DNA from: Nostoc sp.
GTDB lineage: Bacteria > Cyanobacteriota > Cyanobacteriia > Cyanobacteriales > Nostocaceae
Length of the DNA stretch: 32,000 bases
Direction: 5' to 3'
NCBI RefSeq assembly: GCF_036917195.1
Contig: NZ_JBALDG010000013.1
Coordinates: 95,885-127,884 of the forward strand
In this document: positions 1 to 32,000 of the stretch, piece after piece
Position numbering within the stretch: position 1 is the first letter of the stretch
Layout: each line of letters begins with the position of its first letter
Notes under the pieces: model-generated
Databases searched by the model: none
What the model was told of the DNA's origin: nothing
What the model saw: only the letters and a program-made list of their open reading frames with translations
Translations under genes and position numbers: made by a program

Positions 1-874
1 AATATACCAACGCTAAAACGCTGTGGATAGATACAGAAGTAGCTGACTACAAAAGTCGTAATCCCCGACTATCGCTGATTCAGGTATTAGATAATCCTCA
101 AGATATGAGTGGCGATCGCGTCTACCTTTTAGATGTCCTAGATAAGCCTAATATTATAGCTGAATTTATTGAAGAAATTATGATAAATTCTGCCATTGAA
201 AAAGTTTTTCACAATGCCAGTTATGATATAAAGCTTCTCGGTAACAAGAAAGCCAAAAATATTACTTGCACTCTGGAAATGGCAAAAAAATTCCTTACTA
301 TCTTTTGCCATTACCCAACTACCAACTCAAAACCATAGCTACAGCACTTTGTAGCTTTAACAATATCGACAAACAAGAACAAGAAAGCGATTGGGGAAAA
401 CGTCCCCTGACTGAAGAACAGATCGAGTATGCTTACTTAGATTGTATTTATCTTGCTCAAATCCACTTAAATTTGTTAGGATTACAAGCCCAAGCCAGCC
501 CCGAACCCACAACAGAAGACTTAATATCACTAAGTACTAGATACTCGCAACTTGAGCAGCAATGGAAGTTGTTGAATTCAGAATTTGAGCATTTGCAAGA
601 ACGTATAAAAAAAGCCATGCAGGCTCAGAATATATTGGAAACTTCTGATTATAAGCTGACTAGTTATGAGCGGACTACAGTCAAAGCTGCATTTACAGAA
701 TTGGCAAGACTAGCACAAACTCAAGGTATTAATTTAGATTTTCCAATCACACTAACTCAGAAACTCCAAAAAGATTTAGGGCAAAATCTGGAACAACTGT
801 CTGTAGATATTGACAAAACCACCTCTTGGAGGCTAACTCACAAAACTCAAGCGAGTGAAACTGAGGATGAGTAA
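1..874 (+). CDS. 3'-5' exonuclease, DEDDy family (RNase D / DNA Pol A exo-domain type); 5'-partial at window edge and frameshifted at an A7 run (possible pseudogene)
   Basis: The frame of ORF 105..338 stays open back to the window edge and reads ...TLWIDTEVADY (Exo I, DxE) and ...FHNASYDIKLL (Exo II). The frame of ORF 266..874 continues with ...EEQIEYAYLDCIYL (Exo III, Yx3D). The two frames meet at the run a284-a290. A -1 shift there gives a continuous ...CTLEMAKKIPYYLLPLPNYQLKTIA... protein. The C-terminal ~130 aa look coiled-coil-like. Confidence 0.75.
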
Positions 875-1116
875 ATTGTCCATTAGGCTACAAATGCCAA
901 AAATTATAGAGTTATTGTGAAGGATAAATCTTGAAGTTTCATAATTATTTCGTCCAGCAACAACTACCTTCTCTTATAAATCGATAAAATATCAGGGAAA
1001 TTTGTCAATTGACTTTAAATGTATATCAAAAGTTAGAATAATTATTGAGTTAAAGAATTAAAATATAGATTTCAGAATTAATTTCGTTCAGGTATCATGG
1101 CAGTTTATATTAACTT

Positions 1117-1953
1117 ATGAGACGGCGTTTATTTAGGCAAAAGCGAACAAGGGTAAATCAAGTATTTACCATAGCTATTTTTACTACATTGACCGCAATT
1201 AGCAGTGTTTCTTGTAGTAAGAATGACAATGTATTGGTAACAGAAATAGGAGTAAGTCAACCTAGCCGTCCAGCTACAACTTTCAAAGGTGGGGAATTCT
1301 ATATTCAAGGAAAGAATCAGCATTTAAATGGCGACTTACAAGCTGCGATCGCTTCCTATGACAAGGCAATTAATCAAAATTCTCAATATGGTGCTGCCTA
1401 CAACGGCCGGGGATTAGTCTACTTTGATTTAGGAGACAAGGAGAAAGCGATCGCAGATTACAATCAAGCACTTAGCATCAACCCTAACGACGCCGAAGCC
1501 TACAATAACTTAGGGAATGCCCGCGCCTCACTAGGAAACAACAGAGAAGCAGTTAAAGATTACAGTGAAGCGATTCGCCTTAATCCCAACTATGCCGAAG
1601 CCTACAATAACCGGGGGAATGCTCGCGCCACCACTGGGGACAAAAAAGGGGCGCTAGATGATTTTGACCAAGCTATTCTCCTCGATCCAAAATATGCGAT
1701 CGCCTACAATAACCGCGGAAATGCCCGTGCTGCTGGAGATCCACAGGGAGCGATCGAAGATTATAATCAAGCCATTCGCCTCAATCCTAACTTTGCCCCT
1801 GCCTACAATAACCGAGGAAATGCTCGCGCTACCAATGGAGACAAGCAGGGAGCACTCAAGGACTTAGAACAAGCAGCAAGCATTTTTCAAAGTCAGGGTA
1901 ACAACGACTTATACCAACAAGTGACGAAAAACATCAAAGAACTTGGACGGTAG
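1117..1953 (+). CDS. TPR-repeat lipoprotein
   Basis: 278-aa ORF. It has a basic N-terminus, a hydrophobic stretch and a lipobox-like AISSVS-C. This is followed by about six consecutive 34-aa TPR units with the recurring pattern AxAYNNRGNARxxxGDxxGAxxDYxQAIxLNPNxA. Confidence 0.9.
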   Translation: MRRRLFRQKRTRVNQVFTIAIFTTLTAISSVSCSKNDNVLVTEIGVSQPSRPATTFKGGEFYIQGKNQHLNGDLQAAIASYDKAINQNSQYGAAYNGRGLVYFDLGDKEKAIADYNQALSINPNDAEAYNNLGNARASLGNNREAVKDYSEAIRLNPNYAEAYNNRGNARATTGDKKGALDDFDQAILLDPKYAIAYNNRGNARAAGDPQGAIEDYNQAIRLNPNFAPAYNNRGNARATNGDKQGALKDLEQAASIFQSQGNNDLYQQVTKNIKELGR

Positions 1954-2250
1954 GCAAAAGCAGGGTTTTAGTTAAAAGCAGACAGACTGCCGAGTTATGT
2001 TATCAGATAACAATTTATTTGTCGTGTTATCAAATTAATGTCGTTAAACTTTTAAATTGATGGTGCATCAAGTGAGCGACACTAATGTGTTAAGGACGAC
2101 AAATAATTTTTTATTTTACAACTGCGCCTAGCGCAGATGAGAGTGCGATCACTGCCGAAAGTATAATTACTTATATAAATCCTAGTTGAATCTTGCTCAG
2201 TATAGTGAGAAAGAAACGGCGTTTCATAATGGTGGTATGAATTGAGGTAA

Positions 2251-2337
2251 AACTGGATCAAATGTCCGCGTTGTGGGTTGTCACATATCCGTAAAAATGG
2301 AATAAAAAGAGCTAAATATAATAACACTATAAAATAA
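2251..2337 (+). pseudogene. short remnant resembling the N-terminal zinc finger of IS1-family (InsA-like) transposases
   Basis: The + strand reads NWIKCPRCGLSHIRKNGIKRAKYNNTIK* directly after a TAA. CPRCGxxxIRKNG is the typical start of cyanobacterial IS1-type transposases. There is no start codon, no rest of the gene, and no terminal inverted repeats that I could identify. Confidence 0.3.
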
Positions 2338-2756
2338 TTTTGGACAACTTTTGTATCATTACCGCATCTATTACGCAGTACCTGCAATGGAGAGCGATGG
2401 CGATTCCACGTCAACCAAGAATGCGATCGCCTGACCCATCCAACCACTGCTCAATGGCCTTGAAAGGCTGTAATCCTTTCTTTCACAGCTTTTAGCTTTT
2501 CAAGCGTGCCATTCGCCTTTGACCTAGCTACTATTAATATTCGAGGAAAAATAAATTAATTATGTCCCTTTTAGATTATGTAATAATTGCCAAACTGTGC
2601 TGTAATAATGCTAGTTTGTAAAATAATAGTGAATATTCAAGATAAATTAAGCAACGAATTATTTGAAAAGCGTTGTTTAACTTCTTGAACTCAGAAAGAA
2701 GCTTGTATATTTAGAGATTCTTTCTAGTTGATACTAATTAAATTGAGGTTAAACAG

Positions 2757-3029
2757 ATGGGAAATCCAAAACTAGAGGATTTAGATAACGAACTAATTAG
2801 TTTTGATTTAAGTCCAGAAGATATGGAGGCAATCAAAGGTGGTACAAGTGTGCCAAAACCTATCTCGACTGGTAGTAACTGTCCATCCCCTCCGAAGCAC
2901 CCTTTTGGAATTCTAATCGTTGCAGAACCACCCAAGCACCCTTTTGGAATTCTAATCGTTGCAGTACCACCCAAGCGCCCTTTTACAATTACAATCGTTG
3001 CAGTACCACCCAAATGCAAGGATGATTAA
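2757..3029 (+). CDS. double-glycine-leader peptide precursor (bacteriocin/RiPP-like) with a triple-repeat core
   Basis: 90-aa ORF with GAGG 8 nt upstream of the ATG. Residues 18-29 (LSPEDMEAIKGG) match the LSxxELxxIxGG double-glycine leader consensus. The core is TSVPKPISTGSNC-PS-[PPKHPFGILIVAE][PPKHPFGILIVAV][PPKRPFTITIVAV]-PPKC-KDD. Confidence 0.7.
   Translation: MGNPKLEDLDNELISFDLSPEDMEAIKGGTSVPKPISTGSNCPSPPKHPFGILIVAEPPKHPFGILIVAVPPKRPFTITIVAVPPKCKDD
2889..3005 (+). repeat. 3 x 39-bp tandem direct repeat inside the precursor ORF (encodes the 13-aa units)
   Basis: Units lie at 2889..2927, 2928..2966 and 2967..3005. The first two are almost identical at the DNA level (ccaagcacccttttggaattctaatcgttgca); the third has diverged. 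Confidence 0.9.
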
Positions 3030-3161
3030 TCATTAAATTAAAAGATTAAGTTTAAGAGGATGTTTGAAAAGTCTAATTTATTACTAGCCCTGGCGACTAT
3101 AAATCGCGGTTACACGAGACTTTACCCACCTCTTTGGGTTTAAAACCCTTAATTTTTTATT

Positions 3162-3221
3162 AGTCCGCACATAGAGAAGTCTGAGCGCCGACTTCCGACG
3201 TTCAGAACTTCAAAGCGGACT
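3162..3221. repeat. hairpin-rich intergenic element (possible MITE / small dispersed repeat)
   Basis: Nested inverted repeats: agtccgc (3162..3168) pairs with gcggact (3215..3221), and gaagtc (3176..3181) pairs with gacttc (3190..3195). The flanks (gtttaaaaccc..., ...ctacgcgaagg) resemble Nostoc intergenic repeat families, but only one copy is in this window, so repetitiveness is unverified. Confidence 0.3.
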
Positions 3222-3386
3222 TCCCTGCGAGACCCTACGCGAAGGTTTATGTAATAGCGAATTATATTCGCCCAATACTTTTAAGGTTTGTATCTACACC
3301 TATGCTTTAATAGCTATGTGCTACTCATAATTATCCAATCAAGGATAGAAATTATACTAAATCTAGTTTTTTTTAAGATAAAATAT

Positions 3387-4172
3387 ATGAACAATGTTAG
3401 TGAGTTGGCGCTCAATTATCTACAACGTTATAACTGCCAGATTCTTGAAGATTATCAAAGTGTTTTGAGACAGGCTTGCGAAATTCATCCACCACCACAC
3501 GGTATGGCATGGTACGGTAATTCCTATCGTCAGTTTGCTCGTAATGCTGAATGGTTCTCTAATTCCCTGATTACTAACGTCGTTGAAGAAGGAACTGGTT
3601 CTAAACAAGTTTGGCAATTCTCCGAGCAGATCGAAAATCAGGAGTTTGCCCAGTTAGTGAGAAATCACTCTATTGATGAGTCACGCCACTCACTAATGTT
3701 TGTCGCACTGTTGAATATTATTTTTCCGACGAAAGTAGAAGCAGATTTCCGCACACAGTTAAAAGCTTTCTCTCCGCAATACTATCATCACAAGCATCCG
3801 CCCCTAATACCCATTTCTTCGGCTCAAATAATGGATGAAAAGTTAGTGATGGATGAGATTATTCAAATCAATCTCTTAGAAATTCGGGCATTGATCCTAC
3901 AATTATTGTTGCGTCCAGTACTGCAAGCATATGCTACACCTAATAACTTAGCAAAAGTAACTCGAATGTCTGATTTGTTGATTTTCGACGAGACTAAGCA
4001 TATTGAGTACTCTGGTTACTGTATTGGTAAGTACATTGAGCAAGGTCATGACTCTTGGGTGCGGGAAATGATGATTTACCGTCAAAAGACTATTAATGAA
4101 ATGTTTTTAGAAGATGTGGAATTAGCGGGTTCTGTTGGCACTACTATTTTACGGACACAAGATCGCTCGTAA
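3387..4172 (+). CDS. ferritin-like diiron-carboxylate oxygenase (AurF/CmlI-like family)
   Basis: The ORF track starts at TTG 3288; the first ATG at 3387 (MNNVSELALNYL...) is more plausible. The ligand set appears in the correct order: VVEEGTG (E), IDESRH (ExxH), LLEIRAL (E), FDETKH (ExxH). Confidence 0.65.
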   Translation: MNNVSELALNYLQRYNCQILEDYQSVLRQACEIHPPPHGMAWYGNSYRQFARNAEWFSNSLITNVVEEGTGSKQVWQFSEQIENQEFAQLVRNHSIDESRHSLMFVALLNIIFPTKVEADFRTQLKAFSPQYYHHKHPPLIPISSAQIMDEKLVMDEIIQINLLEIRALILQLLLRPVLQAYATPNNLAKVTRMSDLLIFDETKHIEYSGYCIGKYIEQGHDSWVREMMIYRQKTINEMFLEDVELAGSVGTTILRTQDRS

Positions 4173-4376
4173 GTGTTTAGGTTTACCTAGCCCAACAAAT
4201 CAAACCATCCATTCCACTCAATCGGGCGCAGATACGATCAGTTGACCAAACTTCTCTGGTTCAATACCTTCAAACTTCAACATCACCCCCCAACGCTCAT
4301 CACTCGTTATCCTACGCATTTCCACGAGAGTTATGAGCGGCTTTCGCCGCTTAGACTTGTTTGTGCGTTGACAAAA

Positions 4377-5945
4377 TTACATCCCAGAACCAATGTGGAT
4401 GCGATCCTCAACTTCGGCAAATTTTTCCTGTGCCTGGTGTTCAGTAGTCAATAGGGAAACGACAATCGCCACTAGAAACGATAGAGGAATAGTAACTAAT
4501 CCAGGATTTTTTAGCCCAAAGGGTGCAGAAGCGTGCTTGAGAATTGTTACCTGAATAGTAGGTGAGAAATAAATCAGCAGTAACGAGGAGAAGGTACCCA
4601 CTAACATACTCGCAACCGCCCCGTTGGTGGTAAAGCGTCGCCAAAGCATTGATAAGAGCAACGCTGGAAAGTTGGCACTAGCAGCGATCGCAAATGCTAA
4701 ACCTACCATATAAGCGACGTTTTGTCCTTTAAACAAAATACCTAAGAGTATCGCCACTAACCCCAAAACCATTGTCGCACCGCGAGCTACCTTTAGTTGT
4801 TCTGACTCGTCAGCATGACCTGATCGCACCACGTTCACCCACAAATCGTGAGACAGTGCAGCGGCTCCTGAGAGTGTCAACCCAGCTACAACCGCCAAAA
4901 TCGTCGCAAAGGAAACAGCGGAAATAAAGCCTAACAAAGCATCACCACCGAGAAATTCTGCCAACATCGGTGCAGCCATGTTACCACCAGTCCCAATTTG
5001 CTTGATCGCATCTTGACCTACTAGCACCATTGCTCCAAAGCCCAGGATGAAGGTAAGGAGATAAAAAACGCCAATAATAGCTGTAGCATAAGTAACAGAG
5101 AGCCGCGCTGCTTTGGCGTCGGGTACTGTGTAGAAACGCATCAGGATGTGGGGTAGTCCAGCGGTGCCAAACATCAACGACATCCCCAAGGAGATAGCAT
5201 CAAAGGGATCAGAAACCTGTTTGCCCGGAGCTAATACACCTGGATACTTATCTGCGGCTGCGGCGAAAAGAGCGATCGGGTTAAAACCAAATCGTGCCAG
5301 TACCAAGATAGCTAGCAAGATAGTTCCGCCCAGCAACAGAACTGCTTTAATAATTTGTACCCAAGTGGTGGCAATCATCCCCCCAAAAATCACATAAGCC
5401 ATCATCACGCAACCGACGATCACCACGGCTAATTCATAATCAAAGCCAAACAGCAGTTTGATTAGCTCCCCAGCCCCTACCATCTGGGCAATTAAGTAAA
5501 AGCTAATCACTGCCAGCGTTCCAATTGCAGATGCGATGCGGACTGGTTTTTGTTGTAAGCGATAAGCCACCACATCAGCAAAGGTGTATTTACCTAAGTT
5601 ACGTAGTGGTTCTGCAATCAAAAACATCACAATCGGCCAGCCCACCAAAAAGCCAATAGAATAAATTAAGCCGTCAAAGCCGTTGAGTGCCACCAGCCCA
5701 GCGATACCTAAAAAGCTAGCTGCACTCATGAAGTCTCCTGCTAAGGCTAGCCCATTTTGGAAACCGCTGATTTTGCCGCCAGCTGTATAGAAGTGGGCAG
5801 TATTTTTGGTCAGCTTTGCCGCCCAAAAGGTAATGCCTAAAGAACTTGCAACAAACAGAAAAAAGAAAGCGATCGCCAACGGGTTAAACTTACCAAGACT
5901 GGTAATATCCGCCGCTAGTGGCAGATCGAACCACACACTATTCAT
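4377..5945 (-). CDS. actP: cation/acetate symporter ActP (sodium:solute symporter family)
   Basis: 522-aa polytopic membrane protein with an ActP-type N-terminus (...[37 protein letters not shown]...). It lies directly downstream of a DUF485 gene, as in yjcH-actP operons. Confidence 0.93.
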
Positions 5946-5998
5946 GCTTTTTTGGTTTAGTATTTTGGATTTTGGACTAGAAATTGCTCATAGCTAAT

Positions 5999-6274
5999 TC
6001 ACTTGCGTGTCAGCCTTGCGATTTGGTCGTCATAACTGCTATTTGCCCAACGCACATAGATAAAAATTAATACCCATGCTGAGACAATTACCAGCGCCCC
6101 CAGTAAAATTCCCAAACTGAGGCCAGGAACTACTAATGACCCCAGCAGGGGCTTATTGAACGCGATTAGCAAGATAAAGCCAAAGTAAATAAACATCATG
6201 ACTCCACTGAGAATCAGGGATACCCGCCAACGTTCAGCCGCGAGAGCCTGGAGAGCCTTTGTGCGATCGTTCAT
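5999..6274 (-). CDS. DUF485 (YjcH-like) small inner-membrane protein, partner of ActP
   Basis: 91 aa with two TM helices and the C-terminal YVRWANSSYD motif typical of DUF485. It sits 53 bp upstream of actP on the same strand. Confidence 0.88.
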   Translation of the reverse strand: MNDRTKALQALAAERWRVSLILSGVMMFIYFGFILLIAFNKPLLGSLVVPGLSLGILLGALVIVSAWVLIFIYVRWANSSYDDQIARLTRK

Positions 6275-6545
6275 GTCTTCCTTTGGGTTGAGAAGATTAG
6301 GTCAGATTGTCTCATTGAAGTTGATTTCTGCGTTATTTTCTTAAAGATTATTAGTAAATGTATTGTTATTTCAGGTAACAAAATTAACTTTGCTAAATAA
6401 TATACAATTGATTTTTTGTAATAATTATTATTCTTATTTGCTCAGACACTTGTTTGCCTCAAAATCCTCTCTTGTTGTGGGATTGACAAATTCCGCCTTG
6501 ATCAAACTATGGCGCTACAGGGTATCAAGCGATCGCAATTAGTCA

Positions 6546-6568
6546 TGAAAAAGAGCAGTAAACTGCTC
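6546..6568 (-). terminator. candidate rho-independent terminator of the TBDT1-PepSY1 operon
   Basis: On the minus strand, gagcag-tuua-cugcuc forms a 6-7 bp stem (6553..6568), followed immediately by CUUUUUC (6546..6552). It lies about 100 nt after the PepSY1 stop. Confidence 0.45.
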
Positions 6569-6671
6569 ATATTGGTACTCAAAAACCCTATTTATAGAGT
6601 ATTTCAGCCGATTGTGTTGAATAATTTACAAAACATATTTTATTTACTTCAGAATAGAATCCTAAATTTTG

Positions 6672-7811
6672 CTAATTCCAGGAATTTTTTCTGACTGATG
6701 AGAAATCCGGGGTAGGTCTTTTGCGATATTGCCACATCATAAAACCAGTGATAAATAAAATTAACGGCGCAAGTCCTACAAATACATAGAGAATGCGACT
6801 AGATAAGCCACCAAAAGTACCATAGTGTAGGGGAGTAAAGGAGTTGAGGATGCGATCGCCTAATAACGGTTTGAGGGCATTGTCCACTTGCAAAACCTTG
6901 CCGCTATACTGGTCGAGGTAGACATAGCTAATTCCATAATCGCCTATTTCTTCAGGAAATTTATAGCGAATCATCAAAGGGCTGTCTGGTTTTTGCGGAA
7001 AATAAACGCTTCTAAGTTCTGCACCAGGTAATTGAACTTGAGCGGTCTGAAGTTGCTCAGTAAGCTTTAAAGGAGACTGACCAGGGATATATTGAGAAAC
7101 AGGTTCTTGCTTTACACTAAAGGTAATTACCCGAATCACAGGCTCACTAAACTCACCAAAATTCCAGCAAAAACCTGTGAAAAATGTGAAAAAAAGAAAC
7201 ACACCTGCGATCACACCAGCAACTTTGTGAATATCAAAGTTCACTCGCTTGGGATGAGCATTCCACTTGATTTTAAAGCCTGCGAGTAAGTTCCTCCACC
7301 CAGGCCAGAGAAATATTCCTGTGATCGTCAGAATGCATACAAGTAAACCAACAGTACCAACAATTTTGTATCCAATGTCACCTACTAGCAGACTGTAGTG
7401 GAGTGCATAAATAATTTTGTAAAAGCGCTCTACAGGATTGGGATTAAGATTATTAACGAGAACTGCTCCTGTATAAGGATGAACGTAATTTTCAATCCAA
7501 TCATCTTTCTTGGTTACATAAACTACATCAAATGGTTCATCTGGTTTTGTCGGCACATAAACTCGATTGAGCTTAAAATCAGGCTGGCTGGCATAACTCT
7601 TTGTCACTGTATTCAGAACGACCTCTATTGGCAGCATTTCGCCTTTGGGAGTGATGCTTCCAATTTGAAAATGCTTTTGATAGGTAGTAATTTCGGATTG
7701 AAAAACCAGCAAGCTACCAGTTAAACCAATAATAATCGCAATCAGTCCAACACCTAACCCAATGTAGCGGTGTAAAGCAAATACGAAGTTACGCAGGGTT
7801 TTGTAAGTCAT
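6672..7811 (-). CDS. PepSY-associated TM-helix protein (PiuB/FoxB-like iron-regulated membrane protein), copy 1
   Basis: Hallmark N-terminal LHRYIGLGVGLIAIIIGLTGSLLVF and C-terminal PLHYGTFGG...[20 protein letters not shown]. The ATG at 7811 (MTYKTLRNF...) is preferred over the upstream start at 7847. Confidence 0.9.
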   Translation of the reverse strand: MTYKTLRNFVFALHRYIGLGVGLIAIIIGLTGSLLVFQSEITTYQKHFQIGSITPKGEMLPIEVVLNTVTKSYASQPDFKLNRVYVPTKPDEPFDVVYVTKKDDWIENYVHPYTGAVLVNNLNPNPVERFYKIIYALHYSLLVGDIGYKIVGTVGLLVCILTITGIFLWPGWRNLLAGFKIKWNAHPKRVNFDIHKVAGVIAGVFLFFTFFTGFCWNFGEFSEPVIRVITFSVKQEPVSQYIPGQSPLKLTEQLQTAQVQLPGAELRSVYFPQKPDSPLMIRYKFPEEIGDYGISYVYLDQYSGKVLQVDNALKPLLGDRILNSFTPLHYGTFGGLSSRILYVFVGLAPLILFITGFMMWQYRKRPTPDFSSVRKNSWN

Positions 7812-7836
7812 GGTAGATATTCGTACTAAATAAACG

Positions 7837-10518
7837 TCAAAGCTCAAACGAAATCGTTCCCAACACAGTCAACGGTGCTTGAGGAACGACGAAGTAGCCC
7901 TGAGTGTCGTAATATTTGACATCAAAGATATTCTTAAAGTTGAGCGCAGCCCGCCAATTATCATGTTTGTAGGAAATGGCAGCATCAGTTCTCAGATAAG
8001 AAGGAACAGTAAATGGATCACTCTGGTTAGCAATGCGCGAACCGACAAAAAAGATGCCTCCTCCAAACTGTAACCCTTTCAAACTCCCGTGTTGAATCTG
8101 ATATGTTGTCCACAGAGTTGCACCATTATATGCAGTATTTACCAAACGCTGACCTTTGATGGTCGGATCATTATCTTCGCTGACAAAGGCATCATTCAAA
8201 TAGCCAGAAGCAATGATCTTCCAACCTGGTAAAATTTCCCCTGCCAGATCTAGTTCAATTCCTCGACTTTTGACTTCCCCAATCGCGATGGAGAAGTCAG
8301 TATGGTTCGCGTCTGTAGTGGGTATATTTGTTTTAGTGATGTCATAGGCAGCTAGTGTTGCAGAAAGCCGTCGATCAAAAAACTCAGATTTGATACCAAC
8401 TTCGTACTGTGTACCGCGAGAAGGTTCCAGTGATACTCCACTAAACGTTGTCGCGTTGTTGGGAACAAAAGAACGGCTGTAACTGGCATAAAGCGAAATT
8501 GGCTCTATGGGTTGATAGACTAATCCCACACGTGGTGAGAAAGCACTGTCGTAAAAATTAGAGTTAGTGGTGTTTTCATCTCCGATTTTTGCACTGTTAT
8601 CGCTAAAAACAAAATCGTATCTACCACCAACCAATAACTTCAGATTGGATAGTAGAGTTACCTGGTCTTGCAAATAAACACCGATTGTGGAGATCCTCGT
8701 ACCGAATACACGTTGCACCACTGTCCCTGTCGGACGAGCACCATAGACTGGATTGAAAATATCTATTGAGGCGATATCACCACCAAAGAAGTTAGGATTA
8801 ATGTCTGTGTTGCGACGTAACTCCAAACCCAGCAGGAGTTGATGGGCAATTGAACCTGTGTTGAACTTACCAATTAAATCAGTTTGCCAGGAGTAGTCTT
8901 CATTTCTGCGATTGCGATTTACGATGATGTTGCCGCGCAGTGCACTACGACCGTCTGGTTCAAAGTCAGTACCGGCTTGGGTATAGATATTGTTGTCAAA
9001 CGTCGATTGCACAGAAAAAGAACTTCGCAATTGTAAATTCTCACTGAAGCGATGATCTACTGTCACGGTTCCCCGTTGGAAATCTATATTTAAAAAATCG
9101 CTAGGCTCTCCCAAGAAACGACTGATGGGAAGAGTCAGGAACACAGGTCCTGGTGGCAAACCGCGATCAAATGACCCACGTCGTCTGCCATATTCGTATT
9201 CAAAATTCAGGGTTGTATTTTCGCTGGGCTTGTAAGTGATTACAGGTGACACAGAGAAAATATCCTGATGATAGAAATCTCGGAAACTACCGGAATTTTC
9301 GTAGGCAACGTTCAAGCGATATAGTAATTTTTTGTCTGTGGTCAGTGGAGCAGAAAGGTCTATGGCACCTCGATAAAAACTGAAGCTCCCGGCGGTCAAT
9401 TCTGCTGCGTAGTAGGGACTGCTCAAGGGCTGCTTAGTGACAAAATTGATGACACCACCAGGCTCGACCTGACCGTATAGTACAGAGGAAGGACCTTTGA
9501 GAACTTCAACTCTTTCTACGTTGGCACCATAGGTGAAAAAGTTGCTGGTTGTGAAGCCATTTCTCAGAAGGTTGGAGTTGGTGAATCCTCGAATTGTGTA
9601 GTCATCAGAGAAACCACCGTAGCCCGATAAGGGTGATACTCCGGATACATTGCGGGTAGCATCGCTAATCCGCGTAATTTGCTGATCTTTAATCACCTGT
9701 TGCGGAATCACTTGAATCGACTGAGGAATGTCGCGTAACGGCGTATCGGTTCGGGTGGCAGTTGATGAATCGGGTACATTGTATCCGTCTTGCTCACCCG
9801 TCACCACTAACTCAATTGGCTCATCACCTTGTGTTGATGGTTTTGGCTGTATCTGATTCTCAGGCTGACTTGGTGGCTTTGGTTGCGTTTGAGGTTGTTG
9901 CACAGATGCAGCACTAGCGACCTCGAAGATTAGACCCTCATCTGGACTGTCTGATAACTCAACTGTTGGTACACTTCCCTCACCAATAACTGTCACCCGA
10001 ATTGTATTGACATCAAAGTTACTAACTGTTATTTCAGTAATACCTGCAATTGGTTTAGTCGAGCGGAATGTAAAGGCTTCACCCGACGGTAAACGCAGTT
10101 GAGTATTAGGAATATCTGCGATAAAGTTATTACCAGCACTGCGATTTATAACTTGCAACTGTTGCCCCTTAGTTGTCTGTAAAATTATCTCCACGCCTTG
10201 ATTCGTGGGATTGGCTTTCACTCCCATCACCTGTATAACTTCATTCCCTTGATTAAGGGGGTTGTTTGGTGTTGGCGACTGTACCAGTAACATTTGGGCG
10301 CTGGTAATAACAGGTTCTATTTCGCTTAGTTGTCGAATCTTTTTAGTTGTTTGAGGTAGCTTCGCTTCTTGTACTGTTTTCGTTGGAAGAAGCCGATTAA
10401 CCAATAAATCAAATTTAGAAATATCTTGCGCTTTCGCTGGCTGAACCACTAAAACTGTAAAAAGTATTAACAACGATTTCAGTCTGCAACTGAAGATTTT
10501 GAATATTCGCTTGCTCAT
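7837..10518 (-). CDS. TonB-dependent siderophore receptor with N-terminal AMIN domain (TBDT1)
   Basis: Signal peptide MSKRIFKIF...VVQPAKAQD. AMIN-like module VMGVKANPTNQGVEIILQT...IRVTVIGEGSVPTVEL, which resembles cyanobacterial PilQ AMIN repeats. P/Q-rich linker, then a plug (DEPIELVVTGEQD..., IRGF, VEVLKGPSSVLYG) and a beta-barrel ending in an aromatic residue context (...LTVLGTISFEL). Confidence 0.95.
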   Translation of the reverse strand: MSKRIFKIFSCRLKSLLILFTVLVVQPAKAQDISKFDLLVNRLLPTKTVQEAKLPQTTKKIRQLSEIEPVITSAQMLLVQSPTPNNPLNQGNEVIQVMGVKANPTNQGVEIILQTTKGQQLQVINRSAGNNFIADIPNTQLRLPSGEAFTFRSTKPIAGITEITVSNFDVNTIRVTVIGEGSVPTVELSDSPDEGLIFEVASAASVQQPQTQPKPPSQPENQIQPKPSTQGDEPIELVVTGEQDGYNVPDSSTATRTDTPLRDIPQSIQVIPQQVIKDQQITRISDATRNVSGVSPLSGYGGFSDDYTIRGFTNSNLLRNGFTTSNFFTYGANVERVEVLKGPSSVLYGQVEPGGVINFVTKQPLSSPYYAAELTAGSFSFYRGAIDLSAPLTTDKKLLYRLNVAYENSGSFRDFYHQDIFSVSPVITYKPSENTTLNFEYEYGRRRGSFDRGLPPGPVFLTLPISRFLGEPSDFLNIDFQRGTVTVDHRFSENLQLRSSFSVQSTFDNNIYTQAGTDFEPDGRSALRGNIIVNRNRRNEDYSWQTDLIGKFNTGSIAHQLLLGLELRRNTDINPNFFGGDIASIDIFNPVYGARPTGTVVQRVFGTRISTIGVYLQDQVTLLSNLKLLVGGRYDFVFSDNSAKIGDENTTNSNFYDSAFSPRVGLVYQPIEPISLYASYSRSFVPNNATTFSGVSLEPSRGTQYEVGIKSEFFDRRLSATLAAYDITKTNIPTTDANHTDFSIAIGEVKSRGIELDLAGEILPGWKIIASGYLNDAFVSEDNDPTIKGQRLVNTAYNGATLWTTYQIQHGSLKGLQFGGGIFFVGSRIANQSDPFTVPSYLRTDAAISYKHDNWRAALNFKNIFDVKYYDTQGYFVVPQAPLTVLGTISFEL

Positions 10519-10539
10519 TTTTCTCTCACACACCACAAT

Positions 10540-10570
10540 ATCCCAGATCACAACAATCTTGATTTGGGAT
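10540..10570 (-). promoter_or_regulatory. 11-bp imperfect inverted repeat in the TBDT1 leader (operator or 5'-UTR hairpin)
   Basis: atcccagatca (10540..10550) and tgatttgggat (10560..10570) are complementary at 10 of 11 positions, with a 9-nt spacer. The repeat ends 22 nt upstream of the TBDT1 ATG. Confidence 0.35.
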
Positions 10571-10639
10571 TTATTATCAACAGCATACGGGAATCTCTAG
10601 TGAAAAATTCGAGCTAAGTATATGCCGAAACGGATTTTT

Positions 10640-11668
10640 TTAGGTATTTTTGGCAACAATAAATCTATCTAAGTATTGACTAGGTTGGATGTCAAAGCGC
10701 TTTTTAAAAGCCACTGCGAAACGACTAGGACAGTCGTAACCCACTATCTTAGCTACCTGTTTTATGGTCATTTGCTGACTCATGATTAGTGTTCTAGCTT
10801 TTTCCATCCGGTATGCCCATAAATAGCCAAATACTGTTGTGTTAAAAACCTGACGGAACCCGATTTTCAGCTTGTAATCGTTCAAACTTACTTTTCGCGC
10901 CAATTCTAGCAACGAGGGTGGATTGTCAAAATCGGAGATTAAAATTGCTCTGGCATGGTAAATTCGGTCAATATCATCTCCTCGCAAAATGCGCGATCGC
11001 ATCAATTCCCGTTCCCCAGATGTATCGGGTTCCAACTTCAAAGCCATTAATTCTAGACACTTGGCTTGCAAGTAAATTTCTTTAATTAAACCTTGGAAAG
11101 GACAATTAACTATTTGATGCAAAATAATTTGCATTTCCGGTGTAGTTTGCCCGATGCGGAAGTAGTTGAGAAAGGATATATTGTCAGTTTCTAGATACAA
11201 CTGGAGTGATTTGGGTAGAAAGTCTAAGCCACTAACTTCATCTCTGCAAAAGAATTCCTGTGGATTGATCCCAATCTCTACCTCCAGAATGCGTTGACCT
11301 GCCCGCCAATAAGATCCACTACCAGGAATTTCCTTATCCAAATCAAAATAAGTTGCAGTGAAATTTTTTCCTCCAGGTATCATTTCTGACTCATTGTCTC
11401 CGATAACTGCAAAACTAAACTCCATTAAGGGAAGGTTATATGCCTCTGTCTCAACAATTAAATCTTCGGCTAAGTCGTACTGTTTTAGTAGTAAGTTGAT
11501 ACCTGTAGGGAAAGCCATTACGTGGTAATAACCCTGACTTTGCTGTTTTGGATCGTCCAACACTGCTAAATACCCAGTATTATATGAGTTGGTTTTTGTA
11601 GGTTCAGAGGTTAGAGTAGTATTTTGCTGTTGGTGATAGGCTTCTCTTGCTGAAAGAAACAGAGTCAT
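10640..11668 (-). CDS. AraC-family transcriptional regulator (PchR/YbtA-like siderophore-responsive type), copy 1
   Basis: 342 aa. The C-terminal double HTH reads ...PPSLLELARKVSLNDYKLKIGFRQVFNTTVFGYLWAYRMEKARTLI...IKQVAKIVGYDCPSRFAVAFKKRF. It lies immediately upstream of the receptor gene. Confidence 0.9.
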   Translation of the reverse strand: MTLFLSAREAYHQQQNTTLTSEPTKTNSYNTGYLAVLDDPKQQSQGYYHVMAFPTGINLLLKQYDLAEDLIVETEAYNLPLMEFSFAVIGDNESEMIPGGKNFTATYFDLDKEIPGSGSYWRAGQRILEVEIGINPQEFFCRDEVSGLDFLPKSLQLYLETDNISFLNYFRIGQTTPEMQIILHQIVNCPFQGLIKEIYLQAKCLELMALKLEPDTSGERELMRSRILRGDDIDRIYHARAILISDFDNPPSLLELARKVSLNDYKLKIGFRQVFNTTVFGYLWAYRMEKARTLIMSQQMTIKQVAKIVGYDCPSRFAVAFKKRFDIQPSQYLDRFIVAKNT

Positions 11669-11835
11669 TTTTGTGATTTATTGATATTTTCTCCTAATTA
11701 TCATATAGTTGGTTGTTTGGGTGGTAGTAATGCGATCGCCTATCTGCCCTACAACAAGACAAAATTTAAATATTTTTACACAGGTTCTTGCTTGAAAGTA
11801 AAGGCGATCGCTCTAATCATAGGTACAGTCAAAAC

Positions 11836-11862
11836 TTAGTTACGCAGACTTTTGATAGTCAT
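11836..11862 (-). pseudogene. 8-codon stump of a deleted PepSY gene downstream of TBDT2
   Basis: The minus strand reads ATG ACT ATC AAA AGT CTG CGT AAC TAA (MTIKSLRN*). This aligns with the PepSY1 start MTYKTLRNF, and the spacer to the TBDT stop is also conserved (compare 11863..11887 with 7812..7836). Homology ends after codon 8. Confidence 0.6.
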
Positions 11863-11887
11863 GGTAGATATTCCTGCAAAATAAAGG

Positions 11888-14548
11888 TCAAAACTCAAAC
11901 GAAATCGTTCCCAACACAGTCAAGGGTGCTTGAGGAAAGAGGTAGTAGCCATTCGTGTCGTAATATTTGACATCAAAGATATTCTTAAAGTTGAGCGCAG
12001 CCCGCCAATTATCACGTTTGTAGGAGATTGCGGCATCAGTTCTGACGTAAGAAGGAATAGTAAAGGGATCACTCTGATAGGCAATGCGCGAGCCGACAAA
12101 AAAGATACCTGCACCAAACTGTAATCCTTGCAAGTCACCCTTTTGAATTTCATAGGTTGTCCATAAAGAAGCGCCATGATAAGCTGAATTTTCCAGTCTG
12201 CTTCCTACTGGAATGCTGTTATCCTTGCTCACAAATGCATCATTCAAATACCCAGAAGCAATAATCTTCCAACCTGGTAAAATTTCTCCTGCTACATCCA
12301 GTTCAATCCCTCGACTTTTTACTTCTCCCACTGCGATTGAGAAGTCGGTATTGTTAGGGTCTGTTGTGAGTATGTTTGTTTTAGTAATATCATAGGCGGC
12401 TAGCGTTGCCGAAAGCCGTCGCTCAAAAAGCTCAGATTTTATACCAACTTCGTACTGTGTACCGCGAGAAGGTTCGAGTATTTCTCCACTAGCCGTTCTG
12501 CCAGTGTTGGGAACAAAGGAACGGCTGTAACTAGCATAGAGCGAAATCGGCTCTATGGGTTGATAGACTAATCCCACACGGGGCGAAAAGGCATTACCGT
12601 TAAACTCAGAGCTATTGATGTCTCCACCTAATGGTCTTGTACTATTGACGCTATCAACAAAATCGTATCTACCACCAACCAGCAACTTCAAATTAGATAG
12701 TAGGGTTACCTGGTCTTGCAAATAAAGACCTAGTGTGTCGGTTTTGCCAGAATAATAAGTAGCATTTTCTAAGGTTGTAGGACGGCCAGCACCATAGACA
12801 GGATTGAAAATATCGATTAAGCCAGTACTATAGTTATAGTTAGATAAAAGACCAGGTGGTGATGTGTTTCGACTCAACTCCAAACCTAGCAGGAGTTGAT
12901 GGGCAATTGAACCAGTATTGAACTTACCAATTAAATCATTTTGCCAGGAGTAGTATTTAGTGAGGAGATCGTCGTTTACTGAGTAGTCGCGCTGCAAAGT
13001 ACGACCATCTGATTGAATGCTGTCAATGTTGACATAGGCACTGTTATCAACGAACGATTGGAAAAAAAGAGCGCTTCGCAGTTGTAAACTTTTGCCGAAA
13101 TGCTGATCCAGCGTTAAAGATGCGCGATGATAGTCTAGATTGTTAAAGTCATTAGGCTCTCCGAAGTTGCGAGTGATGGGAAGCGTCAGAACGGGGTTAT
13201 TCGGTGGAAAGGCGCGATCAAATCCTCCACGTCGTCTACCATACTGGTATTCAAAAGTGAGAGCTGTGTTTTCGCTAGGCTTATAAGTGATGACAGGGGA
13301 CACAGTGAAATTATCGTAATTATAGAAATCCCGGTAACTGCCGGAATTCTCGTAAGCAACATTCAAGCGATAGAGTAATTTTTTGTCGGTGGTGAGTGGT
13401 CCAGAAAAGTCGATGGTACCCCTATAAAAACTGAAACTACCTGCTGTAAATTCTGCTGCATAGTAGGGATCGCTCAAGGGTTGCTTAGTCACATAATTGA
13501 CGACACCGCCCGGTTCAATCTGACCATACAATACAGAGGCAGGACCTTTAAGAACTTCAACTCTCTCTACACTGGCTGTAGCTGGAGGATAGCTGTCGGT
13601 TTTGAAACCATTTGTCAGAATGTTGTAGTTGGTAAATCCTCGAATCGTGTAGATATCAAATGCATTGGCAAAGCCTGTTAACGGGGACACGCCGGACACA
13701 TTGCGGGTCGCATCGCTAATCCGCGTGATTTGCTGGTCTTTGATTACCTCTTGCGGGATAACTTGAATCGATTGGGGAACATCACGTAGAGGTGTATCGG
13801 TTCTGGTAGCAGTTGATGAATTTGTGACACGATAATTATCTTGTTCGCCAGTCACCACTAACTCAATCGGCTCATCACCCGAAGCTGATGGTTGAGTTGG
13901 TTGTGTCTGATTCTGTGGCTGACTAGTTTGGGGTGGTTGTGTTTGCGGTTGCTGCTGTGATGGTGTGGGTGATGCCGCGCTGGCGACAGAGAAAATTATC
14001 CCCTCATCTGGACTATCAAACAACTCCACAACTGGCTGACTCACTTGGCCTGTGACTATTACCCTGATAGTATTGGCATCAAAGTTTGTCACCGTGATTT
14101 CGCTAACACCCGCTATTGGTTTATCTGAGCGAAACGTAAACGCATCGCCCGACGGGAGGCGCAATTGGGCATTTGGAATATCAGTGATAAAATTATTACC
14201 ACTAGAGCGATTTACTAGCGGCAACTGTTGTCCCTTAGATGTCTGTAAAATTACCTCTACACCTTTATCGGTGGGGTTTGCTTTGACTGCTGTAACTTGC
14301 ACAATTTCTGATGTGGGTGTTGGCGACTGCACTAATAACATGCGAGCACTAGTCAAAACAGGTTCTATCTCACTTAATTGCCTAATCCTCTTATTTGCAT
14401 TAGTTGCTGGGATCATCTGAGGTAAGCTCCGATTTTCTCGGTTGTTTGTCAGATTCTGGCTAGGACTAATTTCTTGTGCTGATACAGTCTGTCCAAAAAA
14501 CACTGACACTAAAGTAGCCACCAACAATGGCAGTTGCAAATTCCACAT
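11888..14548 (-). CDS. TonB-dependent siderophore receptor with N-terminal AMIN domain (TBDT2, paralogue of TBDT1)
   Basis: 886 aa with signal peptide MWNLQLPLLVATLVSVFFGQTVSAQE. It has the same AMIN / PQ-linker / plug / barrel layout as TBDT1. Long stretches are near-identical to TBDT1 at the DNA level, especially at the 3' end (11888..12040 versus 7837..7990). Confidence 0.95.
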   Translation of the reverse strand: MWNLQLPLLVATLVSVFFGQTVSAQEISPSQNLTNNRENRSLPQMIPATNANKRIRQLSEIEPVLTSARMLLVQSPTPTSEIVQVTAVKANPTDKGVEVILQTSKGQQLPLVNRSSGNNFITDIPNAQLRLPSGDAFTFRSDKPIAGVSEITVTNFDANTIRVIVTGQVSQPVVELFDSPDEGIIFSVASAASPTPSQQQPQTQPPQTSQPQNQTQPTQPSASGDEPIELVVTGEQDNYRVTNSSTATRTDTPLRDVPQSIQVIPQEVIKDQQITRISDATRNVSGVSPLTGFANAFDIYTIRGFTNYNILTNGFKTDSYPPATASVERVEVLKGPASVLYGQIEPGGVVNYVTKQPLSDPYYAAEFTAGSFSFYRGTIDFSGPLTTDKKLLYRLNVAYENSGSYRDFYNYDNFTVSPVITYKPSENTALTFEYQYGRRRGGFDRAFPPNNPVLTLPITRNFGEPNDFNNLDYHRASLTLDQHFGKSLQLRSALFFQSFVDNSAYVNIDSIQSDGRTLQRDYSVNDDLLTKYYSWQNDLIGKFNTGSIAHQLLLGLELSRNTSPPGLLSNYNYSTGLIDIFNPVYGAGRPTTLENATYYSGKTDTLGLYLQDQVTLLSNLKLLVGGRYDFVDSVNSTRPLGGDINSSEFNGNAFSPRVGLVYQPIEPISLYASYSRSFVPNTGRTASGEILEPSRGTQYEVGIKSELFERRLSATLAAYDITKTNILTTDPNNTDFSIAVGEVKSRGIELDVAGEILPGWKIIASGYLNDAFVSKDNSIPVGSRLENSAYHGASLWTTYEIQKGDLQGLQFGAGIFFVGSRIAYQSDPFTIPSYVRTDAAISYKRDNWRAALNFKNIFDVKYYDTNGYYLFPQAPLTVLGTISFEF

Positions 14549-14589
14549 ATTTTCCTCACACCAAGATAATTAAGCAGGCGTTAGCAACA

Positions 14590-14607
14590 GAGCAAATATT
14601 TTTGCTC
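14590..14607 (-). promoter_or_regulatory. perfect 7-4-7 inverted repeat in the TBDT2 leader (candidate operator)
   Basis: gagcaaa-tatt-tttgctc, AT-rich, about 42 nt upstream of the TBDT2 ATG. It differs from the repeat in the TBDT1 leader. Confidence 0.3.
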
Positions 14608-14737
14608 ATTAGTCGAGAAAGCTTCTCAAATTGCTCTTGGTAGTACAATACAGGATTTCAATCAAAAAAATGGCTCCCAAACGGAATTTTTTTGCGCCAT
14701 AATTGGAACTTAGGAGTAGATTTATACAGTAAGAGGT

Positions 14738-15715
14738 CTAAATATTCTTTTGCGTTTGATATGCTTTGGGATTTATGCCGTATTTTTTCCTAAATGCACT
14801 CGCAAATCGACTGCGGTTAACATAACCAACTATTTGAGCGACTTGTTCAATTTTCATTTGCCCTGACAGCAGTAATTGCCTGGCTTGTTCCATGCGATAG
14901 TCGTGTAAGTAACCAAACACTGTAGTCCCAAAAATTTGACGAAACCCGCGTTTAAGAGTGTATTCGTTAATACCCACTTGTCGAGCTAGATCGATTAATG
15001 AAGGTGGATTACAGATATTTCTTAGTAAAATCTCTCTGGCGTGATGGATGCGATCAATTTCTTGAAGCCGTAACAGCTTTTCTGTTGGCGCTGCTACTCG
15101 ATCTGCTAGCTTGAGGGAAACCAATTCTAGCACTTTGCTCTCGAGATACATTTTGCGTGTTAGTCCCTGATAAGGACAATGAAGAATCTGCTGAAGCGCG
15201 ACTTGTTTGGCTGGGGTAATTAGACTAGGACGTAGATTAAAATATTCTGGTACACCTGCGATCGCCTTTTCCAAATCTTTTGGTACTTGTTCTCCATAAC
15301 TTTCGATCAACGTCAAGAGTGTTTCTGGCTTAATTATCAAACTCACCCACCTCAGATTACCTGCTCCATCAATGTTGTTATTCGATTGTGGATACACACC
15401 GCCAAAAATATAGTCTTCTCCTGACTTTTTTGGTTGTCCATCACAATCTTGTCCCAATCCAGCTAAAGTGAATCCAAATTCTAAACTATTTTGGTGATGG
15501 GCATGAGTGATCCACTTGATTGACTGCGGCAAATAGGTTTCAAGAATTTCGATGAGAATGCCTTCACGCAGCGGTATCCAGCGATAATAGCCTTCGCCCA
15601 GTTCTTGAGGATACCGACAAAGACGATCTTCTTGATGGATTGGATCGATTAGGAGTTGTGGATTTGCTGCTTTCCTCAAATCCCAAAAATCATATACCGT
15701 GATGTTAATTGTCAT
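14738..15715 (-). CDS. AraC-family transcriptional regulator, copy 2
   Basis: 325 aa. The C-terminal HTH pair reads ...PPSLIDLARQVGINEYTLKRGFRQIFGTTVFGYLHDYRMEQARQLL...IEQVAQIVGYVNRSRFASAFRKKYG. It is a paralogue of copy 1 and lies upstream of TBDT2. Confidence 0.9.
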   Translation of the reverse strand: MTINITVYDFWDLRKAANPQLLIDPIHQEDRLCRYPQELGEGYYRWIPLREGILIEILETYLPQSIKWITHAHHQNSLEFGFTLAGLGQDCDGQPKKSGEDYIFGGVYPQSNNNIDGAGNLRWVSLIIKPETLLTLIESYGEQVPKDLEKAIAGVPEYFNLRPSLITPAKQVALQQILHCPYQGLTRKMYLESKVLELVSLKLADRVAAPTEKLLRLQEIDRIHHAREILLRNICNPPSLIDLARQVGINEYTLKRGFRQIFGTTVFGYLHDYRMEQARQLLLSGQMKIEQVAQIVGYVNRSRFASAFRKKYGINPKAYQTQKNI

Positions 15716-15897
15716 CGTGTGTGTACTATGCGATCGCCGTTGTTTAGATATATTACATCTGTGCGATCGCTATCTTCATACTTGCATCAAGTTGAAAAAT
15801 TACTAGAATAATTGAATTTGTAAAAAAAACAAGGTGCAGAATTTGAGAAAAAGACTGAACTAGTGCTGAACGCAGCTAAACCAATATTATCGCCGCT

Positions 15898-16065
15898 GTT
15901 TATTGAATTCGGGCAGTCGTTTATTGAATTCGGGCAGTTGTTTATTGAATTCGGGCAGTTGTTTATTGAATTCGGGCAGTTGTTTATTGAATTCGGGCAG
16001 TCGTTGATTGAATTCGGGCAGTCGTTTATTGAATTCGGGCAGTCGTTTATTGAATTCAGGCAACC
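15898..16065. repeat. 8-unit tandem array of a 21-bp repeat (gtttattgaattcgggcagtY), each unit containing a GAATTC site
   Basis: Units start at 15898, 15919, 15940, 15961, 15982, 16003, 16024 and 16045 (the last is degenerate). The only variation is c/t at unit position 21 and one t>g change. There are no spacers. A solitary gtttattgaa occurs at 20831..20840. Confidence 0.95.
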
Positions 16066-16352
16066 ACCAAGAATTCACGGAAAGTAATTTATTGCTAATT
16101 TCTCGCCCTCTCTAAAACGGGAGCATCCCAAATGTGCAAAATGCCCTTAGATGTCTTAGCAGAATTAATTTTCACTTTTATGTCTATTTATAATTGCGAT
16201 CGCTAGGTCAAAAACTTACACAAATTGTGCATAGCTGTAAGATTTACGTATCCATTTTATGATGGGCTGTATTTAGGGTGGTGCAGTAATGCCTACGCAA
16301 CTTACCGACTAGAGATATAAATTTGATGTTGGGGAGCCAGTGTGTTAGATTT

Positions 16353-16385
16353 AGATCCCCGAATCCTTGAACAAGTCGGGGATCT
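16353..16385. repeat. GATCCCCGA...TCGGGGATC hairpin repeat, copy 1
   Basis: agatccccga (16353..16362) and tcggggatct (16376..16385) form a perfect 10-bp stem. The same stem sequence recurs at 28231..28263. Confidence 0.6.
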
Positions 16386-16435
16386 GGGCGGCAACTTTTG
16401 CTTAAGTAAGTGCCATTCTACCCTACGGACTGCTG

Positions 16436-17165
16436 TTAAAACTGCACAGAAACTGTTCCTAGCACTGTCAACGGCGCAGCGGGATAAACACTGAGTGTAC
16501 TAGTGGCACTTTCAAAGTAGTAGGTATCAAACAAGTTCTTAATGTTTAACCCCACACGCCAGTTATCTCGCCGATAATAAAGGGCAGCATCCACGCGGGC
16601 ATAACTGGGTAAGGTGAATATATTTCCTAAATCACCCTGCCTGTCGCCCACAAATGTAACACCGCAACCAAATCCAGACCCTTTCCAGCCTCCGGTTTGA
16701 TAATTCATAGGTTGTCCATAAAGAAGCACTGTTACGGGACACATTATTAGGTATATTTCCCTTAAAATCAGGATTGGTATCTTCAGTGATTTCAGGATCA
16801 ATGTAGGTATAGCTCCCAATAATTTTCCATCCCGGCAAGATTTCTCCGGCGATATCAAACTCAATGCCACGGCTACGCTGTTCACCCACTTCAATGCTGA
16901 ATCCTGGATTGTCTGGATCGCTAACGATAATGTTTTGCTTGGTGATTTGATACGCCGCCAGGGTTGCAGCTAATTTACCATCCAAAAACTCGGTCTTGAC
17001 TCCCACTTCAAAGGCTTCACCCGTGGTGGGTTTAAACGGGCTGTTGTCTGTATTGACACTGAAGGGACGAGAGGGTTGGAAGGAGCGACTGTAACTGGCA
17101 TACAGAGAAACAGGGGGAATGGGTTGATACACAATCCCCACACGCGGATAGGTAGTATGGTTTCT
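16436..17165 (-). pseudogene. C-terminal ~240 codons of a third TonB-dependent receptor, 5'-truncated and frameshifted
   Basis: ORFs 16632..17141 and 16436..16894 together read ...YPRVGIVYQPIPPVSLYASYSRSF...SRGIEFDIAGEILPGWKIIGSY...SASLWTTYEL / QTGGWKGSGFGCGVTFVGD...AAPLTVLGTVSVQF. A 1-nt shift near 16700 separates them. Homology to the receptor stops near 17165. Confidence 0.85.
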
Positions 17166-17263
17166 TAGGGGAGCAAGCGGCTACGCAGCTAATACAACAA
17201 GGCAAAAGTTAAAAGAAAGAATCAAGATTGTGCAAACATTTTACTTATTTGGTGGTGGTAGTT

Positions 17264-17430
17264 TTATTTACGCCTTGCTGTACCAGGTTTTTCCGATAGC
17301 GATACCACCACATCACAAAACCACTAACAAACAAAATTAACGGTGCAAGTCCAACGAACACATAGAGAATGCGAGTAAGCAAGCCGCCAAATGTGCCGAA
17401 GTGTAGGGGAGGAAAAGAATTGAGAATGCG
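17264..17430 (-). pseudogene. C-terminal ~55 codons of a PepSY gene (fragment)
   Basis: The minus strand reads ...[55 protein letters not shown], which matches the C-termini of PepSY1 and PepSY3. There is nothing upstream of it. It is misplaced between two receptor fragments. Confidence 0.75.
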
Positions 17431-17620
17431 TAGCCGCTTTGCGGCTTGTCGCTAGACATCGCCTAATTGATACTTCAATCAAGTTGAAAAATTGCCAAAA
17501 TAATTAAGGTGTAGGGTTGTGTTGGTTTGGAATGTTTCGCGCTGTGCGCTGATCGCACTCACGTACAGAATTGATGGACAGAAACTTTGCTAAGGGAACT
17601 CCCTCAAACTTGGTTAGGTA

Positions 17621-17647
17621 GCGATGTCTACGACGGGCTACGCCTAC
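17621..17647. repeat. 27-nt dispersed repeat gcgatgtctacgacgggctacgcctac (copy 1)
   Basis: This is the exact reverse complement of 23095..23121. A diverged relative (tagccgctttgcggcttgtcgctagacatcgcc) lies at 17431..17463. The repeat abuts the truncation point of the AMIN-only ORF. Confidence 0.85.
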
Positions 17648-17649
17648 GC

Positions 17650-18213
17650 TCAAATCCTGTAGGTTGTTGGTTGCTCTGGCGGGGTTTGTTGTGACCCTGG
17701 CGCAGGCGGGGTGGGGTTTTGCGCTCTAGATGCAGCACTGGCAACCTCAAAGATTAGACCCTCATCTGGACTGTCAGATAACTCAACTGTTGGTACACTT
17801 CCTTCACCGATAACTGTCACCCGAATCGTATTGGCATCAAAGTTAGTGACTGTTATTTCAGTAATACCTGCAATTGGTTTAGTGGAGCGGTATGTAAAGG
17901 CTTCACCCGATGGTAAACGCAGTTGAGCATTGGGAACATCAGCGATAAAGCTATTACCAGCACTGCGATTTATAACTTGTAACTGTTGACCAAGAGAAGT
18001 CTGTAAAATTATCTCCACGCCTTGATTGGTGGGATTGGCTTTCACTCCCGTCACCTGTACTACCATTACACCATCTTGAGCCAGCAGTGCAGCACTTCTT
18101 TGAGGATGAATAATATCCTGAAGGCGAGAAATATCCGAATCTGCTTCAGCAGGTTGCATCGTCAGAATTGAGATTACACCTACTACGAAAAGAATATAAG
18201 ATTTTTGACCCAT
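17650..18213 (-). pseudogene. 5' fragment of a TonB-dependent receptor: signal peptide plus AMIN domain only (intact 187-codon ORF)
   Basis: The product reads MGQKSYILFVVGVISILTMQPAEADS...VTGVKANPTNQGVEIILQTSLGQQLQVINRSAGNSFIADVPNAQLRLPSGEAFTYRSTKPIAGITEITVTNFDANTIRVTVIGEGSVPTVELSDSPDEGLIFEVASAAS, followed by a short P/Q linker and a stop. The plug and barrel are absent. Confidence 0.8.
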
Positions 18214-18394
18214 AGCTCTACACACCATGATCGCAGATTTGCAAAACAGTTGCAAGTAAATTTCGATAACTTTTAGGTAGAATAGGGCATTTTCTGATTT
18301 CAGGTGATCTCTACAGGGTCATTTGCGATCGCTAGCCGGACTTTTTTGCCACTGTGCTTATATCTGTTCTATTGAAGCGATCGCCTTCCTACCT

Positions 18395-19099
18395 TTATTT
18401 CTGCAACTGCTGCACAAACGCACTATGCTCCGGTGATTTCAATCCCGCTTGCACCACCTCTAACACCTGCATCATCTGATTGTTCAACAGCGCTTTCACC
18501 GCCAACCATAAACCCGGAAACACCTGAGAGCGAATAATTCCATCTGCATCGGGAGATTGCAATCGATAGTCGCCATCACTTAGGCAAAACCATTCAATTT
18601 GATTCTCGTAGGATTGCCAAATTACATACTCCAATACCCCATTACGGCGATAAACCTGCTTTTTGCTGCCTCTATCAATAGCGACACTACTCGCTGCAAT
18701 TTCAACAATCAATTCGGGAGAGCCTTCAATGTAACCGTCGCTGCTCAAACGGGTTTGTCCGCCTGCGTCCGGCTCAATAAACAGCACTGCATCTGGCTGG
18801 GGTTCATTATCTAAATCTAGTCTGACTGTCGGTGCATCACTCAAATCAACACCAGGAGTCAGTGATTGGTAGACTCCTAACCAAGTTATAACTCGACTGT
18901 GAGGTTTGCCATGCTGCTCATGTCTTAAGGGAGATGCCACGTAAACGATTCCTTCAATGAGTTCTGCTTTCTTAATATGGGTTGCAGCCGCATAACGCCG
19001 TTCAAATTCGGGGCGAGTGAGGCGATCGCCACTTTCAAGCGGAGGCAGATGTCTCTGAGACGAATTGGATTGTGTTTCGGGTGAGTAGTCTCTAACCAT
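18395..19099 (-). CDS. Uma2-family (DUF820) putative endonuclease
   Basis: Family pattern ...KAELIEGIVYVASP...PDAVLFIEPD...PELIVEIAASSVAIDRGSKKQVYRRNGVLEYVIW.... The ATG at 19099 (MVRDYSPE...) is preferred over the TTG at 19141. Confidence 0.85.
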   Translation of the reverse strand: MVRDYSPETQSNSSQRHLPPLESGDRLTRPEFERRYAAATHIKKAELIEGIVYVASPLRHEQHGKPHSRVITWLGVYQSLTPGVDLSDAPTVRLDLDNEPQPDAVLFIEPDAGGQTRLSSDGYIEGSPELIVEIAASSVAIDRGSKKQVYRRNGVLEYVIWQSYENQIEWFCLSDGDYRLQSPDADGIIRSQVFPGLWLAVKALLNNQMMQVLEVVQAGLKSPEHSAFVQQLQK

Positions 19100-19185
19100 T
19101 TGCCAATCCTTGAAGTTGCCGGATACTTTTGACTTTAGCAAACCTCTTGTGCAGGTTGGCTAAATCATGCCATCTATTTGCTTTT

Positions 19186-19342
19186 AATACGCTTTTGGAT
19201 TTACACCGTATTTTTTTCTAAACGTACTAGCAAAGCGACTGCGGTTTGCATAACTAACTTTTTGAGCGACTTGTTCAATTTTCATTTGCCTTGACAGCAG
19301 TAATTGCCTAGCTTGTTCCATGCGATAGTCGTGTAAGTAACC
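19186..19342 (-). pseudogene. 3' end of a third AraC regulator gene joined directly to its own upstream region (internal deletion of about 800 bp)
   Basis: 19186..19342 aligns almost base-for-base with the last ~160 nt of AraC copy 2 (about 14750..14915). The following 19343..19410 aligns with the sequence just upstream of the AraC copy 2 start codon (15716..15770). The start codon and most of the gene are missing. Confidence 0.8.
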
Positions 19343-19481
19343 TTGTGTGTTGTACTGTGCGATCTGCGTATCGCCGTTGATTAGATATATTACATCTATC
19401 TATGCGATCGCACTGCGAACCGTAGGTTTATTGCCTTTGGTTGCTGTTATGTGAGTCCGAAATCACTGATTCATAAAAATG

Positions 19482-20627
19482 TTAATTCGGCAAATTTGAA
19501 CTTGATGTTGTATAAATATGTGGTTTTGTGCGGTGACGATACTGCCACATCACAAAGCCAGTGATAAATAGAATTAACGGTGCAAGTCCAACGAAGACAT
19601 AGAAAATGCGCGTAGGTATTCCGCCAAAAGTGCCGTAATGGAGTGGTTCAAAAGAATTGAGGACGCGATCGCCCAACGGCATCTCCAATATGTTATCCAC
19701 TCGCAACACTTTACCACTGTACTGGTCGAGATAAACATAACTTTGCCCGTTCTCATCATTATCCTGAGGCAATTTAAAGCGAATACTCAAAGCATCTTCT
19801 GGTTTACGAGGAAAGTAAATTGTCCCCAGCATTGCATTTAGGAAGGTAGCACGAGCAGTTTTTAATTGGTCTGCCAGTTCCAGTGGAGTTTTACCAGGAA
19901 CAGGTACAGAGACAGGTTCCAATGCTGGCTTGCGGGTAAATGTCACTGCATAGATGATGGGTTTAGTGAAATCAGAGAAATTCCAGCAGAAACCAGTGAA
20001 GCCTGTGAGGACAATAAATATAGCTGTAACAATGCCTGCAACTTTGTGAATATCAAAGTTAACCCGTTTTGGATGAGCATCAAGCTTGATTTTGAAGCCG
20101 TTGAGCAGCTTTCTCCAACCGGGCCAGAGGAGGATACCTGTAATACTGAGGATACACATCAATAAGGCAGCAATCCCAGCGATCGCATATCCAGTTTTAC
20201 CTGCTAATAAACTGTAGTGGAGTTCGTAGACAACGGAGAAAAATTTTTCCGAAAAAATTTCCTGACTGTTTCCAAGAACCACTCCAGTGTAAGGGTTGAC
20301 ATAGAGTTCAGCCAAATCGCTTTCCCGTTTTCTGGGAACAACGATCGCGGGAGCATTTGGCTTTGCAGACATATAAATCCGATCAATTGTTACGCCTGGT
20401 TGATTTGCATAGGCTGTTTTCACCTGATTGAGGATAACTTCCACAGGTAAGCGTTCGCCACTAGGAGTAATCGTTCCAATCTGACGATGCAATAAAAAGT
20501 CACTAATTTCATCATGAAAGACTAACAAACTACCCGTTAGACCGATAGCGATCGCAATCAGACCTACAGCTAACCCGATATAACGGTGTAGTCTTAATAC
20601 AAAGTCTCGGAGTTTTTTTGAGTGCAT
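19482..20627 (-). CDS. PepSY-associated TM-helix protein, copy 3 (intact)
   Basis: MHSKKLRDFVLRLHRYIGLAVGLIAIAIGLTGSLLVF...[40 protein letters not shown]. It is collinear with PepSY1. Confidence 0.9.
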   Translation of the reverse strand: MHSKKLRDFVLRLHRYIGLAVGLIAIAIGLTGSLLVFHDEISDFLLHRQIGTITPSGERLPVEVILNQVKTAYANQPGVTIDRIYMSAKPNAPAIVVPRKRESDLAELYVNPYTGVVLGNSQEIFSEKFFSVVYELHYSLLAGKTGYAIAGIAALLMCILSITGILLWPGWRKLLNGFKIKLDAHPKRVNFDIHKVAGIVTAIFIVLTGFTGFCWNFSDFTKPIIYAVTFTRKPALEPVSVPVPGKTPLELADQLKTARATFLNAMLGTIYFPRKPEDALSIRFKLPQDNDENGQSYVYLDQYSGKVLRVDNILEMPLGDRVLNSFEPLHYGTFGGIPTRIFYVFVGLAPLILFITGFVMWQYRHRTKPHIYTTSSSNLPN

Positions 20628-20656
20628 AAACAATACTCCTTTGTATTCTATTGGAG

Positions 20657-20805
20657 TCAAAACTGCCACGAAATTGTTCCCTGCACCGTCAGCGGCTCAC
20701 CTGGAAAGACTCTGAGAATGTCAGAAGATGATTCGTGGTAATCAACGTTGAAGATATTTTTGATGCTGACAGCAGCTCGCAAGCGATCGCGTGATTCATA
20801 TTTTG
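20657..20805 (-). pseudogene. last ~47 codons of a fourth TonB-dependent receptor (remnant)
   Basis: Only the C-terminal part of ORF 20657..21040 is receptor-like: ...YESRDRLRAAVSIKNIFNVDYHESSSDILRVFPGEPLTVQGTISWQF*. In addition, 20867..20891 (cagagcgaaacgtaaacgtatcgcc) matches the AMIN-coding segment of TBDT2 (14125..14149) at 23 of 25 nt. This implies a huge internal deletion. Confidence 0.7.
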
Positions 20806-20885
20806 ATTCAGCAACGCCAATTTTTCTCAAGTTTATTGAAAATAATCTCATATTTTTTATGATTATCAGAGCGAAACGTAAACGT

Positions 20886-21251
20886 ATCGCCATTCTTGTA
20901 ACTATGAATATCATCACAAACGCGATCAATGCTTTGGAAGAGTCATATATCAATAACCAGCAGTCAAGTTGTAATCTGCAAATCACTATCCGTACTGAGT
21001 TACTCAACTCAGATTGGGTTGCTATTGAGATTGCTGACAATGGAGTGGGAATGTCACAAGAAGTTCAACAACGTCTATTCGATCCCTTCTTTACGACTAA
21101 AGTAGTAGGAAAGGGAACTGGTTTAGGGATGTCAATTAGCTATCAAATTGTCACAGAAAAACATCATGGTCAACTGCGATGTATTTCATCTCTAGGAGAA
21201 GGAGCAATGTTTATAATTGAGATACCTATTCGACAAAATAAATCCATATAG
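20886..21251 (+). pseudogene. histidine-kinase fragment (HATPase_c domain only)
   Basis: N box (MNIITNAINALEE), G1 (IADNGVGM), F (FDPFFTTK) and G2 (GTGLGMSISY) are present. There is no HisKA/phospho-acceptor His region or sensor domain upstream. The first ~45 codons of ORF 20748..21251 read through receptor debris. Confidence 0.8.
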
Positions 21252-21428
21252 CCAAATCTACTGGCTGATAATCAAGAAGTGCAAAAATGCTAAAAATACT
21301 TAATAGTTTTGTATTTTATATGCGGCTTTTCCAGCAGTCATCAATTAGATTTATAATACATATTTATAGTGGCACAATAACTTGTGCCACTACTGTGTAA
21401 TAAGCAAAAATTAGAACTGCTATGCAAT

Positions 21429-22835
21429 CTAATTGTCTATAGCGACAGAAATAAGTTTGCTGTAATATTCAGTTTTTGCATAAATACTGATGATACTATC
21501 ACCAACTGCAAAAAAAGTACCTTCTTGCTCATCTTTAGAAAATTGTAAATCGGGATATTTAGCTGCAACTTCCTCAGCAGTCATAGCTTTTGCTTCCATT
21601 TTATCCGGCAATAGTCCAGTACAACCAATGTAAAATACCAAAGGAGATATCTGATCTCGGTAGATTTTTTCTACATATTGCTCTAGCTTAGTATTCGCTG
21701 CTGTCAAAGCAGCAACCATTTCCTCTTTGCTGATTTGCTTACCAGTTTGTTTATTCTCCAATAACTGCGCCAAACTATCAGCACCAACTTTCTTAAGAAT
21801 ACCTACAACTATGCCATTTTGCTCAAGCCCAAGAAAATCATCAAAAATTGGTTTCATAAACTCGTCAACTTTCGTAATCTTGGTGCGTGATGACAGTAAC
21901 CTGTGCCTAACAGTGAGATTCTCATTAAATGCCATCTCAAAACTCGGCTTAATGATAATTTCTCCAGTTTGTTTGTCATAAAGACGATACATTCTATTTA
22001 GAAACCTGTTAGCAGAAGGTAACTTACTGAGATGAAGAATTTCTTCACTACCGATGTCGATTTTATAGCTCAATCTTGAGTCAAGAGTCCCATGAAGTAA
22101 AGCTTGATTGACATCAGTGTATTCATTAGTTGTAGGAAAGTTGATATAAATATTCTTGGACAAATAGTGCTTTTGAAACTCGTCTAACTGTGCCGCTATA
22201 AATACATCTGACTCTTTTTTCAAGTGAGCAGAAATAATACTACCAAGCACTTTAATTTCTGCTAGCTGATAGAATAGTCCATCAATGCTACTGTAACAAC
22301 TATCAAAGGCTACAAGCGGTAAGTTATCTAGCTGGATGGAATATTCAGCATTGAAGTCAAAATCTTTTGCATCCACCACACCCTTTTCTTTGAGCAAGTC
22401 AAAAGCTTTTTTACTACTAAGTTTGATTTTTAAGGACTTCACATTTATTTTGCCGTCACTTACAATCGTGTAATTATTAAAGCTATTGAGGTCATTTACC
22501 AGCAAACCTGCTACCTCAATAGTGGGGGTTTGGTCTTCAAATTTGGTAAGTTTGACTTGACGTTTGACAAGCATGTTAATAGTAGCAGTATTGCGATTAA
22601 ACTGAAATTCGCCCATACCAACATACTCATTATTATCTATATATTCTGTTTGCAACCAAGGTTGAAGCAGTTCCCCATTTTCGTTTCTAACACCTTTAAT
22701 ACGCTTAATACCTGTTCTTTGATAATCTTCTTGCAGATGTTTAATATTGATGATGATATTGTTGCGATATTCTGCAAAAATTTGGATGAGTTCTAGCAGA
22801 GAAATTTGATTACTTGCCATATTGTCACCATCCAT
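21429..22835 (-). CDS. hypothetical protein, 468 aa (463 aa if the start is at 22820), no recognisable family
   Basis: Long uninterrupted ORF in a visibly AT-richer block. There are no TM segments and no P-loop, nuclease or HTH motif that I can recognise. It is bounded by a kinase fragment on one side and repeat debris on the other. Confidence 0.75.
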   Translation of the reverse strand: MDGDNMASNQISLLELIQIFAEYRNNIIINIKHLQEDYQRTGIKRIKGVRNENGELLQPWLQTEYIDNNEYVGMGEFQFNRNTATINMLVKRQVKLTKFEDQTPTIEVAGLLVNDLNSFNNYTIVSDGKINVKSLKIKLSSKKAFDLLKEKGVVDAKDFDFNAEYSIQLDNLPLVAFDSCYSSIDGLFYQLAEIKVLGSIISAHLKKESDVFIAAQLDEFQKHYLSKNIYINFPTTNEYTDVNQALLHGTLDSRLSYKIDIGSEEILHLSKLPSANRFLNRMYRLYDKQTGEIIIKPSFEMAFNENLTVRHRLLSSRTKITKVDEFMKPIFDDFLGLEQNGIVVGILKKVGADSLAQLLENKQTGKQISKEEMVAALTAANTKLEQYVEKIYRDQISPLVFYIGCTGLLPDKMEAKAMTAEEVAAKYPDLQFSKDEQEGTFFAVGDSIISIYAKTEYYSKLISVAIDN

Positions 22836-22880
22836 ATAAAGAGATCAAGAATCTATTTGTCTTGTTAAGAGTCTCCGACT

Positions 22881-22960
22881 GGGAATGCCTAATGAGAGGC
22901 TCTGAGACTAGCAGCAGAGCCGCAATGAGGAGCATTTCCAGCCAGAGGCTGGAAACGAGG
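22881..22960. repeat. twin-hairpin small dispersed-repeat-like element
   Basis: Two adjacent perfect 7-bp stems: ggctctg (22898..22904) pairs with cagagcc (22915..22921), and ttccagc (22936..22942) pairs with gctggaa (22948..22954). The sequence style (gggaatgcc...aggctggaaacgagg) is typical of Nostoc intergenic repeats. Only one copy is in the window. Confidence 0.4.
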
Positions 22961-23094
22961 TTTTAAAAAAGTTTTAGCTTAAGTTGACACTAATGGGCAA
23001 TGCCATGCCCCTAGCAACGTATTTGTATCATTATTAAAGTGAAATGGTATTACATCCTCTTATAGTACAATTATACTATAAAAAATAAAATTGT

Positions 23095-23121
23095 GTAGGC
23101 GTAGCCCGTCGTAGACATCGC
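23095..23121. repeat. 27-nt dispersed repeat (copy 2, inverted relative to 17621..17647)
   Basis: gtaggcgtagcccgtcgtagacatcgc is the exact reverse complement of 17621..17647. Confidence 0.85.
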
Positions 23122-23234
23122 CCTGCAATGAGGTGTTATTCTGTACCGAGCATTTCTGCCATACTGCTGAATAACGCCAGAATAGATGCTTTATAACCTT
23201 TGTGCCCCTGAGTAACTTTGTATAAATTCGTTAT

Positions 23235-24905
23235 TTAGGCTCCGGGTTTGAAATAATCAAAGAGGCGATCGCCTGAATCTGCGCGAATCAATGCCACAAC
23301 TACATCGGGTAAGGTGGTTAAACTAGGGTAAACCAAATAACGTGGTTCCCAACCGGGGCGGAACTTGTCTTTGTAGGAGTGCAGTCCTTTGAAATTGTAG
23401 AAGCGACTCAAATGTTGGTAAAGATAGTGCAATACTTTCTCCAAGCGGCGCGATTCTGGGTTGTCTCCAACTCCCGCAAAGGCAGAAAGACCGAAATTAA
23501 AGCTGTCGTAGCCACACTCTTTAAAATGCTGGAGTAGGGAAATAAATAGAAAGTCCATTGTGCCATTTTCGATGGACGGGCGGTGTCGCATCATGTCAAT
23601 GGTCGCTTCGTTGAGTTGGTACTCCCGGACAATGTTAGCAAAGGCGCTGATCTCACCTTCGGGATTATGCATTACAGCAATTTCGCAGTCTCGCAGGTAA
23701 GCTTCCTCAAACCAACCTAAAGAAAAGTGTTTTTCTGAACCTTGTACCATCTTCAGCCATTCATCACTCACAGGTTTGAGTCGGTGCAATAAATCATTGG
23801 CGATGGGTGGTTGGTAAAAATCGATTTGGTATCCTAGCTTAGTTAAACGATTGATTGATGGTCTAAAGTTTTTACCGGCTTTACCTTGTAAGGTAAAAGT
23901 TTTCAGGTCAACGATCGCTTCTTCTCCAATCTTGAGTACCTTAAACCCCAACGATTTGTAAAGCTGAATATCATCAGGCAAAGTTTGGTAAAAGCCAGGA
24001 TACCAATCGTTGCGCTGGCAAAACTGCTGGAAAGCAATAATTGTCTCTTTGCGGTCTTCAATCGGGCCTATGGGATCTCCTAAGGCGATCGCACCCCGTC
24101 CTTTGGGAACATAAGCAATTACACTGTTACCAGTAGGACTAAAATAATAACTTTTATCATTTAATAGGGTCAACGCTGCTAAAGAAGAACGGCCGTATTG
24201 CTCGACAATTTCTTTTGCCTTTTGCTGTTCCTTTGGGGTTGCTAGATTCCGCCAAAATACAGGTTGCAACAGCATTAATATTGCATATGCAATGGTAACC
24301 GCGGCAATAATATAGATGGAATTAGCAAAAAATTCTCCAAATCGGCCCTTTGGTTGCAGTCCCCAATTATCCTCGGTGAAGAACATCGCTAAAGTCTGAA
24401 CTATCGCTTCACGCCAATTAAAATTCTCTGAAAACTTGCCGTCTAACAAGTAAAATCCAATAGTTCCATATGCCAGAGTAAATAATAAAGCGCCTATTAG
24501 CACTCGAACTCCCCGTGCGATTGAAGGACGGTCTGATTTTGCTGTGAAAAAATGGCGCATCCAGATTAATTGCAGCAGCAAAACTCCAGAGAGGAGACTT
24601 TCTTCATAATCTAATCCCTTCAGCAAGTGGCTAAAAATGGAAATCACTAGTAAACCAATGGTCAGTAACCAGGCTATTCTTTTTCGCCGTAACAAGTTAG
24701 TAGCAAGTGTGAGTAAAACAAAGCCAGTCAGCGCTGCAAATACATGACCAGTGGCACGAATTTCAAATGGTAAAAATTCCTTCAACCAGTGATTTCGCCC
24801 ATATAGGTTAGGTGTCACTGCTGATAACAAATTTATTACTCCGACTAAACCTGTAAGGAAAGCTACATTCCAAAGTCCAATCTGAGTTTTTAAATTATTG
24901 GTCAT
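23235..24905 (-). CDS. mprF: aminoacyl-phosphatidylglycerol synthase, MprF C-terminal half (about 6 TM helices plus a DUF2156 synthase domain)
   Basis: 556 aa. The N-terminal third is polytopic (…GLWNVAFLTGLVGVINLLSAV…). A soluble domain follows with the MprF/LysX-type layout (…YFSPTGNSVIAYVPKGRGAIALGDPIG…FSLGWFEEAYL…FNFGLSAFAGVG…YNFKGLHSYKDKFRPGWEPRYLVYP). Confidence 0.88.
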   Translation of the reverse strand: MTNNLKTQIGLWNVAFLTGLVGVINLLSAVTPNLYGRNHWLKEFLPFEIRATGHVFAALTGFVLLTLATNLLRRKRIAWLLTIGLLVISIFSHLLKGLDYEESLLSGVLLLQLIWMRHFFTAKSDRPSIARGVRVLIGALLFTLAYGTIGFYLLDGKFSENFNWREAIVQTLAMFFTEDNWGLQPKGRFGEFFANSIYIIAAVTIAYAILMLLQPVFWRNLATPKEQQKAKEIVEQYGRSSLAALTLLNDKSYYFSPTGNSVIAYVPKGRGAIALGDPIGPIEDRKETIIAFQQFCQRNDWYPGFYQTLPDDIQLYKSLGFKVLKIGEEAIVDLKTFTLQGKAGKNFRPSINRLTKLGYQIDFYQPPIANDLLHRLKPVSDEWLKMVQGSEKHFSLGWFEEAYLRDCEIAVMHNPEGEISAFANIVREYQLNEATIDMMRHRPSIENGTMDFLFISLLQHFKECGYDSFNFGLSAFAGVGDNPESRRLEKVLHYLYQHLSRFYNFKGLHSYKDKFRPGWEPRYLVYPSLTTLPDVVVALIRADSGDRLFDYFKPGA

Positions 24906-25107
24906 TAGTCTAAAAGTATTAATTAGAAGTTAGGAGTTTTGGCTCTACCACTCTCTTTAGGGACTAAAATAATAAACAAACTAGTTTTATCGGCTGTGTT
25001 ACTTATACGGGTTAAGTTTCGATGTTTTGAATTTTCTCCATAACACCTTAATTTGAATGTCATAGCACAACCAAAGCGGTAGAACCTGAGTTTTCAAATT
25101 TTAACTC

Positions 25108-26010
25108 TTAACTGTTAACTTTTTTAAATTGTTCCCCTACATAGGAAAGCGAATCTTTAAGATGTTTGTGGAAGTAGTTCCAGCCTACATCAGCGCCAGA
25201 CAAACCATGACCTCCTGGAAACGCATAAAATACGTGAGCAATGCCTAATTTGTTTAAGGTTTCGTTGAAGGCTTTGGTAGAAGCCAGTAAATTAGTATCG
25301 TTCAGACCCGCATCCAGGTAAACACGCAATCGCTTGCGATCTTCAGGTGATAGCTGTTGCACGATTTGTTGGGGACTATTTTGTGAACCGCTATTATCAG
25401 TAAAGTAACCGCTATGACTAAACAGAATATGGAAGTTGTTCAAATAGCGTAACCCAATATTAAAAGCCCCCCATCCCCCAGAAGAAAGACCTCCCAACGC
25501 CCAAAACTGGGGTTCTTCTAAAGTGCGGTAGCGCGACTTGACAACTTGTACTAATTCTAAACCAATCAAAGTCCCTATTTTACCATTCGGCCCATCAAAG
25601 TAATCAGGATCATACAAAGGACTAGAACCGCGATTATCATTACCATCAGGTGTAATCACAATCGATGGTGGTAATTTTCCATTTTGATAAAGCTTATGCA
25701 GTATGTCTAAAATTGCATATTTATCAGCGTAAGCACGGGCATCATCATGACCACCGTGTAGTAGGAATATCACGGGGTAGCGCTTTTGCTGATTTTTGTT
25801 ATAACCAGGGGGCAAAATCACGCCGTAGTTACGGACTGCACTCATCGCTTGGGAGTTGAAGGTTGCTAATTGAAACTTTAGCCCAGTATTTGCTTGTTTT
25901 TGGGGCGGGTCTAGTTGCGGCGCACCTAAGATAAATACATAATAATAACCACTAATAGTAAGGATAGCGATCGCTCCTGCCAAACTAATTAAAAATTTAG
26001 AAATTTTCAT
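25108..26010 (-). CDS. secreted/membrane-anchored alpha/beta-hydrolase, 'putative esterase' (esterase D / Fes / Ag85-like) family, paralogue A
   Basis: N-terminal anchor helix, YPVIFLLHGGHDD, LPPSIVITPDGNDNRGSSPLYDPDYFDGPNGK, nucleophile elbow GGLSSGGWGA and ILFSHSGYF. It is collinear with paralogue B. Confidence 0.85.
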   Translation of the reverse strand: MKISKFLISLAGAIAILTISGYYYVFILGAPQLDPPQKQANTGLKFQLATFNSQAMSAVRNYGVILPPGYNKNQQKRYPVIFLLHGGHDDARAYADKYAILDILHKLYQNGKLPPSIVITPDGNDNRGSSPLYDPDYFDGPNGKIGTLIGLELVQVVKSRYRTLEEPQFWALGGLSSGGWGAFNIGLRYLNNFHILFSHSGYFTDNSGSQNSPQQIVQQLSPEDRKRLRVYLDAGLNDTNLLASTKAFNETLNKLGIAHVFYAFPGGHGLSGADVGWNYFHKHLKDSLSYVGEQFKKVNS

Positions 26011-26131
26011 CTTTTTTTAGTTGGTAAAAAAAGTTATCTCTAATCAAACTCACTTCTAGTTAATCTGCTACAATTTTCCAGCAGAGTTTTCAATATTTAC
26101 ATTTTGATATGAATGTTTTGATAAAATTGGA

Positions 26132-27103
26132 TTATTTTTGAGTATTGTTAGCAGAGAAATCTAATTTTTCAGATTTATGTGCTATATCAGACAATCTAAA
26201 TTGTTCGCCCACAAATGTCAAAGAATCGGCTAAATGTTTGCGCCAGTATTTCCAGGTATGACTGCCAGGGAACTCACGAAATAGATTATAAATTTTTAGT
26301 TCGTTTAGAACTTTAGCAAATTTTTCGGCTTGGTCGATTTCTTCAATATCTGATTTACCTGAATCTAAATATATCCGCAACCTTTTTTTAGCTTGTGGAG
26401 GAATGGTTTTAATATAAGCTATTGGACTATTGATTGGGCCGCTTTTATCCTGAAAATAACCACTATGACTAAATAAGATCGAGAAATGATCCGGGTTATG
26501 TAATCCCACATTGATTGCTCCCCAACCACCAGAAGATAGACCACCTATTGCCCAAAAATCTGGATTGGTTAGTGTCCGATAACGGCTTTGCACAACTTTT
26601 ACTAACTCATCCCCCACGGCTGTAGAGACTTTACCGTTAGGGCCATCAATATATTCAGGGTCCCGGTAGGGACTAGAGCCACGTTTGTCGTTGCCATCTG
26701 GTGTGATGATGATGCTGGGTGGCAACTTCCCTGTAGTATAAAGTTGTTCCACAGTCTTGAGAGCTTGTCCCTTGTTTTGAATAAACCAATCAGTGGGGTT
26801 ACCATGTCCACCGTGGAGGAGAAAGATTACAGGATAGCTTTGTTTTGGGTTTTGCCCATAGCCAGGGGGTAAAGAAACGCCGTAGGTACGACTTGCGCCC
26901 ATTACTTGACTATCGTAAGTTTCAATTTTGTAACTTAGGGGAGTAGCTACGTCGCTAGCATTAGGTTGGGTTGGTGGGACAGAAGGCATTGTTTGTAAAT
27001 CTTGCTGTTGAGGTATTTTTGCTGCTACAGTTTGACGGTAATTACAGCCAACTAGAGTTAATACTGAAACTAGCAAGAGAATTTTAGATTGTTTGTAGTT
27101 CAT
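26132..27103 (-). CDS. lipoprotein alpha/beta-hydrolase of the same esterase family, paralogue B
   Basis: Lipobox LTLVG-C at the N-terminus, then YPVIFLLHGGHGN, LPPSIIITPDGNDKRGSSPYRDPEYIDGPNGK, GGLSSGGWGA and ILFSHSGYF. Confidence 0.85.
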   Translation of the reverse strand: MNYKQSKILLLVSVLTLVGCNYRQTVAAKIPQQQDLQTMPSVPPTQPNASDVATPLSYKIETYDSQVMGASRTYGVSLPPGYGQNPKQSYPVIFLLHGGHGNPTDWFIQNKGQALKTVEQLYTTGKLPPSIIITPDGNDKRGSSPYRDPEYIDGPNGKVSTAVGDELVKVVQSRYRTLTNPDFWAIGGLSSGGWGAINVGLHNPDHFSILFSHSGYFQDKSGPINSPIAYIKTIPPQAKKRLRIYLDSGKSDIEEIDQAEKFAKVLNELKIYNLFREFPGSHTWKYWRKHLADSLTFVGEQFRLSDIAHKSEKLDFSANNTQK

Positions 27104-27246
27104 CTTTGAAGGGTGTGGGGCATTTGGCAGTTGATGCTGGCAATCAAAAGCTTATGCAAATGATATGTCAATGCTGTGTCAACCTAATGGAAACTTTACG
27201 ACTGCTAATAAGTTAAAAGTAAAGAGTTAGGATAAGTTTTTTCACG

Positions 27247-28200
27247 ATGCTTAAAAAGTTGCAACACAATTTCAGTTCTTTGTTTGGCTTGTTGCTGCTG
27301 GTGCTTTCCCTGTGGGCGATCGCTCACGAATTACGTGAGTATAATTATCGTGATATCTTCAACTCTCTAGCTACTATTCCCAAAAGTCGCTTAAGCTGGG
27401 CAATTTGGCTGACAGCCTTGGGCTATCTAGTGATGATTGGGTACGATATCTTAGGTTTTAGCTACATTAATCGTTCCCTAAGTTGGAACAAGATTGCTTT
27501 AACCAACTTTATTAGCTCTGCGTTTAGTAATACGATCGGTTTTGCTTTGCTGACTGGCAGTGCTATTCGTTATCGATTTTATGCTAGTTGGGGAGTGTCA
27601 GCAGTAGCGATCGCTCAAGTAATTGCTTTTGCCAATTTTACTTTTTGGTTGGGGATGTTTGCTGTTGCAGGTTTCTTGTTCCTTGTCAACCCCCTGAAAA
27701 TTCCCACTCAACTACATTTACCTTTTACCACTGTGCGTCCCATCGGCGTGATTTTTCTGCTATTGGTAGCTATCTATTTGCTAGGAAGTATTCTTATTCA
27801 ACAACCGTTAATAATTCGTGGACAAGAATTTCGATTTCCTTCTTTTAAAATATCCCTTGCACAGATAGCAATTTCAAGCTTTGACTGGATTTTGGCAGCG
27901 GCAGTTCTTTATGCTGTGCTTCCTGCTAATATATCTTTGTCCTATCTGGATTTTTTGGGAATCTACTTACTAGCGATGTTTGCAGGTGTTGTTAGTAATG
28001 TCCCTGGTGGTTTGGGAGTGTTTGAAACTATAATTTTGCTGATTCTCTCCTCAAAAGTTTCTGGTGCAGCAATTTTGGGTTCATTGCTGGCTTATCGGGG
28101 AGTCTACTATTTCTTACCTTTGCTAGTAGCAGCGGGTTTGCTAGGACTTTATGAAATTAGATTGAGATCCGCTAATTTCAAAAATATCAATAAACTGTAA
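27247..28200 (+). CDS. lysyl-PG synthase TM-region family protein (UPF0104 / MprF flippase-type domain)
   Basis: 317 aa with about 8 TM helices. It has an MprF N-terminal-type start (…LWAIAHELREYNYRDIFNSL…) and the family motif SNVPGGLGVFE near the C-terminus. Confidence 0.85.
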   Translation: MLKKLQHNFSSLFGLLLLVLSLWAIAHELREYNYRDIFNSLATIPKSRLSWAIWLTALGYLVMIGYDILGFSYINRSLSWNKIALTNFISSAFSNTIGFALLTGSAIRYRFYASWGVSAVAIAQVIAFANFTFWLGMFAVAGFLFLVNPLKIPTQLHLPFTTVRPIGVIFLLLVAIYLLGSILIQQPLIIRGQEFRFPSFKISLAQIAISSFDWILAAAVLYAVLPANISLSYLDFLGIYLLAMFAGVVSNVPGGLGVFETIILLILSSKVSGAAILGSLLAYRGVYYFLPLLVAAGLLGLYEIRLRSANFKNINKL

Positions 28201-28230
28201 AGTCCCGTTTCAGTATGAACACGAACAACA

Positions 28231-28263
28231 AGATCCCCGACTTCTCGAATCAGTCGGGGATCT
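28231..28263 (+). terminator. GATCCCCGAC...GTCGGGGATC hairpin (repeat copy 2), possible terminator of 27247..28200
   Basis: Perfect 11-bp stem, agatccccgac (28231..28241) with gtcggggatct (28253..28263), 30 nt after the stop codon. No clear U-tract follows, so terminator function is uncertain. Confidence 0.45.
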
Positions 28264-28481
28264 AAGACTTTCAATTAAGTAAAATCGGTAACTGCTGTTA
28301 ATTTTAAATACGGAATACTTCAGCGATATCTTCACAAATAGCGGCGGAAAATCATAATTTTTGCTGACGCGATCGCTAATTTTATTCCATAAAGATAGTA
28401 ACAGTTAGTGGCAAATTTTGAATGAGATTTCCATAAATCATCATCAAGATTCGGTTTTACTGATTGAGGATAGAAAAAATT

Positions 28482-28871
28482 ATGAAAAACAGAGTATTGT
28501 TTGCTATGAAGATTAGGGAAACTTGGGTAGGAACATTGATTCCCAGTGCTTTTGCTGCTTCACCCTATTCTGTGGGACAAAAGGCTGAGGTTCTTTGGCA
28601 GGAAACATGGTATCCGGCAACGGTTCTTAATGTTAATCATGATCAGTGCTATATTACCTACGATGGTTATGATAGCTCCTGCGATGAATGGGTTGGATAT
28701 TCACGCTTTCGAGCATCATTTCAAACGGGAGATTCAGTAAGAATTTTGTGGAAGGGGATATGGTATCAAGGACAGGTTTTAGAAGTTAGTAACAATCTTT
28801 ATAAAGTTACTTATGATGGCTACGATCGCTCTTGGGATGAGTGGGTTGAACCTTTCAGGGTAAGCAGATAA
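28482..28871 (+). CDS. small secreted protein with two Tudor/Agenet-like (SH3-fold) repeats
   Basis: Signal-peptide-like N-terminus (…GTLIPSAFA-AS). Two ~50-aa repeats follow: VGQKAEVLWQETWYPATVLNVNHDQCYITYDGYDSSCDEWVGYSRFR and TGDSVRILWKGIWYQGQVLEVSNNLYKVTYDGYDRSWDEWVEPFRV. The ATG at 28482 is preferred over the TTG at 28464. Confidence 0.7.
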   Translation: MKNRVLFAMKIRETWVGTLIPSAFAASPYSVGQKAEVLWQETWYPATVLNVNHDQCYITYDGYDSSCDEWVGYSRFRASFQTGDSVRILWKGIWYQGQVLEVSNNLYKVTYDGYDRSWDEWVEPFRVSR

Positions 28872-28897
28872 GGAATATTTCACTTTTATAAGTTGGG

Positions 28898-28950
28898 AGG
28901 GACGATTTCACCTGTAGGAGTCGTCCCTTAAATTGTTTTATGATTTATTT
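28898..28950 (+). terminator. candidate rho-independent terminator after the Tudor-like gene
   Basis: agggacga (28898..28905) pairs with tcgtccct (28921..28928) around a 15-nt loop. A T-rich tail follows (taaattgttttatgatttatttt). Confidence 0.5.
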
Positions 28951-29030
28951 TGCTATTTGTTCTCCCTTACCTATTTAGAGACTGTTAGACTGAGAACCAT
29001 AAGTATAATCTCGTGTATTTTGGCAAACTT

Positions 29031-29471
29031 ATGGAGCCAGTATCACTGACAGCAGCTGCGATCGCAAACTTGGTGATCACCAAAGCTATAGGAAAAACCG
29101 TAGAGAAGATAACAGAAAGTACACTGGACAAGCTAAAACTGCTGCGTCAAAAAATTTGGGATAAGTTCAAAGGTAAGCCGAAAGCACAGGAAGCCTTAAC
29201 AAAAGCTGAACAAGGTTCTAAGCAAGATTTAGATTTAGTGGCTACCTACTTGCAAGTGGAGATGGACACCAACCCCCAATTTGGCGAAGAAGTTCAAAGC
29301 CTTGCTAAAGAAATTCACCAGGAAATTAATATTGGCAAGGTTCAAGGTAAAAATGTCCAGAATGTTTATGGAGGTCAAGGTTTTCAAAGCAATGATAGTA
29401 AAGCTCCTACGTTTCAAGGTGTAGAAAATAGCCCCATTACTATCAATTACAATAATCATCCCCCTGATTGA
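29031..29471 (+). CDS. N-terminal module of the NLR-like gene (helical, Bell/HeLo-like candidate effector), terminated by an in-frame TGA
   Basis: 146 aa from the ATG at 29031. It begins with a hydrophobic helix (MEPVSLTAAAIANLVITKAIG), continues as a K/E-rich helical region and ends in a G/N/Q-rich tail. It is in the same frame as ORF 29532..32000, and the TGA at 29469..29471 is the only stop between them. Confidence 0.7.
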   Translation: MEPVSLTAAAIANLVITKAIGKTVEKITESTLDKLKLLRQKIWDKFKGKPKAQEALTKAEQGSKQDLDLVATYLQVEMDTNPQFGEEVQSLAKEIHQEINIGKVQGKNVQNVYGGQGFQSNDSKAPTFQGVENSPITINYNNHPPD

Positions 29472-29531
29472 CTACAGTCGCCTGAATGGGAACGGGTAAA
29501 GTTAAATCCCTCTACTGAAATACCGCAAAAT

Positions 29532-32000
29532 TTGCCCCTGAGTGGAGTGGTGGAATTTGTCGGGCGTGAGGAAGAATTGCAAAACCTCCACCAACTTTTG
29601 CAGGATAATAAACAAGTTGCGATCGCAGCTATTGCTGGTATGGGTGGAGTTGGTAAAACAGAACTCGCTCTGCAATATACCATTCAGCAACGCGAAACAT
29701 ATAAGGGTGGGCTTTGCTGGTTGCTAGCAAAAACTGGGGATGTGGGCATTCAAGTTGTGCAGTTTGCCAGAACGCAGCTTGATTTAAAGCCGCCAGAAGA
29801 TTTTGATATACTCGCGCAAGTGCAATATTGCTGGCGGCGTTGGTGTGAGGGTGATGTGCTGCTAGTGCTGGATGATGTCAGCGACTACGAGGAAGTTAAG
29901 CCTTACTTACAGTCGCTATCTTCTCGGTTTAAAGTGTTGATGACTACGCGCCAGAACTTGGGACGCATCGCACAGTTATCTTTGGATGTGCTGCAACCAG
30001 AAGCGGCGCTGGAGTTGTTGAGGTCTTTACTCAAAGAAACACCAGAGCGAATTGAGCGAGAATTAGCTTTAGCAAATCAGTTGTGTGAGTGGCTGGGATA
30101 TTTACCTTTGGGTGTGGAATTAGTGGGGCGCTATCTGGCGCGGAAACAGGATTTATCCTTGACAGAAATGTTGCGGCGGTTGGAAAACAAGCGATTAGAT
30201 GAGCGTTCCCTCTCTAAATCTATGTTGGAAGCCGACATGACAGCACAACGAGGTGTGTTAGCAGCCTTTGAGTTGAGTTGGCAGGAATCAGAGGACGACG
30301 ATAAGCAACTGGGTTGTTTGTTGAGTTTATTTGCCGCCGCACCTATACCTTGGAAGTTGGTGGAACAGTGTTTGCCAGAAGAAGATGCGGAAGATTTAGA
30401 AGAAATTAGAGACGATAGCTTGCTGAATCTACATTTACTCCAGCGCAAAGGTGAGGGAGTTTACCAATTGCATCCACTGTTGCGGCAGTTTTTCCAATAT
30501 AAGTGTATAGGTTTAGAAAAGGCAGAAAAACTTAAGCGATCGCTTTGTCGGGTAGTGGTAGCAGTTGTTAAAGATATTCCTCAAACTCCCACCCTTAAAC
30601 AAATCACCGATGTCACACCTGCAATACCTCATTTAGCTGAAGTAGCAAAAAATCTCATTCAATATGTCAGTGATGATTATTTAATTTGGGCTTTCACCAG
30701 CAATGCTAGATTTTACAGTGGTCAAGGTTTATATAACCAAGCTTTACCTTGGTATGAGCAGTGTTTAAAAGTCACTAAAAAGCGCTTGGGTGAAGAACAT
30801 CCAGATGTCGCAGAAAGTCTCAACAATCTAGCGACACTCTACGACTCTCAAGGCAGATACAGCCAAGCCGAACCCCTTTACATCCAAGCTTTGGCACTCT
30901 ACCGCAAGCTGCTGGGTGAAGAACATCCAGATGTCGCACTTAGTCTCAACAACCTCGCGTATTTCTACAACTCCCAAGGCAGATACAGCGAAGCCGAACC
31001 CCTTTACATTCAAGCTTTGGCACTCTACCGCAAGCTGCTGGGTGAAGAACATCCAGATGTCGCACTTAGCCTCAACAACCTAGCGTTTCTCTACGAGTCC
31101 CAAGGCAGATACAGCCAAGCTGAACCCATTTACATGCAAGCTTTGGCACTCAGGCGCAAGCTGCTGGGTGAAGAACATCCAGATGTCGCACAAAGTCTTA
31201 ACAACCTAGCGGGACTCTACGACTCCCAAGGCAGATACAGCGAAGCCGAACCCCTTTACATCCAAGCTTTGGCACTCTACCGCAAGCTGCTGGGTGAAGA
31301 ACATCCAGATGTTGCACTTAGTCTCAACAACTTAGCGACACTCTACAACTCCCAAGGCAGATACAGCCAAGCCGAACCCCTTTTCATTCAAGCTTTGGCA
31401 CTCTACCGCAAGCTGCTGGGTGAAGAACATCCACATGTCGCACTTAGTCTCAACAACCTAGCGGTACTCTACGACTCCCAAGGCAGATATAGCGAAGCCG
31501 AACTCCTTTACATCCAAGCTTTGGCACTCAGGCACAAGCTGCTGGGTGAAGAACATCCAGATGTCGCACTTAGTCTCAACAACCTAGCGTTTCTCTACTA
31601 CTCTCAAGGCAGATACAGCCAAGCCGAACCCCTTTACATCCAAGCTTTGGCACTCTACCGCAAGCTGCTGGGTGAAGAACATCCATCTGTCGCCAGAAGC
31701 CTCAACAACCTAGCGGGACTCTACAACTTTCAAGGCAGATACAGCGAAGCCGAACCCATTCATATCCAAGCTTTGGCACTCAGGCGCAAGCTGCTGGGTG
31801 AAGAACATCCAGATGTCGCAGCTAGTCTCAACAATCTGGCAAAACTGTACTATTTACAAGGACGTTATACCGAAGCTGAACCATTGTATCTGCAAGCTTT
31901 GGAGATTTGTAAGCAACGACTAGGGGTGAATCATCCCTGGACTGTTAAGTGCCGTGAAAATCTAGCAAATCTTCGCGATCACCTTTCCTTAGAGCAGTAA
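29532..32000 (+). CDS. NB-ARC (AP-ATPase/STAND) plus TPR NLR-like protein; the frame is open from 29472
   Basis: FVGREEEL lead-in, Walker A GMGGVGKTELA, Walker B LLVLDDV, MTTRQ, GYLPLGVELVG (GLPL-like) and LHPLLRQF (MHD-like). Ten 42-aa TPR_10/12-type units follow (LGEEHPDVAxSLNNLAxLYxSQGRYSxAEPLYIQALALYRKL). There is no ATG before the P-loop. The stop is at 31998..32000. Confidence 0.92.
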   Translation: MPLSGVVEFVGREEELQNLHQLLQDNKQVAIAAIAGMGGVGKTELALQYTIQQRETYKGGLCWLLAKTGDVGIQVVQFARTQLDLKPPEDFDILAQVQYCWRRWCEGDVLLVLDDVSDYEEVKPYLQSLSSRFKVLMTTRQNLGRIAQLSLDVLQPEAALELLRSLLKETPERIERELALANQLCEWLGYLPLGVELVGRYLARKQDLSLTEMLRRLENKRLDERSLSKSMLEADMTAQRGVLAAFELSWQESEDDDKQLGCLLSLFAAAPIPWKLVEQCLPEEDAEDLEEIRDDSLLNLHLLQRKGEGVYQLHPLLRQFFQYKCIGLEKAEKLKRSLCRVVVAVVKDIPQTPTLKQITDVTPAIPHLAEVAKNLIQYVSDDYLIWAFTSNARFYSGQGLYNQALPWYEQCLKVTKKRLGEEHPDVAESLNNLATLYDSQGRYSQAEPLYIQALALYRKLLGEEHPDVALSLNNLAYFYNSQGRYSEAEPLYIQALALYRKLLGEEHPDVALSLNNLAFLYESQGRYSQAEPIYMQALALRRKLLGEEHPDVAQSLNNLAGLYDSQGRYSEAEPLYIQALALYRKLLGEEHPDVALSLNNLATLYNSQGRYSQAEPLFIQALALYRKLLGEEHPHVALSLNNLAVLYDSQGRYSEAELLYIQALALRHKLLGEEHPDVALSLNNLAFLYYSQGRYSQAEPLYIQALALYRKLLGEEHPSVARSLNNLAGLYNFQGRYSEAEPIHIQALALRRKLLGEEHPDVAASLNNLAKLYYLQGRYTEAEPLYLQALEICKQRLGVNHPWTVKCRENLANLRDHLSLEQ
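30786..31985 (+). repeat. tandem 126-bp repeats (9 near-identical units plus 1 degenerate unit) encoding the TPR array
   Basis: ctgggtgaagaacatcc recurs at 126-nt intervals from 30912 to 31794; unit 1 at 30786 reads ttgggtgaagaacatcc. A degenerate tenth unit starts at 31920. Stretches of more than 40 nt are identical between units. Confidence 0.95.

What the first reader, a model, noticed from the sequence alone, without database searches (positions are those of the whole stretch)
2757..3029. Double-glycine-leader peptide with an unusual triple-repeat PPKxPF-hydrophobic core
The 90-aa ORF has a good SD (GAGG 8 nt upstream of the ATG). Residues 18-29 (LSPEDMEAIKGG) fit the LSxxELxxIxGG leader recognised by C39-peptidase ABC exporters, which process class II bacteriocins, lanthipeptides and many cyanobacterial peptides.

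The predicted 61-aa core is unusual:
- it has three tandem 13-aa units, PPKHPFGILIVA(E/V) twice and PPKRPFTITIVAV once, encoded by the 39-bp DNA repeats at 2889..3005, plus a fourth PPK;
- the repeats are bracketed by the only two Cys residues (SNC...PPKC);
- the core is net cationic and alternates Pro-Pro-Lys turns with short beta-branched hydrophobic strands.

I do not recognise this core from any characterised bacteriocin or RiPP class. The window contains no C39 transporter, LanM, cyclodehydratase, rSAM or ATP-grasp gene. The only candidate tailoring gene is the diiron oxygenase about 360 bp downstream. The precursor could be multi-core (three copies of one product) or could yield one disulfide-stapled, beta-rich, membrane-active peptide.
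Basis: partly seen in the sequence, partly recalled or inferred. Interest (0 to 1): 0.75.

Follow-up and report, generated by a model that had tools for sequence, protein, structure and literature searches.

The report
Repeat-core peptide paired with diiron oxidase
The small gene is real: it encodes a leader-plus-repeats peptide that sits directly upstream of one uncharacterised iron-oxidase gene in bacteria from at least seven phyla, which points to an undescribed family of enzyme-modified peptide natural products.

Summary
ORF 2757..3029 encodes a 90-aa peptide with a GAGG Shine-Dalgarno, an LSPEDMEAIKGG leader end, and three 13-aa repeats from a 39-bp x3.1 tandem array.

It is a conserved gene. 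All 14 Nostoc orthologues are intact. Leader pN/pS is 0.11, against about 2 just after the GG.

The key result is the link to the downstream gene 3387..4172. This gene is a ferritin-like diiron protein (E68, H94-x3-E98-x2-H101, E165, E202-x2-H205) with no Pfam or NCBIfam family. I retrieved 70 loci through this protein that have usable upstream sequence. In 69 of them, a small same-strand ORF sits directly upstream. These loci span Cyanobacteria, Myxococcota, Proteobacteria, Acidobacteria, Rokubacteria and others. The small ORFs share an N-terminal (P)ISF(D/E)L box, and most carry tandem-repeat cores. Core classes include FPIRIVA, GGFAIRNHALNL, FVACNAP and FVALNAPF. Enzyme clades track core class. 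The reverse search, from precursor to enzyme, also holds.

My best reading is a two-gene RiPP cassette whose maturase is a ferritin-like diiron oxidase. I found no published description.

No C39/PCAT exporter is linked in any locus. The disulfide-staple idea is not supported, because C87 is Ser in about half the orthologues. The chemistry is unknown.

The parts
2560..2756 (+). Conserved 5' region upstream of the precursor gene (putative promoter or 5'UTR). It contains a near-palindrome ACTTCTTGAACT at 2680..2691, which reads AGTTCTTGAACT in most orthologues.
   Evidence: An alignment of 12 Nostoc loci shows long invariant blocks from about 2578 to the ATG. blastn identity across orthologues is 84-93%. 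The sigma-70 consensus scan found no site here, so function is inferred from conservation only.
2745..2748 (+). Shine-Dalgarno GAGG, 8 nt before the ATG.
   Evidence: Read directly from the sequence. It is invariant in the orthologue alignment.
2757..3029 (+). Precursor peptide gene (90 aa plus stop).
   Evidence: Searches give the ORF. There are 14 homologues, all Nostoc. The ORF is intact in all 14 Nostoc loci, and the leader HMM scores it at E=3e-17.
2757..2843 (+). Leader, residues 1-29, ending in the double glycine G28-G29 (2838..2843).
   Evidence: Residues 11-31 are almost all invariant among the Nostoc homologues. pN/pS is 0.11 for codons 10-31. I14, F16, L18, E21, I26 and G28 are invariant across 26 precursors from cyanobacteria and myxobacteria.
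2796..2810 (+). ISFDL box (residues 14-18): the putative recognition element for the diiron enzyme.
   Evidence: It is the one leader element shared by four of the five core classes, and the diiron protein is their only common partner. Recognition by the enzyme is inferred, not shown.
2844..2888 (+). Variable linker, residues 30-44 (TSVPKPISTGSNCPS), containing the Nostoc-specific C42.
   Evidence: pN/pS is 1.96 for codons 32-39. C42 is invariant in Nostoc but absent in other genera.
2889..3014 (+). Three 13-aa core repeats PPK(H/R)PF-x-I-x-IVA-x (residues 45-83) plus a terminal PPK. The DNA is a 39-bp tandem array.
   Evidence: TRF reports 2895..3013, period 39, 3.1 copies, 92% matches. Copy number varies among Nostoc orthologues: 3 in six, 2 in seven, about 1.5 in one. 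The aromatic-x-I-x-I-x-A unit is shared with other cyanobacterial precursors.
3136..3158 (+). Weak terminator-like hairpin (GGGTTTAAAACCC followed by a T-run) between the precursor and enzyme genes. It may act as an attenuator.
   Evidence: Consensus scan only: a 5-bp stem. It lies in the indel-prone middle of the intergenic region. Only the first ~50 nt and last ~70-100 nt of 3030..3386 are conserved in all orthologues.
3387..4172 (+). Ferritin-like diiron-carboxylate protein (261 aa): the putative maturase.
   Evidence: E68, H94, D97-E98-x2-H101, E165 and D201-E202-x2-H205 are invariant in 23 homologues down to 32% identity. The AF2 model is all-helical with four long helices that carry these residues, pLDDT 88.6. 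A family profile hits R2-like ligand-binding oxidase 7qbk at E=2.3e-4. Pfam Ribonuc_red_sm scores E=0.0024, below threshold. pN/pS is 0.18.

Best explanation
2757..3029 and 3387..4172 form a minimal two-gene RiPP-type cassette.

Proposed steps:
1. The 90-aa product is a precursor peptide.
2. Its N-terminal leader, especially the (P)ISF(D/E)L box, docks onto the downstream ferritin-like diiron oxidase.
3. The oxidase uses O2 to oxidise each copy of the repeated core unit (aromatic-x-I-x-I-x-A in Nostocales). The most likely site is at or next to the conserved aromatic residue that heads each unit, giving a hydroxylation or an oxidative side-chain cross-link.
4. The leader is then removed at the double glycine, and the cationic, hydrophobic product is exported by an unlinked C39-type ABC exporter.

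Shown here:
- The gene is real and under selection.
- It has a conserved leader and a hypervariable, repeat-built core.
- The precursor-enzyme pairing holds across phyla.
- Enzyme clades track core class.
- The diiron ligand set is invariant.

Inferred, not shown:
- That the enzyme binds the leader.
- That it modifies the core, and where.
- The type of oxidation.
- Cleavage at GG and export.
For: 1. Real gene with RiPP-like selection. It is intact in 14 Nostoc genomes. pN/pS is 0.11 for leader codons 10-31 and 1.96 for codons 32-39, with pS about 0.14 in both regions.

2. Forward co-occurrence. 74 loci were retrieved through the diiron protein, one genome per species. Of these, 70 have at least 300 bp of upstream sequence. 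In 69 of the 70, a small same-strand ORF lies directly upstream. The exception is L074.

3. Specificity. The leader HMM hits only those upstream ORFs in about 0.9 Mb of six-frame sequence.

4. Reverse test. A precursor profile found 62 peptides. The two I traced (P0120, P0104) are each followed by a diiron homologue of 43% and 54% identity. About ten further peptides sit on contigs whose lengths match those listed for diiron hits.

5. Co-evolution. Median enzyme identity is 53-81% within four of the five core classes (41% within the small, mixed FAIRN class) and 33-51% between classes.

6. RiPP context in relatives.
- JmjC_2 hydroxylase follows the enzyme in the FAIRNH clade.
- SAM methyltransferase and GNAT occur in the FxACNxx clade, and an IucA/IucC ligase in the single-core clade.
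- Nif11-leader precursors and a radical SAM gene flank the cassette in Stigonema-type loci.

7. Enzyme. The E / HxxxExxH / E / ExxH set is invariant. The model is confident and all-helical. The only sequence relatives with solved structures are ferritin-like R2lox/R2 proteins.

8. A discrete family. There are 303 representatives at E<=1e-3 among 1.84 billion.
Against: - No modification has been observed, and there are no expression data.
- No protease or exporter is linked in any locus, so maturation is incomplete as described.
- The enzyme model has no beta strands, so it has no canonical RiPP recognition element. Leader binding is therefore unproven.
- The Asn conserved in all non-cyanobacterial cores (F-x-x-x-N-x-P-F) is replaced by Ile in the Nostoc-type cores. 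The chemistry may therefore differ between clades, or target a position I have not identified.
- Structural matches are weak: the best Foldseek hit has E=0.095 and TM 0.44-0.53. Assignment to the ferritin-like fold, rather than the heme-oxygenase-like diiron fold, rests on motif spacing and one profile hit.
- Among close Nostoc relatives, synteny alone would be expected from relatedness. The argument depends on the distant loci.
Confidence: 0.68

Rival explanations
1. Scaffold or cofactor-type precursor. The repeats are not a final peptide product. They supply residues that the diiron enzyme oxidises and that are then excised or built upon to give several copies of a small molecule, in the manner of PQQ, mycofactocin or pearlin-type pathways.
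For: Outside cyanobacteria the core is a short, almost invariant motif repeated head to tail with no spacers: FVACNAP x3-6, AYDACNA x4-9, and a single FVALNAPF. Partner genes there are small-molecule-type enzymes: IucA/IucC ligase, GNAT and SAM methyltransferase. No protease is linked.
Against: In the Nostoc clade the core is hypervariable, with pN/pS about 2 after the GG and varying repeat number and residues. That fits a diversifying bioactive peptide, not a fixed cofactor. The GG leader suggests export of a peptide.
Confidence: 0.13
2. Unmodified class II-type bacteriocin or signalling peptide. It would be exported through its GG leader by an unlinked PCAT, and the diiron gene would be a neighbour with a separate role such as immunity, regulation or metabolism.
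For: The leader fits the double-glycine pattern, with a weak match to the lichenicidin A2 leader model at E=0.048. JGI labels some homologues 'bacteriocin-like protein'. In Nostoc no other tailoring, protease or exporter gene is present.
Against: The pairing persists across at least seven phyla, where all other neighbours change. Enzyme clades track core class. The shared leader box ISFDL is kept even in clades whose GG region differs. A 261-aa soluble diiron protein is not a typical immunity protein.
Confidence: 0.08
3. The small protein is an accessory subunit, effector or metallochaperone of the diiron enzyme, like the small regulatory components of multicomponent monooxygenases, and is not a substrate.
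For: There is strict adjacency and a conserved N-terminal segment that plausibly binds the enzyme.
Against: The C-terminal two-thirds is hypervariable, low in complexity, changes copy number between close strains and differs completely between clades. That is unlike a structural partner. Two tandem precursors per enzyme occur in Rhizonema and Iningainema.
Confidence: 0.05
4. Spurious ORF created by a 39-bp tandem repeat in non-coding DNA.
For: The repeat also opens a 93-aa antisense ORF at 2738..3019.
Against: The + strand ORF is intact in every orthologue, with strong purifying selection on the leader. It is detectable by HMM across phyla. The antisense ORF was recovered in only 7 loci.
Confidence: 0.01

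Closest known systems
Double-glycine-leader peptides processed by C39-peptidase ABC exporters (class II bacteriocins and cyanobacterial GG peptides)
   Same: A short N-terminal leader ends in GG. Hydrophobic residues sit at -4 (I26), -7 (M23) and -12 (L18), and an acidic residue at -8 (D22). The core is cationic and hydrophobic.
   Different: No C39/ABC exporter or immunity gene is in the window or within about 6 kb in any of 76 related loci. The -15 position is Ser. The family-wide conserved element is the upstream ISFDL box, which is not part of the classical GG consensus. A dedicated oxidase is always adjacent.
MNIO (DUF692) multinuclear-iron RiPP pathways, e.g. the biphenomycin-like pbs/bpm clusters (PMC12257519)
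   Same: An O2-dependent multi-iron enzyme acts on a short conserved aromatic/Arg motif of a ribosomal precursor. There, the MNIO ortho-hydroxylates the Phe residues of an FRF motif, and a JmjC/cupin hydroxylase acts on the neighbouring basic residue. The GGFAIRNHALNL clade here pairs the diiron gene with a JmjC_2 gene.
   Different: The enzyme here has no DUF692/TIM-barrel signature. It has a ferritin-like E/ExxH/E/ExxH helical bundle. There is no RRE partner protein. The precursors are unrelated.
Ferritin-like diiron-carboxylate oxidases: R2-like ligand-binding oxidase (R2lox), class I RNR R2, and AurF/CmlI-type N-oxygenases
   Same: Four long helices carry E, ExxH, E and ExxH. An additional invariant His one turn before the first ExxH gives a 3-His/4-carboxylate set like AurF/CmlI (own knowledge). 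The best profile hit is R2lox 7qbk at E=2.3e-4. R2lox is known to forge a Tyr-Val ether cross-link in a polypeptide (own knowledge).
   Different: Identity is far below family level. Pfam PF00268 scores 17.7 bits against a 33.6-bit cut-off. Foldseek TM is at most 0.53. A conserved ~50-residue N-terminal extension (PPPHG..WYG..YR) has no counterpart. To my knowledge no member of these families takes a leader-bearing ribosomal peptide as substrate, and none turned up in 8 literature searches.
Heme-oxygenase-like diiron oxidases (HDOs), e.g. the cyanobacterial nitrile synthase AetD
   Same: These are the top Foldseek matches (8ji5, 8twt). They are helical diiron enzymes of natural-product pathways, and AetD acts on an aromatic amino acid.
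   Different: The matches are not significant (E>=0.095, TM 0.44). HDO ligands lie on three helices, whereas here four helices each contribute. HDO substrates are free amino acids or lipids, not leader peptides.
Multi-core cyanobacterial RiPP precursors (cyanobactins, microviridins) (own knowledge)
   Same: One leader is followed by several tandem core copies whose number varies between strains.
   Different: There are no recognition-sequence/protease pairs, ATP-grasp or heterocyclase genes. The repeats abut directly or through PPK(H/R)P.

Membership tests
RiPP precursor / maturase pair (generic definition) | A small precursor with a conserved leader and a variable core | tested here: met
   The leader is nearly invariant and the core hypervariable. 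pN/pS is 0.11 in the leader against 1.96 after the GG.
RiPP precursor / maturase pair (generic definition) | A modifying enzyme is genetically coupled to the precursor across taxa | tested here: met
   69 of 70 usable diiron loci have the upstream precursor. The reverse test held in 2 of 2 cases. Enzyme clades track core class.
RiPP precursor / maturase pair (generic definition) | A post-translational modification of the core has been demonstrated | not testable with these tools
   This needs MS of the co-expressed or native peptide.
Double-glycine leader / PCAT substrate (class II bacteriocin type) | A leader of 15-30 aa ends in GG/GA/GS, with hydrophobic residues at -4, -7, -12 and -15 and an acidic residue at -8 | tested here: inconclusive
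   G28-G29, I26 (-4), M23 (-7), L18 (-12) and D22 (-8) fit. S15 at -15 does not. The only model match is weak: TIGR03893 at E=0.048, 14 bits against a 33-bit cut-off.
Double-glycine leader / PCAT substrate (class II bacteriocin type) | A cognate C39-peptidase ABC exporter is encoded with the peptide | tested here: not met
   There is no Peptidase_C39 or ABC exporter in the 32-kb window. No ORF of 480-1100 aa carries both Walker A and LSGGQ in any of the 76 loci. An unlinked exporter elsewhere in the genome could not be checked.
Lanthipeptides (the weak leader hit was to lichenicidin A2) | A LanM/LanB/LanC/LanKC/LanL synthetase, and Ser/Thr plus Cys pairs in the core | tested here: not met
   No such gene is in the window. 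The Nostoc core has one conserved Cys, and other genera have none.
Nif11 / NHLP leader families | A long (~70-80 aa) Nif11- or nitrile-hydratase-like leader | tested here: not met
   The leader is 29 aa, with no NCBIfam hit. Genuine Nif11-type precursors occur beside the cassette only in L032/L033 and are distinct ORFs.
MNIO (DUF692) RiPP enzymes | A DUF692 TIM-barrel multi-iron domain | tested here: not met
   There is no Pfam or NCBIfam match to DUF692. The model is an all-helical bundle.
Ferritin-like diiron-carboxylate superfamily | A four-helix core in which helices 1 and 3 give Glu and helices 2 and 4 give ExxH | tested here: met
   E68 lies in helix 54-79, E98/H101 in helix 85-112, E165 in helix 151-182, and E202/H205 in helix 188-218. 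All are invariant. The profile hits R2lox at E=2.3e-4.
Ferritin-like diiron-carboxylate superfamily | Membership of a specific curated family (RNR R2 PF00268, R2lox NF006200, AurF) | tested here: not met
   PF00268 scores 17.7 bits against a 33.6-bit cut-off. NF006200 scores 12.4 bits against 194. Foldseek finds nothing below E=0.09.
Ferritin-like diiron-carboxylate superfamily | Binds two Fe (or Mn/Fe) and activates O2 | not testable with these tools
   This needs metal analysis and spectroscopy.
Heme-oxygenase-like diiron oxidases (HDO) | A seven-helix HO-like fold with ligands on three core helices (E/H, E, HxxxDxxH) | tested here: inconclusive
   AetD is the top Foldseek hit but only at E=0.095, TM 0.44. 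An H94-x3-E98-x2-H101 motif is present, but a second ExxH on a fourth helix fits the ferritin-like pattern better.

The most novel reading that the evidence does not exclude
This is the Nostoc member of an undescribed RiPP class that spans at least seven bacterial phyla. The class-defining maturase would be a ferritin-like diiron-carboxylate oxidase, a superfamily not so far known to act on leader-bearing ribosomal peptides. It would recognise an ISFDL leader box and oxidise every copy of a tandemly repeated short core. In Nostoc the whole pathway would be reduced to two genes. A bolder sub-reading is that the enzyme also releases the repeats by oxidative backbone cleavage, which would explain the absence of any linked protease.
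Probability: 0.55. Interest if true: 0.85.

Novelty: new variant of a known kind. Interest (0 to 1): 0.72.

Why it matters
RiPP classes are defined by their maturase chemistry. If confirmed, this would add a new enzyme superfamily, the ferritin-like diiron-carboxylate oxidases, to the short list of metalloenzymes known to tailor ribosomal peptides (radical SAM, P450, MNIO, 2OG/HExxH, BURP/Cu).

The system is unusually tractable. It has two genes, a 90-aa substrate and built-in triplicate target sites. It also has about 300 natural enzyme/substrate pairs with distinct core motifs for mapping specificity.

The finding also gives a genome-mining handle: the ISFDL leader box plus the E/HxxxExxH/E/ExxH protein. 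That handle marks clusters in myxobacteria, Burkholderiales, Acidobacteria and lichen- or plant-associated Nostoc that the Pfam and NCBIfam models I scanned do not recognise. The products in Nostoc are cationic, Ile/Val-rich peptides under diversifying selection, a profile typical of antagonistic or signalling peptides in symbiotic communities.

Tried and rejected
- My first regex for the leader had the wrong spacing and found nothing. I corrected it.
- The peptide has no Pfam or NCBIfam hit, apart from a sub-threshold lichenicidin-leader match. Relatives from other clades also have no NCBIfam family.
- phmmer of the enzyme against PDB gave only noise. Foldseek against PDB gave no hit below E=0.09. 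Only the family profile reached R2lox.
- Rfam at a permissive threshold found no riboswitch or leader RNA around the gene, only miRNA-like hairpin noise at 1987..2136.
- The sigma-70 scan found no promoter upstream of the ORF.
- I tried to model the precursor-enzyme complex by fusing each precursor to its own enzyme through a Gly/Ser linker, as a paired alignment of 17 loci. No docking evidence could be obtained.
- Eight literature searches returned nothing that describes this system, and a look inside a genome-mining review also found nothing. The searches used enzyme-type terms, leader and core sequence strings, and JmjC/co-occurrence terms. Subscription-only papers could not be searched.
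- Disulfide staple: rejected because the second Cys is not conserved.
- Lanthipeptide, Nif11/NHLP and MNIO membership: rejected on tested features.
- Adjacent TPR, exonuclease and ActP/DUF485 genes as partners: rejected, because they are syntenic only within Nostoc.
- The iron-uptake island at 6.6-21 kb as part of the system: rejected, because it is absent from the otherwise syntenic loci L001/L002.
Full report
**1. The observation**

The ORF at 2757..3029 (+) translates to MGNPKLEDLDNELISFDLSPEDMEAIKGGTSVPKPISTGSNCPSPPKHPFGILIVAEPPKHPFGILIVAVPPKRPFTITIVAVPPKCKDD.
- GAGG lies 8 nt before the ATG.
- Tandem Repeats Finder reports a 39-bp unit, 3.1 copies and 92% matches at 2895..3013. These encode the three 13-aa units at residues 45-83.
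- C42 and C87 are the only Cys residues.
- Pfam scans of the window ORFs of at least 90 aa found no C39/ABC exporter, LanM, YcaO, radical SAM or ATP-grasp.
- The next gene on the same strand, 357 bp downstream, is 3387..4172.

**2. It is a real gene with a RiPP-like selection pattern**

A search of 5.8 billion proteins returned 14 homologues of 72-91 aa, all from Nostoc. In their alignment residues 11-31 (NELISFDLSxEDMEAIKGGTS) are almost all invariant, while the C-terminal part varies in sequence and repeat number.

I compared the DNA of 14 Nostoc orthologues:
- The ORF is intact in all 14.
- Leader codons 10-31 have pN/pS = 0.11, with pS = 0.137.
- The eight codons after the GG have pN/pS = 1.96.
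- The neighbouring enzyme gene has pN/pS = 0.18.
- Repeat number is 3 in six genomes, 2 in seven and about 1.5 in one.

The antisense ORF 2738..3019 is a by-product of the repeat and was recovered in only 7 loci. About 200 nt upstream of the ATG are more conserved than synonymous sites, which suggests a regulated promoter or 5'UTR. No sigma-70 consensus was found there.

**3. The downstream protein**

The 261-aa product has only a sub-threshold Pfam match to the RNR small subunit (E=0.0024) and no NCBIfam family. It has 62 homologues in the word-indexed search. A full HMM scan of 1.84 billion cluster representatives gave 303 hits at E<=1e-3 and 116 at E<=1e-30. It is therefore a small, discrete family.

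Across 23 members down to 32% identity, these residues are invariant:
- E68
- H94, D97, E98 and H101
- E165
- D201, E202 and H205
- an N-terminal block with P36, P37, Y43, G44, Y47 and R48 invariant (PPPHG..WYG..YR in the window protein), and W56

The AF2 model (pLDDT 88.6, pTM 0.87) is all-helical. The four metal-ligand groups lie on four long helices, with a long connection between the second and third. That is the ferritin-like diiron-carboxylate arrangement.

Comparison with solved structures gave limited help:
- A family profile finds R2-like ligand-binding oxidase (7qbk) as the best solved relative, at E=2.3e-4.
- Foldseek gives only weak matches (best E=0.095, TM 0.44-0.53). They are headed by the HDO nitrile synthase AetD and include bacterioferritin, R2 and toluene monooxygenase.

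I conclude it is a divergent ferritin-like diiron oxidase. An HDO-like fold is not strictly excluded. The model has no beta strands, so there is no canonical RiPP recognition element.

**4. The decisive evidence: a conserved pair across phyla**

Using the enzyme alignment, I fetched 74 loci from a one-genome-per-species collection. The taxa include:
- Cyanobacteria: Nostoc, Brasilonema, Scytonema, Calothrix, Richelia, Stigonema, Rhizonema, Iningainema, Microseira and Moorena.
- Myxococcota: Hyalangium, Archangiaceae, Sorangium, Nannocystaceae and Paraliomyxa.
- Proteobacteria: Burkholderiales, Pseudoduganella, Noviherbaspirillum, Dyella, Bradyrhizobium and Xanthobacteraceae.
- Others: Acidobacteria, Rokubacteria/Methylomirabilota, Actinobacteria and Eremiobacterota-type MAGs.

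In every cyanobacterial locus with upstream sequence, a GG-leader ORF lies immediately upstream on the same strand. The more distant loci also carry an upstream small ORF. Of the 70 loci with at least 300 bp upstream, 69 have one. The exception is L074.

A leader HMM built from 33 of these ORFs hits only these upstream ORFs in six-frame translations of all loci. It hits the window once, at E=3e-17.

The reverse test also holds. A profile of 26 precursors retrieved 62 peptides. The two I traced are each followed by a diiron homologue of 43% and 54% identity. About ten other peptides lie on contigs whose lengths match contigs listed for diiron hits.

All other neighbours change between clades.

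**5. Anatomy of the family**

The precursors fall into five core classes:
- (i) Cyanobacterial cores are built from aromatic-x-I-x-I-x-A units. Examples are FPIRIVA, YPIKISP and IIIKAPPI. The Nostoc form is PF-G-I-L-I-VA-V-PPKH.
- (ii) GGFAIRNHALNL, in 1-3 copies.
- (iii) Heptads F(V/T/I)ACN(A/S)(A/P), in 3-6 copies.
- (iv) AY(D/E)(A/P)CNA, in 4-9 copies.
- (v) A single FVA(L/R/K)NAPF or F-x-x-W-N-C-P-(F/Y).

Enzyme identity tracks these classes. The median is 53-81% within four of the five classes (41% within the small, mixed FAIRN class) and 33-51% between classes.

A cross-class alignment shows one shared leader element, (P)I(S/T)F(D/E/K)L, followed by an acidic stretch and ..A(I/L)x..GG. 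The diiron protein is the only common partner, so I infer that this box is its docking site. This step is inference.

The one core feature common to nearly all classes is an aromatic residue, usually preceded by P, G or A, at the head of each unit. The Asn that is invariant in non-cyanobacterial cores (F-x-x-x-N-x-P-F) is Ile in the Nostoc-type cores.

Extra enzymes appear only in particular clades:
- JmjC_2 in the FAIRNH clade.
- SAM methyltransferase and GNAT in the ACN clade.
- IucA/IucC-FhuF ligase in the single-core clade.
- Radical SAM, a kinase-like gene and Nif11-leader precursors beside the cassette in the L032/L033 (Stigonema-type) loci.

In Nostoc the cassette is just the two genes.

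**6. Mechanism**

The best-supported reading (confidence about 0.68) is a leader-dependent RiPP cassette. Here the diiron enzyme oxidises each repeat, and the leader is removed at G28-G29 by an unlinked C39 exporter.

The specific chemistry is a guess. I put about 0.3 on oxidation at or next to the conserved aromatic residue, either a hydroxylation or an oxidative cross-link. Two analogies motivate this. R2lox forms a Tyr-Val ether cross-link (own knowledge). The MNIO of biphenomycin-like clusters ortho-hydroxylates the Phe residues of an FRF motif, in clusters that also encode a JmjC/cupin hydroxylase (PMC12257519). These are analogies, not evidence.

No protease is linked, and in several classes the repeats abut directly. 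Oxidative backbone cleavage that releases the units is therefore an open alternative.

The main rival is the scaffold or cofactor reading. It is more plausible for the invariant ACN and NAPF cores than for the diversifying Nostoc cores.

**7.

- The disulfide staple is unlikely. C87 is Ser in about half the orthologues, and C42 is Nostoc-specific.
- A PCAT is plausible but unlinked everywhere.
- The guess that the diiron gene is the tailoring enzyme is strongly upheld.

**8. Novelty**

No Pfam or NCBIfam model covers either protein. Eight full-text searches, including searches for the core and leader strings, found no description. A look inside a genome-mining review also found nothing.

Known multi-iron RiPP enzymes are MNIOs (a TIM barrel). 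HDOs act on free amino acids. I therefore rate this a new variant of a known kind: RiPP logic with an unprecedented maturase superfamily and precursor family. The caveat is that subscription-only literature could not be searched.

Noticed in passing
window 6672..21040 (- strand genes): This looks like an iron-uptake island. It holds two PepSY_TM proteins (6672..7847, 19482..20669), two full TonB-dependent receptors with AMIN domains (7837..10551, 11888..14548) and two AraC-type regulators (10640..11668, 14738..15715). A third receptor appears to be broken: an AMIN fragment at 17650..18255 and a barrel C-terminal fragment at 16436..16894. An Uma2 nuclease lies at 18395..19141. In the otherwise syntenic Nostoc loci L001/L002, the DUF485 gene is followed almost directly by the LPG-synthase/esterase genes. 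This block therefore looks like an insertion.
   Followed up: partly
window 105..874: The 3'-5' exonuclease gene (DNA_pol_A_exo1) is a single 306-aa ORF in L001/L002. Here it is split into two overlapping ORFs in different frames (105..338 and 266..874). This suggests a frameshift or pseudogene, or a sequencing error.
   Followed up: no
window 1987..2136: A long hairpin between the TPR gene and the precursor gene gives sub-threshold miRNA-precursor hits in Rfam (E=0.005). It is probably a MITE-like inverted repeat. This stretch is indel-prone among Nostoc orthologues.
   Followed up: no
window 2680..2691: Within the conserved 5' region there is a near-palindrome ACTTCTTGAACT. Most orthologues have the perfect palindrome AGTTCTTGAACT. 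It could be a regulator-binding site.
   Followed up: no
window 3080..3310: The middle of the precursor-enzyme intergenic region is replaced or expanded in different Nostoc genomes, so the spacer ranges from about 200 to 670 bp. Its first ~50 nt and last ~70-100 nt are conserved.
   Followed up: partly
L032 5267..5605; L033 5248..5604 and 9507..9839: The Stigonema ocellatum locus (L033) and a related Nostocales MAG (L032) carry Nif11-leader precursors, with cores such as PLYGVITWPPIHPQPQPLYGIVV. These lie next to the GG-leader precursor and diiron gene. A radical SAM gene and an APH-like kinase follow. Two RiPP systems appear to be merged into one cluster.
   Followed up: partly
L043 5516..5752; L045 5680..5991; L057 2169..2480; L064 5413..5931: Distant relatives encode striking head-to-tail heptad arrays: FVACNSP x5, F(V/T)ACNAP x4 and AY(E/D)(P/A)CNA x8-9. 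They occur in Proteobacteria, Acidobacteria, Myxococcota and Moorena, usually with a SAM methyltransferase and sometimes a GNAT downstream.
   Followed up: partly
L058-L078 group (e.g. L059 5679..5975, L071 5683..5973): These are single-core precursors ending in ...RFVALNAPFKRRSP. They are paired with the diiron gene and an IucA/IucC-FhuF-type ligase, and sit downstream of a large regulator (~840-1180 aa) that carries an adenylate/guanylate-cyclase domain where scanned. This may be a peptide-derived small molecule rather than a peptide.
   Followed up: partly
L062/L063 (Moorena) 5430..6360: The precursor is present, but the diiron gene matches only residues 1-119 and is followed by a 1610-aa ORF on the opposite strand. 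This looks like a decayed cassette. Moorena bouillonii also has a complete ACN-type cassette elsewhere (L046).
   Followed up: no
L035, L037, L041 (Scytonema, Rhizonema, Iningainema): Two different GG-leader precursors lie in tandem upstream of a single diiron gene. One has a core with ...WHFQFPITCVV..., the other ...RRIFPIVITVVPPQK.PWYIIIT....
   Followed up: no
window 28464..28871 and 29532..32000: A 135-aa protein has Agenet/Tudor-knot/chromo-like hits, which are eukaryote-typical domains (E down to 5.5e-10). Next to it is an NB-ARC + TPR (STAND-type) protein that runs off the window end.
   Followed up: no

Follow-up and report, generated by a model that had tools for sequence, protein, structure and literature searches.

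Conserved UGA-C stop and compact pseudoknot between a Bell-like head module and an NLR-like receptor suggest programmed readthrough in cyanobacteria

Pseudoknot-stimulated readthrough of stop codons is textbook knowledge for retroviruses; we are aware of no description of it for cellular bacterial genes and of no case demonstrated on bacterial ribosomes. Small pseudoknots of the luteovirus type, such as the one behind the -1 frameshift of BWYV, consist of a G+C-rich stem 1 (S1) of 5 bp, a very short stem 2 (S2), a one-base junction and an A-rich loop that crosses S1, and they follow a spacer of 6-8 nt. The MuLV gag-pol signal is made up of a stop codon, an 8-nt spacer and a pseudoknot (Feng 1992, Wills 1991/1994, as cited in PMC7026636), and the readthrough determinants covered by that review include UGA, C at position +4, the context UGA-CUA, and an 8-nt spacer with a pseudoknot. 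Readthrough of UGA in the coat/A1 gene of phage Qbeta is cited there as well (PMC7026636).

On the protein side, Bell, Hell and Babybell membrane-targeting domains are described as all-alpha folds of about 80-100 aa, with four helices cupped around a hydrophobic N-terminal helix 1. BASS motifs are C-terminal segments of about 25 aa that are rich in G, N, Q, V and I, poor in K, P and L, and have beta propensity. The paper bioRxiv 10.1101/2024.11.07.622273 also names all-in-one NLRs with a 'MEPIS' N-terminal domain, namely Avast2 and bNACHT02/11/23. The locus reported here lies at the end of the window, meaning the whole 32,000-nt stretch of DNA that was analysed, and it places an in-frame UGA and a pseudoknot between a head module of this kind and an NLR-like body. 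No earlier description of this arrangement was found in the literature, and neither bioRxiv 10.1101/2020.01.06.895854 nor 10.1101/2024.11.07.622273 mentions stop codons or readthrough.

Reading frame and protein modules of the locus

Translation of the window puts 29031..29468, the TGA at 29469..29471 and the NB-ARC–TPR ORF at 29472..31997 in a single frame, and that TGA, which is followed by C (29472), is the only stop between ATG 29031 and the terminal stop at 31998-32000, the last bases of the window (Table 1). This confirms the initial annotation, which had described two ORFs sharing one frame broken by a single TGA. It had also noted that the NB-ARC ORF lacks an ATG 5' of the P-loop, leaving TTG 29532 to be taken as its start, and this too is the case; TTG 29532 is the earliest ATG, GTG or TTG 3' of the TGA, and the earliest ATG is the Met within the P-loop GMGGVGKT. 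The alternative upstream start at GTG 29013 is not retained because every homologue begins with MEP, which makes ATG 29031 the correct start. No terminator-like site was found between the small ORF and the NB-ARC ORF, and the predicted full-length readthrough product would be roughly 989 aa long. The layout exceeds chance, as it recurs at 84 distinct junctions with TGA-C at 81 of them.

Table 1. Coordinates of features at the locus (positions in the window)
Feature	Position	Strand	Basis or remark
Terminator-like hairpin and T-run	28897..28939	+	Ends upstream gene; 5' boundary of transcription unit
Predicted short-isoform ORF, 146 aa (head module and tail)	29031..29468	+	Translation, homologues
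N-terminal MEPVS motif and hydrophobic helix 1 (residues 1-16)	29031..29078	+	Most conserved part of superfamily
Helical domain (residues 1-107)	29031..29351	+	AF2
N/G/Q-rich tail, predicted disordered (residues 108-146; VQNVYGGQGFQSN...PITINYNN)	29352..29468	+	AF2, composition
Putative leaky stop signal UGA-C	29469..29472	+	TGA 83/84, C at +4 81/84
Predicted readthrough extension, 842 codons	29472..31997	+	Linker, NB-ARC, helical spacer, TPR repeats; stop 31998-32000
8-nt spacer CUACAGUC	29472..29479	+	Stop to pseudoknot; invariant length
Compact H-type pseudoknot	29480..29510	+	Starts exactly 8 nt after UGA
Stem 1, 5' strand GCCUG	29480..29484	+	Covariation
Stem 2, 5' strand GGGA, in stem 1 loop	29488..29491	+	Covariation
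Stem 1, 3' strand CGGGU	29493..29497	+	Covariation
A-rich loop 3 (AAAGUUAAA)	29498..29506	+	Nucleotide-level conservation
Stem 2, 3' strand UCCC	29507..29510	+	Covariation
FVGR motif	29556-29567	+	Conserved, in downstream STAND ATPase
NB-ARC	about 29568-30233	+	Pfam
Walker A GMGGVGKT	29637-29660	+	Translation
TPR repeats, about 10	about 30621-31922	+	Pfam TPR_12/TPR_10

The body downstream of the stop is a STAND NLR-like ATPase, with an NB-ARC domain (PF00931, 59.8 bits against a gathering cut-off of 23.5, E 3e-16, residues 33-254 of the post-stop frame), a Walker A motif and a C-terminal repeat sensor in which Pfam detected TPR_12 (E 1e-151, 9 stretches) and TPR_10 (10 stretches). The post-stop N-terminus (LQSPEWERVKLNPSTEIPQNLPLSG...) holds no copy of the tail motif of the upstream product, and the NLR body would carry that motif solely as part of a readthrough product.

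The 146-aa product has no match in Pfam, NCBIfam or PADLOC. Homologues of the short ORF are stand-alone proteins of 139-167 aa, with 65 clusters at 90% identity (this count and the length range come from a word-index search) and 695 at 50%. The window protein begins MEPVSLTAAAIANL, and the most conserved residues of the superfamily are M1, E2, P3, L6, T7, A8, I11, A12, L14 and K18; in 31 homologues I11 and A12 never vary, and conservation reaches 90% or more at M1, E2, P3, L6, T7 and A8. This N-terminal region appears to correspond to the part of Bell, Hell and Babybell domains, about 15 aa long, that carries the 'MEPIS' motif. The AF2 model of the head (residues 1-107, pLDDT 80.3, pTM 0.72) has helix 1 at residues 8-16 and further helices at 29-45, 50-60, 64-80 and 82-104, and in this prediction helix count and size fit a Bell-type fold, helix 1 packing aside. 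The tail is a candidate amyloid-signalling (BASS-like) segment; AF2 gives it a pLDDT below 50 and no secondary structure, and across 77 modules its composition is enriched in N (5.1x), G (2.6x) and Q (1.5x) and depleted in K (0.26x) and L (0.1x). Pro is enriched 2.1x in the tail, unlike in described BASS motifs.

A Bell/HeLo-like head with a G/N/Q-rich tail had been proposed at the outset, and the MEPVS motif, the arrangement of helix 1 with four further helices and the tail composition agree with that proposal, but no profile or fold-search hit supports it. The head had no match to HeLo-type Pfam families at E<=1, its best hit in a PDB profile search was unrelated (E 0.93), and Foldseek returned best E values of 1.0 and 3.7 with no PDB fold match; by these three routes (Pfam, PDB profiles, Foldseek) no sequence or structure homology to HeLo, Helo_like_N or Bab 9H9V was detectable.

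The conserved stop and the pseudoknot behind it

The comparison of the junction between head and body drew on isolates, MAGs and metagenomes of many cyanobacterial genera and covered 84 distinct homologous junctions, all of them phylogenetically related sequences. The stop codon is TGA at 83 junctions and TAG at one, with no TAA and no sense codon, so the orthologue comparison called for at 29469..29471 found the stop itself to be conserved. P0078, which alone looked like a fusion with 'W' at the junction, proved to carry a TGA called under another genetic code. The base at +4 is C at 81 of the 84 junctions, while TGA accounts for 25% and TGA-C for 2.7% of the stops of 188 flanking ORFs; immediately 5' of the stop, 53 of 58 cases have U and the other 5 have C. 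UGA followed by C, which the initial annotation gave as a reportedly weak termination context in E. coli, is a leaky context by the rules in PMC7026636 as well. The wider context is usually UGA-CUA or UGA-CUG, which is known to be prone to readthrough (PMC7026636), and UGA-C at this locus appears to be a leaky stop.

Beyond the stop, frame 0 remains open for 23 codons at 80 of 81 junctions, and frames +1 and +2 are closed at 68 and 66 (frames other than 0 are open at 13-15 of the 81). The FVGR motif and the P-loop are reached in frame without another stop at 69 of the 84 junctions; at about 15 the downstream ORF is truncated or frameshifted, through decay or assembly errors. The in-frame downstream ORF is probably under purifying selection, with an NB-ARC region that has a coding-type codon-position profile.

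The pseudoknot that begins 8 nt past the stop was missed in the initial annotation. It has an S1 of 5 bp, an S2 of 4 bp and an A-rich loop 3 of 9 nt, and the window's own S1 includes two G·U pairs. On an alignment that MAFFT made without structural information, 96.8% of the cells pair, compared with 22-53% when the structure is slid along the alignment, and the covariation score is 0.402 compared with at most 0.115 for the slid controls, a contrast that is inflated by the pseudoknot having been drawn by eye from the same sequences. None of 500 shuffles reached 0.402, double changes occur in 6 of the 9 pairs and in both stems, and S1 was found independently by RNAalifold. Third codon positions within the pseudoknot are conserved as strongly as first and second positions (1.13/1.21/1.16 bits for positions 1/2/3), in contrast to NB-ARC (1.25/1.54/0.57). 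The pairs of indels at L030 and L056/57 that restore the frame add further support for the element. Rfam returned no match to the pseudoknot. As an independent sample, metagenomes were scanned with a pattern for the pseudoknot only, without the stop, and all 32 matches had TGA exactly 8 nt upstream, and in each case that TGA shares its frame with the ORF of a head module and with a STAND body. These data point to a fixed spacer of about 8 nt and a covariation-supported pseudoknot. The same head, UGA and pseudoknot precede NB-ARC-TPR, NACHT-HEAT and NACHT-TM bodies, and the cassette is therefore portable.

Proposed programmed readthrough and alternative readings

The best explanation, and a probable one, is that 29031..32000 is translated as a single unit across a programmed, leaky UGA. 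Stop, context, spacer and frame are conserved, the pseudoknot covaries, start codons are missing and true-fusion homologues exist; from these sequence features we infer the occurrence of readthrough, its efficiency and the inserted amino acid, and the mechanism leans on analogy with eukaryotic viruses. That about 80 related genes keep the UGA and pseudoknot signal suggests that one frame yields both a short protein with the head only and, rarely, the full-length receptor. UGA readthrough giving an abundant short and a rare full-length product was among the four options first listed, and it has gained comparative support that the covarying pseudoknot strengthens.

Under the proposed mechanism, most ribosomes would stop at UGA 29469-29471 and release the 146-aa protein, with its Bell-like five-helix head and N/G/Q-rich tail. 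A minority would decode UGA with a near-cognate tRNA (tRNA-Trp is a guess) and continue in frame, producing a rare NLR-like receptor that carries the same head and tail N-terminal to NB-ARC-TPR. Three cis features would promote this: the UGA-C tetranucleotide, the invariant spacer and the H-type pseudoknot, which would sit at the mRNA entry channel when UGA is in the A site, as in the geometry of the MuLV gag-pol signal. Functionally, ligand sensing may cause the long isoform to oligomerise and bring heads and tails together, and the clustered heads and tails may then recruit or template the abundant short isoform, either through amyloid-like templating of the identical tail, as in the Bell/BASS-NLR and HET-S/NWD2 pairs, or through homotypic head contacts. 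The outcome could be membrane damage or another downstream response, and with a single ORF the interaction motifs would be sure to match and the ratio of sensor to effector would be fixed. This fuller scenario, a portable cassette shuffled before NB-ARC and NACHT bodies whose pseudoknot-driven readthrough yields a head-only executioner and a sensor that templates or recruits its own short isoform, is put forward tentatively.

The executioner role of the head is uncertain because the module is also fused to TIR, CHAT-like and other domains (P0068, P0117, P0198, P0076), N-terminally as adaptor domains are, and these fusions leave room for an adaptor role. It is accordingly possible, though far from assured, that readthrough is real and the short product instead holds the receptor in check as a head-only decoy, in the manner of CARD-only and PYD-only proteins in animals, or serves as a homotypic adaptor to separately encoded TIR/CHAT-type effectors with the same head, like the effector-associated domains of bacterial conflict systems. 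That no fold or profile similarity between the head and pore-forming domains was detected fits such a role, whereas the MEP-x-S N-terminus and the predicted hydrophobic helix 1 with four further helices recall the description of Bell/Babybell domains, and the N/G/Q tail resembles amyloid-signalling motifs.

Another reading, which is unlikely, is that there are two genes, with efficient termination at UGA, production of NB-ARC-TPR by reinitiation or from a non-canonical start (AUU, CUG, AUA; in the window TTG 29532), and a pseudoknot that serves as a coupling, processing or regulatory element. A TTG or GTG does lie 20-26 codons past the stop in the window and at most Nostoc loci, closely spaced, collinear pairs of a Bell and an NLR gene are known, and termination-reinitiation coupling exists in bacteria (PMC6728339). 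However, the stretch from stop to FVGR lacks ATG, GTG and TTG at 31 of the 69 junctions and lacks ATG at 68, and an SD-like motif is present at only 3, which goes against an NB-ARC ORF with its own start and ribosome-binding site; in the Scytonema gene, callers place the start at a GTG inside FVGR and so truncate the motif. Two genes would also leave unexplained the constantly shared frame, in which the stop-to-FVGR distance takes six lengths that are all whole codons, as well as the selection for TGA-C over TAA or TAG, and at L030 and L056/57 pairs of +1/-1 indels restore the frame 5' of any start codon, inside what would be an intergenic segment. A fresh split into effector and sensor, also listed initially, is contradicted by the same start-less ORFs and by the age of the arrangement, which is ancient.

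Selenocysteine insertion at the UGA, with the hairpin as a bacterial SECIS bound by SelB, is very improbable. Bacterial SECIS genes share the layout of an in-frame UGA with a conserved stem-loop within about 10 nt, but a published survey found no tRNA-Sec (anticodon UCA) in 61 cyanobacterial genomes (PMC6933170). Moreover, Cys (TGT/TGC) occupies the UGA position at 0 of 84 junctions, unlike in typical selenoprotein families, L051 has TAG with the pseudoknot kept through compensatory changes, the loop bases for SelB are paired in stem 2, and the site is a variable inter-domain linker and not a redox motif. An inactivating mutation or a sequencing or assembly error in an all-in-one NLR, which accounts for the two remaining initial options, is scarcely credible even with the true head–NB-ARC fusions P0189 and P0151 (which have no pseudoknot and show that the long architecture is viable) and further downstream frame breaks at L002, L025, L048 and L049, since the same codon at the same position in 83 of 84 junctions, from Nostoc to Pseudanabaena and Thainema, means neither error nor recent break, downstream ORFs continue unbroken over 400-1100 codons and conservation extends to the RNA signal beside the stop. 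There is little support for selenocysteine, for a pseudogene or for independent initiation.

If the fuller scenario is true, stop-codon readthrough programmed by a structured RNA would be seen for the first time in cellular bacterial genes, and an NLR would be wired to its effector in a new way. If confirmed, the element of about 45 nt with its natural compensatory variants would be ideal for studying the competition of mRNA structure with RF2 on 70S ribosomes. Annotation would be touched as well: the entries for hundreds of cyanobacterial NLR genes appear to be wrong, with artificial internal starts and an upstream "hypothetical protein", and screens for motif pairs such as the BASS pipeline would miss the class because the annotated NLR has no N-terminal motif.

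Comparison with known systems

The MuLV gag-pol signal resembles the one proposed here: its in-frame stop divides a plentiful short product from a scarce extended one, an 8-nt spacer leads to an H-type pseudoknot, and the bases directly 3' of the stop are important. It differs in using UAG-G and eRF1, where the cyanobacterial genes would use UGA-C and a bacterial ribosome with RF2; the pseudoknot here is far smaller (5 + 4 bp, about 31 nt), and MuLV gag-pol is viral whereas this is a cellular multi-copy gene family known from sequence alone. In size class, stems, junction, loop and spacer the pseudoknot appears similar to the BWYV type, but that type stimulates a -1 frameshift at a slippery heptamer, and the present locus has no slippery site and continues into its downstream ORF in frame 0. 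Qbeta coat/A1 shares with the proposed mechanism UGA readthrough by bacterial ribosomes to give a minor, C-terminally extended protein of distinct function; it is a phage gene and not a cellular NLR, and no downstream structured stimulator is, to our knowledge, required.

Among protein systems, the Bell-BASS/NLR pairs (Dyrka et al., bioRxiv 10.1101/2020.01.06.895854) and Bab/Agp (bioRxiv 10.1101/2024.11.07.622273) likewise have a helical protein of ~100 aa with a MEP-type N-terminus and a G/N/Q-rich tail, whose gene, in multicellular cyanobacteria, directly precedes an NB-ARC-TPR/NACHT gene in collinear order. In the described pairs, however, the NLR is separate, with its own start and its own N-terminal amyloid motif, and here it has neither. 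Avast2 and bNACHT02/11/23 have a MEP-motif head directly before a STAND ATPase and repeats, which is also the architecture of the predicted long isoform of this locus, and the fusions P0189 and P0151 are such proteins as well; these are uninterrupted ORFs, unlike the present genes, and have no co-produced head-only isoform. If confirmed, the arrangement would add a third link between NLR and executioner to the all-in-one fusion and the two-gene amyloid pairs, one in which both partners come from a single ORF, have the same interaction motifs and are made in a hard-wired stoichiometry.

The reading frame and its stop codon

The initial annotation described an NLR-like gene whose N-terminal module and NB-ARC-TPR body lie in one reading frame broken by a single TGA, and this was confirmed directly in the window. 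The head ORF of 146 codons closes with TGA followed by C (position +4), and the same frame continues for 842 codons encoding an NB-ARC domain (PF00931, 59.8 bits against a Pfam cut-off of 23.5) whose Walker A motif reads GMGGVGKT, and some ten TPR_12/TPR_10 repeats. Of the codons ATG, GTG and TTG, the stretch from the stop to the P-loop contains TTG 29532 and two GTGs just 5' of the FVGR motif and no others; the first ATG past the stop is the Met within the P-loop. The TPR sensor is an array of nearly identical repeats (unit LGEEHPDVAxSLNNLAxLYxSQGRYSEAEPLYIQALALYRKL) whose copies vary at few positions, a pattern that would be expected of repeat-shuffling, diversifying NLR sensors. Body ORF length differs between loci, with a range of about 415-1111 codons.

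An Agenet-type ORF, followed by a strong terminator-like hairpin, immediately precedes the NLR unit; the Agenet/Tudor-knot/chromo fold family is best known in eukaryotic chromatin readers. The window also carries a split MprF-like cluster and two TonB-dependent receptor paralogues, both bearing an AMIN domain at the N-terminus.

Coordinates of features in the window
Feature	Position	Strand	Description
AMIN/TonB-dependent receptors (7837-14548)	7837-10551 and 11888-14548	-	342-aa ORF between
Split MprF-like cluster	23235-28200
LPG_synthase_C protein	23235-24905	-	tRNA-synthetase-type TM region
Two 'putative esterase' genes	25108-27103	-	between LPG_synthase_C and LPG_synthase_TM genes
LPG_synthase_TM protein	27247-28200	+	separate protein
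Agenet-type ORF	28464-28871	+	135 aa; two Agenet/Tudor-knot/chromo-like repeats (Pfam Agenet E 5.5e-10)
Terminator-like hairpin	28897-28929
Head ORF	29031-29468	+	starts at ATG 29031
In-frame TGA	29469-29471	+
Body (STAND) frame	29472-31997	+	stop 31998-32000
Pseudoknot stem S1	GCCUG 29480-84 x CGGGU 29493-97	+	alignment A3 columns 21-25 x 37-41
Pseudoknot stem S2	GGGA 29488-91 x UCCC 29507-10	+	four loop bases x downstream tetramer
H-type pseudoknot loops		+	3-nt loop 1, one-base junction, A-rich 9-nt loop 3 (AAAGUUAAA)
TPR array	about 30620-31920	+	about ten 42-aa repeats

Recent inactivation, a sequencing error, UGA readthrough and a fresh effector/sensor split had all been put forward to explain the TGA. 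The 146-aa query matched 65 clusters, all of 139-167 aa and none fused, and 60 genomic loci with head relatives were retrieved from Nostoc, Scytonema, Tolypothrix, Brasilonema, Calothrix, Rivularia, Fischerella, Floridaenema, Thainema, Tumidithrix, Pseudanabaena and other genera. In nearly all 60 the head ORF closes with TGA then C and a long ORF resumes in the same frame at the next codon, with the P-loop 47-62 codons past the stop. When these loci were pooled with an independent metagenome sample, 84 distinct junctions (the stop-codon regions joining head to body) were obtained. The stop is TGA in 83 and TAG in one, with no TAA and no sense codon, and the +4 base is C in 81; by comparison, the 188 flanking ORFs in these loci that span 200 aa or more end in TGA in 25% of cases and in TGA-C in 2.7%. 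FVGR and the P-loop are reached in frame in 69 of the 84 junctions. From the stop to FVGR, 31 of these 69 have no ATG, GTG or TTG and 68 have no ATG, and a Shine-Dalgarno-like sequence precedes a candidate start in only 3. Gene callers take the first start available after the stop; the annotated start in Scytonema sp. HK-05 is a GTG within FVGR. Over the first 23 post-stop codons frame 0 is open in 80 of 81 junctions, frame +1 is closed in 68 and frame +2 in 66, and the distance from stop to FVGR takes six values, whole codons only (23, 24, 25, 28, 30 and 31). The conservation of the stop, the TGA-C bias, the open frame 0 and the whole-codon distances, together with the in-frame bodies and missing starts, therefore reject sequencing error, recent inactivation and a fresh split, while UGA readthrough is supported by the comparison and strengthened by the pseudoknot.

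The sole TAG junction (L051, 4448-4450) keeps C at +4 and the 8-nt spacer, its pseudoknot is fully compensated (GUCGA/UCGAC; CAGA/UCUG), and its contig stops 36 codons after the TAG. Three distant TAG-T homologues (L058-L060) were set aside as not being canonical Bell/NLR pairs. Two Nostoc-type loci (L011, L014) carry a 7-codon insertion (MSTTGYAYA) directly before the P-loop strand, some 50 codons past the stop, which places the P-loop 62 rather than 55 codons from the stop; the insertion adds an ATG that could possibly allow a P-loop-proximal start. In a minority of loci (L002, L025, L048, L049, L062 at 9648, L071, L078 and L084) the body is frameshifted or truncated and the head, UGA and pseudoknot are intact, which suggests either ongoing decay of the receptor body or MAG assembly errors; some genomes may retain the short product but no receptor.

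The pseudoknot 3' of the stop

Between lineages the codons before the stop differ widely, and the ~40 nt after it are nearly constant in nucleotides. When 58 junctions were aligned by MAFFT without structural information (alignment A3), two helices emerged, S1 and S2, which together make an H-type pseudoknot. Standard pairs fill 96.8% of cells, a share that falls to 22-53% once the 3' partners are shifted by 1-3 columns. The covariation score is 0.402, which 0 of 500 shuffles reach, against at most 0.115 for the shifted partners. These figures carry the caveats that the structure was drawn from the very sequences that were scored, that those sequences share common descent, and that both stems are short. 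Both sides change in 6 of the 9 pairs, for instance C-G 28 / U-A 24 and C-G 25 / G-C 10 / U-A 9 in S1, and A-U 48 / C-G 6 as well as G-C / C-G / A-U in S2. RNAalifold predicted S1 unaided. Folding the window junction as a single sequence with ViennaRNA, which cannot model pseudoknots, was uninformative (z 0.74), and Rfam returned no match for the junction at E<=10 or for the whole window at the gathering threshold. A junction covariance model found exactly one copy per locus and no further copy in 468 kb.

In L030 a 1-nt loop insertion shifts the local amino-acid frame and keeps the nucleotide motif, and the frame is regained through a 1-nt deletion ~30 nt further on. A +1/-1 indel pair lies within the pseudoknot in both L056 and L057. 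Conservation at the three codon positions is flat over the 14 codons after the stop (1.13/1.21/1.16 bits), compared with the usual coding profile in the NB-ARC segment (1.25/1.54/0.57), and the S2 changes in L049, L051 and L052 alter the encoded residues too. These three lines of evidence show that the RNA, rather than the peptide, is under constraint.

Public metagenome contigs were scanned with the pseudoknot alone as the pattern, the stop and spacer being left out. All 32 matches had TGA exactly 8 nt 5' of S1, and in all 32 this TGA was in frame with an upstream ORF of ~140-180 aa and a downstream STAND ORF; the pattern was absent from the viral contigs scanned. The upstream ORFs share an N-terminus (MEPxxLTAxAIAxLxxTKAxEKTxEK) and have very different C-terminal tails. 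An earlier reading of several unrelated head families was dropped, as blastp single linkage unites them all in one superfamily. Downstream, the bodies are of several kinds, among them NB-ARC-TPR, NACHT-HEAT and NACHT with TM segments. One head superfamily before such varied bodies indicates that head, UGA and pseudoknot behave as a cassette that is shuffled before different receptor bodies. Two contigs, L062 (4004, 9648) and L089 (5186, 8113), each carry two such cassettes a few kb apart, so the genes can sit in tandem arrays, and several genomes have two or more paralogues (e.g. L008/L013, L022/L027, L029/L034, L035/L037). Complete genomes with the element include AP018194, AP018248 and CP019636.

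The head and its homologues

The N-terminal module had been likened to Bell/HeLo-like executioner domains. Searches of Pfam, NCBIfam and PADLOC with the 146-aa head and three other head subfamilies found nothing significant, and neither a PDB profile search nor Foldseek, run once on the full length and once on the helical domain alone, gave a match below E about 1. AlphaFold2, run on the helical part with a 51-sequence alignment, predicted a short N-terminal helix (residues 8-16) and four longer helices within 107 residues (pLDDT 80.3, pTM 0.72); the last 39 residues of the product (108-146) are predicted to be disordered. I11 and A12, both in helix 1, are conserved. The Bab/Agp preprint (bioRxiv 10.1101/2024.11.07.622273) portrays the Bell, Hell and Babybell domains as a hydrophobic helix 1 held in a cup of four helices, and reports a conserved N-terminal "MEPIS" motif that also occurs in Avast2 and some bNACHT NLRs. 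The window head starts MEPVS, and this motif and the predicted helix architecture support a Bell-like assignment. The earlier likeness is supported by motif, predicted helix layout and tail composition, and by no profile or fold match. In the tails of 77 modules N (5.1x), G (2.6x) and Q (1.5x) are over-represented, and K, L, E and A under-represented. This profile is similar to the composition reported for BASS amyloid-signalling motifs, except for its excess of Pro.

An exhaustive profile search for the head gave 695 clusters at 50% identity, mostly of 130-160 aa, and the longer proteins among the best 150 matches were inspected. One apparent fusion, P0078 (...LPKD-W-LNSSERDRTKLTPP...GMGGVGKT), was refuted as a sense-codon variant since its DNA reads TGA (L095, 920-922) followed by the pseudoknot; the TGA is translated as Trp in the public metagenome gene call, a spurious fusion made by a gene caller that apparently used an alternative genetic code. 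Database proteins with W at the junction position should not be counted as sense-codon variants. P0189 (967 aa) and P0151 (1512 aa) are true head-NB-ARC fusions without the pseudoknot-encoded linker, and they indicate that the long architecture is a viable one in biology. In none of the junctions and long homologues examined does the pseudoknot accompany a sense codon in place of the stop.

The head also precedes TIR (P0068), CHAT-like (P0117, P0198) and other domains. In P0068, P0117, P0198, P0076, P0100 and P0167 the N-terminus is a MEP-motif head with an N/G/Q tail, and the C-terminal partners are TIR, CHAT-like (HFSGHG...LNACYS) or a recurring uncharacterised domain (…DLWxxYSxxxFGFSxQKxIY…). 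The head-sharing proteins point to what may be a wider network in cyanobacteria, and, given the TIR and CHAT-like fusions, the head may be an adaptor.

Expression model and comparison with known systems

UGA is the leakiest stop (reviewed in PMC7026636), readthrough is promoted by C at +4 and by UGA-CUA, and MuLV uses an 8-nt spacer and a pseudoknot (PMC7026636). At the sequence level the comparison documents four features: the UGA-C is conserved, the spacer is always 8 nt, the pseudoknot covaries, and the STAND body is conserved in frame and has no start of its own. It is quite probable that the UGA is recoded to make the full-length protein. The main rival is that the body is made by independent initiation or reinitiation. 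This does not explain the strict maintenance of frame, the compensated frameshifts, the missing start codons or the selection of TGA-C over TAA and TAG. The proposal that the UGA encodes selenocysteine is poorly supported: tRNA-Sec was absent from 61 surveyed cyanobacterial genomes (PMC6933170), Cys occupies the stop position in 0 of 84 junctions, L051 carries TAG and a fully compensated pseudoknot, the putative SelB-binding loop is taken up by S2 pairing, and the site is a variable linker. A -1 frameshift was rejected as unnecessary: the junction lacks a slippery heptamer, and the body ORF already lies in frame 0.

Under UGA readthrough, most ribosomes would stop at the UGA and release the 146-aa head-tail protein. 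A fraction would decode it, probably as Trp, giving a head-tail-NB-ARC-TPR receptor of ~989 aa with the junction peptide APTFQGVENSPITINYNNHPPD-X-LQSPEWER, where X is the residue at the UGA (Trp if tRNA-Trp is used). Once activated and oligomerised, the receptor could recruit or template the abundant short isoform through their identical tail or head, and the recruited isoform would trigger the downstream response. This functional model of two isoforms is much less certain than the recoding itself, and a short isoform acting as a decoy or adaptor is a live alternative.

A literature search of large but incomplete coverage, which is not proof of novelty, found no paper joining readthrough, recoding or an in-frame stop with NB-ARC, NLR, Nostoc or cyanobacteria, and none on Npun_R4603-4605. 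The Bell/BASS screen looks for motifs common to two separately annotated proteins, and stop codons and readthrough are never mentioned in that paper (bioRxiv 10.1101/2020.01.06.895854). The readthrough class would evade such a screen because the annotated NLR lacks the N-terminal motif. Programmed readthrough, NLRs and Bell-like heads are each of known kinds; what appears to be new is the way they are combined, their setting in cellular bacterial genes, and the pseudoknot.
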